Positions 1 to 64,000 of a stretch of DNA of 64,000 bases are shown one piece after another. This DNA is from Rhina ancylostomus (Eukaryota). The notes beneath the pieces are model-generated. The model saw only the letters and a program-made list of their open reading frames with translations. It did not search any database and had not been told where the DNA came from. The stretch spans positions 379,021 to 443,020 of the forward strand of contig JARFYF010000119.1 in NCBI GenBank assembly GCA_030265395.1, given 5' to 3'. How positions within the stretch are numbered: the stretch's first letter is position 1; the number at the start of each line of letters is the position of its first letter. Position numbers and translations under genes: made by a program.

Positions 1-59
1 CCCCAATAATCAGTTGCTCGGGTACGAGGCTGCTCAGTTACAAGGATGTGTGACCCATA

Positions 60-580
60 CAATAGCAACAGGTCGGTGTGCCCGGCCACCCTGGTACCTG
101 CCCACTGAACCGGCCCCAGCCCCTCTCACCGGCCGCTGCGGGTCCCCCGCCTCGCCGCTCCAGCCCAGCGCGCTCAGTACGCCCTCCACGGCCCGGGCGC
201 AGTGCTGGGTGAACCGCGCCAGCTCGCTCACTCGCTCCAGTCGGCCCTGCAACCGTTTCGAGTACTCGATGTTAGCCGCCTCCTCCTCCGCCGCCGCCGC
301 CATCCTGCGCCGCCGTCACCTGATCCGCCCGCCGGAAGTGCGGGGCCTGTAACCGCACCCTCGCTGAGTCACCTCCGGCTGTGCAATCAGTCGCCGCCGG
401 GTCGGTGATGAAGCCACGAGCCTCCCAGTGGCGTCCCTTCCACTTCTCTTCAATGGGCCCCACCCAGCAAAGGCAACTTTTTACAGGGTTTCAGGGCAGA
501 GTTTTATTTTTACTTTAAGTATTCAGAGGCCTGGATGAATATTGCAGACGCGGCAGCTGGGGAATTTCATTGGTTAAGCA
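60..580 (-). promoter_or_regulatory. CpG island / housekeeping promoter of SNRNP48
   Basis: The only CpG-dense stretch in an AT-rich window. ETS/GABPA motif CCGGAAGTG at 332-340, YY1-like GATGGCGGC over the ATG, GC-box-like CCGCCC near 325, CCAAT on the minus strand at 569-573. Confidence 0.7.
130..303 (-). CDS. SNRNP48: SNRNP48 (U11/U12 snRNP 48 kDa) coding exon 1
   Basis: ATG at 303 in a GC-rich context. The 58 codons MAAAAEEEAANIEYSKRLQGRLERVSELARFTQHCARAVEGVLSALGWSGEAGDPQRP end at a phase-0 donor CCG|GTGAGA (intron starts at 129). The peptide resembles the recalled human N-terminus (RRLQEELNEFVESGCRTLEEVTASLGW). It lies 3' of DSP on the same strand, as in mammals. Confidence 0.8.
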
Positions 581-689
581 AAATGTGGAACTACAAGCGG
601 GGAAGGTGACCACGCAGCTGCCGAATTGTTGGTTCTTTGACGTCCCTAAATGGAGGAAATGTGTCTGTTCTGGGGCAGTAGGTCACTCT

Positions 690-1190
690 GGAGTCACGGT
701 GTACAGAAACAGGCCCTTTTACCCACACTCACAGCACAGGTACATGGATTGGCACGGTTTAGAGGGATATGGGCCAAGTGCAGGCAAATAGCGACCAGCT
801 CAGGAAGGCACCTTAGTCGGCATAGGCACGTGGGGCCGAAGGGCCTGGTTTCATGTCGTATAACTCAGTGACACTGGGTCTGCAACCTTCAATGCCTTGA
901 CAATTCATGTGTCCATCCAGATATTTTTTAAACGCTGTAAGGCGACCAGCCTCCAGCACCTTATTACGTTGGGTGTTCCAGATTGCAACCACTCTGGGTG
1001 AGAAAATTCGACAGATCCCCTTTAACTTTTCACCCTAAACATCTGCCCTCTGGTTTTAGATATCTCCATTAGTGGGGGGACAACCTTCTAACTATCCACC
1101 CTACTTCCATCAAGCTCCCCTCCCACCTCCCTCCACTCCACAGAAAACGAACCCAGCCTATCCATTGTCTCCTCACAACTGAACTGAAAC
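690..1190. mobile_element. Cluster of CR1 LINE 3'-end fragments in both orientations
   Basis: 737-868 carries the typical CR1 3' tail (gtttagagggatatgggcc...ggccgaagggcctg), which also occurs near 8770, 21100 and 59280. Inverted pieces lie at 690-730 and 900-1190. Confidence 0.6.
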
Positions 1191-1695
1191 CTATGCAACA
1201 AAATGATAAATCTCCTCTGCCTTCCTATTGTTACGAACCAGCAACAACAGAAACACACCGAGACATGTATGTGTTAAAAACTACTTTATTAATAACTATT
1301 TATGATAATAAGTANNNNNNNNNNNNNNNNNNNNNNNNNNNNNNNNNNNNNNNNNNNNNNNNNNNNNNNNNNNNNNNNNNNNNNNNNNNNNNNNNNNNNN
1401 NNNNNNNNNNNNNNNNNNNNNNNNNNNNNNNNNNNNNNNNNNNNNNNNNNNNNNNNNNNNNNNNNNNNNNNNNNNNNNNNNNNNNNNNNNNNNNNNNNNN
1501 NNNNNNNNNNNNNNNNNNNNNNNNNNNNNNNNNNNNNNNNNNNNNNNNNNNNNNNNNNNNNNNNNNNNNNNNNNNNNNNNNNNNNNNNNNNNNNNNNNNN
1601 NNNNNNNNNNNNNNNNNNNNNNNNNNNNNNNNNNNNNNNNNNNNNNNNNNNNNNNNNNNNNNNNNNNNNNNNNNNNNNNNNNNNNNNNNNNNNNA

Positions 1696-1890
1696 AGGGA
1701 TGTCCCTTTAAAACTAAGATGAGGAGGGATTTGTTCAGCTAGGTGGTGGTGAACCTGTGGAATTCATTACCACAGAGGGCTGTGGAGGCTGAGTCATCAA
1801 GTGTATTTAAGGCAGATTGATAAATTCTTAATTGGTAAAGGGTTTATGGGTTATGGAGAGGTGGAGGAAGAATGGGGTTAAAAAAAATCA
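1696..1890 (+). mobile_element. CR1 LINE ORF2 3' fragment
   Basis: Translates to [33 protein letters not shown], the CR1 ORF2 C-terminus. Similar to 63570-63760. Confidence 0.75.
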
Positions 1891-3502
1891 ACCACAATTC
1901 TACTATATGGTCTAAATATCTAGCACCTACTATCTTAAGTTTTATTCTGATATCCTGTCTGCTTTAGCTAGCTCTCCTTTCACATCCATGTAATTTCCTT
2001 TTAGACCCTAGTTTGAGACCCCAATTTGTCACTCAGATTGAAAGTGATCAATACTTTCCCCAAAAGATCCTTTACTATGGCTTGCTTTATTTTAGTGATG
2101 ATCTGTCCCATGGTGTAGACACTTATCAGCCTATTGACTACTAACATCAATGATTTCTTTCCTCTTATTTCTCATCTCCACCCACATTGATTCTACTCCT
2201 TCGATTGTGAAGCAAGATCATTTCTCATTGCTGTCTTAATCTTGACCTTCACGATCAGAGCTACCCCATCACCTTTTCCCATTCTGCCTACCCTGGAATG
2301 CTTGGTTCCTTTCCTTGTAACCCACATCTCCATAATTGCTGTTAGATCACATGTAAAACAGAAAATCTTGGAAATAATTATCAGGACAATGAAAGGTCAT
2401 CAACCTGAAACATTAGTTCTGTTTATCTCCATGCAAGTGTACCCCAAACTGCTAAGTATTTCCAATATTATGTTTTTATTTCAGATTTCCAGCATCTGCT
2501 GTTTTTCCCCAATTGTTTGATCATATTCCTTTATCAATTCATCCACCATGTTACATTTTCAGAGCCTTTTATTCATTCTTGTTTTGTTGAGCTCGTTTGC
2601 TGTTCCAATCTCATTATATGCTGTCACAGTCTGCTTCTCATTCATTATCCTTTTGCTTCAATTTTCTAAGTCTCCCTCTATTAATATTGGTTTATTATTG
2701 TCCCTTGTACCAAGGTACAGTGGAAAAACTTTCCTTGCATATCCAAACTCTTCCCGGAGCTCTGCTCAGTTTAAAGTTCTCTANNNNNNNNNNNNNNNNN
2801 NNNNNNNNNNNNNNNNNNNNNNNNNNNNNNNNNNNNNNNNNNNNNNNNNNNNNNNNNNNNNNNNNNNNNNNNNNNNNNNNNNNGCATATCCAAACTCGTC
2901 CCGGAGCTCTGCTCAGTTTAAAGTTCTCTATAAGCTAATTCTTGAATCACCAGCATAATTAATATGAAAGCAGTTCCAATGGAATAATTGTGTCTTTCCC
3001 CAATGGTGGTACCCTATGAATAGAAATCTTTTTCTTCTGCATCACTCTTTGAGCCACACCTTCAATCTCTGATCTGTTTTGACTCTCTGCAGAGCTGTAC
3101 ATTTACAGCTTTGCTCCAGAGGTTCTATCAACTTAGATTCCAGTGAAACCTTCTAGAAATTTCAGGTATGTAAAATTTCCTCTTTTTTTTAAAAAAAAAA
3201 TGAGTATATGGCATTGCTGGGTTAAATTGTGAAATAATACTATCTCAGCTAAATGCAGAGACATTGTACATGCTGGCCCACTTAAACCCAAGTATAGGCT
3301 ATTTACCCAGTTAGCAACACAGAACCTACTTCATCTTGGTTGGTGTATGTTCAAAAAATTGAGTATTTGTTACTTGCACAATCTCATCTTGTGTGAGATT
3401 TTATGTGTACCTGCATATGTATCAACTATGACTTTTCAATAAGTGAACGTGATTGTATTTCATTAAATATTAGCAATACTAAGACAATTCAAATGATGAA
3501 AC

Positions 3503-4117
3503 TTTATTATGAAAAGCAAAAATACATAGTCTTATAATTCAGCAAGCTTCAAACTGAAGGATTCGCCCTTTTTATTAATACAGATATTCTTTGGCCATGT
3601 ACTGAATATTCATTAAAACATTAGGGGGAAAAAAAACTAAGCACAATTTCCTTTCCACCTGGTAAAATATCCCATTATAAGCCAGTATAGGATTACACAA
3701 GTACAATGGAACCAACTTATGATCAATTAGTTTATATCTATAGAAATTTTCTACTGTAGTGTGAAACTATGGCTCTGATCAGTGCTGTACAACAAAAACC
3801 CTCCATATAGACCATTAACAGACCATTTTCTTGGCACCATTCTCTGTCACTTTAGAACTGCTATACATTACAGTATTAGCTCTGTGAAATAGTCTCTTCT
3901 GATCAAGGTTTTATACTGAATTGCTCATTATATAAGCAACCTTTAGATTTGATTATCTAATCTCAACTCAAGATCAATATCAGCTTTATGCAAAATGTTA
4001 ACCTAACAGGGCACCAAAGTATAATCAAGCATATTTGAAAGCATTTGAAAAGAATATAAATTTGGATCTTTCACACATTTTGAAAATCCACCACACTTGG
4101 ATATTTGTAATAAATGA
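3503..4117 (-). other. DSP: DSP 3' UTR with polyadenylation signals
   Basis: AT-rich, repeat-free sequence after the stop codon. AATAAA on the minus strand at 3571-3576 and 3503-3508. Confidence 0.6.
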
Positions 4118-7100
4118 TTAGCGTGTAATAGAAGAGGATTTAATGGTTATATGAGTACTACTAGTTAAAGTGGAAGAGCTGGCATCAAAACTTCCTCGTC
4201 TTGATCCACTTCTTGAGCTTGGACGGGAACCTGGTCGGGAATTTGGTCCAGAGAAGCCGCCTGCATTGTATGGACTATTAATTCCTTTAGTTGAAAATGA
4301 TGTCGCTTCTAACATCCGTAGGCCAGTTTTATCCTCAACCATTGAACGATCCACTGCCTCTTTATATGAAATCTTCAATTTTGTTTTGGGACAGGTGATA
4401 CATTTTGAGTAACTGCTGCTATCCTGCAGTTTCTGAGCTGTTTTGGCATTAATCAAGCCTCTCCTTACTGCTTCATCAATGGTGATTCGCCCTGTAATAT
4501 TTGGCACAACAAGACCACCTGTAGCACTCTGGTACTCAAGGAAGCGTTGCCCAGCTTCATATGGCAGCCAACTCTCTTGCATTGCCTCTGCTGCAGAGAG
4601 TCTTTTCTTGTTCTTCACATCATCAAAACCAACATAAGCTTTCTGTGCTGGTTTTAATCGCTTTCCCATCTCTTCATCAATGATACATTGATATATAGCA
4701 TCTTGAATGGATAGCTTCTGACCAGTTCCAGGATTTATGATACCTCCTGTACAGGCCTGGGCTTCCAGTAGCCTCTGCCCTGTAATTGCATCAACAACAT
4801 TGCGACGCATGGCTTCAGAAATTGTTATTTTTTCCATTGTTTCAATGTCAAAGATGGCTGCAATGGGAGTAGGTTCCTCCAAAGAATCAAAAGTGTTTTT
4901 TAAACTTGGTGATAGAACTGGACTACTGTTCATTACAGTGCTCACTTTAGGTGCACTAAGATTAACCTTATCAGCGAACAAATCCACAAACTGTGAAAGT
5001 GTCAGAGTTCCAGCCCGATAGTCCTCGAAACTCTTCTTATCAATTATGCCTTTCTGTAACGATTCTTCAATGTCATACTGATTCCCAGTTTTTCTGTCAA
5101 CAACCACTGTTTTTGTGCTCCCATCTGATCCTTTAATTGTTATTTCTTCCCACTCTGCCTCCTGTTCAGAAAGTTCAAGGAAAGTCTCATAATCTATCAG
5201 GTCTTTGTGATATGCCTCACGTACTGTCATTTCTCGCTCTGTTTCAGGATCCACAATAACCACTCTACGCTTTCTCACTGCAGATGACCTGGAAGTTGTA
5301 GGCTCCTTTTTCTTTTCTCTTAGAGGCAACAAACAAAGGCCTGTGACTTTATCAGTAATACACCGATCTTTTAACTGAAGATAGGTCAAATTTTCTTCTG
5401 TGTTGGGATCAAAGAAGCCTTTGGTGTCATCACTTGGATCCACCAAAATTTCATTCAGTTCTTCATCGAAGTAATTACGCTTGTAAGCAACATCAACTGG
5501 CAAGCGATGGCTGTTCATTGGATCAATAATTCCACCAGTGGCAATTTGGGCTTCCAACAAGCGAATGCCATGATTGTGTTCAATCAAGCCTTTTTTCATT
5601 GCTTGAAACAATGAGATGGTTTTCTCAGTTTCAGGATCTTTGTAACCAGTAACAGCCCTTTCTGCTGAAAGAAGTTTAGTTTTGAACTCCACACCTATAA
5701 GTCTTTTTGCAACAGCTTCCTCAACAGTCAGCCTTTGGTTATTGATTGGATCAATTATATGACCTGTGGCTGCCTGGGCTTCTAGTAGCTCAAGAGCTGT
5801 GCCTTGTCTAATTAAGCCCTTCTTCATGGCTTGGTAGATTGGCAGCTTTTCCCGAGTGGCTTCAACAAACACTCCTGCAATACTGCTGTCACCTTGCAGA
5901 TAGCCCTTATACCGGTCAGTGACATCATCTATTGTAAGCAGTCCACAGTTAAGACCGTCTACTGTTGTTTGATCTATAATNNNNNNNNNNACAAGATTGT
6001 GTAGTGGAACAGATGTTCTGATTCCTGGTAATGTTATTTCTGATTTTTGCACAGGCAACAGTAATAAATCTGTTCCAGGATCTGTTCTGCAGTTTAATTT
6101 TAGCTGCTGATAGGAAACTTTGGAATTTGTGTTTGGATCAACAAAGATTTTTGATTCATCAAAAGGAGAGGTGAGTTTTTGATATATTTCTGCATCAATC
6201 AGCCCATGTTTATATGCAAGCTCCTTTGGTAAATACACACTGTTGAAAGGATCAATTATTCCACCTGCTGCAATCTGTGCCTCTAACAAGCGAAGACCCG
6301 TCTCTTTGTCAACAATATTTTTCCTAATTGCTTCATACAGTGAGATGATTTTTCCTGTGAATGGGTCTTTAAACCCGGTTGCAGCCTTCTCTGCCACCAA
6401 CAGTTTGTCTCTGTCTTTACGGTCCACAAGGCCTGTTGCAATAGCTTCATCCACAGTCACCCTTTTGTTTCTATGTGGATCAATGATGAATCCAGTAGCT
6501 GCCTGTGCTTCTAAAAGTGGTAACGCTGCATTAGGAGAAAGAATATTCTTTTCTGTTGCTTCTGACATTGAGAGTTTTTCTCCAGTTGACTGGGAGTAGA
6601 CTCCAGCTATATTCTCCAACCCATGAAGATTCAAATTAATGTCATTTGAAACATCCATCACTGTTTTTTCTCCTCTTAGCAGTTTATCTAAAGTTGATTT
6701 ATCAATTAGCTGGCAATCATACAACTGGTTTGCTGTAACTTTTTTACGGATTCCATCAAACAGTAGTTTTGCAGAATCGACCACAACCATATCACCTGTT
6801 TGAGTCTGCTTGTTGAATGTTGGCGGTGTCTGGCTGAGCCTTTCAATTTCTAATTTTGTTTTAGCTTGGAGTGCTTCCAGCTCCATCCTCTTTGCTCTTT
6901 CACTTTCCTCTAGTTTCCGTCTATATCTTTCTTCAGTCATTCTCAGTTCAGTTTGCAATCTATCTAGTTCAGCTTTCAAACGCTCAAACTCACTACTTGA
7001 TTTTCCTTTTTCTAACTGTTGCACTTCTGCCTGACTCTTCCAGTAGCTTACATCAGTTCTGACTATATCGATTTCATCCTGAAGTCTCTGCTTCATGCGG

Positions 7101-7261
7101 GATTCAGCTTCAAGAAGTGCCTTTACTCTACTTAGTTCATCTTCATAACGCTGAAGCCTTGCCTTATCCTGTTCCAACAGTTTGATATTCAGCAGCAGAG
7201 ATTCTTTTTCTTGCATTATGTCTTTATGAGCAGATTGTGTCTGCTTAATCATATCAGTTGC
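4118..7261 (-). CDS. DSP: DSP exon 24 (end of rod, plakin repeat domains A/B/C, GSR tail)
   Basis: Acceptor TTTTAG|GCA at 7261 and stop at 4118. Repeated [13 protein letters not shown] motifs, linker [12 protein letters not shown], tail GSRRGSF. The 10-N gap at 5981-5990 preserves the frame. Confidence 0.97.
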
Positions 7262-10200
7262 CTAAAATGTTAAGATAGAACATAATCATGTTTTCACATT
7301 TCAAAATATTAACTTTTGGCCTACAAAATGAAGATACTTAAAATTGTGTTTTTTTTAAAATCAGATTGGTTTATATATTTGATTATAATTTAGTAATTAT
7401 TATTTAAACAAATCTTTTGAGTTCAAGCAACTATTCACTTAATTTAGTATCTTAGTTACTGCTTGTTATCAATATCAAAATTATTTCTGTTAGTTATCCA
7501 TTTATGATTACACAACAAAAAACCATTAAATTTAGTACACAGCAATATATAACTTCTTCCTTGGAGGGACTGTTGGGCATTTTCAAAGATTAAAACAAAA
7601 ATCTAGAAAAATTGAGTTAAAGTGTCTCAAGATTTCTCCTGTGGAATCAAAAGATTCTACATTGTTATCTCCTTTGTTACAAGGAAGATTAGCTTTCAAT
7701 GAAATCTCCCTTCAACAGGGCCATTTGCAAGTTTATATTACTGTCCATCAAGTGTTTGCTATTTCATGTATCTCACACAAAACTGTATCCTTCACCTAGT
7801 CATTTAAATGCAATTAAAAAATTGTTCCACAAGTGATTCCAGTGATCAAATTCTTCCTTGTAGGATGAACAAGTTAGCAGCAATTCTTCAAGTTTCCACA
7901 TTTGCCATGGAACTTATCCACTACATATTGAAAACTTATAATTTCCTGATGTGTACAGGCAGCGGGCAAAGCTTCTCAGCATTAGAATGCTGTTGCAAAA
8001 CATCTTTTAATTGGGTGTGTGCTTAAATAAGAATTAACATATCTTCATTGAAGATACAGGGGCTTTTTTTGGAAGTAGTACAACTTGATAATGTCCAAAC
8101 AGAGATTAAGTTTGGACAAGTATATTTTATGGAAATCCAAGAAATATGATTAGTTACATGGAAACTGGATAGAAAAAGAGATTGCACATGTTACTAATGA
8201 AAAAAGGTAACACAAGATATATTGCTTTTAAACTGCTTACGGCAAGTATGACATTGATTCTGTAACTTTACCCTTGTTTGGTTTATTAAACAACACTTGT
8301 CATTTGTTTTCCTTTCACCTTGCAGTAGAAAAAACTTATGCCAGCGTACAATAATAACGTAGCAGTGAAGGATACGAACTATAGTTGTACTCATCCTTGA
8401 ACATGGCAGGAGCTGGCTAGATGACATAATTAAGTGACAAATGAAGGATGCAATTATATCACATCAGTTTCCCCTTCATTGACATCACATCTTATGTCAT
8501 CTTTCAGGTGAAAATATACGGTCTGTTTGCAATGAAGTACAACAGTTTTTTTAAAAAATAATCAAGGTAGCAAATGGCAAGTATGTCTTAGTGGAAAAGG
8601 CAAAGCACTAATTTCTGACAAAGGTGTTGTACTGTTCATGAATAATTTGGATTCATTTTTCAGATTCCTTTTTATCAGAAAGGAGTCAATAATGGAACAA
8701 ACCGCCAGAGGAAGTGGTAAATGTGGGTACACGTACAATGTTTAAAAGACATTTGCACAGGTTCGTGGATAGGAAAGGTTTAGAGGCATATGGGCCAAAC
8801 ATAGGTAAACAGAACTAGCCCCGATAGACACTTTGGTTGGCATGGACAAATTGGGTCCAAGGGCCTGTTTCTGTGCTAACTCTATGACAACAAACAGTTG
8901 AAATCTGATATTTATATTATGTTTACATGATTAGAGCTCTGTCACAAAATCAGTCACCAGGTCAAAAAGTTTTCAGTTTGTATTCCTACAGAATGTTAGA
9001 CTGCAGCACTCACTAAATAGCAACAAAGGTTCCTAATCTACTGCTAGATTTGGTAGTAGATGATAGACTGTGAAGGTAAGAGTTGAAAATTCTTGTGAAA
9101 AGTCTCAGCTGCTGTGCTACTATGATACCATGAGATACAAACTAGTTTCCCCTTCTCTTCACACAGATTTGTTGGTTTCTTTCTGAAGGACCTCAAAGCA
9201 CTGTTGGAATTTGAGTATTCCCTGAGCATTTGAAAGGATTCATCCAGTCAGGTTTTCCCCAACAGCTGGCATTTGAGATAAAAGCCTGATGACCCAATCA
9301 TCAAAATGTGGTTAGAAGTCCAGGTTCTTAGTCTCACTGATATAATTAAACATGGTGTATGGGATTGCTGANNNNNNNNNNNNNNNNNNNNNNNNNNNNN
9401 NNNNNNNNNNNNNNNNNNNNNNNNNNNNNNNNNNNNNNNNNNNNNNNNNNNNNNNNNNNNNNNNNNNNNNNNNNNNNNNNNNNNNNNNNNNNNNNGATAA
9501 GAACAAAAGATGAGATCCACTCTGATATGTACCGAAATACATACAAATGACAAAAATAGCATAACTGATCTGTGCCCATCAATGTGACCTTCTGCTACTT
9601 GTTTTCCCCTGCATTACAATAGTCACAGCACTTTCGAAGTACCTAATCAGCCATCAATCAATTCAGATTGTATTTTCAACACAAGAATAGAAAGAGCTGG
9701 CCAAACTGAACTGTGAGCCTACTCCATTATTCAGCAAGCTCATGGCCAATCTTCTCAGAGCAATTATCCAAGACAACTCCCATTTCCTTTCGGGATCATA
9801 GATCTGCAATCTGAGTCTGGGGTGCGTTCAACATCTCAGTATCCATGGGCCAAGAATTTCAAATAGTCATTAACTTCTGCGTGAAGAAATTTCTTCTTCA
9901 AAGTTTAAGGTGTTGTCTAGATTCATTCAAGTTGAAATTTATTTGGGAACACATGTGCATTTGATTTGACATATCCTACCTATGAATTTAAATGAAAGTT
10001 TATTTAATATTAAATTGATTATGGCAGTTTCATTAAGTTCACAACATATATCAACTAAGAAAAAGCAAAGGAAGCTAAATCATTTTAAGGAGTTACCAAC
10101 AGATTAGATCAAAGCATCTAGTAATGAATGGTAATGAACAATTAAACAACTAATGGGAAGAGGCAGATCCATAAACATCCATATCCATAATGATGGCAGG

Positions 10201-13200
10201 GCAAAGCACAGGAATGCTTAAGTCAAGGCTGAACAATTGGCAACCACGTTTAGCCACAAGTGTCAAGTGGATGATCCATCTAAGATTTCTCCTGAGATCT
10301 CCACCACTATGCAAGCCATGCTTCAGCCATTTCAATTCACCCCACGTGAGATCAAGAAACAGCTCAGGACACTGGATACAGCAAAGTTTATAGCATCAGA
10401 CAATGTTACTGTAGTACTGAAGACCCATACTCCAGAAATTTGACTAGGTACATCTGGTTCACAAAAAGCTTGACAAATCTAATTCAGCTAAATTTCACCA
10501 AATCAGTCTACTTTCTATTATCAAAGTGGTGGCAGGTATCATCAATAATGCTATCAAGAGGGACTTAAACACAATAAACTGCCTACCAAAGCCCAACGTG
10601 GGTTTCACCAGGACGACTCAGTTACAGACCTCATCACAACAAAGGAAAACTGACATCAATGGGCATCAGGGGTAAAAACTCCAATGCCTTTTCCCTTGCA
10701 CAAAAGCAAGATGCTCTGGTTGTTGGAATTCAGTCACCCCAGGCAGTATCCTACTTGCTTCCATCTTCAACTGCTTCATCAATGGTGCTCCTTCCATCAT
10801 AAGGTTAGAAGTGGGGCTGTCCCATAATTAAAAAATGTTCAATTCCATTTACAATTCCTCAGCAAATGAAGCAGCCATTGCCTGTTTACAGCTAAACCCA
10901 GACAAGATTTTAGCCTGGGGTGATAACCTTCAAGTAACATGCACCCCAGAGAAGTGTCACACTATCATAATCTTCATCAAGATAGAATCTAATCAGCTGC
11001 CCTTGACAATCAATGGCTTAACCATCACCAAGTCCTCTAGAAATCAGATTTATTATCACTGACTTGTATGTCATGAAATTTGTTGTTTTATGGCTGCAGT
11101 ACAGTGCAAAGACATAAAATTACTATAAATTACAAAATAAATACAATGCAAAAAAGGAATGACAAAGTAGTGTTCATGGACCATTCAGAAATCTGATAGC
11201 ATCACCTTGGAGTCACCACTGACCAGACACTCAAATAGACCAATAAATCCCATAAATACTATGGCTGCAAGAGCAAGCTAGAAGCTGGGTATCCTGCAGT
11301 GAGTGACTTCTGATTCCCAAATACCTTTCCACCATCTACAAGGCACAAATCAGGAATGTGCTGGAATACAATCCATGGGTCTAGGTGAATGCAGTTCTAA
11401 TGATGTTCAAGACTGAAACCAACTGGGATAAAGCAGCCTATGATCGGTATCCCATCTATCACTTGAAACATTCATTCCTTCCACCGTCTTCACACTGAGG
11501 TTGCAATGTGTACCATTTACAAAATGTATTACAGTTATTCCAACAGCACCTTCCAAATTCATGCTCTTTATCACCATAGATGGCAAGGGCTTGGGGCATA
11601 TGGGAACATGACCATCCTGATATTCCCCTCTCAGTCTTACATCATCCATACTTGAAAATGTATTCCCATTCTTTCATCATCATTAGTTCTAAATCCTAGA
11701 ATTCCCTGCCCAGTGGCACTGAGGAAGTACCTTTCTAGAAGGACTGTAGCAGTTCAAGTGGGCAATTCAGCACCACCTTCTCAAGGGCAATAAGTAATTG
11801 CCTTGCCAGTGACTTCTACATTCCAATAAATGAATAAGTAGAAGATTATCTACTTCTCAACACAAATAACTGGGTAATTTTGAATACTAGACCTTTAAAT
11901 CTACTCAGAATGGGGAAGTTTTGTCTAAAGCTGCTGGTTTTCTAGACTGCTGATATTGTGAATGTTGTATTGCACTGCAGTTAGCACACCCGACATGCAA
12001 TCCCTGAACACAGTGAAGGCCCAAGTATGTCAGGTTTCTGCCCGGTTAAAGGTAAATCCTCCACCAATCCAATTGTGGCTTCTATGCCTGACGGCCCATG
12101 CAATATAAATGCTCTCCTTATGACTTTGCAAACTCTATTTATCGGGATTAAACTCCATCTGTCCATTACCTTGCAACCCAAGACTACCCTCCACGCTATC
12201 AACAACTCCACCAATCTTTGTGTCATCTGTGAACTTACTAATAGTGCCTCCTACATCCACACCCAAATTATCTATATACACATTGTCCGAGTTACAAATA
12301 CCCAACTAATGGACACCCCTGCAAGCTCTCAAAATACTATTAAATTCCAAAGTCTGATGTACGTGCAAATGTTTGTTCCCACAAATGGCAGACCTAGTTC
12401 ACCCCCCTCTCTCTCCACTTTCAGTAATTGTTCTTATAAAGCTTGTGTGTTTTTGATGCCAGTACTATGGAGGTATGGTTACCACAGAGTGATCTTTTTG
12501 TGCATTTTCTGACTTACAAACAAAATCAACTTACAGATGTCTGTAAAAACAGAACTAGTTTGTTACCCAGGGATGGGCTGTATATTACAGATAGCAGGGG
12601 TCCCAGTATGATCCCTGTAGAACTTCACTAGTCACAGGCATCCATTTGCAAAAACAAGCCTCTACTATCACCCTGTCTCCTATTGCCAAGCCAATTTTGA
12701 TTCCAAATTGCCAACCTGCCCTGGATCCTATGGGCTCTGAGCTTTTCCAAGGATGCATTCAGCCTATCAAGTTTATGCCAGCTCTCAGAGGAATCCCCAC
12801 TTATTTTCCTGTAACCTATTCTCTCACATATACCCATCGACTTCCCCCGATTCTTCCACTAGTTACCCAGTCTGGGTGTAATTTATAATAACCAATCAAT
12901 CCAACAACCAGCACATCTGGCATGTGGGAAGATAACTGGAGCACCTGGGGAAAATGCACATGGTCACAGGGAGAACATGCAAAATCCACATAGACTGCAC
13001 TGGAGGCAGAATTGAATCCAGGTCACTGGAGCTGAGAGACCTCTGCACTACTTGCACTTCTTCTTGGATAAGATAGGTGTTAGAGCAAACTAGAACTTAA
13101 ATGGTTGTGTTTTATAACATAAATCCTTCCTCTTTGCAAACCAGTAATCAATATCCTGTTTGGGATAAATGGTATAGGGAAGCTTCTGCTACCTGTTGGC

Positions 13201-16200
13201 CTTCTAGAATATTAGGCCAAATCACTTCATAAAAGTGAGTTTTAGGGTTTTGTAAATATAAAAGGCCAAGTCTCCAGTTCAACAGCCGCAAGTAATAACA
13301 AATTAAGTACATTAACTAAATAACAGTAAGACACCTTGCCAACACTGCTCCATCTATATTAAAGCTCCTTGAAATTGGTTTTCTTTATTGTCTGGTTGAA
13401 TAAATTGTCTCATTGACAATCAGATAACTAAAGAGATACCTCAAGACTTTTTTTGAAGCTATTTAGGATTCACAGGACCCAAAACTCAGCTTGCCTCTAG
13501 AAAGTTCCTTGCCTTTCCATCAATCACTTTGAGGGAGCTTGATGTTGAGCTCTTCAATAAGGGCAAAAACATACCTGGTACTAAGGGGATTACAAACTGT
13601 GGCTGTGATTTGCTGAAGGCTTCTCTCAATTGCCTTAACATCAGTAGAAACCACAGATACAATGTACAAATGTCTAGTTAGTCAGTTTCTCCCACCAAAA
13701 ATACAGATTAGGTAATTCCTGTTTTCATTCTGTCACATGAGAAAAGCAAATACAAAAATGATTTTGCGCCTTACTGAGGAATGTTACAGGACAAATGACA
13801 TTAAGTCACAGGCTTAAAACATCTTATGATGCAGGATATGATTAAGAATTAGTTCTATAAATATAGAACAGAGGAAGTGGTTACTGGGTAAAATTTTGTA
13901 TCGAATTCCACTTTAATCTATTTTTCCAGAAGTTCCAATGAACCTCTAAGTTACAATGAGAATTCAGAAAAGTTTGATTGATTTTCAAATTACTTCTAAT
14001 TTTTGATGTTGATTGAATCACAAACCACTATGAAGTAATCAATTTGTAACAGTAATTGTTTTAAATGAATTTTTTAAAAGTGGAAAATATTCATTAATCA
14101 TGGGAATAAGTCACAGGAATGTTTGCAAGGGTGCCCTTATTGGCTGATACAATTTCAATGAAAGTTCTACAGAATGATAGCCCTCTTATCCAATTGCCAC
14201 TAGGGTTACTTTGGAAGATTAGGGAATCCTACAGAAATTCTATCTGAATTTGCTTTCACATTTCCTGAAAGCTATGGATATCTGAAATGATGAAGTACTA
14301 TACAACATTAGCATTTACCATTTATGTTTCTGAACAGTAAAAAAATACACATGATAAAACATTAAAACTTGCATGTACCTCCAGAGCCTGCTTTTGGAAT
14401 GATTCAACTTCCAGTTTCAATTTTTCCCTCTCATTCTTTAACTCATTAATTAGCCCTTGAAGGTCAGTTGTTCTTTTGTTAGTTAGTTCAAGCTGCAGCC
14501 TCAGCTCAGAGATAGTTTGCGACTTATCACCCTCAGCTTCATTTTGGTATCTCCGGAAATCATCAAATTCTGTCTTCAAATTTCTTAATTCTTCTTCCAG
14601 CTTCAGTCGTTCTTTTGTGAGATTTTCCACAATAGAACGCAGTCTCTCTATTTCACTTATGCTTTCATTCAAAGCCTTGCTTTTCTCTTCAATGGTTTTC
14701 TGCAAGTACTCATTTCTCTGATGAGCCTGTCTCACGTTCTCTTGCTCATGAATCAACTGGCGACGCAGCGTTTCTACCTCAGCGTACAATCTATTCAACT
14801 CCTCTGTGCTAATAGCCTTCTCTTTACGTTGTTGGTCCAAAGCATTCCGTTGCTCGGAGAGATCATTCTCAGCCTTCTTCTTCAAGATTGAGATTTCTTC
14901 AATCTGATGGGTGAGCTGTGTAATTGAACTTGTATGTTCCCTGCACTTCTGTTCAAAGCGTTTAACCTCCTCTTCAGCACTTCTTCTCTTTGAAGTTTCT
15001 TCATTGATATTCCTTCTCAGCTGTATTAGTTCTTCATCTACCTTATATTTTGCATTGTTTGCCTCCCTTATATTATTCTGTAGACGTGCAATTTCTTTTT
15101 CTAAACCAGCCTTTTCTCTAGATACTCTTTCATGTTCTACCTTTATAACTGTAAACTCTTGCTCTGTGGTTTTAATTTTGTTAAGTTTTTCTGCGTTTTC
15201 CTTCTGAAAATCTGTTTGCATTTGTTTCAATTTATTATTCTCATTATCCAAATGTTTTCGCTTATTTATTTCTTCCTCCAGCAAGATTTTTAGCCTTTCA
15301 ATCTCCTTTGTTTTGTCTTGGATAGCCTTTGAGGTATCCTCCTGAAATGATTTAAACCTCATAGTTTCCTCAGTTTTAAATTTGGTGAGTGTTTCTATTT
15401 CTAGTTCAAGTTCCCTCCTCTTTCTGGATTCCTCAGCACTAGCTGATTTCTGCTGCAAAATATCCTTTTCTGCCCTTTTCCTACTCATTTCAATTTCTCT
15501 GGCAGAACTTCTTAATCGATTTATTTCATCCATGAGATTCTTTTTCTCTTTCAAAGCTTTTTCCAACTGAATATTCAAAGCTGCAACATCGTCTTCCTTC
15601 TTAATAGTTAACTTTTCAACTGTGGTTTCCCTTATGTGAACCTCTTTTTCAATCTGTGACTTCAACATCCTGTTTTCCTGCTCAAACTTGTTCCTAAGCT
15701 GAACTAGTTCACTTTCAAATTGTTGCCTTTTTAAAGAGTCATTCTGCAATACACTCCTAAGCCTTTCTATCTCTTTTTCCTTGTCTTTGATTGATTTCTC
15801 AAGCTCCAATTTCAGCCAGCGAGCTTCATCAAGCTCCTTCTGTTTCATCCGGAAAGCACTGTCATGTTCATCTTTTTGCTGATCACGTTGGTTTTCAGCT
15901 AATTTTCTCTTTCTCTTTTCTTCTTCAATTTCAAATGTCAGTCTTGTTATCTTCTCATTGATTTCTTTTATTTGGATAAGTTGTGCATCCAGACTGTATT
16001 TCGTGGCATCGCGGTCTTTTTCAGCATTTCTCTTCTGCTCCTCTAGGAAGACAATCTTTTTCCGGAAGTCTGTATACTCAGTCTGAACCTGGCTTAAATG
16101 TTGATCAAGATACTTCTTCTGCTGTATACTATCAGCATTCTCATCTTGGGCATTTTTAAGTGCCTCTTCCAAAAGTTCTATTTTTGTATTTTTTATCTGT

Positions 16201-19200
16201 ATAATTAAAATTAGATGGAAGTGGCCTGTGATATTTTGGTTTGTAACCTACATTTCTTAAATACAAACATTAAGTCATCAATTGAAAAGTTGATTACAAT
16301 TTTAGTCATGGTTATAATTTAGAGCAAATAAGGAATGTCCATATTACAAGTGCACACAGTTTTAAGAATGAACCATGCTATATTACAAAAGTAAATGTAT
16401 AATTTTACTTTCTAATTGAGAATATCCAACTACAGCAATAACATTTTCTGGAAGAGTTAAAATACGTATATTAAAGCTTCAAAGAACAAAAATATATTCA
16501 CCTTTACTTCTTCCATGCTCTTCAATATCTCACTTAAGTACTTGTAGTAGTCACCAGATCTTGTAAGAAGTTCTATATAACGAGACTGCAGATCTGCAGA
16601 CTGAAGAAAAAATGTAAAAGTTTTGATGATAATCTGGAAGCCCTTGTCATCTTATTACTGCAACTAGAGCTCAGATTTCAAATTTAGTGAATTGCTTATT
16701 TATTATAACTCTTTTCCCAACTTACCTACAATAATCCCAGCAAAGTTATTCCGTGCCAGAGGTCCAAAGTCCAAGTAAGGCATGTTTACTTATTTCCTGA
16801 ACCTATTAACTCCCTTGTTGGGAATGGCTCCTGACATCAGGATTATATACGACAATAACAAAGTGCCTTAACACTCTTTTTGCTGAAAGCAGAAAATGAC
16901 TCATAACGGGTGACACCTCAGTCTCCGAGGTTGCTGGTGGAGATCAACCATCTCCATCTCAAGCATCAACCATCTCAAAATCTTCTAGCACTGGGGATGC
17001 ATAAAGAAACAGGAGAGGCACAAAGAGAGCAGAGTAAAAAGGATTTAAATTTTTTTTAAAAAGGAAAATAAGTAAGTTGGATTTCCCCAAAAGGCTTGTG
17101 AATGTTGGGATGGCAGACATGATAGTGCAGTGGTTAGCGTGATACTTTTACAGATAGATATCTCATTCATAAAATTGTATAACAGATAGGTTGGGTGTGT
17201 CTGCAAGGAACGCTAGTAGAACATGTTCAAAATGGGAATATCAGCAGTCATGCTTCTTATAAACCATCTCCTGGCAATGTTCGAACAGGCATCACAGACA
17301 CAAGAACAAGATTGGGGGTCCAGTCAATCCCTCAGCTTAGGTTTGTGTAATACCTTTGCGGAACAGCAAATGTTTAGATCCCAGAGGTCGACATTAACTA
17401 CAGCATTGCTGATACCAGTGAAAGTTAATGCAAACAAAAGTTATGCTACAAATGCAAAAGAAAAGCAGAAGACCCAGAAAACAAAATCAGTGAAAATGGG
17501 GGGGAAAATGCTGGAAATTTGAAATGAAAACAGAAAATGCTGGAAACACTCAGCAGGTCAGGCAACATCTGTGGAAGGAGAAACAGTTAATAATAACAAA
17601 TGCTGCAAAACACCATGATGCTGGAGGAACTCTGCAGGCCAGGCAGCATCCATGGAGAAAAGTAGGTGGTCAATGATTTGGGTCAGGACCCTTCTTCAGG
17701 ACTGAAGATAGAAAAAGGGGAAGCCCAATATACNNNNNNNNNNNNNNNNNNNNNNNNNNNNNNNNNNNNNNNNNNNNNNNNNNNNNNNNNNNNNNNNNNN
17801 NNNNNNNNNNNNNNNNNNNNNNNNNNNNNNNNNNNNNNNNNNNNNNNNNNNNNNNNNNNNNNNNNNNNNNNNNNNNNNNNNNNNNNNNNNNNNNNNNNNN
17901 NNNNNNNNNNNNCCTCTTTTGTCCATCTATCACTGCTCTGTTTTTCTCTCCTGTATATTGGGCTTCCCTTTTTCCTATCTTCAGTCCTGAAGAAGGGTCC
18001 TGACCTGAAGCATTGACCACCTGCTTTTCTCCATGGATGCTTCCTGGTCTGCTGAGTTCCTCCAGCATCATCATGTTTTTCATCTAGATTCCAGCATCTA
18101 CAGTCCTTTGTTTCTCTAATAAAGAATGCTGCTTGACCTGCTGAGTGCTTTCAGCACTTTCTGCCAATGACAATGGTTCTAGCTTTACAAATTGATGAGG
18201 TGATTTTGGGGACTTGAGCAAAACTATGAATCAGCCATGTTTCCACACTGCCTGATTTTCTTCTTTGCTGTGGAAGTGAAACTTCAGTGGTGTCTAACCC
18301 TAGCCAAATGAAAGTAACCTCTCAACATTTTTAATGGAACGGAATGAAGAATACTTCCTACTTTATTCCAGTAAGTTATTAACAGATCCAGCTTTCTCTC
18401 TACTTATATTTAATAATAATCTCAGTAGAGCACACAGAGGAAATTTAGGTGGGAAAATCTTATGGCTATTGAAACTTGAGCATCAAACCCCATGCCAGCC
18501 AAATGATCCAAAGGTCTAAATAATGAGTTCTGCCTTTGTAATTCTTCAGTAAAGCATCCTACTCTAAAAATTTATAATCCAGAAAACCTTTTTAAACACA
18601 ATAAATAAAATCATCAATTTGATCATCTTTGAAATACGGTATACGATCAGAAGTACACCTTAGTAATGCAACTTAGAAAACTACCAGAGGCTCTAAACTT
18701 GCAAGGATGGAAATGAGGGAGAATAACCAGGAGAACCTGGGATGTCCAATGGGATAGGTAAATGTGCAGCTGATAAAAATTAATACAGAAAAGTTTGATC
18801 TGATACATTCTGGTGTGAAGAATAAGGAGAGGCAATGGGTATAATTCTAAATGATATGCAAGAACAGAGAACCCTGGGCACATGTACTCATTGACGTTTA
18901 GGGAAGGGTGCCTGTTATAAATGCACACAGAATGTTGGGCTTGAGAGAGAGGATATGGAAACAACAAAGTTATACTGAACTTTCACAAAATAATGACTCA
19001 GTCCCCAGAATATTAAGGTAACCTCACTTGTAGAGGATGAGGCAGTCTTGGAGAAGATGCAGAAAAGATTTCCTGAAATGGTTCTCCGAGGAGCTGGAGA
19101 ATATGGAAGGAAAGCAGAGGGGAAATGTAATGGAGGTCAAAATAATATGGGATCCAGGCAGAGTAGAAGCTACTTCCATTGATGGAAGGGTCAAGAATCA

Positions 19201-22200
19201 GATTAATGATGACTAGGAAAAGAACCAAAGACAATGTGGAGATCACCTTTAGANNNNNNNNNNNNNNNNNNNNNNNNNNNNNNNNNNNNNNNNNNNNNNN
19301 NNNNNNNNNNNNNNNNNNNNNNNNNNNNNNNNNNNNNNNNNNNNNNNNNNNNNAATGTGGAGATCACCTTTAGACAGCAAAGGTGGTTAGCACTTGATGC
19401 TTTGTCTGATGGAATGCAAGGTGTAGCTTCCATCATGATTTCAAAAGAAAACTGCAACAGAACTTTAAGGAAAGAAAATTACAGAACTACAGAAGAACTA
19501 AGGACAGGGGAAATGAAACAAATGACTATGTTCTTATGGAGAATCAGTATGAACTCAAAGGGTGGAAAGGCCTCCAAACCTGTTGTTCCCCTTCTTTCAT
19601 ACCATGATAGATTTAAATAAACTCGTTTTGGTCAATGTTATTATAGCAAACAGAGAACACCTTCTCAAGGGAATTAAGACTTCAGTTACTTATTTTGCAA
19701 GCATTTTTTTTTGCATTTAACAAGACTGGTGAATTGATGGTTGCTTTAGCAAAAGCACACAAAGTTTCACATACCTCATGAAGAATTGTAGTGGAAATTG
19801 ATTGTGCCACTTGCCTCTTGACCGGAATACTGAGCAGCGTTTCCAGGCCAGCACTATACGATGCTAACTGTAGCTCGTAATCCTGTTCAATAAATAGAGT
19901 TGTGTATTTGACTCATTTCACAATACTGTGCATAAGCAGCAATATTCACTTCTTAAGACTGCATCAAAGTTTCCTACCTTTACAGATGTTGCACAGCGGT
20001 CTGCATGTTTTTGGTACTCTTCAACATCGCCTCGTTTATTCTTTATTTCTGAATGCAAGTTCTAATCAACAATAAAGCAAATATGTTAACAGGAAGGAGT
20101 TCTTTTCAACAAAATCATTCCATCTCAATAGATCATGGAATGACAAATAATCAAAGGATCATACATTTGTTGTTTGATATGAATGGCCCTAAGCTTCCTT
20201 GAGGTTAATGGCACAGAATTTCCTGCCAGTGGGTCAAACACAGTGTGATGCCATCATATGGGGCAGCCAGAAACAGGTTTCAACCACAAAACAGCTAAAA
20301 AATACTTTGACCACTGAACAAGCCACACCTTGTATTTGGCTTGCTTTTGAAAAAAAAAATCAATAAATCAAAAGAGTACTGAAATGCACTCTTCAAGTGT
20401 GAATTCATTTGACTAATCCTCCAAATTAAAATGTAGGTTGCCCAACACTTGCCTTGCCCCTGGCTCCACAGAGTGTCAGGAACAGATTCCACAGGGCAAG
20501 TGCTGAGGAACCACCACAAGTTCACACTCTACTGCTGAACACCATGAATTCCACATTGGACTGCCTTTGTGTAATGGTTAATGAAACATGGTCAACATGT
20601 TTAGAACATCAGCATTTGTAATGAATCCCAAACTTGATGGCACTGCTTCACTGGTAACAGACAACCAAACTTTTAAAAAAATCCATTTATTCCTATTGTT
20701 TACTGTCCCTTCACCAATCAAAATGTACAAATAGAATGCACTGACCATACATAGTTGATAAAAAACAAACTAAAGTATATTTTAGTAAATTTAAATTTAT
20801 ATGTATACTAGGTGAATTACTGGCTGTAATTGAAGAAGAAGTTGAAATTTTATATAGATGAATCTCAAAGTAATTTACTAACTGGAATCTGATTCAGGAA
20901 TTCAGACTTAAGGTATAAAAATGAATTGTGCAATTTTTTTTTTAAGAAAGGACTACACATTGCAACTGTTATTCCCTTTAAAGATAGGAAAAATTAAATT
21001 AATTCATGAATCATTACCCTATAGGTCACCTCAAGCACCACATCCAACACTCCCTAGGTCTCCCACATCCAATATGCCATCTAGATAAATACATGAATAG
21101 CAGAGGTTTAGAGGACTATGGGCCAAATGGGATTAGCTCGCTGGGCAAGCTAGTCAGCATGGATGAGTTGGGCTGAAGGGTCTGTTTTCATGTTGTATGA
21201 CTATGAAGCAGTTAAATGGAAAGAGCTGCATTTCCCTTCAGAATCTGGCCCATTATAAATACATGACTATGAAGCAGTTAAATGGAAAGAGCTGCCAGTA
21301 TTTCCCTTCAGAATCTGGCCTATTATAAATACATGACCATTACTGGATTGAGCAAGGTTTTGATGGGGTCAAAATTTGCAGCAAGGCTCGCTTATGGCAT
21401 GTCATTCCCCACTTTTCCAATGCCAGTTGTTGGGTTGAATATGTGACTGGCTGCTGCTTATACCTTTGTTGTGACAGACACAGGAAGGGAAAGTGAGACT
21501 GTTGCAATTTGGAGGAATTACCACCAGTTCCACATGTAATATCATGTGGATCCCAATTCTGCCACCTTAGGACATGCAATAAAAGAATTATTTTTGATGA
21601 AAGTTGAGAGTTTAAACATGGAAACTTGTCTTTCTTGGGCAATTTTCCATGCAGTTGTTCATTAGCTAGATCTACCAGCTGAGCTATTAACAGGAGCAAA
21701 CCTTTTTCCGCTTTTCTCAGTCAATACCTCAGGTCATTACATCCATATACTCAAAAGATATGCTTGGAAAGTCCTCCAAAAGGTGACAGGACGTTTCCAC
21801 CCATATTTAGCACCTCTCAAATCAGTTAAGAGGAAACATCACTTGCCCTCTGTAGCCAATGTGCTTTTCAATTGAGGGACAGCCAGAAGAAGCCTCACAT
21901 TGCCCCAGGATCACCACTGACATTGCAAATTTAGCAAGTATGAAGTCTTATTCAATCGGAATTTAATTGCCAAACATTGGGCTGAATGGCAGCCCTGGCC
22001 CCACTGCCCGGACACAAAATCTATAGGCCCTGCCCACCTGCACCTTTTCTGGACAAGCTGTCCCTTTGCACCAGTAGGCACCCAGTGATTTGGGGCAGGC
22101 TCCAAGAGGTCACTAGGTCTCTGATCATGTAGCCTGAAGTCCTGCATGTTCCTCCCAGGAACACCCAAACAGCCTTACACAGCTTTTAAAAGGCTTTAAA

Positions 22201-25200
22201 AACCATTCTTAAATGTCTGATAGGACATTATAAAACTAATCAAATTTAAATATTTTTTAAAAATCCAACACAAATTTCAGCAAAAACATATTAAGTTGGT
22301 AATAAATAATTAAAAATATTAATGCAAACAAAGCAAAAGAATACCTTCTCCTTAGGAAGAAGCACCTTCTTCCAATGCCAGTGGCTCCATTAAGCTGAGG
22401 GGTCATGTGCAAAGTGCATTTTTCCATCTCTTCAGCACATCACTGCTCCAATGCTAATCGCAAATGGCAAGCCCTGTAATGGAGTGGGTAGTCAGATGCA
22501 ACTGCATCCGACTTCCAGCTCACTTTGAACTTCTGCCTTTCATTATTTTTTAAATACAAGAGAAGGATGCCATTCAGCCCACTGAGTCTATAGCCAGAGC
22601 ACTCCCATCAGTCCCGTTCTCCTATTCCCCCTACAACCTATACTTTCTCATATTCCCATCAATTCCCTATTGGCTTTCCTGCCACCCATCTACAGTAGAG
22701 GTAATTTACAATGGCCCAATGGCCAATTAACCCTCCAGCACATCCTTGGGATGCAGGAGAATACCAGAGCACCCAGAGGATATCCATGTGGTCACAGGGA
22801 CAATATGCAACCTCCAAGGTCAGGATCGAACCTGTGCTGCTGGAGCTCTGTAGAAGCAGCACTAACTGCTGCACCACTGTGCCACCCACATCGAAGTACA
22901 AGATATGCTGAGTCCCCAACAACTGATAGTGGAATAGTTTCAGAATCAATGGCCATTGGTCTGCCCAACTTGGTTCATAACTTTTTAAAAAATTATAATT
23001 ATTCTCCTTTCCTTCTTCCCCATTTCTTATCACTCTCTCTCTTAAATACACCTTTCTCCCCCACTCTCATAGTTTCTGTACCCACTTTAAATCTAACATT
23101 TATTTTCTGGTTTAGATAATGCACGTTCTTTCATCTTTTGGGTTGAGAAGTCAGGCTAAATATTACCTTGCTGACATTTGTCACAGACTCTGGGAGAGAA
23201 TGCCATGCTGTAACAGATGGGCAATGATGTAGGTTACCACTCAAAAGCTTTCTAAGAGTCAGCAGTGCTTAGCATAATGAACAGCCAAAGTTCCTTTGTG
23301 ACAATCTCAAAATCCTAATACTCAAAATCCCAATTTCCTTCCGGAACACAAGGAATTATGGGTGAACCTGAATGTCAAATGGTCATTCTCCTGACCTTGG
23401 TTGTGTTGCTCAGACTCATTTTATAAAATGTGTGTTTGTTTTAGCTATTTATCCTATGGGTCATGAGATTAATCACATCCACAGAACAAAATAAATTTGT
23501 CCTTTACTATATTTTTTCTGGAAATGTGTAACACTGCTCATATCTGTCATATTTCCCTACAACATAGGAGACCAGTTAGCCTATCAAGTCAATGCTGACT
23601 CATCTATCCCATTCCCCACTTGTTACCATTCTCATCTGTTCTCTTGTATAAGCCCATTAACAACCCTCTAATTCTCCCACCAGCCATCTACATCAGGGGC
23701 AATTTACAGTACCAGTGAACCTAACTGCCAGCATATCTTTGGGACATGGGTGGAAAATGGAATACTCAGGAGGAAATCCACATGGTCACCTAATTAAAAA
23801 TACCTTCCATGTTTCATGTGAGAGCAAAACATGCAATCTAAATCCATATGTTTTGCTAGATTGAGCTATCTGGATTTAACATTCTAAAACTGGTTATAAC
23901 TGATGTACAATGGTTATATGTTCACTGGTTGTAAATATAGCACATACCACAAAAAATACCAACCTTCTGTTCATTCAGCTGCTGTAAAAGGAAATTTGTA
24001 TCCTCACACCTGTTGATTTGCAACCCATCCTGTTTGCGTTTTGTTACATCAATCCACTTACTAAGCTTCTGAAACAAATCTCCATAGTCTCTGAGCTGCT
24101 TACGTTCTTTATCTAAATCACAATACCTGCATGACACAAACAAAACACAAACATTTAATTCCTTGAGAGTAAATGTTCTGGGCTTTAGAAAGAAACAGTT
24201 ACTAGAATACAAGTGTAAGAGAAGTTACTTGAAGGAGGAAGTCATCTTTACAATGGATAATCTGTAGTGTTTACCTTCCCCAAACTGCCCTCTGATAACA
24301 ACTACTATTGATGGTCAGTACTGACCATTATCTGGAATTGCCCAAGTTACAACCTTTGCAACTGATGAATGGATGGCCTGAGCTAGGCACTAGATATTAG
24401 ACCTCTTCAACACCTTCCACTTTCAGGCTGTATACTCCTAGGACAACTGGGATGTAGAATTTGATTTGAAATTCATAAAAGTTGGAACTTTCTAGACTCA
24501 ATATCGAATTCTTCAACTTCAGGTAACTCACTTTCTGTCTGTATCTCTACTGGCCATTTCTGCTGGAGGTCATCCACCTGTGCTATTGGCTTGTTGTTTG
24601 TTCTCCATTCTCTATTAGCATAGCCTGACCTGCTGGGCATTTCTCACAACCCCACTATTTGCTGCACGTTACACTTCTTTGTATTATCAGCCTTTTACTG
24701 CCCCATCACCAATCTGACTGGAGGACAACTTTTCACCAGGGCAACCCTAGCATCACCCTCAATATTAAGTTGCAGATGAGGTAAAACAAGGGAATATCTA
24801 ACTTGTTTTCTTTCTTTCCCAGTTCTGACAAAGGGTCTTTANNNNNNNNNNNNNNNNNNNNNNNNNNNNNNNNNNNNNNNNNNNNNNNNNNNNNNNNNNN
24901 NNNNNNNNNNNNNNNNNNNNNNNNNNNNNNNNNNNNNNNNNTAACCCGAAAAATTAACTGTTTCTCTTTCCACAACACGCTGCCTGTTTCCAGTATTTTC
25001 TGTTTTTATTACAGAATTTTATTTGTGTATTTCAGAGTATTTTAGGTACTTGTCACGTTCATCGATTAGACTGATGAGAAATGGCCATACAATACTTTTC
25101 TACTCAGAACAAGACACCAATAGAGATGGATGCAATACCTTGTCTCAACTGCACTGTTAAAATAAAAGTAGTTTTCTGAACTGCATAGGTTTTACTAATT

Positions 25201-28200
25201 CTTATTCTCAAGCTCTATGAGATGATGGTCTTGAGCTTCTAGTCAGCAATAGAGAAGAAAAGGAGACAAATAAGATGACGATCAAAAGGCTGTGCACATG
25301 TGCAAAATTGACCCTGGAGTAGCCAAAGCTAAACAGTTCAGTGTCAGAGGCCAAGGTATCTGAGGTTGAGACCTTCTGTCAGGTTCCAGACCACCCCCAA
25401 AGAAATGCAAACTGAAATGCATAAAGGTCCCAGGATCTTGGTCAGATTAAATAAAATCCACTAAGCTCAACAGAGCCTCATTGATCTGCACACTAATTGC
25501 AAGTGCAACAAACAATCTGCTGGAGGAACCAGCAGGTCGAGCAGTATCTGTGAGAGGAAAGGAATTGTCAAGTCCTGATGCAGGGTTTCAACCCAAAACA
25601 TCAACAATTCCTTTTCCTCCCTCAGATGCTGCTCAACCCGCTGAGTTCCTCCAGCAGATTGTGTGTTGCTCCAGATTCCAGCATCTGCAGTCTCTTGTGT
25701 CTCCAATTGCATATGGTTTGCTTCTGTTGACATTCTATGCCAGCACTCACATTCAAATCTCAAAGCCTGAATTTTCCAGCCACAATCAAACAAAGACAAC
25801 TGGCTATCCAGGAGAATTTGGCAGTTACAGTACATGTGCATTTCAAGATAGAATTCAGTTTCTGACTGAGCCGAACTGGTTAACACTTTAAAAGGTTATG
25901 CAAAACCACACCTGCTATCAATTTCTTTGTAGATCCTCTGCCATCGGTCTATGAGCTGTGTTACTTTCTCATTGTACTTTGCAAGATCTATATCACACTT
26001 GTAGAAAGATGGCATTATGTCATCATTGATTCGGAGAGCTTCCTGCATACTTTGCTGCATCAACGTCAGCAAGTTCTTCTTTTGATCCAGTTCCATCTTC
26101 ATTTTCTAAGAGGAAAGAGCAAAACAAAAATAAGACTTTCAAAGCATAGTGAAATCACTGAAAGGCTTCCAGGTTATGGAGGCTCTTTGTACGAGTATGG
26201 ACACAGGCACATCCAACTCTACTTAACTATGAGGGAATGGAGAGGACAGGAGGTGTGCAGCCACCCAGGGAGCGTGGAGGAAATGCCCTATTTTATGAGT
26301 TCCCATTTTCTGAAAACCTCATCTGAACTGATATCTCAAAGTATGCTTGTTTGAGGGAAGAAAGGGGAAAGAAATCAGGAGTAGCTCACTTTTTAAAAAA
26401 AAAAGGCCTACAGCATCTGAAGGAGTTTATCCTAAAAACCAAAAGGAACCTTATAAATAGGAGAAACAAAGGACAACAGATGCTGGAATCTAGATGAAAA
26501 ACATGATGATGCTGGAGGAACTCAGCAGGTCAGGCAGCACCTGTGGAGAAAAGCAGACAGTTAATATTTCGGGTCAGGAGAAGGGTCCTGACCCAAAACG
26601 TTGACCACCTGTTTTTCTCCATGGATACTGCCTGGTCTGCTGACTTCCTTACAAACAGGAGCTGTTTTCCCAAGGCCAAATAGAGAATTTACTAACTTGT
26701 TCAGTAGTTCAAAAAACATTAATGTTGTTTGAATCACAAGCCAAGGAAATAAAAATGTTGGCCAGGTTTAATGCACAGATAGCTATTGGATGCAAGTGGC
26801 TATTTCAAACTTGGCCATAACCAGAATCAAACTATTCACTGAGGGACACTTTGTCAGAAAGGCACCCATATCCATAAAACTAGAACCCAGCACTCAAACT
26901 GGGTCTTTTTAAAAAAGAGGGAAGGTGGAACTGTTATATTGTCCTATGAGGAAATAAAATATCAAAATTATCTCCGAAAGTAATAATTGCTTCCTTCAAT
27001 TTTTAATCAGAGATCCCTTCTGTCTCACTTTCCTTTTAAAGTTCAGAAATTCTACCTTCATCACTAAGCAGTTTAAAGCCAAGCATCACTTACACACAAA
27101 AAGTAATCACTTTGCACTGGAGAAAATGCAGAGTGTACCGAAATGAACTGTTGAAAGAGTCAGAATAAGCCAGCTTTTACGACCCGGGTGGCAATCTGGT
27201 GTAATCGTCTGCACATCTCCCTTGGAAATCACTGGGATTGGTGGATTACCTGCTCTGCCAAATTATCACCTACCTAAATAAATTAATAATTGTCCCCAAA
27301 CAGATCTGAAAGTAATACCGTCTGTTCTGTTTACCTGCAGATTGTCTCTGTAAGATTCTATTTTCTCCAAACTCATCGGGACAGTCTCCTCTTCTGTTAG
27401 TCTTGCTTCATAAACTTTTATCAGATCTTCCACTTCGAGAATATTTTGAAAGAGTAATCTCAATGCTTTCATTCTAAGGAAAATTAAATTTAATTAATAC
27501 CTTAATGCAAAAAAAATCTGATCTCACAAAATTTTGGAATAGCAAATTCTACAATGGGCAATAATCGCTACTGATTAAACTTCAAAACCATTTCAAAACT
27601 CCTCTTTTCCTTAAATTAAAATGAAGCCATGAGAATACAATTTTTATTTAGTTATAGTGGATCTATTTCTTCCAGTTTTAAATTTTGATGTCCTCACTTA
27701 TAGCAGGATTGCCTACACAAGTTCATTGCTTATTGCAAACCCCACCTGCTGGATTTCCACAAATTGCTTGAAAAGTTTCCTAATATTTCAGCTACTTTAT
27801 TCCCCCTCAAATTGCCATTTTTATGTTAGGAAGCAAAGTTTTGGAGAAGTTCAAATCTATGGAGGGTGCAAGGTATGAGGCTGAACAGATGGTAAACCCA
27901 TCTAAATGATGGGCTTGCAGCCTGGAGTAAAGCAGAGTATTGAGCTGGATGCATTCATCATCCAGCCCAATACTTTCAAAAACCACCACTGGACTCTGTA
28001 CCAAGTCCAGTATCTGAGATGGAGATCGGCACCCTGGTGTCTGATTTGCCGTGCATCTCTAACTTGAGCACCACACAGGGTGGATAGGTGGTGATTCCAT
28101 CCAGAAAAGCATAACCTGGCCCATTCAGTCATAATACAATCTGTTGGATGCATAAACTTGAAATACACATCCTTTGCTACCTATTTTGTTGAATTGCTTA

Positions 28201-31200
28201 AAATACTTTTTTGGATTTGCAATAACTTTCATTTTTTTAATATCAGGTCATGTGAAAAAGTCACTCTCTGAAGAGGTTTGTTTTTACATTAAATGAGTAT
28301 ATAAATGGGCTGGAGTGGATAGGTGAGTGAGGGTATCATATTCAATCCAGGTTTGGGGGAAGCCAATTAGAAATTGCAAATTTTAATGTAATTGAAACTC
28401 CAGTTATTTTAGCTAGGTGTTTAGATAACCAAGAACACAAGAAAATAGGACCAGGAGTAGGCCACCAGACCCCTCAAGCCTGCCCTGCCATTCAATACGA
28501 TTATGGCTGATCTACACTGGCCTCAACTCCTTTCCTGCGCCATTTCTGCATAGCCTTCCATCTTTCATGTATTTATTCAACTCCACCTTAAAGACATCTA
28601 ACGACTTAGTCTCCACCACCCTCTAGGGGAGAGAATTCCAAAGATTCACCACCCTCAGAGATTTCTATGCACCTCAATTTTAAATGACCAGCCCTTATTT
28701 TGAAGCGATGTCCCCTTGTTTGTGACTCTCCCACTAGTAAAAACATCTCAACATCTACCTTCTCAAGCCACATTAAGATCTTAATTTTTTTTGAATAAGA
28801 TCACCCCTCATTCTTCTAAACTCCAAGCAAATCAGACCCAAATCGTCTAGCCTCTCTTAACAGGCCAACACTCCCTGGTGAATCTCCTTTGGATGGCCTC
28901 CAATGCTACTATATCTTTTTTTTTAAGGTTAGGGGACCAAAACTGCAATATTCCAGGTGTGGCCTCACCAGCACCCTGTACAACTGTAACAAAACTTCCC
29001 TATTCTTAAACAGCAACCCCTTCACAACAAAGGCAAATGTCGTTTGCCGTCTTAACTAGTTTTTGAAGTTGCCTGTTAACTTTTTGTGATTCGTGCACTA
29101 GAATTTCACTGTGTCAAAGGAGATCCCATCTTGAGAAAGGGAAAAGATGACAGAAACCATGCAGCATTTCAAGTTAGTCGAATAATTCCCATTCCATTGT
29201 GACAAAACCGAGACAATGTAGTTTGACGCGATGTGTCCCAGTCCCATGCCATAAGGAAATTTGAGGAATGAAAATCTAAAGAGAGAAAGATTTAAAACTG
29301 AAGTACAAATGTCAGCAAACAAACTTGCATACTGCTCAGAGGACTCGCTCTTTAATACAAACAACAGAAGAATATTAAGTGACACACTAAAACCTCTTCT
29401 AAAGCTGCAGCAGTCTGCAAGGTGGCTTGTCCCTTTAGGCTTCAGTTGCAAAACGAAATGTCAGTTGGAGGTCAGCATCACCTCAGGAGGATAATTTTGT
29501 CACTATTTTACAACTCTATCCTTCCACTATGTAAAATTTTGTTCTCTATCAATAAAATGTGAAATATGACAGATTAACAGAATTACTTTCCATTCATTTA
29601 ATGGCCACATTAACAAGTGAGAAACACTGAAGGAACTTTGTTAATATCAAGAAAAATGGAGCGCAACTGTGATACACAGCTGTTTAAATGAGCTGCCTCT
29701 TAAGGGAAAACCCTTAAGGACTCTTTCTTGAGAAGTACTGTAAACAGGCAACTGCAGGGAAACTATGAATTACAAAAATCTGATGTCAATCAGGAAAAGT
29801 TGCAATGGATTGAAACTCAGATTAAATCTATCATGGAACATCAACACTCATCACAAGATTTGTATAAAGTAATTCCATGTATTTTTAACATCTATGCTAC
29901 TGCAAAGTACGCTGCTACATATATTACATCCACTGCAGTTCCAGTTTACATTATTTGTATCTATAACATGGTTATTAACTTCCTCTCACCTCTCTAAATA
30001 GGCTGAAGAAAAGTCACTGCCATTCCTCAATCTTTGGCTTATTCGGCTAAATTCTGTTTCAAAGTAAGTCTTCTGATTACTAGATGCATTTGGTGATTGA
30101 TACCACCTATTCTGAAGGCTGATAAAGTCGTCGTCAATTGTATTCAACTGATCTTGCAAAGACTGTCAAGGAGAAACATATGAAACAAATTAGAAATGGA
30201 ATAAAATTTACATTTCAGATTTTAAAGATGTTTCAAGAACATAAGATACACTTCAAGTAAAATCTAGAACTCAAAATCATGCACTGCTTTTACAGACACT
30301 AATCAATAAGTAATTTGGAAATAATTATTTTTGGTACTAATGCCCAATTGTATTCCAAGCAAACTCATCTCCAAACTCCTAGATCTCGGACTCAACACCT
30401 CCCTTTACAACTGGATCCTTGATTTACTGAGCGAAAGACTGCAATCAGTAAAGATACGCAGCAACATCTCTGCCATAATTATCCTCAACATTGGTGCCTC
30501 ACAAGGCTGCATCCTCAGCACCTTACTACACTCTCTATGCGCTCGTGACTGTGTGGCCAATTTCTGCTCGAACTCCATCTGCAAGTTTTCAGATGACACC
30601 ACCAGTGGAGTGAATCTCAAACAATGATCAGTTGTGAGTACAGGAAGGAGGTAGAGAGGCTACTAGCATGGTGTCACAACGACGACCTTTCCCTCCGTGT
30701 CAGCAAAACAAAGGAGCTGGTCATTGACTTCAGGAAGCAGAGTGGACGTACGGTCCCCTGTCTGGATCAATGGTGCTGAGGTGGAGGTGGCTGGGAGCTT
30801 CAAGTTCCTAGGTGTGAATATCAACAACAATTTCTCCTGGTCCAGCCACATGGACATTATGGCCAAGAAAGCACACCAATGCCTCCACTGCCTCAGAAAT
30901 CTAAGGAAATTCATCATTTACCCAATGACTCTTACCAATTTTTACCAATGCACCACAGAAAGCATCTAATCCAGATGAATCACAACTTGGTGTGGCAACT
31001 GTTCTGCCCAAGACCACAAGAAATTGCAGAGTTGTGAACAAATCATAGTGCATCACACAAACCAGCCTCCCCTCCACTGACTCCACCTACATTCCCCACT
31101 GCCTCAGGAAAGCAGCCGACATAACCAAGGACACCCTGGTCATTCTTTCTTCTCCCCTCTCCTGTCGGGCAGATGATACAAAAGATTGAGATCACGTACC

Positions 31201-34200
31201 GCCAGACTCAAGGGCGGCTTCTATCCTGCTGTTATCAGACTCCTGAGCAGACCTCTCAAATGCTAAAAGGTGAACTCTTAATCTCCCAATCTACCTCGTC
31301 ATGTCATAGAGTAATACAGCATGGAAACAGGCCCTTTGGCCCAACTCATCCATGCTGACCATGGTGCCCAACAAGCTAGTCCATTGGCCCATGTTTGGTC
31401 CATGGCCCTCTGAACCCCTCTTATCAAAATGTCTTCTAAATGTTATTATTGTGCCTGCGTCAACCATTTCCTCTGGCAGCCCATTCCATTTACGCACAAC
31501 CCTCTGCATGAAGAAGTTGCCCCTCAAGCCCCTTTTACATCTTTCACCTCTCATCTTAATCTTATGCCCTTTAGTCTTTGGTTCCCCTTCCCTGGGAGAA
31601 AGACTGTGTGTGTTCACCCTACCTATACCCCTCATAATTTTATACACCTCCATGAGGTCACCCCTCAATCTCCTACGTTCCAAGGAATAAAGTTCTAAGC
31701 CTGCCCAACCTCTCACTGTAACTCAATCCCTTGAGTCCTGGCAGCATCCTTGTAAATCTTCTCTGCACTCTTTCCAGTTTAATGATGCCTTTCCTACAGC
31801 AGAGTGACCAAAACTGTACACGATACTCCAAGTGTGGTCTCACCAACACATTGTATAACTGCAATGTAACGTCCCAACTCTCATACTCAGTGCCCTGACT
31901 GATGAAGACCAAATGTTTTCTTCACCACCCTGTCTACCTGTAACACTATTTTCAGTGAAATATGTACTTGTACTCCTAGATCCCCCTCTTCCACAAGACT
32001 CCCCAGGCCCCGACCATTCACTGTTCGAGTCCTACCCTGGTTTGACTTCCCAAAATGCAACACTTNNNNNNNNNNNNNNNNNNNNNNNNNNNNNNNNNNN
32101 NNNNNNNNNNNNNNNNNNNNNNNNNNNNNNNNNNNNNNNNNNNNNNNNNNNNNNNNNNNNNNNNNAAATCTCAAATAACAATGAGTCAGAGTACAGAAAG
32201 GACAGAGGTCTTGGTGTCATGACAACAACTTTTCCCTCAAGGTCAGCAAAATAAAAGAGCTGGCCATTTACTTCAGGAGGCAGGGCCGCTACATGCTCCT
32301 GTTTATTTATGACAATAGTGCTGAGATCAAGAGTGTTGAGAACTTCAAGTTCCTAGGAGCGAACATCACCAATAGCCTGTTCTGGTCCAACCAGGCAGAT
32401 GCCACGACCAAGAAAGCACACCAGTGCTTCTACTTCCTCAGGAGGTTAAAAAAAATTCAGCACATCCCCATTGACCCTCACCAATTTTTATAGATGCACC
32501 ACAGAAAGCATCCTATCCGGATGTATCATTGCTTGGTACGGCAACTGCTATGCCCAAAACCGCAAGAAACTGCAAAGAGTTGTAGATACAGCCCAACACA
32601 TTACTGAAACCAGCCTCCCCTCCAAGGAGTCTGTCTACACTTTATTCTCTTCTCCCCACTCCCATCAGGCAGAAGATACAAAAGCCTGAAGGCACATACC
32701 ACTCTTGGCCTCACAATCTGCCTCGCCATGGATCTGCCTGTACTGCACTTTCTCTGTAACTGTAACACTATATTCTGCATTCTGTTATTGATTTTCCCTT
32801 GCACTACCTCAATGTACTGATGCAATATGATCTGCATGGATAGTATGCAAAACAAAGTTTTCTGTCAATCAGTACATGTGGCAATAATAAACCAACTTAT
32901 CAACTTGTTGAAAGAATATAGGGTGAACTTAAGCAGAAAGTTCTGAAATTCTAAAGTAGTTCAAGCAACAGGGGAGAGATAATGATGGCAGATCATCAGC
33001 CTGAAATTAACTGGTTCTGATCACAGGTGCTGCCTGCTCTGCAGATTATTTCCAGAAATTTCCAGAATCAGAGTAAACAATATTCAAATTTCCAGCATCA
33101 GCATTTTATTGATTTTCAACTAGATGAATTTACTTTGGCGAATTTGTTCTAATCAAAGAGTTGTTGGCTGAATTTCATAGAATTTTTTTAATTTCACATT
33201 GTATGGCGTGCAAAACTTTCCATTTTGGGGATACTCCAAGCAAACACTGTATATTGCAGTACAGATACCTGTAATCACTGTCCACAAGTTTTAAAGTAGA
33301 ACATCTTGCCTTAGATCTTCCGAAAACTGATAATTGTTTAGATATAATCCATAAATTTGTTAATACCTCTATTAAAATGTCAGATAAACACTTTTTAAAA
33401 TCCACCAACACTTGAAAAATTCAATTTCAAATCCCTATCTGCCTTAAAATTGCCTATTAGAGACAGCCATCTTTAATGGAACACTTCCTCCATCCTCCCT
33501 TGGAATGTATCCAATCTTGAATGTGTACTTATTTGGCACCAGTCTGGTATTTTCATTTCCTTCTGAGATGAAAAGCTCATGTGCAGTTAGGGATAGCTTC
33601 TGCTCAGGAGCCCAGTATACAGTAGGAACTGGCTTTTCACACAGAAAAAATATAAATCATTTCACATTGCACCTTACAGAGGTAGGAAACCCTCTTTCTA
33701 ATTGGAGTAGAAGGGGGTGAAAAAATGGTTTGTTAATTAATGCAGCTGGAGTGGTAGATTTTCCATTTCAAAGCATAAACTGAATACTGTGCAATAATGG
33801 AAAAAAATGGGAAGCTCATAAAAATTATGCATACAATAGAGGAAAGCTAATTTTTCCACCATTTAAAATAAAAGGGACAAAGTCTACACATTTTATTACA
33901 GTCAAATATTCCACAACATGCTCTCCTCAGTCAACTATTTACTAAAAGCACAACAGAGGATGATTTTCACATTTCTTTCACCACTCAGTCCTCTGAATCT
34001 GATTTATTGCAAGGCAAAAAAACATGATACTTTATTAATACCTGTCACACTCAGTACAAGTTTGCCAACATCTACTGACACTCAGTACAAGTTTGCCAAC
34101 ATCTACTGATTCAAAATGGAAAATTGTTTAGTATCTCAGACCCAAATAAAGGTGACTTCATTCTCTTTTGACCACAACTGAATTTTCTGACTCCTTTTCT

Positions 34201-35371
34201 CTCCTTTCCCTGTTTTCTTTCAATTTATAAAAACAATACTCAAATGGTTAAAAAAAATCCCATCTATCAGATTTACTTGTCAAAAAGCTACTGAAGTCAA
34301 AAGCTTTATTCAGAAGAAACGTGGATGCCTTTATGCTTACTCAGATTGCTGGCTCATTGGTTAATACACGAGACCAAAATTCAGCTTAAATGAAACAAGA
34401 TTCCTTTCCCTAATGACACATTACCTGGTAAAACTAATCAGAGGTATTCTTTTGCGTAGAAAATTTGCAGTCATTTTTAAAGTTAAAATTTCACATGCTA
34501 ATGTCATTTCATTCTCACCTCCAACTCAGACATTCTCTGTGCAAACTCCTCCTGTGCATTTGAATCAATGAGGAGATGTATTTTTTCCATCATTTTGTTT
34601 TCATTCACCTCCAAACGATGACGTATCTTCTGGAGTTCTTGCTGGAAATTCAAGTCTACCCTTGGTGGTGCGGGTTGTGGTGGTATTACCATCTGTATTG
34701 TACCTACCAAGGGTACCAGAGAACAAAGAAATTGATCATTCCATAAAGCAATTATTTCTGCATATCACAATCAGTTTGATTCATTATTGACCCTACTCAA
34801 TCTTCTGAAGCAGGCAACCATTCCAAACTGGTGAAACATCCAAAAAAGATACTATTTGACCTCACTCAGCACTCCCCAAGGAAGTACAAAGCTGATCTTG
34901 TTAACGGAATCTAGAAAAGCAAGTACCAGGAGGACTCCATCTTTGTTCTGTACAGAAGGAGAGGGAATGACAGCAGAGTTGCAGGGAATAGATGAGATAT
35001 GATATGGTCAGGGTCTCTATCCACCACAGTAGAGGGGAAGCCATGGTTTAGTAAGACAGAAGACACTTCAGAGGGACCTATGCAGATTTAATTGATCTAT
35101 TCTCCTTTTCAGTTTAACTCCTAACCCAGTACTCGTACAAGATGAAATCTTTTTCTCTGATGTACTTTGGGCATGGGAAAGAAAGAAAGGATAAACACCA
35201 GTGAGACTACATCTAGGGTTTTGAGAACAGTTCTGGTCACACCAATAGTGACTGCACTTTAAAGAAAGGTACAGAGGTGGTTTCCAAGGACGTTGCTAGG
35301 AATGGGTGACTTTTGCTTCAAGATGGGATCGTCTGTATTCTCTGGAAAAGATGGGGCTGATGGGAGATTTG

Positions 35372-35413
<42 letters not shown>

Positions 35414-38400
35414 ATAATAAGGAGGTAAGATAGAGGGGATATGCAGGACCGAATTGCCTGAACAGAGAGCCCAATACCCAGGGAGTTGAAATTCTATGTA
35501 ATTGTTGGAAAAGACTAGATTGGAATCGTGACTCTTTTTGCATAAAGGTGTCAGAGTCTGGCATCCACAGACTGAAAGGGTGATACAGGGCAAAACCCTC
35601 ATCACATTTGAAAAATGTGTACTTCAAGCTATGGAATGAGCACTGGGGAAGCGATAAGCTCTGCTCTGACCATCACAAGTAATTGGCTGTCCTCTAATGT
35701 TATACACTTCTACGACTCTATGAGGATACAAATATTTCATACCTCTTGTATAAAGCTTTCTAATTTTCCAAGCATGTCATCTAATTACATAATAAATTGA
35801 AAAGCTTACATTTCTATACCATATTTCACACCCACATTTTCTTTCACACAGCCAACCAAATACTCCTAAAGTGTAGCTACTGTTCTAATGTGGGAAGCAT
35901 TGCAACTAACTTGCACACAGCAAACTCCTACAATTAACAATGTGATAACAACCAGATAATTTATTTCTATGATGTTGATTGGCCAGCACTCTGGGTATAA
36001 CACCCCATCCACCCTCCACTCTTCTATAGTGTAGTGCTATGATGTTTCGCATCTACCTCAGACAGCAGATATGGCCTTGGTCCAATGTTCCATCTTTACA
36101 CATCCAATGGTGATTGCTATATTTGGGTGAATATCTAAATTTCTGAGCTCANNNNNNNNNNAATACTAATGAGGGATAGACAGCTTACAATTAAAATGAT
36201 GCAACTTCAATTATTCATCATAGAGAAATCAGTACCTTCAATAAATTACAACTTAGACAAAAGTTAACTCCCTACCATTCCATATTACGTATAGAACTAT
36301 AATGCTTATGTTACTGGACTAACAACCCAAACTTATGATTTAGAGAAAGAGCTCAAATCCTACAGCAGCTGCTATATCAAATACAAATAATTAAATAAAT
36401 ATGGAATAAAAATCTGGTATCAGTAATGGTGGCCATTTGACCCTGGATTATTGCAAAATCCTATCTGGTTAATTTTGTCCTATCCTAATGTAATTTAGTC
36501 TTACCCAGTCTGGTTTATATGGGAATCCACAGTAATAAAGTTAACTCTTAACTGTCCTCTGAAATAGTGTAGCAAGCCATTCAAATCAATAGCAATTAAG
36601 AATATACAATAATAATTCTGCTTGGTAGAGGATCTTATGCAGCATTAAAGTACTTAATACCAAGTAAGCTCCCACAAATCCACCTGGTATCAAGTACTTC
36701 AATGTTGCATAACATCCAAAACAGCACTGCGATGATTGTTTGTGAATATTTATCGACATTAATTTAGTTTTTTTCCTGGAAGATTTTCAGGAAAATTGTT
36801 TTCTAATCGAACATGACATGTTCTTTGCTGGCCGCCAATTTGCAGTGACATCCTGACCCAACTCCAGCTCTTATTGGTCTGTGGGCCTTTCTGCAAATCC
36901 CACTACACTCCTGATTTAGTCTGTGACCTTTACCACTCTCTTCATAAGAGATGAAATCTCTTACTCATTCTGGTGAGACTAAAGACACAATGTTTCCAAC
37001 CACACAGGATAATAACTTGAGAATTATTATGATCATGGAGGTTATTCTGTTATTGCACAGAAATTGTTTCTCAGACAAAAACAGGTTCCAATTTCAAATA
37101 GTTTTTGATATTTTAGATGAAAACTCATGAGACTTAACAGTACCCAAAGAATCCCTGCTCAAAAGGTACATGTGGATTTGCTTTTAATGTTAAAAAAGCA
37201 ACATGTTGATCTACTTTCAGCATCAATTTAAGATGAATTAAGTTACACTTAATCTTGTATCTATGTCACCTATTATTGGTGCCTCAATCAGTGGAAACAT
37301 GCATTTCATTTATTAGAACATAGAACAGTACAGGCCCTTCGGCCCACAATGTTGTGCCAAACTATATGAACACCTGTTCCATTATTAATCTAACCCCTCC
37401 CTCCTGCACAGCCCATAACCCTCCGTTTTTCTTACTTCCATGTGCCTATCTAAGAGCCTTTTAAATGTCCCTATTGTATCAGTCTCTACAATCACCCACG
37501 GCAGTGCAGTCCAGGCACCCACCACTCTGTGTGTAAAAGAACCTACCTCTGACATCTCCCCTGAATATTCCTCCTCTGACCTAATTCTCCAATCCAGGCA
37601 GCATCCTAGTAAATCTCCTCTGCACCCTCTCTAAAGCTTCCACATCCTCCTTATAATTAGGTGACCAGAACTGAACACAATACTCTGTGTGGTCTAACCA
37701 GAGTTTTATACAGCTGCAATGTTACCTCGNNNNNNNNNNNNNNNNNNNNNNNNNNNNNNNNNNNNNNNNNNNNNNNNNNNNNNNNNNNNNNNNNNNNNNN
37801 NNNNNNNNNNNNNNNNNNNNNNNNNNNNNCCAGGCAGCATCCTGGTAAATCTCCTCTGAACCCTCTCTAAAGCTTCCACATCCTTCCTATAATGAGGTGA
37901 CCAGAAATGAACACAATACTCCAAATGTGGTCTAACCAGAGTTCTATGGAGCTGCAACGTTATCTCGCGGCTCTTGAACTCAATACCCCAACTAATGAAG
38001 GCCAGCGCACCATTCGCCTTCTTAACAACCCTATCAACTTGCATGGCAACTATTCTCTCCTTCCCCAACGTAATTTTAAACACATTTATTAAATCACCAT
38101 GTAATCTTTTCTGTAGTTAAGTTTGCCTCAGTACTTTAATGGGTCACTTATTTAAATGAGCAACTCTGGAATATTGATGCCTGCAGGCAGAAGCTAACAA
38201 ATACTTAAGAAAACACAGAATAATGCACTATAAATTGCATATATTACTGTTCTGATTAATCTGGTAGTTTGAATTTTCTATACAATATGTGACAATGTTG
38301 GAATTTATCTAATAGTTTTTTTTAAAGAAAGCTGATATATACCTTCACAAAGCTGACAAAAATTGCTCGTCACTCTTCTAAAAGCAGCAGGGTGGAAATC

Positions 38401-41400
38401 TGTCCTGAATCGCATGCAGCAAACAAACAGGATTGTGGCTTGTGCACATTGAACTATGGTTCCAAAATTTGGCTACATGTTTAGTACATGTGGCCAAGGA
38501 TAAATTTCTACACCATTAGATTTATTAAGAAGAGCTAATTTAACAAAATCATATTCTCAGCATGGAGTGTCACCCAAACTCTCAATATGTACATGCAGAA
38601 AGCCAGGTGCACTTCTTGAAAGAAATTCAAGCATCAACATCTGCTCTCCAGAAGATGAAAGGAGGAAATGAAAAGTCTATGTCATTATTTTAAAAACATT
38701 GTTGTCTTCTGCATTATGTGGGACAACTACCATGGTGGCTCTGGAGTCACACACAGGTTAGACCAGGCAAGGATGGAGGATTTCCAAGGGCATATGTGTA
38801 ACAGCTCACCTGATTCAACAACCTTGTGGCTTTGCAGCCATAATTCCTAATGAATAATTATTAATTGAACTTAAATTCCACAATTTCCATGGTAGAAACT
38901 GAGCTCCACTCTCTCAGGCCTTTGGACTACTAGACAAGCAACTTTAAAGCTGCACCATTACTGTACTGAAATACGTGACCTGACCCTTCACAACAATAAT
39001 CTTGCTTCTTCTCTTACACAAGCTCCTGTCAGCATGGCCATATTTTTCCAGTAATGTATTTCATTAGTGGAGTGGGCTGAGAAGGTTTAAGATATCAGGA
39101 GAAATAACCTGGATTGTCCTTGGAACAGAGGGCTCAAAATTCTGCCGTGAAGCTCTGCCCTCTTTCAGTGCCACGTATCTGGGCAATAAAACTGCTTATT
39201 ATGAGAGAGTCTCAAAAGGTGCCATTTTGGAAATTTAGCCCTGCACATTCTGTCCCAAATCACCAATGATTTCCAGTCCATATAATGGAATTCCTTACAA
39301 TGACTTGCTTAAGAAAGCAACATGGTGATTATTTACCTCCTCCTTTCATCCTCTGGAGATCTAAAGTCAATGTCTATCAAAATAGAAGTTTGTGCTAGGG
39401 GTGGTGCGATTCCCCATACAACAGTCAGTGGCAGCATTGTCCACAATATTATTCTTTGGCTGTTCCTTTGGTAGTGCTACTCAACCATCACGCCACTCTT
39501 CCAACTCAATCCCTGAAATCTCCCAATCCAATCCGGTGACTCCCTGTAGTTCCCTTCATGTGATCAACAGCTTGTAGAGGAAGCATGCGCAGCTGGTCAT
39601 CAGTTATGGTCAAGTATCTTGAGTACTACACATGTTGTGGAGGACCCATGACGGAAACATTTTATACACGCTTCTTTAAACTGTGCAGATAAATATCTAG
39701 GCCAGCATAGCGCAAGGTGGGAATTAACAGAGCTGTTCGGAATTGAAGTGTTTTAATGCAGAACATGGTGACAAAGCATTTCTACTGGTAGGGTGTTCCA
39801 GTAACCAGAGAACATAGATTCAACAACGGCAAAAAAAAAGCCAAACAATTAACTCAGAAATTCATGCTTTCCCTCAGTAAGTTGCAATGATCTAGATTGA
39901 TCACCAGTGTGGTGACGTCAGATCTAACAGCAAGTTCTATTCCTTTCATCGCTGAAAAGCGAAACTTATATAGCTCTGGAGCTAAGCACCATGGAGCACA
40001 GTAAATGTTACAAACCTTGCACACTAGTTCTCTCTTCTTCCAGAGTGGTTACCATGTTCACATAGCGCTTCTTGCTGGAGCCAAATTCATTTTCCAATTT
40101 ATGCTTGTCTGCATCAGAGAAGTATTGCGAATCCTTACTGTATGTCTGGAAAGCTTTAAAGTTCTTTTCCAAGTTTTTGAGGACTAACTCATAATCCTCC
40201 TGAGACATTGTTCGTAACTGAAAACAAGACAAAGATTACTTGCAAGCAGTTATGAATTAATACCCCCTTTCTGGTCACCTTTGGCCATATTATCTACTTG
40301 AGCAGAAAACAGATTTTCTCATATCTAGATTAAAATTGGGCAAAAGCAATTGAAATACAACGTCACATTTCTAATATGTATCCTATCTATGGAAGTGCCT
40401 TCTTTAGGAAGAGTCAAAAAAGAACCCTAATAGCTACCATTGTTGAGTTAATAGGAAACATGATCCATTTCTTTTGTTTTTTTTTAAAATCATCTTCACC
40501 ATTTTATGTGCATCTGCACCCAGAGATCCCAATAGGATGAAGACATTCTCTTTCAATGCTACAGCTGATACAACAGGCCAAATGGAGTAGGAAGCTTGTC
40601 ACAGTAGGATTTGTCATCACCTTTCCTTGCTCTGGAAAAATTGTTTATCTCCATATGTTTGTTGTGTGTACCTACTGTGAGACTGATAACTGAAAATAAA
40701 ATACTGAGAGATAATCACATCTTAACAAATAATAAAATAGTGTTTTCCCTACAGTCTTCCCTCATCTGATTCGCTACACTTCATCCTTGGAGAATAGAAG
40801 TTCCCAAAACATACACAAACAAGGGTTTTCTAGAGCTTACCACAGATATGGTCCAACTCTGTATCTTTTCAATATCTATCATGCAGTATTGCCAAGAAAT
40901 CAAGCTCTTCATATTAATGTACAGTTGGTTCCATAGAGAAAGGATAGCCTCATAGTACTGATCAATTCTGGTCAGAACAACAGAAAGCACCATTTCAGAT
41001 TCTTCAGCACAGCACAGAAACTACATTCATAATTTAAGAATCAAGTAAACTGCCAAGTGATGTCTCATACTTGTTTGCAAGATCAATTGCACCAGGGTTT
41101 GGAGGTGGGATGAGAAGACAAATCGATGGAACCGCCATTTCCATTCCACCCGGTCCAATCACCCTCCACTTGCTGCGTTGTGAGTTATCCAATAAAATGC
41201 ATTCATTTCCTCTATGGACAACTCTCTTAAAAAAAAAGTGAGGAATATATTAGAATCATAGTAAAATTATTTAACATGTCAATTATAACTCTACAATTGT
41301 AAACTACGTACAGATGGTCATAATTTGGCACATTGGTTCTAATGCTGCTTATACCATACACACTTCAAATCCAGCAAAAGCTTTGTGTGAGAAAGTTTCC

Positions 41401-44400
41401 TCATGACCTCAATTGTTCTCACGGCATGATGATGTATAAATGGCAATTGTCCTTTGAGTTGAGTTGCGTTATTAAATCAGTAGAATGGCAATAAAATGCA
41501 GCTATGCATTTGCCAGCCTTCCTACACTGGCCTCCTGGTTACTCCTGGAGAAGATCAGTCAAAGGCCTCTAGAGCAGGACTGCTATGCTTAAAAAAGCTG
41601 CTAATTTAAAATTACTAAAATTTTAATGAAAACAAACATCAAATTATTACAAAGAAGTAGCACTGCAATCTGATGTTTCACTAAGCAAAAGAAAATCTTT
41701 CTGTAAACATAAATGCCCAGCAAAACTTATCTTACAAGTTAACCATACTATTAGGTGACATGCACAATTTGAAAAGATACATGTAACATTACTATTAATT
41801 GGGACTGTAACAACACAGGGCCTGACATGGCTCTAGTCAAATCAGATTTGCAGTAAAGCTTTAGCATTGACAATAACTAGTTTAACTACATCCTCAAACT
41901 CGACAACTATTTTGTTAGCATTGCAAATAGCTTGACTTCTTTAAAACTGAATATCAGCTCCCTGTTCATTATAACATGATCTGCTGGCTTCAATGTAGTC
42001 ACATTTTCTTAAGTTACTTTACAATTAACTGAATAAACTGGGAGATAAAATGATGCAAAATTAAATCCATCACGATTAATCAGATCTAATAGTTAAAGAC
42101 ACTTTGTTTTTGTGGTACAAGGAAAGTTCTCAATACTCAAACTTCTTTTCAATCAAATTAAATAATTGCCAGTTTCTCACTTTAATTGGACAAGTCCTTC
42201 AGCTTCCAACGGACTGTGACACTAATGGGGCCAGGACATTCAGAAAAATCATTTCAATAATGCAAATGCTTTATGACCAATCTACCTTCATTGAAGGTAG
42301 TCCACCTACCAACACCTGATCCACTGCACACTGGATGATTTTATGGATAGCACTAAAATGACAAGGGCCCGTTACCAAAAAAAAGCTATAACTATACCTG
42401 ATCCTGTTTGTAGTCACAAAGAGCCTTGAGAATGATTTGATTTGGACCCCGTTGGTCAATACCAGTAGATGGATTGCGTGGTTTTAGTTGCACTATTTTC
42501 TTTGACTTGTTGACCAAGTTTGACACCTGTCTTTTGTATTCATGGATTTTCTCCTTATCTTTCTGAAAAAGAAAGAAATATAATAAATGAAAACTTGAAG
42601 TCAGATATTAAGGAGTCACTTTGATGTTCACACATTCTGCTATTCTATTGTGTTGCAGTAGAAGCTAAAAAGTCCAAGACAGCATCCACATAGAAACCAT
42701 ATCGTTTGGTGCTACTTCAGTATCAGCTGTGATTGTAGGATTCTAGAAGAACANNNNNNNNNNNNNNNNNNNNNNNNNNNNNNNNNNNNNNNNNNNNNNN
42801 NNNNNNNNNNNNNNNNNNNNNNNNNNNNNNNNNNNNNNNNNNNNNNNNNNNNNTAGAAGAACATTAAATCAAAAGTAATAGGACACAGATTGCTTTTGAG
42901 TTCTCTGACTCTTCCCCCATTTTCAAATTGATTGTTCAAAATTCAGTGTGATAGTCTGTTACCACAAGTTGAGACATCCCCATTGCAGGATTGTTTTGAC
43001 TGCGCCCAGTTCCACCAGGAAGCATACAACTAAAAGGAACAAGGTAACTTGACCCCTAACCTCAGACTTTCTCGAAATAAGAATAGGGAATGTCAGAGAT
43101 ACTCAGAAGGGAAGGCAGCATCCGAGGGAACAGGAACGAAGCTGGTGTTCAAGATCTATTAGAGAGCATTTCCGTTACCCATTATCTGCAGTTTCTCGCT
43201 TTTCAGGGAAGAGCAGCTGGTAAACCTCGACAGCAAAAACTTAAACCTGGAATATTTAAAGAAAACCTCCATCCCTGCATTTACAGTCAAATCTGCTATT
43301 TTCACAGCAGTATCAGCCTAAAGACATTGCAGACTGCCTAAGAAACTGAGAAATGACAGACTCAGCCAGCAGTGGAAGAAACCAAGTCAGAGGCATCAGG
43401 TACCTGCTCCACTCCTTTTTTTGCACGGCATTACTGGTGGCTCAGCTCCCTTATCCCTATGGAAATTACAGGCAATGGAAGGGTGGGTGGGAAACAAGAC
43501 AAAACAACAGACTGATTTTTAATGTGTGAAGGGGTAGCAATGTTCCACAGGGAAAAGCTTTCCAAAAATCAGGGGTCTTTNNNNNNNNNNNNNNNNNNNN
43601 NNNNNNNNNNNNNNNNNNNNNNNNNNNNNNNNNNNNNNATCATCTTCTCCAATTGCTGCAGTGATGTTGACCTATCACAGACATATTTCTTTCTTAGGGA
43701 ATCTTGCATTTTCTTCAGAGAGTTTTCAGTTACTTGCGCATCCTCGAAAAACTATAAAGTGATAAAAATAGAATCTAACATGCAAAGAGTGCAGTTCAGT
43801 TGATTAATTCCTCTCCTTTCCACTAAGGCATTTTCTTTAAACCAGTCCACCCAACCTAGCTTGGTGCTCGAGTTAGAGTGACTCAGCTAATCAGAATGAT
43901 GAAACAGTTGTGTCTTAATATTAAAAGAGAAAATGCTGAAAAATCAGGAGGTCAAGCAGCATCTATAGAGCAAGANNNNNNNNNNTCAGGTTAATGTCCT
44001 TTTCATCAAACTCAATCTGGATGAAAGGAGTTAGACCTGAAGCATTAGCTCGGTTTCTCTCTGTGAATACTGTTTGACCTGTTGAGTATTTCCTGCATTG
44101 TCTGTTTCACTCTCAGATTTACAGCATCTGTGGTGTTTTGGTTTTCCCTGCAGCTCCTCATTCTCCAAAGCTGAAAAGTCTATCATAGCAAACTAAACAA
44201 TGAAATCTCCCTACATCTATAGCACACACATTTTCGAAAGGTAATTTACATTAACTGGTATTGAACTTGTAAATGTACCTGAAAGTAATTGGAATTCTCT
44301 TTCAGATGCACCTCAATGCATTTGGTAAGCTGGAGAATCCAACTCCACTGGGTCTGCAAAGTATCAATGTATGCCTGCAGTGCAAGAAAAATCCAGTTTT

Positions 44401-47400
44401 CCCCATTAGTACAAATTCACACAAAACCCACCATTATGATACATGAATACTTTGTCATGCTGAATAACACCAATGTGATATTCCTGCTAATTCCATTTCC
44501 ACAATACCTTGAATGAAGCAAGAGGCAATTCAAACTAAAAACAAGATGCCAAGCTGTAAGGATTTATTAGGGTATGACACAGCAGAGGGGCAGCACATAG
44601 ATTTTTTAAAAAATGGGTTAAGGATAAGAGTAAATATAAAGCTGGAAGTTAAAAGGTATCATTTAGGGTTCTGGCTAGTACATGTCAGATGGAGAAGTGG
44701 CCTTGGCTATGTACTGCATGTTTCTGAAGGTCTCTCTGACATGATTAGTGGTAGCATGTTACTGTAGTACACACCTTGTCTATTGTCTTGTTAAAAGTAT
44801 TCCCCACACAGTAGTTGGTAATTTTAAGAACTATAGAATTATTTTGCCTAATGTCATCAAACTTTGGTTCTGTTCTCATTGAAATCTTGAGCATTAGAAA
44901 AGTTTTGAATCTAAATATATGGAGAACTTCTCATTACTGTTTCCTCAGTCTTTTCTACAAGGAATTACCAAACCTGTGGTGTTTATTTCAGAAACAGTAT
45001 CAATGCTTTTCAAAAAAACTGCAGACAATAAAGCTTCTTTTTCTTTGTGAAACCATTTTCAAAATGTGAAGTTGGCATTTTCACATTCAGTGTACAAGAG
45101 ATTAAAGATTTCAGGTGATTAATGGGAGCGAAGAATCTTGTACCAATTACCTACTTTCAGATGAATAACAATCTAAAAAGGACAAAACAGTTGGTCCAAA
45201 GATTGCTACCACTAGAGAGATTTACAACACTAAAAACTGAAACCAAATTACACACCTTAAGAAATTTCTGTGGTTGAATGAACATATTTTCACTAATTAT
45301 TGTCTGAAAACTCCAGACAATATTGTTCTACATAAATTAGTAGTAAACAAAATTGGAAATAATAAATCAGCTTACAATGTACTTTTTGGGAGACATAATA
45401 TCGGATTTATTGTGAGCTGTGGCCTCGTATTGATTTAAAATATTAAGCATTAATAAAAATCACTGAACCTTAAAATTATGATATTTAATGTTAAAACCCA
45501 GGGAACAATGCCCTGTATTGGAATAGAATTTAAATAAGATGGAGTTAGCTGCCAGGCTCTAGTAACTAGGATTTTGCAGAAAATACATGCTTAGCACTTC
45601 TAATCTGGAAATAGCATCATTATTGTACAAACATTTAACAGAGTTTTATCATATTTATTTTAGTATTTTAATAAATTATTTGTATACAATTTAATTTCTA
45701 TCCTATAAAGGCTTCAAATTGGTGTTGTGCCAAGTGCAGCAGGCAAGAATTCAGGCATCATCTCTGTCTACTTTTGCACCAAAATTATCCCCACAGGGGG
45801 CAATACCTTGTACATTTTAAAGAGCTCCATTAAAACAATGAAGGAACTTGATACAAAAGCAGCACTCAGTCTAAATTTAAGGCTGGTAGCAACTCCCTCT
45901 TAACATCTTGTATAGATACCTAGGTAATGAATGCTATTCGTACACCACTTTATTATAAGTGGCTATATGTGAATATATGTAGTGAAGTTAAGTGCTGCAA
46001 CTTTTCTATGTCCAGAACTGGTTGAAAACTTGAATTATAAAACATTTTGTCAGCACTTGCCCCGCTCGAGTTGAGTGATTAGCCAGATATCCCACCTCAA
46101 TCTTGTCAGATGCAGGATGATTATTTGCTACTAGCTGGTCACCTTCTTGTTTGAGTCTGTTTAACTGCTTTTCTTTTTCTTCCAACTGGCTCATCAGTAT
46201 CTAACAAAAAAAAAGAAATATAAAAATTTAACCACAAGCAGCAAAATAAAATGTGTACAACTTCATTAAAGCTGCCCCACAAAGTGTTATCAAACACTAA
46301 CAACAGACCAAATGTCTGTTATAATGTCACACTCAATGCCTCTTCTGGCATGTAATCCATCATGTGTATTAAGAAAAATCCTCATCTTCAATAGCTTTTG
46401 CCCTTTTGACATTAGTTTACCTGCACAGTGTGGAACATTTTAACCAGATAGTCATCGTGGTGATCAGTTAGAAGCTAAGCATCCACGAAGAAATACAAGG
46501 GCCAAATGATAGCGGTATTGCTGGCTGCTATTGAGGACCACAGAATATGTATAATTCCTATTATGAGTGATAAACAATCTGCTGGAGGAACTTAATGGGT
46601 CAAGCATCATCTGTGGGAGTAAAAGGATTGTTGACGTTTCGGGTCAAAATACTGCATCAGAACTTGACGTTTCAGGAAATATCAAGTCCCGATGCCAATA
46701 TTTTGGGTCAAAATCCTGCAATTCCTTTGCCACAGATGTTGCTCAACCTGCTAAATTCCTCCAGCAGATTATTGATTGCTCCAGATATCAGCATCTGCAG
46801 TCTCTTGTGTCTCCTATTCTGAATGCATAATTTATAGTCTTCCCAGGGAANNNNNNNNNNNNNNNNNNNNNNNNNNNNNNNNNNNNNNNNNNNNNNNNNN
46901 NNNNNNNNNNNNNNNNNNNNNNNNNNNNNNNNNNNNNNNNNNNNNNNNNNTAGAGGATTACTTTCAAAACATATGCATCACAATCTCAGGTATTGTCCTG
47001 TCAGGAGGCATTTCAACTTCTCTGAACATACTTCAGCTTGGGGATGGCACAGTAGCTCCAGCGACACAGGTTTGAGCCTTTCCTCAGATGCTGTCTGTGT
47101 GGAGTTTGCACGTTCTCCTTGTGACTGCATGGGTTTCCCTTTGCTGTTCTGATGTGCTGGTTGGTTCACTGGCAACTATGAACTACTTGTAGTGTGGGTC
47201 AGTGGTGGGATAATCAGGGGTAGATGAACATATGAGAGAGAATAAGTTTCAAGTAAATAAAAAGGGGAATAGGTCTAATGGATATGCTCAAAGAGCTGGC
47301 ACAAACTTGATGGGCTGAATGGCCTCCCTCTTGTAAGAGGATAAGAAAATTATAAATGACATTTTGGATTATCAGTGTTCTAAAATTTTGATGAAAGGCA

Positions 47401-50400
47401 AAACTTTTCTAACAGAAATATTTGTCAATCTGTTGTCAACAATTTTGCTAACCAATTATCCTTTTCTACTTGCAGTAGCTCCCTGCTGGCATTCAGGTCA
47501 TTTTGCATTCATTACCACAGGTTCATTATACAGGATGTAAACACTGCAGAAATTCTCAGTACAGTAAGCAAAATTTTAAAAAGCTAAACGTTTCCTCTTT
47601 CTACCAGAGGTCAGAGCACAGTGGAGGTAGAAATTTATCCTTGGTCACTCCAATGCAATTGGAGTCAATCAGAAATGGAGCTGAACTAGAAGCCATAATC
47701 ATGAAGATGCATTCAATACAAATAATGTTAGTGAATTTCTACTTCAAGTTTTGAAAATACATTGTTTTTTTAAAATGTTTTGAAAAGAATCTTTTCCTGC
47801 CATTGAATCATAGAAGTTTAGGCCACAGAATGAGCCAACTCCACCTTGCTTCCATGCCAGTCACGTTTGGGCTGTTGGTTAATCCTAGTTCATAACCTGT
47901 ATTACTACAGGTTTAGGCTCTTCAAATGTTCAATTAAAATAGGCAATTAAATAAAATTCTACTTAAAAAGGGTCATAGGTTAAAACAAAACAAAAATGAT
48001 AGTTTACGCATTGTTTAACTTGGTAACAGTTTTTTTTGCCATTTAAGTGTCATACATTATAACCGGGTGCCACAATGCATCAAGGATCATGTTATTGCAC
48101 AGATTATTGCAAAGGTGGTGAGAAGATGAAAACTTACAAAATTACAAAGTAAATGTAGGAGGAAGCTCAGGACCCTGTTGTACTTTGGTCTCTAGTCTAC
48201 ATCATTGTGGTAACATTTCCAAATTGATTCTGTCAAACCCTTTGTAATTTTAAAGACCTTTATTAGGTTACCAAGCAGACTTTCTTTTCCTAATAGGAAA
48301 ATCAGTACAACTTCTTTAACTAGCTGGAGCACTTGAGGCAAACAGTATAGGTGCCTTTAAATAGGGCCCACGTAAATACAGGAGGGAGGACACTAATTGG
48401 CTGTTTTCTGTGCTGCATGTTCTACAGTCAGGTGAGGGATCCACTACATAAGATTTGTGGTTCAATGATTTGGTTAAATACTTATACAATCACTCTGTGC
48501 AATAACCTCCACATTGATCTCTCTTCTTGGAATACAGGGAGAATTTATCTCAAGATACAACAATAGTTACACACTGATGGCAGTGGACAAATACTGACAT
48601 GTCCAACTCTTAATTGCAGAACGCAGCTTCAGTCAGTCAATCATCATCTGTCCAGTCCTGACTTACCGAGAACATTTCTTGTTTCTGAGCCATGTTTGTG
48701 TTCTTATCACTCCAATCATAGACAAGTTCTTCTTCCTCGCGGTCATTGATCCACATAATCTCATTGGAAGTGGCCTGAATGATGTCCTGAAACTTTCTCA
48801 GTTGATCAAATCTGTCCTCTGAAGCTTTCTAATATGTATAGAAACAACAAGACTCATTACTTATTTCATTACACATGGAAAAATACAGAAACAAGGATTG
48901 TATTCCCTTGAATCTTAACAATTCAGAGATCATCCACTTAAAAGTCTGAAGGAGGAACTGTTGGGGAAGATTGAATCAATTTCCATTGATTCAGGAACAT
49001 AGCTTCAAAGTGAAAATGTAAAGATTCAAGCCAGGCCTTTCGAGAGTGAAGTTGGAAAATGTGGAAGTTTGGAGCTTTCTTCTGTAATGGTAGTTGACGC
49101 CATGTCAGATATTAATATCAAAGCCAAGACTGATAGTATTTTGGTGAAGTGGGGAAAATGAAGTTATATTTCAGAAAGATGCAAAGGCTTTAGAAAAGCT
49201 GCAGAAGTAGTTTATTAAAATGATTCCAAGGTTCAGGGAATTTAGTAGATGCAAAATCAGGAGAAGCTGGAGTCGTTCTCCTTGGAATAAAGGAGGTTAA
49301 GAGGGCATCTGTTAAAGATATTAAATTCACGAAGGGGCTAGACAAAGTAGATATTAAGTAGAAAGAGAGAATCCGTCCCCAGTGATGGAAGGGTCAAGGA
49401 GTAGGGGGACATAGAACAAATGTGATTAGCAAAAGCATCAAAAATCGTAGAAGGAAAAAAAAAGTATGAATTGAGTGGTAGTGCTGGTAATGTCCCGTCA
49501 GGAGCAGTAGTGGAGATTGATTCAATCTCAGTATTCAAAAACCAGCTAGGTTAGGGTTTGAAATAATATGAAAGGATAGGAAAGAGAGCAGTGGAGTGAG
49601 ACTTGCATAGAGCCAGTATGGACTCGATAAGCTGACTGGTCCTTTCTGTATCGTAACCATTCTTTGACTTTGCGGTATAGAAATAGGTCACAGACCATCT
49701 CATTGAATTAGGAAGGGAACATGACTACTGCTGTTCCTGTATTCCTAAAATCACCAAAAACATCTGATTTCAGCTTCATTAATTATTTCTGCTTACCAAC
49801 ATACTTTCATATTCACTTTCTATTGCTTCAATGGCATCCCTGTAGTTGCTAGAATAGTTGCCAAACTGTGAAAGAATGAAAAGTGGATCAGAACTTGTGA
49901 ATAAATGCTGTAACTAATTTGTAATGATGGAAGGAATATATATCACTGGTGCAGTGCAATTTAATTATTGGAAATGATTTGACAAATCCAATGAACTGTC
50001 ACTTTACCTATTACACCAAACACCAACTACAACAGTGAAGTCTCTTGCAGTCCTCTTCCTTTCCAATTTAATTAGAACTATTTTTTACTATAAAAGATGG
50101 CAATGACATCAGGTCTTGGGTAGCTGGTTGCAACTAAAAAGCAACCTTGCCACAGCCAACAAATCCAAAAAACCTATTACTAGGTTGTAGGATTTCTTGA
50201 TCCTAATTTCACCTAGATCACTTCTAGATTCCAGCCAGCAGCATACAGTCATGATGCCTTCATGTACAGCATGTAAACAGGCCCTTTGGCTCACTACATC
50301 CATACCAGCCTTTTTGCCCATCTACACCAATCCCATCGCCTGCATCGGGACTGTATCCTTCTATGCCTCGCCTATTTAAATGCCTCTTAAAAGGTAGTGA

Positions 50401-53400
50401 TTGTATCTGATTTCACCATCTCCTCTGGCAGTGCATTCCAGATATCAACCATTCTTTGTATAAAAAGCTACCCCCCCCCCCCANNNNNNNNNNGCTTTTG
50501 ATACCCCTACCATGGGAAAAAATGATTTCAATTATCTACCCTACGTATGCCTCTCATAATTTTATAGACTTTTATCAGGTTACCCCTCAGTCTCCTTCAC
50601 TCCAGGGCAAACGAGCACAGTCTATCCGATCTCTCCCCGTAACTAAAGTTCTCTGATCCATTCTGGTGAATCTCTTTTGCATTCTCTCCAACGCAACCAC
50701 ATCCAGCAGAAAGACATGTCAAGGGAAAAGGGGGTGGTCAGAGGAGCACTAGGAATTTTAACATGAAGATATTCCATTTTGGGGAACCAGACAAAGATTA
50801 TCAACAACATACAGCCAGTCAGCTACCATTCGTTTCTAACCTGATGATCAGAAGGTACAACTGCAGTCAAGGTTCGAATCTTAGCATCTTGTCATTTTAA
50901 ATTACTGTCCTTCATTTTCATATAAATGTAATAGTACTGCAATGCAGCTCACAATGTAATTGAGAGAACTGGTGTGCTACATGGAGTATTATTGATTCAT
51001 CAGCTGGGGGGAGGGGGGGTGGTGGACACGGTAGGTAGTCATCGGCAGAAGGCTTCCTTCCCCAAGTTTAATGATGCCATGAGATTTCATGGGATCCAGA
51101 GTCAATGTTGAGGACTCCTGGGACAGTTCCTTCCTGACTGAATACTACTGATAACCCTTAAATGAGGTAGGAATCCACCCAGCATTCACAATTAATCTTT
51201 GTATAAATTGGGTGCTGGGCATTTGATGTTCTCAAAATCCAAAGCAGATTAATCATTTGTGTTTTGCATGTCCAGTGAGCTGAAAATTCTGTACTGTCTA
51301 ATTTTGGATATATAATTGAGGACATCATTCCAGTGCACAATGTCTCCACGTGTTCAGCCAAGTTCCAAACCATTGTTGATGCTTTCATTGAAGCATACTC
51401 AACACCCTCAAGGCATCAAATTTAGCAATCTAATCACATACCAACTGGAAACAAGTTGGCCATATCAACAACAGGAAGCATGCTAGGTACAGAGCATTAA
51501 GCTTTCTTTTTTTTAAAAAGAAAAAAAGTGCAAATAACTTCATGGCATGAGGGGGTTGGTGCCCATATTTTGATCATCTCTTTATCTATAGAAATTCACA
51601 CTTGGAAGTACATGCGAGAAAAGTAAAAGCATTGCTGAAGTGTTCAGGTGAGCATAGAATCAGCATGGACAAAAAGGCCTCCTTGTACGTTGTAAGGATA
51701 TGAAAATAAATAATATTCTTAATATGGATGGTAATGGAATTTCAGAGCTATTTAGCCATAAATTTAAATTATTTTCACCTTGTAGATTTTGTTGATAGGC
51801 ATTTTGCCTGCCACACCTTAAGCTGACTTCTCCGCTCNNNNNNNNNNNNNNNNNNNNNNNNNNNNNNNNNNNNNNNNNNNNNNNNNNNNNNNNNNNNNNN
51901 NNNNNNNNNNNNNNNNNNNNNNNNNNNNNNNNNNNNNNNNNNNNNNNNNNNNNNNNNNNNNNNNNNNNNNNNNNNNNNNNNNNNNNNNNNNNNNNNNNNN
52001 NNNNNNNNNNNNNNNNNNNNNNNNNNNNNNNNNNNNNNNNNNNNNNNNNNNNNNNNNNNNNNNNNNNNNNNNNNNNNNNNNNNNNNNNNNNNNNNNNNNN
52101 NNNNNNNNNNNNNNNNNNNNNNNNNNNNNNNNNNNNNNNNNNNNNNNNNNNNNNNNNNNNNNNNNNCCCCACAAAAGGTATACAAATCCTAAACGTGCAA
52201 ATTATTTTCAGTGCAGAAGCCCAACTTGGAGACACTTTTCAGCAGCAGTAGTACACCAAGATGAATTGAAAGGGATACTGCTGCACTTTGATATATTTCT
52301 GCAGTATTCACTAAGTGTACACTGGTCAAGGTCAGTGTTAAGCATTAAAGTTTTTAAATTTTGAGAAAACATTTTTTTTCCTGTCTTCTTAGCCAAAGCC
52401 TTGTTTCGATGTGATGTGACTAATAAAGATAGCTTCATCTTTAAAAGTTACCAGCAGAGGGCAGTATGTCCTTTAACACATGTAAAATGTAGTCCTTATC
52501 ACATCACTAAACTTGCCCAGTTCAGTACCTGGGAGAAGAGACACACCCTGCAGAAATTTGGTTGTATTTAAATCAACAGGAGCAATCTTTTATGAAGTCG
52601 AGTTCAACATACTGCTGCTATTATATTGTTCTTTTTGTATATGTGACTGAGGATAACCATCTGCTTCACAGTCTCTTGCAGATTTCTGTTAATTTTGTCA
52701 AATGTGATTATTTCACCGACAGCACCGGATTTGTGGATTAGTGTTAGCCAAGACAAGATTCCAGTCTTCGCCATGCTGATGACTGTCTTTTGCTGATTAC
52801 AAGCCAGACCTCGTGCAGCCATTCAGAAAGGCTCACATAACACAGCAGCAATCCTTGTACATGACCAGGAGCCGAACTGCAGCCTACACCTGTCCTACTG
52901 GGAAACCATCTTCAAAGCACATCTCTGCTATCTGCTTACATTTGCCTCAGCCAAGGAATGATTTTTTTCCCCACTATTCATTTTGCAGGGTTTGCATGTC
53001 ACTGGAAGACAGCACCTAAGACAGGGGAAAACAGTGCCATTGCAGACCTTCCAGATATGTCTAATACCTGGAAATGACTTCATGAATTCCTTACGGAATT
53101 CACAGCCATATATGAATAATCCAATCTTGTCTCAAAAATATTGCTAGAGCCCACAAATCTAAAAAAGCACCCACATTGCACTAGAATTAAATGTTTACTT
53201 AACATCTCCAACTTTCATTTTTAAATATCTTTCTCTTTCACATTACTACTTTTCTTTCTTACTTCCAACATAGATACTTGTTAATCTCTTCCAGATTATG
53301 CTTAATGCTCTTTCTACACGCTAAATTTCTTTTTGCACTATCTCATATACAATACTTTGCACCATTCTGTTATTTTTACACCCATCACTGTATCTATAAG

Positions 53401-56400
53401 TTTACTTATTATTACCACGTATACTGTTTACTCTGTGACCTTCAGGCAAGCAAGGAATTTCATTCATCCTGGTATACACGATGATAAACCAATCTGAATC
53501 ATCATCGCTGTCACATCTAGATGATGGCTGTCTTATAAACACCCAGGATATGGGTTTCTACTTCCATGGTCCTGAGCCTGCAACTTCCCATCTTTTCACT
53601 CTGAAGGACAGTGAATCATCAAATGCTTCCCACGAGACGAGTGGAAATCTCCAGCCATAATGTCTTGCTTGTCTCAATCAAAGATTTTAAACTCAAGCCA
53701 GTTCAGGAAATGAATGTTTTCCAAGTGAAAGCATTCCACTTTTGGCTGGGTCTGGGATAACAAAGGCCTGTTTGGAGAATTTTTTGGGTGAATGGACCTA
53801 CTGAGTACTGTGGTGGAGCAATTACCTCCTTTCATTTTACACGTACACTTCCATTTACAACAGGTGAATCACAGGTAGGTCAACAGTCGTGCTGGGCAGC
53901 AACTTCGCACACTTACCTGTTCTACTTTGACTTTATCTATTTTCCTGCGAACTTCTTCGAGGCTCTTATGGTACCTTTTGTGATTATTCATCTGTTGCTC
54001 TACCGAGGTTGCATCCACACAACATTCTTGAGAATCTAAGAGCTGCTGCATGGGGAAAGAAGAAACATATTTTACCGGAGTGTTGATTTTTGAACCATCC
54101 CNNNNNNNNNNNNNNNNNNNNTCTATTTGAACATTACGATGGAGTTGATACTTACATTTATCAAAATTAATGTACGTACGCAGTGAATTAATACAATATA
54201 CAACAAAGGACTCAAACTACGGACAAAGCCACGTCCATGTAGTACACGAGCTTTAGAATATTATGAATATTGACTGACTGCATAATAAATAGTAATCTCT
54301 GCATCTGATACAGCTGGATTTAATGTTTTAAGACCATGTTAGCAAAGAGGCAAACTCTCATATATCTGCTACTAAATAATTCCCTTCAATATTTTCTCTC
54401 CCCCTTCCAAAATACCCACCTCCCAAAGGAAAATTCAAACCATAACCTAAAGTTTATTTTGGAGATACTTTTAAACCACTTCCACTGTGAAGTTGCAGTA
54501 TCTTCCCACTGACACAAATACCACATCAAGGGTCAGCATTAGTCTGTGCAACAACATGCATTACTTTGATCCAGTTCTAAACTCTGCAGTCCATTTGATA
54601 CATGTGATGTTAGTTACATTGACAGAACAGACCACAGATAGATAGAATATCTGTTACTGCACCCTTGGTGAGCTTACAAAAGTTCTTCATGCAACACAAC
54701 CCAATTCTTCATCTAATCCACTTAATCCAGCAACATAATACTAGCAATATTTCATTACTTTTAAAAGTTAGTTAAAAACAATGAATATGGTGCAATGGGC
54801 TTATGATTAAAGCAATAAAAGATAATAGTGCAGTGACATTTAAGGCATATGTCACTATATAAATGAAATTATATTTTCAACTTATGCTTAAGAGTAGTGG
54901 AAAACAGACCTTACATTTAAGACAACAATTTTCCAAACACTGATACAATTAGGTCCTGGAGTTTCCTAGCATGCTAAGCTCACAAAAATATGGATGGTAC
55001 AGAGGGAATACAGCAAAAGGAATTAGGTGCATTGACTCTTGGAAGAAGGGAATGATGAGAACTTGAAAATATGATTTGAAGGCATGCAAGTACTGCACTC
55101 AAAGTCCACATATTAATGGTTCAGATGGGCAGGGCAGGCAAGGACTTCACCCACCCACCTCAAATAATCTCTGAAATACAACATTAGGTCAAGATTATGG
55201 ACACATGCCTATGTTTGTCCCAGAATATTCAAGTGCGCAAGTGTGTTCCCCTCCAAGATGCTGCAAAATTAACTTCCTACATATACTGCAGTGTGCCGTG
55301 ACTTCCAAGCCATGAGTGCCCACAACTTGGCCAGCACTGAAATTTCTTCCAGCTGACAAAATGGACACTCCTTATCAGACTGCTGTAGCTATGGAGACTG
55401 AGAATCTCTGGTTCCTTTGAAACAAACCAATGATGCTTCCTCCTTTGGCCAAGAACACAAGAGTGCGTTCACAATCTACACACCAGGTTATTTTCATTCA
55501 ATCAAGATGTGAGGTTGACACTGGCCAGGCCAACATTATTGCCCAATTCAGGTGCTTGCTAGGTCATGTCAGTGGACAGTTAAGGATCAACTGCTCTACT
55601 TGTATCCAGAGTATGTGTGGATCAGTCCAGGCAAAGATGGCAGGTTATCTGTTGTGATGTTTTGTTTTTAAAAACAACAATCCAGTAATTTGATTACTAG
55701 CGTTACCTACACTAGCTTTTCATTCCATTTTTAATTGAAAACATGGAATTAAATTCCCCAACTGGTCTGCCAGGAGATAAGTCTTCTAGATACTTACCTA
55801 CTAGCTACTCTCCACACAGGAAGCAGCCACTCTTACATTCCCAAGGAATCTAAGACATCTGAACCCTTTACCTGAGCCACGTGTTCAGAGGTGTCTGTTG
55901 CAGAGATAGTTGATGACATCTCTGTCATCTGAGATTCAAAGCTAAAATTAGGTACTACAAAATAACACCCATTACATGAATAATAGATTTTACAGGCGTT
56001 GTGCTGTTGAAAGGCTTGATGTAGGATTCTCTCCACTTCCCACTCAAACATAACCAGCCTTGGATTTGGGAGAGAGCAAAATAGTAGTGTGGTGGTGGAA
56101 GGGATGGTATGGCAGAGGGGGAGGTGATTAGTGAATTATCTTGGAGATGAATGTGAATGTTATGTGGGGCCCACATGCCCCACATAACTGTATGCTGTAA
56201 CTGTATGCCCCACATAAAATGCTGTAACTATTCAACAGGTAAGTCAGTATCTGCGGAGTGGGATACAGATGGTGTTTCAGCTCATTGACCCAAGCTGTTA
56301 ACCCTGCTTCACTCTCCACAGAAGCTGCAATGACTAGTTGAATATTCCAAGCAATTTCTCTTTTTCATTACATATTTCTAAACTTTGCAGTATTTTGCTT

Positions 56401-59400
56401 CAAGTTTGGTACCCTCCCCATAAATCAAAAGACACAGGGCTTTTTTTTGTAGAGCAACAAACCATCTGCTGGAGGAACTCAGCAGGTCAAGCAGCATCTG
56501 TGGGAAGAAAGGAAATGTTGATGTTTTGGGTCAAAACCTTTTTGTAGCATTGTAACTGCTACACTGTCTCAATACATTAGGTGAAGCACATCATGTTAAA
56601 TCAACTACTGCTGGATAATGTCTTAAAAAAATGCAAACATTAAGTTCACCTAGTATCAGCCGCTATTTCACAGTAAGACTGAACATTAATCCTGGTGTCA
56701 TTTTCATTGAAAATGCAAAACGGTTTAAGGCTTAGTGCGTACCACCTGAGAAAAAATTTAGAATAAGGGAAATCATAATAAACACCTGAATTTAAAAAAA
56801 ACATCTCTTTTTATGACCATATTTACCTTTTGCTGTTTTATCCAGCTGAATAGCTCATTGGTCGACCTTGACAGCCCTTCGTCCCAAGAATCTGTGTGTC
56901 TCTGGTTGATATTATACATTGACTTGGAACGTTCTGTCCATCGATCAGAGATGGTTTTTGCAATAATACGCATCTGTTTTCGGAGCTGAAACACACTGCA
57001 AAGTTTCAAAGGCAGAAGTTAACATTGAAATGGATTTAATCATATTATGTTCAGTTTTCCACTGAGCATCATTATTAAGGGTGTGCATTATACAAAGCAG
57101 GGTAATTAAATAGATTAACCATCCCCAACAAGAATAGCAAATGGGATTGGGGGAGGGGTGTGTGTGCGAGAGAGAGAGCGTGAGACACACCTATTCTGCA
57201 GTACATCAGTGGGGTACCCATTACGCTGTAATTCTACAATGCTTTCTTCAATGTTTGCTAGGTCATCACCAGCACCGCTCAACAATTCATCAATCTGGTG
57301 TCTGTATCTCCCAAGCTGACCACGATCAAAAGCATTCAAATCCTGACAAGAAAAATAAACACAAGCACTTGAACTTAACCTTACTTTGCTGCCGCCGCCC
57401 AAGATAAGCATTATCAAATCCTCAAAACATTGTGTTACTTTAACATCTATTATTTGTACATAATCCTTGGAAACTTTTAAACACAAATTAATGCTTCTGT
57501 TAAAATATAGATCAGAGTAACTTAATTTGACAATTTAATTTGACTGCCTTATGTAACAGCCATATATAAAAAGAACTCTCATGAATGTAACAGAAGCTAT
57601 ACACCTCTCATAGCTTTTGACATCAGAGCACAGGTTACACTTATTTAAACAGAGCATTTTTCAATAAGTTGGAGACTGTGCTTCCTCATGGCACTTTCCA
57701 CATATTGCACCCTTGTAACTGTACACCCAAGGTGGTAAGATATCAGGCTGTTCTATTCCAAGAGCTCCATATTCTTTCTCTCCCAAAGTTGACCACAATT
57801 TGCCAGAATATGGCTTCTGCAATGCCATGCATCTCATCATCACTTGAAGCTTCCAATGTCAATTTCACTTGGCTTCAGACAACCAATTACCAGGACGTAT
57901 TGAATCAAATTTAACAACTTGATGGCATTTGAACTAATCACTTCACAGCTGTTAGTTCAGTTCAATAATCTGCAATAAAAATAGAGGGTATTGGAAATAT
58001 TCAGCAAGTCAAGCAGCATCTGTGGGGAAGGAAGCAGAGTTAATATTCTAGGTCAATATACTTTAATGAGAATTTGAAAAGTGACAGACTTTAACCTCCA
58101 CTGCATCACAACCTTGCCATTGTTCTCTCCTCTTTTCCCGCAGCATAATTTTTGTTTTAAACTTTTACTAATTCTAATGAAGAGTCATTGACCTGAAATA
58201 TTAACTCTTGTTTCTCTCTTCACAGATGCTGCCTGACCTGCAAAGTATTTCCAGCACTTTTTGGTTTTTATTTTATACTTCTAGCATCTGCCATCTTTTA
58301 ATTGACAGCAATCAAGATCCCACATTACAGTATCTTAGCATGTTTAAGGGCTCCACATTAATAAAGCCCATCTAAAAGTTTAAATGTATTAAAATAAAAT
58401 TAATTTGCGGTGACAAAAAAAAATTGCACGCTCAATAAGGACACAAGAAAGTGTAATTACATAGCTTAACCACAAAATAAATACAGCTACAATTTCATAA
58501 GGAAATTTTTACTATTAATCTAATGGTTCAATAATCTACTGAGCACACATTTTATACTGAAAATTGAAATTTCCCTCCTAAAACAGAATGGAGTTTGGTA
58601 CATAAACAACTATTAGCTTTACACCTGCCACAATGTTCCACATACAAACTTAGCAATAACCACTGTAACACTGACAACTCCAAATGAAACAGGCAGAAGA
58701 TCAACTTTTAAACATTATTAGCTTCAATACTAAACCACAAATTAATTGTAAAGAAGAAATAAGTGATTTTACCCTCATGCAGGCTTTGAAAGGAACATAT
58801 GAAATGTATACAATGTTTCAGGAACCAGTACTACTCTGTGTGAATAAATAATTCACAAGGTATGCAAGACCCAATTAAAATAATTATAATTTCTGCCAGA
58901 AAGCTTGCGAAACAATAGGAAAGGATAAGAAAATGTTATTCAGAATTATTAGAATGTTATTAGAATTTCAGCAGTACCCTACTTGAATTCAAACGCTGCA
59001 GAAATTGTAGATGTCATGACATCATGCTTTGATAGGTGTATAAAATCATAAAGGGCATTGATAGGGTGAATGCACTTCTTTTTCTCAGAGTTGGGGAATG
59101 AAGAACTAGACGGCATAGGTTTAAAGTGAGGGAAGATTTAATAGGAACTTGAGGGGGAAAACTTTTTATTACATAAAGAGTGGTATGTATGTGGAATGAG
59201 CTGCCAGAGGAAGTGGTTGATGGAGGTACAATATCAACTTTTAAAAGATATTTGGATAGGTACATGGACAGAAAAGGTTTAGAAAGTTATGGACCAAACA
59301 TTGGCATATGGGACTAGCTTGGATGGGCATCTTGGTCAGCATGGACCAGTTGGGATGAAGGCCCTGTTTCCATGCTATACAACTCCATGACTGCAACAGG

Positions 59401-62400
59401 CCACATCTTCCAAACCACAAAACCTTTCAGAAGATTACCAACATTTCCACTCCACTAGAGTTTCCAGCTTTCCTTTCCCTAGGGTCTCTTGCCTCCCTTC
59501 AGGGTCTTAGCATTTCTCCAGCCTCTGTCTCAGCTGCCCCTCAACCCAGCCACTACCAGCAGGGAATCGAGTCTTGCTCCTGACCACCAATCGCTACCCC
59601 ATCACCACCCCAGGATCTCTCACCTCCCTCCCAGCTACATTGGCCACTAAGCCCACCATGGGCCTTCAGCCTCCCAGGCACACTCCTGCCCTCTGTTGGA
59701 TTACAGCTTCTACTGATTTCTGCCAATTCCTGCACTACAGGAACCAAATGAAACTTTCACATAAATTTGCTAGTGTTATTTGCAAAATTTTCAATTTGAG
59801 ATTCTTCCCAAAATTTTTGGCCTTAAGCTTTGGTCAGTGGCTCCTGAAATAATACTTAGTACAAAATCAGTGAATAAAATACTTTTGCATGGGGGAGATT
59901 GTGGGAAGGGATTTAAGAGGAGAGCAGCACCTCCCATCAAGTGGCACAAGGAGCAGCAAGGAGCACAAGAGGCTATTCCTCCCCTCAAGCCTGCTCTGCC
60001 ATTTAATTTAATTCTCAACTCAAATAAGTTGCTTTGATTCCCAATACTTTATATATCTGTTTCTTTATTCTAATTACCTCAGCTAAAGAAACAGTTATTT
60101 ATTAAATCAGTTTATAATATTAAAAGACAGATCAGGACATTCTTCAACTTTCTAAATACAAATCAAATCATTCATTGTTTGGCGATGAAAGTTCAGCTTG
60201 CAAATTATATTGTTTTATTGTGACTTCAGTCTGAGTTTTCACCATTGATTTTAAAAAGACATGTGGTGATGGTTTGAAGGAACATGCCAGCTCACTGCCA
60301 TGTGCATGTAACCCTGTCTGGACTTCCATAGCTGCTGACGGTAGTTTGGAAATGCCAAATGCTCAAGAGAATTAGAGGGGTGTGCATCTAACCATCCACT
60401 CCAGCCCTGGACCCATCACCAAGCCCAGTTTCAATCCCATAACATAGTGAGCTCAGGGGACAGATACATTGTGCATTGTCCTTTCAACTTTACATCAGCT
60501 ATGGTTGGCACATCTAGTGCAGCCCAATTTATTTGGCAAAGTTCACTGATATTGACACAAGCATTGGATGATTCTGTTTGACACATCCTCAGAAATGTAG
60601 TGCTCACTCCTGTGAGGAAGCTAGAATGGATGAAGCAAAGACGAATCCTGAAAATCAAGATACACCTCTGTCACCTGTATGAAAGGAACTTTCAAGCCCC
60701 GATTGGTCTAATCAACCATCTCTGTACGCATCGCAACACTATAGACTAGATGGCATGGTATTACTCGAGTACAAAACAATAAGGTAAATGGCTGGTAATG
60801 TCAAAACCTGATTTTAATTTAATGTTTTTAAGTTGCATGCTGTGTGTGGTTTTAAATAAATTCTTCTATTAATTTTGTTTTTAACATCTTTCAACAGTTT
60901 CTAAAACTTCATGATCATCAGAAACAATGGAAAAGACCTTCAGGGCAGTCAATGGGCAGAGCCTTGGAAATCAGGAGTTGTGCAGCCACAAAAGACAAGT
61001 GTAACCACTGTTGTCCTGCAAGAGGTGAATGCAAGGCATGCTTCTGGGTCCAATGCAATAGTTGCCAAGGGACAATGCAGAAATAACTTAAGACATCCTT
61101 ATTGCCATTTTTTCCTCTCAAAAATATACTTCACTCATAAAATTTGCAAATGTATAAAATAATTCACCTTTTAACCTGTGCTATACATTTTAAGGAAAGG
61201 AATAAGACACAGCAATAGGCAGGGAGGTCACGTTTGTAATATACTGTGCTAATGCTGCAAAAAGCTCATTTTCATGGGATTTAAACTCGAGGTATGTATG
61301 CCCAAGGCAATAAACTTGAATTTGAACTTTAACCTGCTTCTTGCTCTAAAGAGAAATAACTGCATGGGAAACATGAGCACATCAACAATCATAAAAGCAT
61401 CATAACAGAACTTGAACTCTCCAATGCCTGAAACATAGACCACAGTAAATCCTCAATTGAAATTCCAATATTATGCTGCCCAGCATTTATAACACAACAC
61501 ATGAAGGCAAATAAATGGACAGGAGGATCCTAAAATGGGCAAGATGATCCTGGGAATATTTCTCAATTAGAGATGAATTGGTACAATTGTACAATACTGC
61601 ATTGAGCCTCAATTCCAGGATTAAGGAGAAAAGGGTCAGCTTTGATTCCCTGCTGTAAGCATGTATTTATGGATGTTGGAGACAGAGACAGTTGATTGTG
61701 GTTTCTGCACAATTCATACATTGTCATACTAAAATAAAAACAAAGCTAGGACATTCCTCAATGGTTTCCTTCTCCCCGCAGGAAACCTGTGAGAATGTAC
61801 CAGAGAGCCAGCAAAGCTTTGCAATTAACCATTCTTGCCATTTTCCCAGGAGATTTCCTGAGCACCTCCTGAAGTAATAGCAGGCGACAAGAAGAATACC
61901 TGCTGAATTTCAGAATATCACTTAGGCTTGCCAGAGGTTGAGGTATTGGAAGGCATCCTTCATCTATGCAACCACGTACAAGCATCACAAACTTGACAGA
62001 ATACCACAATGCAGGGAAAAACAATTAGCCAACAACCAAGACATATAGAAGGAAAGCTAGTTAAACATGAGGAGAATTGAGTAGACAATAATGTTAAGAA
62101 TTTGGTGAGGAAATAAAATGTGAAGTGACCTAAATGTAGGTGAAACCTTGGCACAAGTGACCCACTCCCAAGCACAAACAGGGGTCAACCTTGTTGGCTG
62201 CCTGTTATACACACCACCTGATAATTAGTTCTATTATGTCAAAGAAAGTGATGTGTGGTGCAATAGCATAAGTTTCATGTTGCAACCCAAACCCACCTCA
62301 GCTTCTCTACACAGTACAATGAAAGCTTTGAAGTCGATAGTCTGGTCATATCTTGAAACTGCACTGAAGTTAAAATCAAATTTAAACCTACAGCTAAGGA

Positions 62401-62708
62401 AAGAAGCAATTTTTTAAATGGCCTTAAACTTATTAAAAACATACAAGAATGACATACTACTATTTTGCTTCAAATAAAAGTATTTTGTGTCAACTATTTT
62501 TGATCTTGGCTACTTTAAGGCTGTGGGAACATGAGCATTTTATTTTGTTGTTCAGTGCAACGAAAGCTGTTACTGGAGTGAACTCTAGTTTCAACCGGAG
62601 AAAGAATGTACCTGTTGCAGCATCTTCTCTGCTTCACCAAGTTTAAATGCACAACTTTCTGTCAGTTCAAGGCTGATATCATGGCGGTTCTTCAGCACAT
62701 CCATACCA
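4118..62708 (-). CDS. DSP: Desmoplakin gene span (coding exons 2-24; exon 1 outside window)
   Basis: 23 exons with GT-AG ends and compatible phases. They encode the plakin domain (spectrin repeats plus SH3), a coiled-coil rod, three plakin repeat domains and a GSR tail. Strong similarity to recalled human desmoplakin. Confidence 0.96.
8690..8888 (+). mobile_element. CR1 LINE 3' end
   Basis: tggaacaaaccgccagaggaagtggt...tttaaaagacatttg...ggtttagaggcatatgggcc, homologous to 59190-59390. Confidence 0.75.
10170..11835 (+). mobile_element. Degraded non-LTR retrotransposon (CR1/L2-group) RT and 3' end
   Basis: Frameshifted RT motifs in order: [17 protein letters not shown] (10340), ISLLSII and GFHQ-like (10500-10620), PQ-GSIL..IFNCFIN-like (10740), [14 protein letters not shown] (11330). 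Ends in an aataaatgaataa tail. Confidence 0.75.
11040..11200 (-). mobile_element. LINE 3'-tail fragment nested in the older LINE
   Basis: An AT-rich block starting atcagatttattatca (minus strand AATAAA-type tail) interrupts the RT-coding remnant. Confidence 0.5.
12160..12745 (-). mobile_element. CR1 RT fragments
   Basis: Minus-strand [14 protein letters not shown] (about 12200-12245) and [24 protein letters not shown] (12670-12745). Confidence 0.7.
12755..13050 (-). mobile_element. V-SINE-like (HE1-type) tRNA-derived SINE
   Basis: The minus strand has a B-box-like GGATTCAATTC followed by the V-domain core TTTGCATGTTCTCCCTGTGACC...GGTGCTCCAGTT..CTTCCCACA. Confidence 0.7.
14379..16196 (-). 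CDS. DSP: DSP exon 23 (coiled-coil rod), 1818 bp
   Basis: Acceptor TACAG|ATA ([11 protein letters not shown]...), donor GAG|GTACAT (...FQKQALE), phase 0/0, E/K/Q/L-rich coiled coil. Confidence 0.96.
16502..16600 (-). CDS. DSP: DSP exon 22
   Basis: TTCAG|[33 protein letters not shown]|GTGAAT, 99 bp. Confidence 0.95.
17520..18165. repeat. Nested long inverted repeats (Penelope-like terminal-repeat derived)
   Basis: 17610-17733 is the reverse complement of about 17953-18080. An outer, more diverged pair spans 17525-17590 and 18125-18165. Confidence 0.85.
18650..19560 (+). mobile_element. Highly degraded CR1 LINE
   Basis: Remnants such as gagaagatgcagaaaagatttcctgaaatggttc ([12 protein letters not shown]-like) and ttccattgatggaagggtcaagaatcag. 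Confidence 0.5.
19775..19882 (-). CDS. DSP: DSP exon 21
   Basis: AACAG|[36 protein letters not shown]|GTATGT, 108 bp. Confidence 0.95.
19978..20061 (-). CDS. DSP: DSP exon 20
   Basis: ATTAG|[28 protein letters not shown]|GTAGGA, 84 bp, followed by a 95-bp intron. Confidence 0.93.
21085..21200 (+). mobile_element. CR1 3' tail
   Basis: ggtttagaggactatgggccaaat...gttgggctgaagggtctgtttt, matching the other CR1 tails. Confidence 0.7.
21197..21337. repeat. Tandem duplication, 2 x 66-70 bp
   Basis: atgactatgaagcagttaaatggaaagagctgc...cattataaatac occurs twice, with a 4-bp indel and one substitution. Confidence 0.9.
22555..22890 (-). mobile_element. V-SINE-like (HE1-type) SINE, near full length
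   Basis: Minus strand: head GGCACAGTGGTGCAGCAGTTAG (A box), GGTTCGATCC (B box), V-domain, and a CR1-like tail GGGCTGAATGGC. Confidence 0.8.
23560..23790 (-). mobile_element. Truncated V-SINE-like copy
   Basis: Homologous to 22560-22800 (caatttacagt...gcatatctttggga...tccacatggtcac). Confidence 0.6.
23964..24126 (-). CDS. DSP: DSP exon 19
   Basis: TGCAG|(R)[15 protein letters not shown]...LLQQLNEQK|GTTGGT, 163 bp, phase 2/0. Confidence 0.93.
25505..25705. repeat. Palindromic element with hammerhead-like core
   Basis: 25505-25570 is inverted against 25605-25670. CTGATGCAGGGTTTCAACCCAAAACATCAAC lies in the centre. Confidence 0.85.
25912..26105 (-). CDS. DSP: DSP exon 18
   Basis: CTTAG|[13 protein letters not shown]...[13 protein letters not shown](R)|GTGTGG, 194 bp, phase 0/2. 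Confidence 0.93.
26460..26648. repeat. Palindromic element, same subfamily as 17.6-18.1 kb
   Basis: Arms ctcagcaggtcaggcagcacctgtggagaaaagcag and ctgtttttctccatggatactgcctggtctgctga, with centre gggtcaggagaagggtcctgaccc. Confidence 0.85.
27335..27473 (-). CDS. DSP: DSP exon 17
   Basis: CTTAG|(R)[31 protein letters not shown]...RDNLQ|GTAAAC, 139 bp, phase 2/0. Confidence 0.94.
28428..29097 (-). mobile_element. CR1 LINE 3' fragment
   Basis: Starts with the reverse CR1 tail aagaacacaagaaaataggaccaggagtaggcca. Internal ccaaaactgcaatattccaggtgtggcctcaccag is VRPHLEY.QFW on the minus strand. Confidence 0.8.
29990..30162 (-). CDS. DSP: DSP exon 16
   Basis: GACAG|[22 protein letters not shown]...DFSSAYLE(R)|GTGAGA, 173 bp. 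Phase 0/2 fits both neighbours. Confidence 0.88.
30340..31295 (+). mobile_element. Rex1/Babar-like LINE RT fragment
   Basis: [68 protein letters not shown], with frameshifts. Confidence 0.85.
31300..32065 (-). mobile_element. CR1 LINE 3' fragment
   Basis: [70 protein letters not shown]. Confidence 0.9.
32166..32900 (+). mobile_element. Second Rex1/Babar-like LINE fragment with 3' tail
   Basis: [48 protein letters not shown], and an aataataaacc tail. Confidence 0.85.
34047..34108. repeat. Perfect 31-bp tandem duplication
   Basis: acactcagtacaagtttgccaacatctactg occurs twice. Confidence 0.9.
34519..34703 (-). CDS. DSP: DSP exon 15
   Basis: GGTAG|(G)[31 protein letters not shown]...MSELE|GTGAGA, 185 bp, phase 1/0. 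The ELQKIR motif is shared with human. Confidence 0.87.
35215..35720 (+). mobile_element. Degraded CR1 fragment containing a (TA)n microsatellite at 35375-35410
   Basis: cagttctggtcaccc-like and gaaaggtacagaggtggtttccaaggacgttgctagg ([13 protein letters not shown]-like) remnants, plus an 18-unit TA run. Confidence 0.6.
36300..36625 (+). mobile_element. Old SINE-like repeat (reverse copies near 38700-38960 and 55510-55800)
   Basis: Shared blocks ttactggact...cca, gtcttacccagtctgg, ttaactcttaactgtcc are found as reverse complements at the other two sites. Family not assigned. Confidence 0.45.
37313..38050 (-). mobile_element. CR1 LINE 3' fragment(s) spanning a gap
   Basis: [36 protein letters not shown], with reverse tail tagaacatagaacagtacaggcccttcggccca. 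Confidence 0.9.
40016..40217 (-). CDS. DSP: DSP exon 14
   Basis: TTCAG|[17 protein letters not shown]...RTSVQ(G)|GTTTGT, 202 bp, phase 0/1. Confidence 0.92.
40841..40967 (-). CDS. DSP: DSP exon 13
   Basis: ACCAG|(K)[42 protein letters not shown]|GTAAGC, 127 bp. Confidence 0.95.
41071..41225 (-). CDS. DSP: DSP exon 12 (SH3 domain)
   Basis: TTAAG|[51 protein letters not shown](K)|GTATGA, 155 bp. Confidence 0.94.
42398..42562 (-). CDS. DSP: DSP exon 11
   Basis: TTCAG|[31 protein letters not shown]...[13 protein letters not shown]|GTATAG, 165 bp. Confidence 0.95.
43639..43751 (-). CDS. DSP: DSP exon 10 (3' end hidden in N gap)
   Basis: TATAG|[37 protein letters not shown]..., running into Ns at 43638. 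The donor is not visible. Confidence 0.9.
43920..44145. repeat. Old palindromic element of the hammerhead-bearing family
   Basis: Left arm gaaaatgctgaaaaatcaggaggtcaagcagcatct is inverted against tactgtttgacctgttgagtatttcctgcatt. Confidence 0.7.
44279..44374 (-). CDS. DSP: DSP exon 9
   Basis: TGCAG|[32 protein letters not shown]|GTACAT, 96 bp. Confidence 0.95.
46096..46200 (-). CDS. DSP: DSP exon 8
   Basis: GTTAG|[35 protein letters not shown]|GTGGGA, 105 bp. Confidence 0.95.
46570..46815. repeat. Palindromic element with hammerhead-like core
   Basis: Arms aatctgctggaggaactt and aaattcctccagcagatt. The minus strand reads GTTCTGATGCAGTATTTTGACCCGAAACGTCAAC at 46630-46663. Confidence 0.85.
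47043..47335 (+). mobile_element. V-SINE-like (HE1-type) SINE
   Basis: ggcacagt head, ggtttgagcc B-box-like motif, gtggagtttgcacgttctccttgtgactgcatgggtttcc V-domain, gatgggctgaatggcctcc tail. Confidence 0.8.
48667..48828 (-). CDS. DSP: DSP exon 7
   Basis: ATTAG|[54 protein letters not shown]|GTAAGT, 162 bp. Confidence 0.95.
49170..49660 (+). mobile_element. Degraded CR1 fragment
   Basis: gagaagctggagtcgttctccttggaataaaggaggttaagagggcatct (LGLFSLE.RRLRGDL-like). Confidence 0.6.
49797..49865 (-). CDS. DSP: DSP exon 6
   Basis: CACAG|[23 protein letters not shown]|GTAAGC, 69 bp, phase 0/0. Resembles recalled human REKSAIYQLEEEYENLL. Confidence 0.82.
50255..50705 (-). mobile_element. CR1 LINE 3' fragment
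   Basis: Reverse tail acagcatgtaaacaggccctttggc. ataattttatagacttttatcaggttacccctcagtctccttcactccaggg is LE.RRLRG.LI.VYKIM on the minus strand. Confidence 0.8.
52451..52465 (+). promoter_or_regulatory. Candidate CTCF site
   Basis: CCAGCAGAGGGCAGT closely matches the CTCF core consensus CCASYAGRKGGCRS. Confidence 0.55.
53917..54045 (-). CDS. DSP: DSP exon 5
   Basis: TGCAG|[43 protein letters not shown]|GTAAGT, 129 bp. Confidence 0.92.
56270..56545. repeat. Two half-copies of the palindromic family
   Basis: ctctccacagaagctgcaatgactagttgaatattccaagca and atctgctggaggaactcagcaggtcaagcagcatctgtggg...tgttttgggtcaaaacc. Confidence 0.7.
56827..56995 (-). CDS. DSP: DSP exon 4
   Basis: TGCAG|(S)[16 protein letters not shown]...[21 protein letters not shown]|GTAAAT, 169 bp, phase 2/0. 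Confidence 0.9.
57191..57342 (-). CDS. DSP: DSP exon 3
   Basis: GTCAG|[28 protein letters not shown]...GYPTDVLQN(S)|GTGTGT, 152 bp, phase 0/2. Confidence 0.88.
57975..58300. repeat. Old palindromic element with hammerhead-like core
   Basis: ttggaaatattcagcaagtcaagcagcatctgtg is inverted against cacagatgctgcctgacctgcaaagtatttccagca. Core CTAATGAAGAGTCATTGACCTGAAATATTAAC at 58174-58205. Confidence 0.75.
59028..59392 (+). mobile_element. CR1 LINE 3' end
   Basis: gtgtataaaatcataaagggcattgatagg (VYKI.KGIDR), gtatgtggaatgagctgccagagg, and a canonical tail. Confidence 0.85.
60480..60770 (+). mobile_element. RTE-clade LINE 3' remnant
   Basis: 60669-60734 translates to [22 protein letters not shown], resembling the RTE C-terminal C2H2 motif CxxCxRxFxAxIGLxSHxRTH. 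Confidence 0.55.
62612..62708 (-). CDS. DSP: DSP exon 2
   Basis: CTTAG|[33 protein letters not shown]|GTACAT, 97 bp, phase 2/0. [14 protein letters not shown] aligns with recalled human ELLQNCSDCLMRAE. Confidence 0.82.
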
Positions 62709-63194
62709 CTAAGAAAGAAAAAAGTGTAAAGCATATGCATTGTGTATAACAAATACTACGTTCTGTTCTGTAACATGAAACTAATTCCACACTTTAGTGC
62801 AAGTCAATCCTCATAGAACAGAAGAATCCATAAATTGTTAGCACACAAAATTTTAGGAAGTTTATTCTGATATAAATTCATTTGTACACATCATATAGAA
62901 ATTGTGTACCGTGCCCATGTAAAACATACTTTAGTTAAGAAAATGAAATATTTAAACATAAAACAAATTGGAAAGCAAAAATAAAAATTGAAAACAGAAG
63001 AGAAATATTAAGATGGAAGGTGAAGATGGATAGGTTGCAGCATCCTTGGGGGAAAACCCCATGATTATTATGTTTCCCATGGATCCTCAATTTACTCAAA
63101 TTGTTGGCTTACAAAATGCTCTCTCATAAGTTCACATAGTTTCCCTATAATAATTAAAACATAACTCAGAATGCATTTGTAATGTAGAGAGCAA

Positions 63195-63838
63195 TTTTAG
63201 GCCCTGTATCCAAGGAAGGATATGCTGGNNNNNNNNNNNNNNNNNNNNNNNNNNNNNNNNNNNNNNNNNNNNNNNNNNNNNNNNNNNNNNNNNNNNNNNN
63301 NNNNNNNNNNNNNNNNNNNNNNNNNNNNGTATCCAAGGAAGGATATGCTGGCCCTGGAGAGGGTCCAGAGGAGGTTTACAAGAATGATCCCCGGAATGAA
63401 AGGCTTAACATACGAGCACTGTTTGATGTCTCTGGATTTTTACTCAATAGAGTTCAGAAGGATGAGGGGGATCTCATTGAAATCTACTAAAAGGCCTGGA
63501 AATGGTGGATGTGGAGAGGATGTTTCCATTAGTAGGAGAGTCCAGGATCCGAGGGCACAGCCTCAGAATAAAGGGATTCCCCATTAAAATTGAGATGAGG
63601 AAGAATTTCTTCAGCCAGGTGGTGGTAAATCTGTGGAATTCTTGCCACAGAGGGCTGTGGAGGCCAAGTCATTCGGTGTATTTAAAGCAGAGATTGATAG
63701 GTTCTTGACTGGCAAGGGCATTAAGGGTTACAGGAAGAAGACAGGAGAATGGGGCTGAAAAAAATATCATAATTGAGTGGTAAGCAGACTCAATGGGCTG
63801 AATGGCCTAATTCTGCTCCTATATCTTAGGGTCTAATA
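63195..63838 (+). mobile_element. CR1 LINE 3' fragment
   Basis: [50 protein letters not shown], tail gggctgaatggcctaattctgctcct. Confidence 0.9.
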
Positions 63839-64000
63839 TCTCACAACAGGCAACCCGTACGTCGCTGGGAGTTGCATTCCTTGAAAACTGTCTCTATCGG
63901 GATTTTCTGTAACACAAAGCCAAGTCATCTGTGCATGCATCAAGAAATAAGAGTTGGGAAAAGAATTATTTACTTACTACCCCCATCCCTCCATAAATTC

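Follow-up and report, generated by a model that had tools for sequence, protein, structure and literature searches.

Inverted repeats in and around the desmoplakin gene of Rhina ancylostomus: probable relics of Penelope-like retrotransposons with a minimal type I hammerhead ribozyme

A family of short repeats with inverted arms is scattered through 64 kb of Rhina ancylostomus DNA (the whole stretch that was analysed, hereafter the window), and the reconstructed family sequence of these repeats matches a minimal type I hammerhead ribozyme. The repeats themselves are probably 5'-truncated, inverted-end pLTR insertions of Penelope-like retrotransposons (PLEs) that have since decayed in place. The pairing of this ribozyme with PLEs has already been published (Cervera and de la Pena 2014, PMC4209133). 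In the literature on hammerheads or Penelope in sharks, skates and Chondrichthyes we found the repeat family itself undescribed, Repbase, Dfam and most subscription papers lying outside the scope of that search. This very abundant repeat is likely to extend the range of PLE-borne minimal hammerheads (min-HHRs) to a vertebrate lineage absent from the searched supplement of that paper.

Results and discussion

A repeat family in and around desmoplakin

The window is CpG-poor vertebrate DNA (CpG observed/expected 0.22). Desmoplakin lies on its - strand, where the ORF 4121-5980 matches the solved desmoplakin C-terminal domains (E 9e-155) and the exon 42395-42607 (-) matches the plakin domain (E 1e-16). 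The element at 17.6-18.1 kb sits between these two matches, upstream of the rod-coding ORF 14322-16247, and its inverted arms at 17.7/18.0 kb are within a desmoplakin intron. An earlier note on this DNA had called the repeats intronic, which is true of this locus; the element at 2.3 kb lies downstream of the stop codon.

We built an nhmmer profile from nine arms and searched the window, with the reversed window as control. At E<0.01 the search gave 22 arm matches, of which 13 were not among the seeds; 24 are listed at E<=1, and the reversed window gave none. The 22 matches group into 13 elements in 64 kb, or about one per 5 kb; the earlier note was right that the family is repeated, and its density of one per 6-7 kb is slightly too low. 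The two cores which it had placed at the inner ends of inverted arms, 17982-18018 (+) and 17668-17704 (-), are there letter for letter, and each of its seven further places carries a related core. Head-to-head pairs make up nine of the 13 elements, and in eight of these pairs each arm reaches E<0.01; all 13 are at most about 510 bp long and devoid of coding remnants. They are listed here with any candidate target-site duplication (TSD); elements comprising both arms are given without strand.

2337-2505: older pair downstream of the desmoplakin stop codon, left arm weak (E 0.72); TSD 11/13, p 0.02
17507-17592 (-): long arm of an older subfamily C element, into which the younger element is inserted (nhmmer, arm alignment)
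17607-18117: younger element, subfamily A, consisting of short inverted arm, unsequenced middle and long arm (arm alignment, nhmmer; three paralogous contigs among those listed start at 17607/17608)
18123-18165 (+): short arm of the same older subfamily C element that hosts the 17.6-18.1 kb insertion (nhmmer, arm alignment)
24820-25010 (+): single arm of subfamily C with its core interrupted by 100 N; stem I would be 5 bp if the flanks join (nhmmer, sequence reading)
25505-25704: subfamily B element with a 35-nt tail; its head-to-head arms meet at stem I, and core position 9 is C; TSD 7/7, p 0.07
26460-26650: subfamily A element, long arm on the - strand, arms meeting within the core; TSD 13/15, p 0.001
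33000-33107 (+): degenerate arm (nhmmer E 7.5e-8)
43091-43153 (-): very degenerate arm (nhmmer E 4.4e-5)
43920-44140: older inverted pair, subfamily C (nhmmer; no TSD found)
46565-46814: subfamily B element with a 33-nt tail; both cores have C at position 9, and the right one is locally inverted; TSD 12/14, p 0.005
56192-56551: old inverted pair at 56192-56395, together with a lone arm of subfamily B at 56451-56551 (-) (nhmmer)
57970-58299: older inverted pair, subfamily C, with a spacer of about 110 nt (nhmmer; no TSD found)

In the 17.6-18.1 kb element, which is nested inside the older pair 17507-17592 / 18123-18165, the 130-nt inverted arms are 91% complementary and flank a 179-N assembly gap (17734-17912). 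The gap occupies the middle of the element and stays unfilled by the aligned contigs from four public runs. Of 127 places, 11 differ between the two arms, the core not being spared. The interval 24820-24960 holds one core divided by a 100-N gap, and the sequences on either side of the gap overlap by 2 nt. Inner junctions are different in every arm pair, and no repetition was found within the window among the spacers and upstream flanks of the arms.

The family sequence as a minimal hammerhead

The hammerhead reading centres on three features of the younger element:

17669-17702 (-): mirror copy of the hammerhead relic, oriented like the desmoplakin pre-mRNA, with three core departures (sequence reading)
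17913-17983 (+): pyrimidine-rich family sequence upstream of the ribozyme, with deep paralogous-contig coverage, matching the 'U-rich' leader of the published consensus
17984-18017 (+): relic of a minimal type I hammerhead, with a stem I of 3 bp, CUGANGA, an additional A and stem II, while GAAA and helix III are broken; the cut is predicted to fall after 18014; sole descriptor match at <=2 departures

The descriptor was written from the published PLE consensus and scanned over both strands of the window. It found no match at <=1 core departure on either strand, so that the earlier statement that no copy has an intact core holds, and a single match at <=2, the arm at 17987 (+). A strict core pattern had two matches in the window, which is chance level, neither of them in the repeat family.

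Letters of the wider family were read from contigs of four of 19 listed public runs (four organisms), aligned to 17300-18300 at 80% likeness. The aligned contig records numbered 71,602, 67,120, 103,195 and 136,022 per run, with depth piled on the arms; the summed depth is not taken as copy number. The shares below are weighted to collapsed young copies, come only from contigs like the 17.7/18.0 kb arm and were read among the differences listed, some being uncounted in runs X3 and X9. On the + arm, A at 18010 takes 98-99% of depth, G at 18012 61-67% and the C that closes stem II at 18006 47-54%. A15.1 (98-99%) and G16.2 (61-67%) are thereby restored in all four runs, and the mirror arm agrees (17676, 99%; 17674, 56-67%; 17679, 36-48%). 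The intermediate shares, that of C11.1 (47-54%) included, coincide with CpG sites, in line with the CpG-decay reasoning of the earlier note. None of the core T positions has an alternative of >=10% in runs X1 and X2.

With the family letters inserted, the arm matches the descriptor without departure, as do 0 of 20,000 dinucleotide shuffles. Read from the window together with these letters, the subfamily A sequence has the CUGANGA, stem II, GAAA and N-U-H core, an extra base after A9, a G10.1-C11.1 pair and a palindromic 15.2-16.2. At the level of sequence, then, the family consensus matches a minimal type I hammerhead, as had been proposed, the family letters giving the exact descriptor match.

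Predicted structures depend on context. For the isolated 34-nt family core the hammerhead fold is the predicted minimum-energy structure (-6.0 kcal/mol); within the full arm the prediction does not favour it (pair probability 0 for stem I and 0.22-0.26 for stem II). The cofold-predicted dimer is not the active helix-III dimer, and the arm-arm duplex of the 17.6-18.1 kb element is predicted at -217 kcal/mol. Among 11 decayed window copies, three of the seven stem I/II pairs change on both sides, which 55 of 500 shuffles also reach; stem covariation among these copies is not significant, observed values being attained in 55-153 of 500 shuffles. An Rfam scan of the window, which covers decayed copies only, listed 16 matches at E<=10. 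None of them is a hammerhead. The best of them, to miRNA models, fall on the 25.5 kb hairpin and at 36.6 kb, and none reaches the gathering score.

Subfamilies and their cleavage triplets

The single ancestor earlier proposed, with a GUC triplet and a 5-bp stem I, gives way to about three subfamilies (A, B and C). In subfamily A (17.7/18.0 kb) the triplet is GUU, since all nine T>C places counted in X1/X2 exclude 18014, and C at position 17 has less than 10% of depth. Its stem I is of 3 bp, because the letter after it stays C (18018; next letter G in 55-60%). For subfamily C, loose contig ends at 17586 give a TTAAC consensus (1,553-2,241 contigs per run, agreement about 0.6). The 3' variants are therefore not all CpG products of one ancestor, as had been supposed, the consensus of this second subfamily itself ending in TTAAC. 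Window copies suggest that the 5' strand of subfamily C is GTT, which would be a compensatory change, though the pair counts on the 11 copies are not significant. In subfamily B (25.5, 46.6 and 56.5 kb) both decay products of a CpG occur at positions 17 and 1.1, which makes GUC plausible there, and of the subfamilies only B plausibly points to that triplet.

The subfamily B cores further have C at hammerhead position 9 in three of the three that include this position (25571-25605 +, 46630-46664 -, 46685-46735). This count includes the 46.7 kb core, in which the stem II and GAAA block is locally inverted and C9 is read through that inversion. If the subfamily came from a C9 master, it would represent either an undescribed active core variant or a PLE that went on amplifying after catalysis was lost; the latter case would count as natural evidence for the hammerhead fold as a protein-recognition signal and for cleavage being dispensable in vivo. 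We would entertain only as a speculation, and an unlikely one, that cartilaginous fishes are among the largest known min-HHR reservoirs (of the order of 10^4-10^5 copies), with one lineage spread from such a C9 master. The C9 subfamily, which rests on three copies, is the lead that could surprise a specialist.

Insertion anatomy

The ends of the elements bear on the assignment to PLEs, as exemplified by three features of the younger element:

17591-17606 (+): left candidate TSD, 14/16 identical to 18117-18132, empirical p 0.0006
18080-18116 (+): tail of about 35-38 nt, on the long arm alone (arm alignment)
18117-18132 (+): right candidate TSD, paired with 17591-17606

One arm is longer in all six pairs aligned. 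The extra tail measures 33-38 nt in the three cases that are clean and about 55 nt in the 26.5 kb element, and it is there in blurred form at 44 and 58 kb. Candidate TSDs of 13-16 bp occur at four of nine elements with p<=0.02 (14/16, 13/15, 12/14 and 11/13), two more elements have p 0.07 and three have none; these p-values are relative to 5,000 random pairs, with element ends set by eye and four candidates noticed beforehand. For the left repeat at 17.6 kb an alternative to a TSD is a deleted piece of an arm.

Two observations touch on these ends and arms. The candidate TSDs 26449-26463 and 46812-46825 share with the long arm its final 3-4 bases, an overlap that suggests priming by microhomology at the tail end. 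Downstream of the ribozyme, the arms (e.g. 25607-25626 and 58205-58227) have pyrimidine tracts followed by CAG, like splice acceptors; these may be a relic of a PLE intron, or cryptic sites in the host intron.

The PLE derivation proposed earlier is supported by this anatomy. No link to an RT or GIY-YIG domain was found within 900 nt of the arms, which makes the tie to PLEs an indirect one. Neither Pfam, applied to the 238 ORFs of >=38 aa in those intervals, nor a motif scan gave an RT/GIY-YIG match. Apart from desmoplakin domains and a single match to ALKBH8_N, Pfam gave nothing above threshold for these ORFs and five others, the rest being noise. One arm reading frame compared with longer proteins had 26 candidates and none at E<=0.01, a weak test, and no reading frame conserved across subfamilies was seen in the window arms. 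An NGYP motif at 57222, PLE-like at first sight, was reassigned to a desmoplakin exon, which we take it to be by its likeness to the human protein. Scans with the arm motif gave no hit in viral contigs and none in genome contigs; two metagenome loci were only motif matches and otherwise unrelated. The metagenome contig L002:1-1004 consists of short tandem units with the arm motif and is unrelated to the repeat family.

The earlier label of a non-autonomous family is not shown by these data, which 5'-truncated copies of an autonomous PLE fit equally. A genuinely short, SINE-like partner, transcribed as the master with the same ribozyme and mobilised by PLE enzymes in trans, is the rival that survives best, though we consider it improbable. 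It would account for the small, non-coding elements and for their very high abundance in the aligned contigs, and non-autonomous elements derived from pLTRs are already in print. However, the inner junctions differ from pair to pair, as truncation at each insertion predicts and a fixed short master does not, and PLE copies are normally truncated heavily at the 5' end.

That the family is instead a DNA transposon of the MITE or foldback kind, with terminal inverted repeats that match a hammerhead by coincidence, is to our mind very improbable. Inverted arms, small size, high copy number, absence of an ORF and the non-significant covariation among the 11 window copies are all compatible with it. 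Yet the ends are asymmetric by 33-38 nt, the junctions vary and single arms are present; the TSDs are long and variable, symmetric termini with a fixed short TSD not being seen; and the exact descriptor match arose in 0 of 20,000 shuffles.

Comparison with known systems

The features of truncated PLE insertions find ready counterparts in published work. Min-HHRs are described in the pLTRs of metazoan PLEs, namely Xena, Poseidon and Neptune of fishes, coelacanth and Xenopus, where they are inactive alone and weak as dimers, H17 is often U, and opposite-strand pairs 100-700 bp apart are reported for truncated elements (PMC4209133). GUU is a permitted hammerhead cleavage site. PLE insertions are 5'-truncated, often with an adjacent inverted copy and a tail of 30-40 bp on one end; in Poseidon two RT start sites within the RNA account for this tail, and in the single PLE that has been reconstituted cleavage depends on the protein, while insertion can do without cleavage (PMC11167929). 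Penelope has been listed for the whale shark. Further background on PLEs and hammerheads is given in PMC8557442, PMC6155905, PMC8455134 and PMC3138052.

The repeat shares with the PLE min-HHRs of PMC4209133 the lack of loop 3, the short stem I, the extra base after A9, G10.1-C11.1, the palindromic 15.2-16.2 and the U-rich leader, as well as the thousands of scattered copies, several subfamilies and opposite-strand pairs. It differs from them in a copy number seemingly above the 4,000-9,000 reported there, in a C9 subfamily and in that no ORF was seen here. Supplement file 2 of that paper includes no shark, ray or chimaera.

As in Poseidon PAc of Anolis carolinensis (Frangieh et al. 2024, PMC11167929), the ribozyme lies about 100-140 nt upstream of the insertion end, the tail of 30-40 nt is optional and the targets are AT-rich. 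Unlike PAc, whose ORF starts at stem II, the repeat has no conserved frame across subfamilies and no protein relative was found for it. With Penelope of Adineta vaga (Arkhipova et al. 2013, PMC3846280) it has in common head-to-head inverted pLTRs, a one-sided tail (31 bp there), TSDs and nested insertions. That element, in contrast, is low-copy and ORF-bearing, with TSDs of 8-10 bp as against 13-16 bp here, end microhomology included.

Like non-LTR retrozymes (Cervera and de la Pena 2020, PMC7229834; Li et al. bioRxiv 10.64898/2026.07.22.740005), which are also reported in one chondrichthyan, the repeat is non-coding, PLE-related and has a type I hammerhead. We find it hard to credit, all the same, that the elements are monomeric derivatives of such a retrozyme, that is of tandem 150-1000 nt units making circular RNA. 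The hammerhead type would suit this origin, as would the pLTR-derived retrozymes reported from one chondrichthyan genome, with a mean unit of 363 bp. The window copies, though, are arranged head-to-head and none head-to-tail, and their core is of the minimal PLE type rather than the canonical type with a 6-bp helix I. The published retrozymes are tandem direct repeats with typically canonical cores, unlike the inverted or single copies with minimal cores seen here, and the name retrozyme-like, used in the earlier note, fails on the absence of head-to-tail units from the window.

Proposed origin and decay

On the favoured reading of truncated PLE insertions, an active PLE elsewhere would have been transcribed and its GIY-YIG domain would have nicked AT-rich DNA. 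Its RT would then have started synthesis within the RNA a short way downstream of the ribozyme, at one or other of two sites separated by 33-38 nt, which would yield the long and short ends. Synthesis may have stopped early, a template switch giving the inverted second arm, and repair would have left the target-site duplication. To cut after GUU (GUC in subfamily B), the ribozyme of the source element would have needed help, either from a dimer formed through the palindromic helix III or from a PLE protein.

The desmoplakin pre-mRNA would stay uncut by the intronic copies, because their cores are broken, they have no tandem sense partner and their arms are predicted to pair into a long hairpin; the copies in this gene are most likely neutral fossils. 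The unique flanks of the 17.6-18.1 kb locus, in contigs aligned to 17300-18300, differ by about 2-10% (gaps counted) in the organisms labelled B to D. Contigs run there from the flanks into the older element, and in organism B into the tail of the younger one too. The insertions therefore probably predate the splits from these three organisms.

Least probable of all, to the point that we scarcely entertain it, is a domesticated intronic ribozyme which processes the desmoplakin pre-mRNA: the intronic position, the domesticated intronic hammerheads of amniotes and flanks, probably with the insertion too, common to related organisms would fit, but the gene-sense copy departs from the core at three positions, the descriptor at <=2 departures matches nothing in gene sense, and the 11 differences between the arms do not spare the core.

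A probable class is assigned here to a repeat with roughly one site per 5 kb of the window. The GUU, GUC and C9 subfamilies, together with many dated insertions that have tails and TSDs, would allow a comparative test of why PLEs retain a barely active ribozyme, and the origin of inverted PLE ends is testable by the same comparison.

Other features of the window

Internal direct repeats at 4494-6518 are the plectin repeats of the last desmoplakin exon. At three of the eight 100-N gaps (19254, 42754 and 63229) the flanks overlap exactly, by 21, 10 and 23 nt, which identifies these as placeholder gaps. No tRNA genes were found in the window. Another abundant repeat, seen as 3' fragments with short ORFs (734-865, 8691-8878, 21083-21202, 31291-31722, 37594-38116, 59034-59391 and 63201-63587), is presumably a LINE of the CR1/L2 type. 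A direct repeat pair, 30768-31031 / 32313-32577, has its copies 1545 bp apart, and the second holds the ALKBH8_N Pfam match (E 9e-6), which we assume to be a LINE-end signature. The hairpin 36632-36715 matches the mir-1002 model at 41.9 bits against a gathering score of 85; it is unrelated to the hammerhead repeat family and is perhaps a small palindromic repeat.
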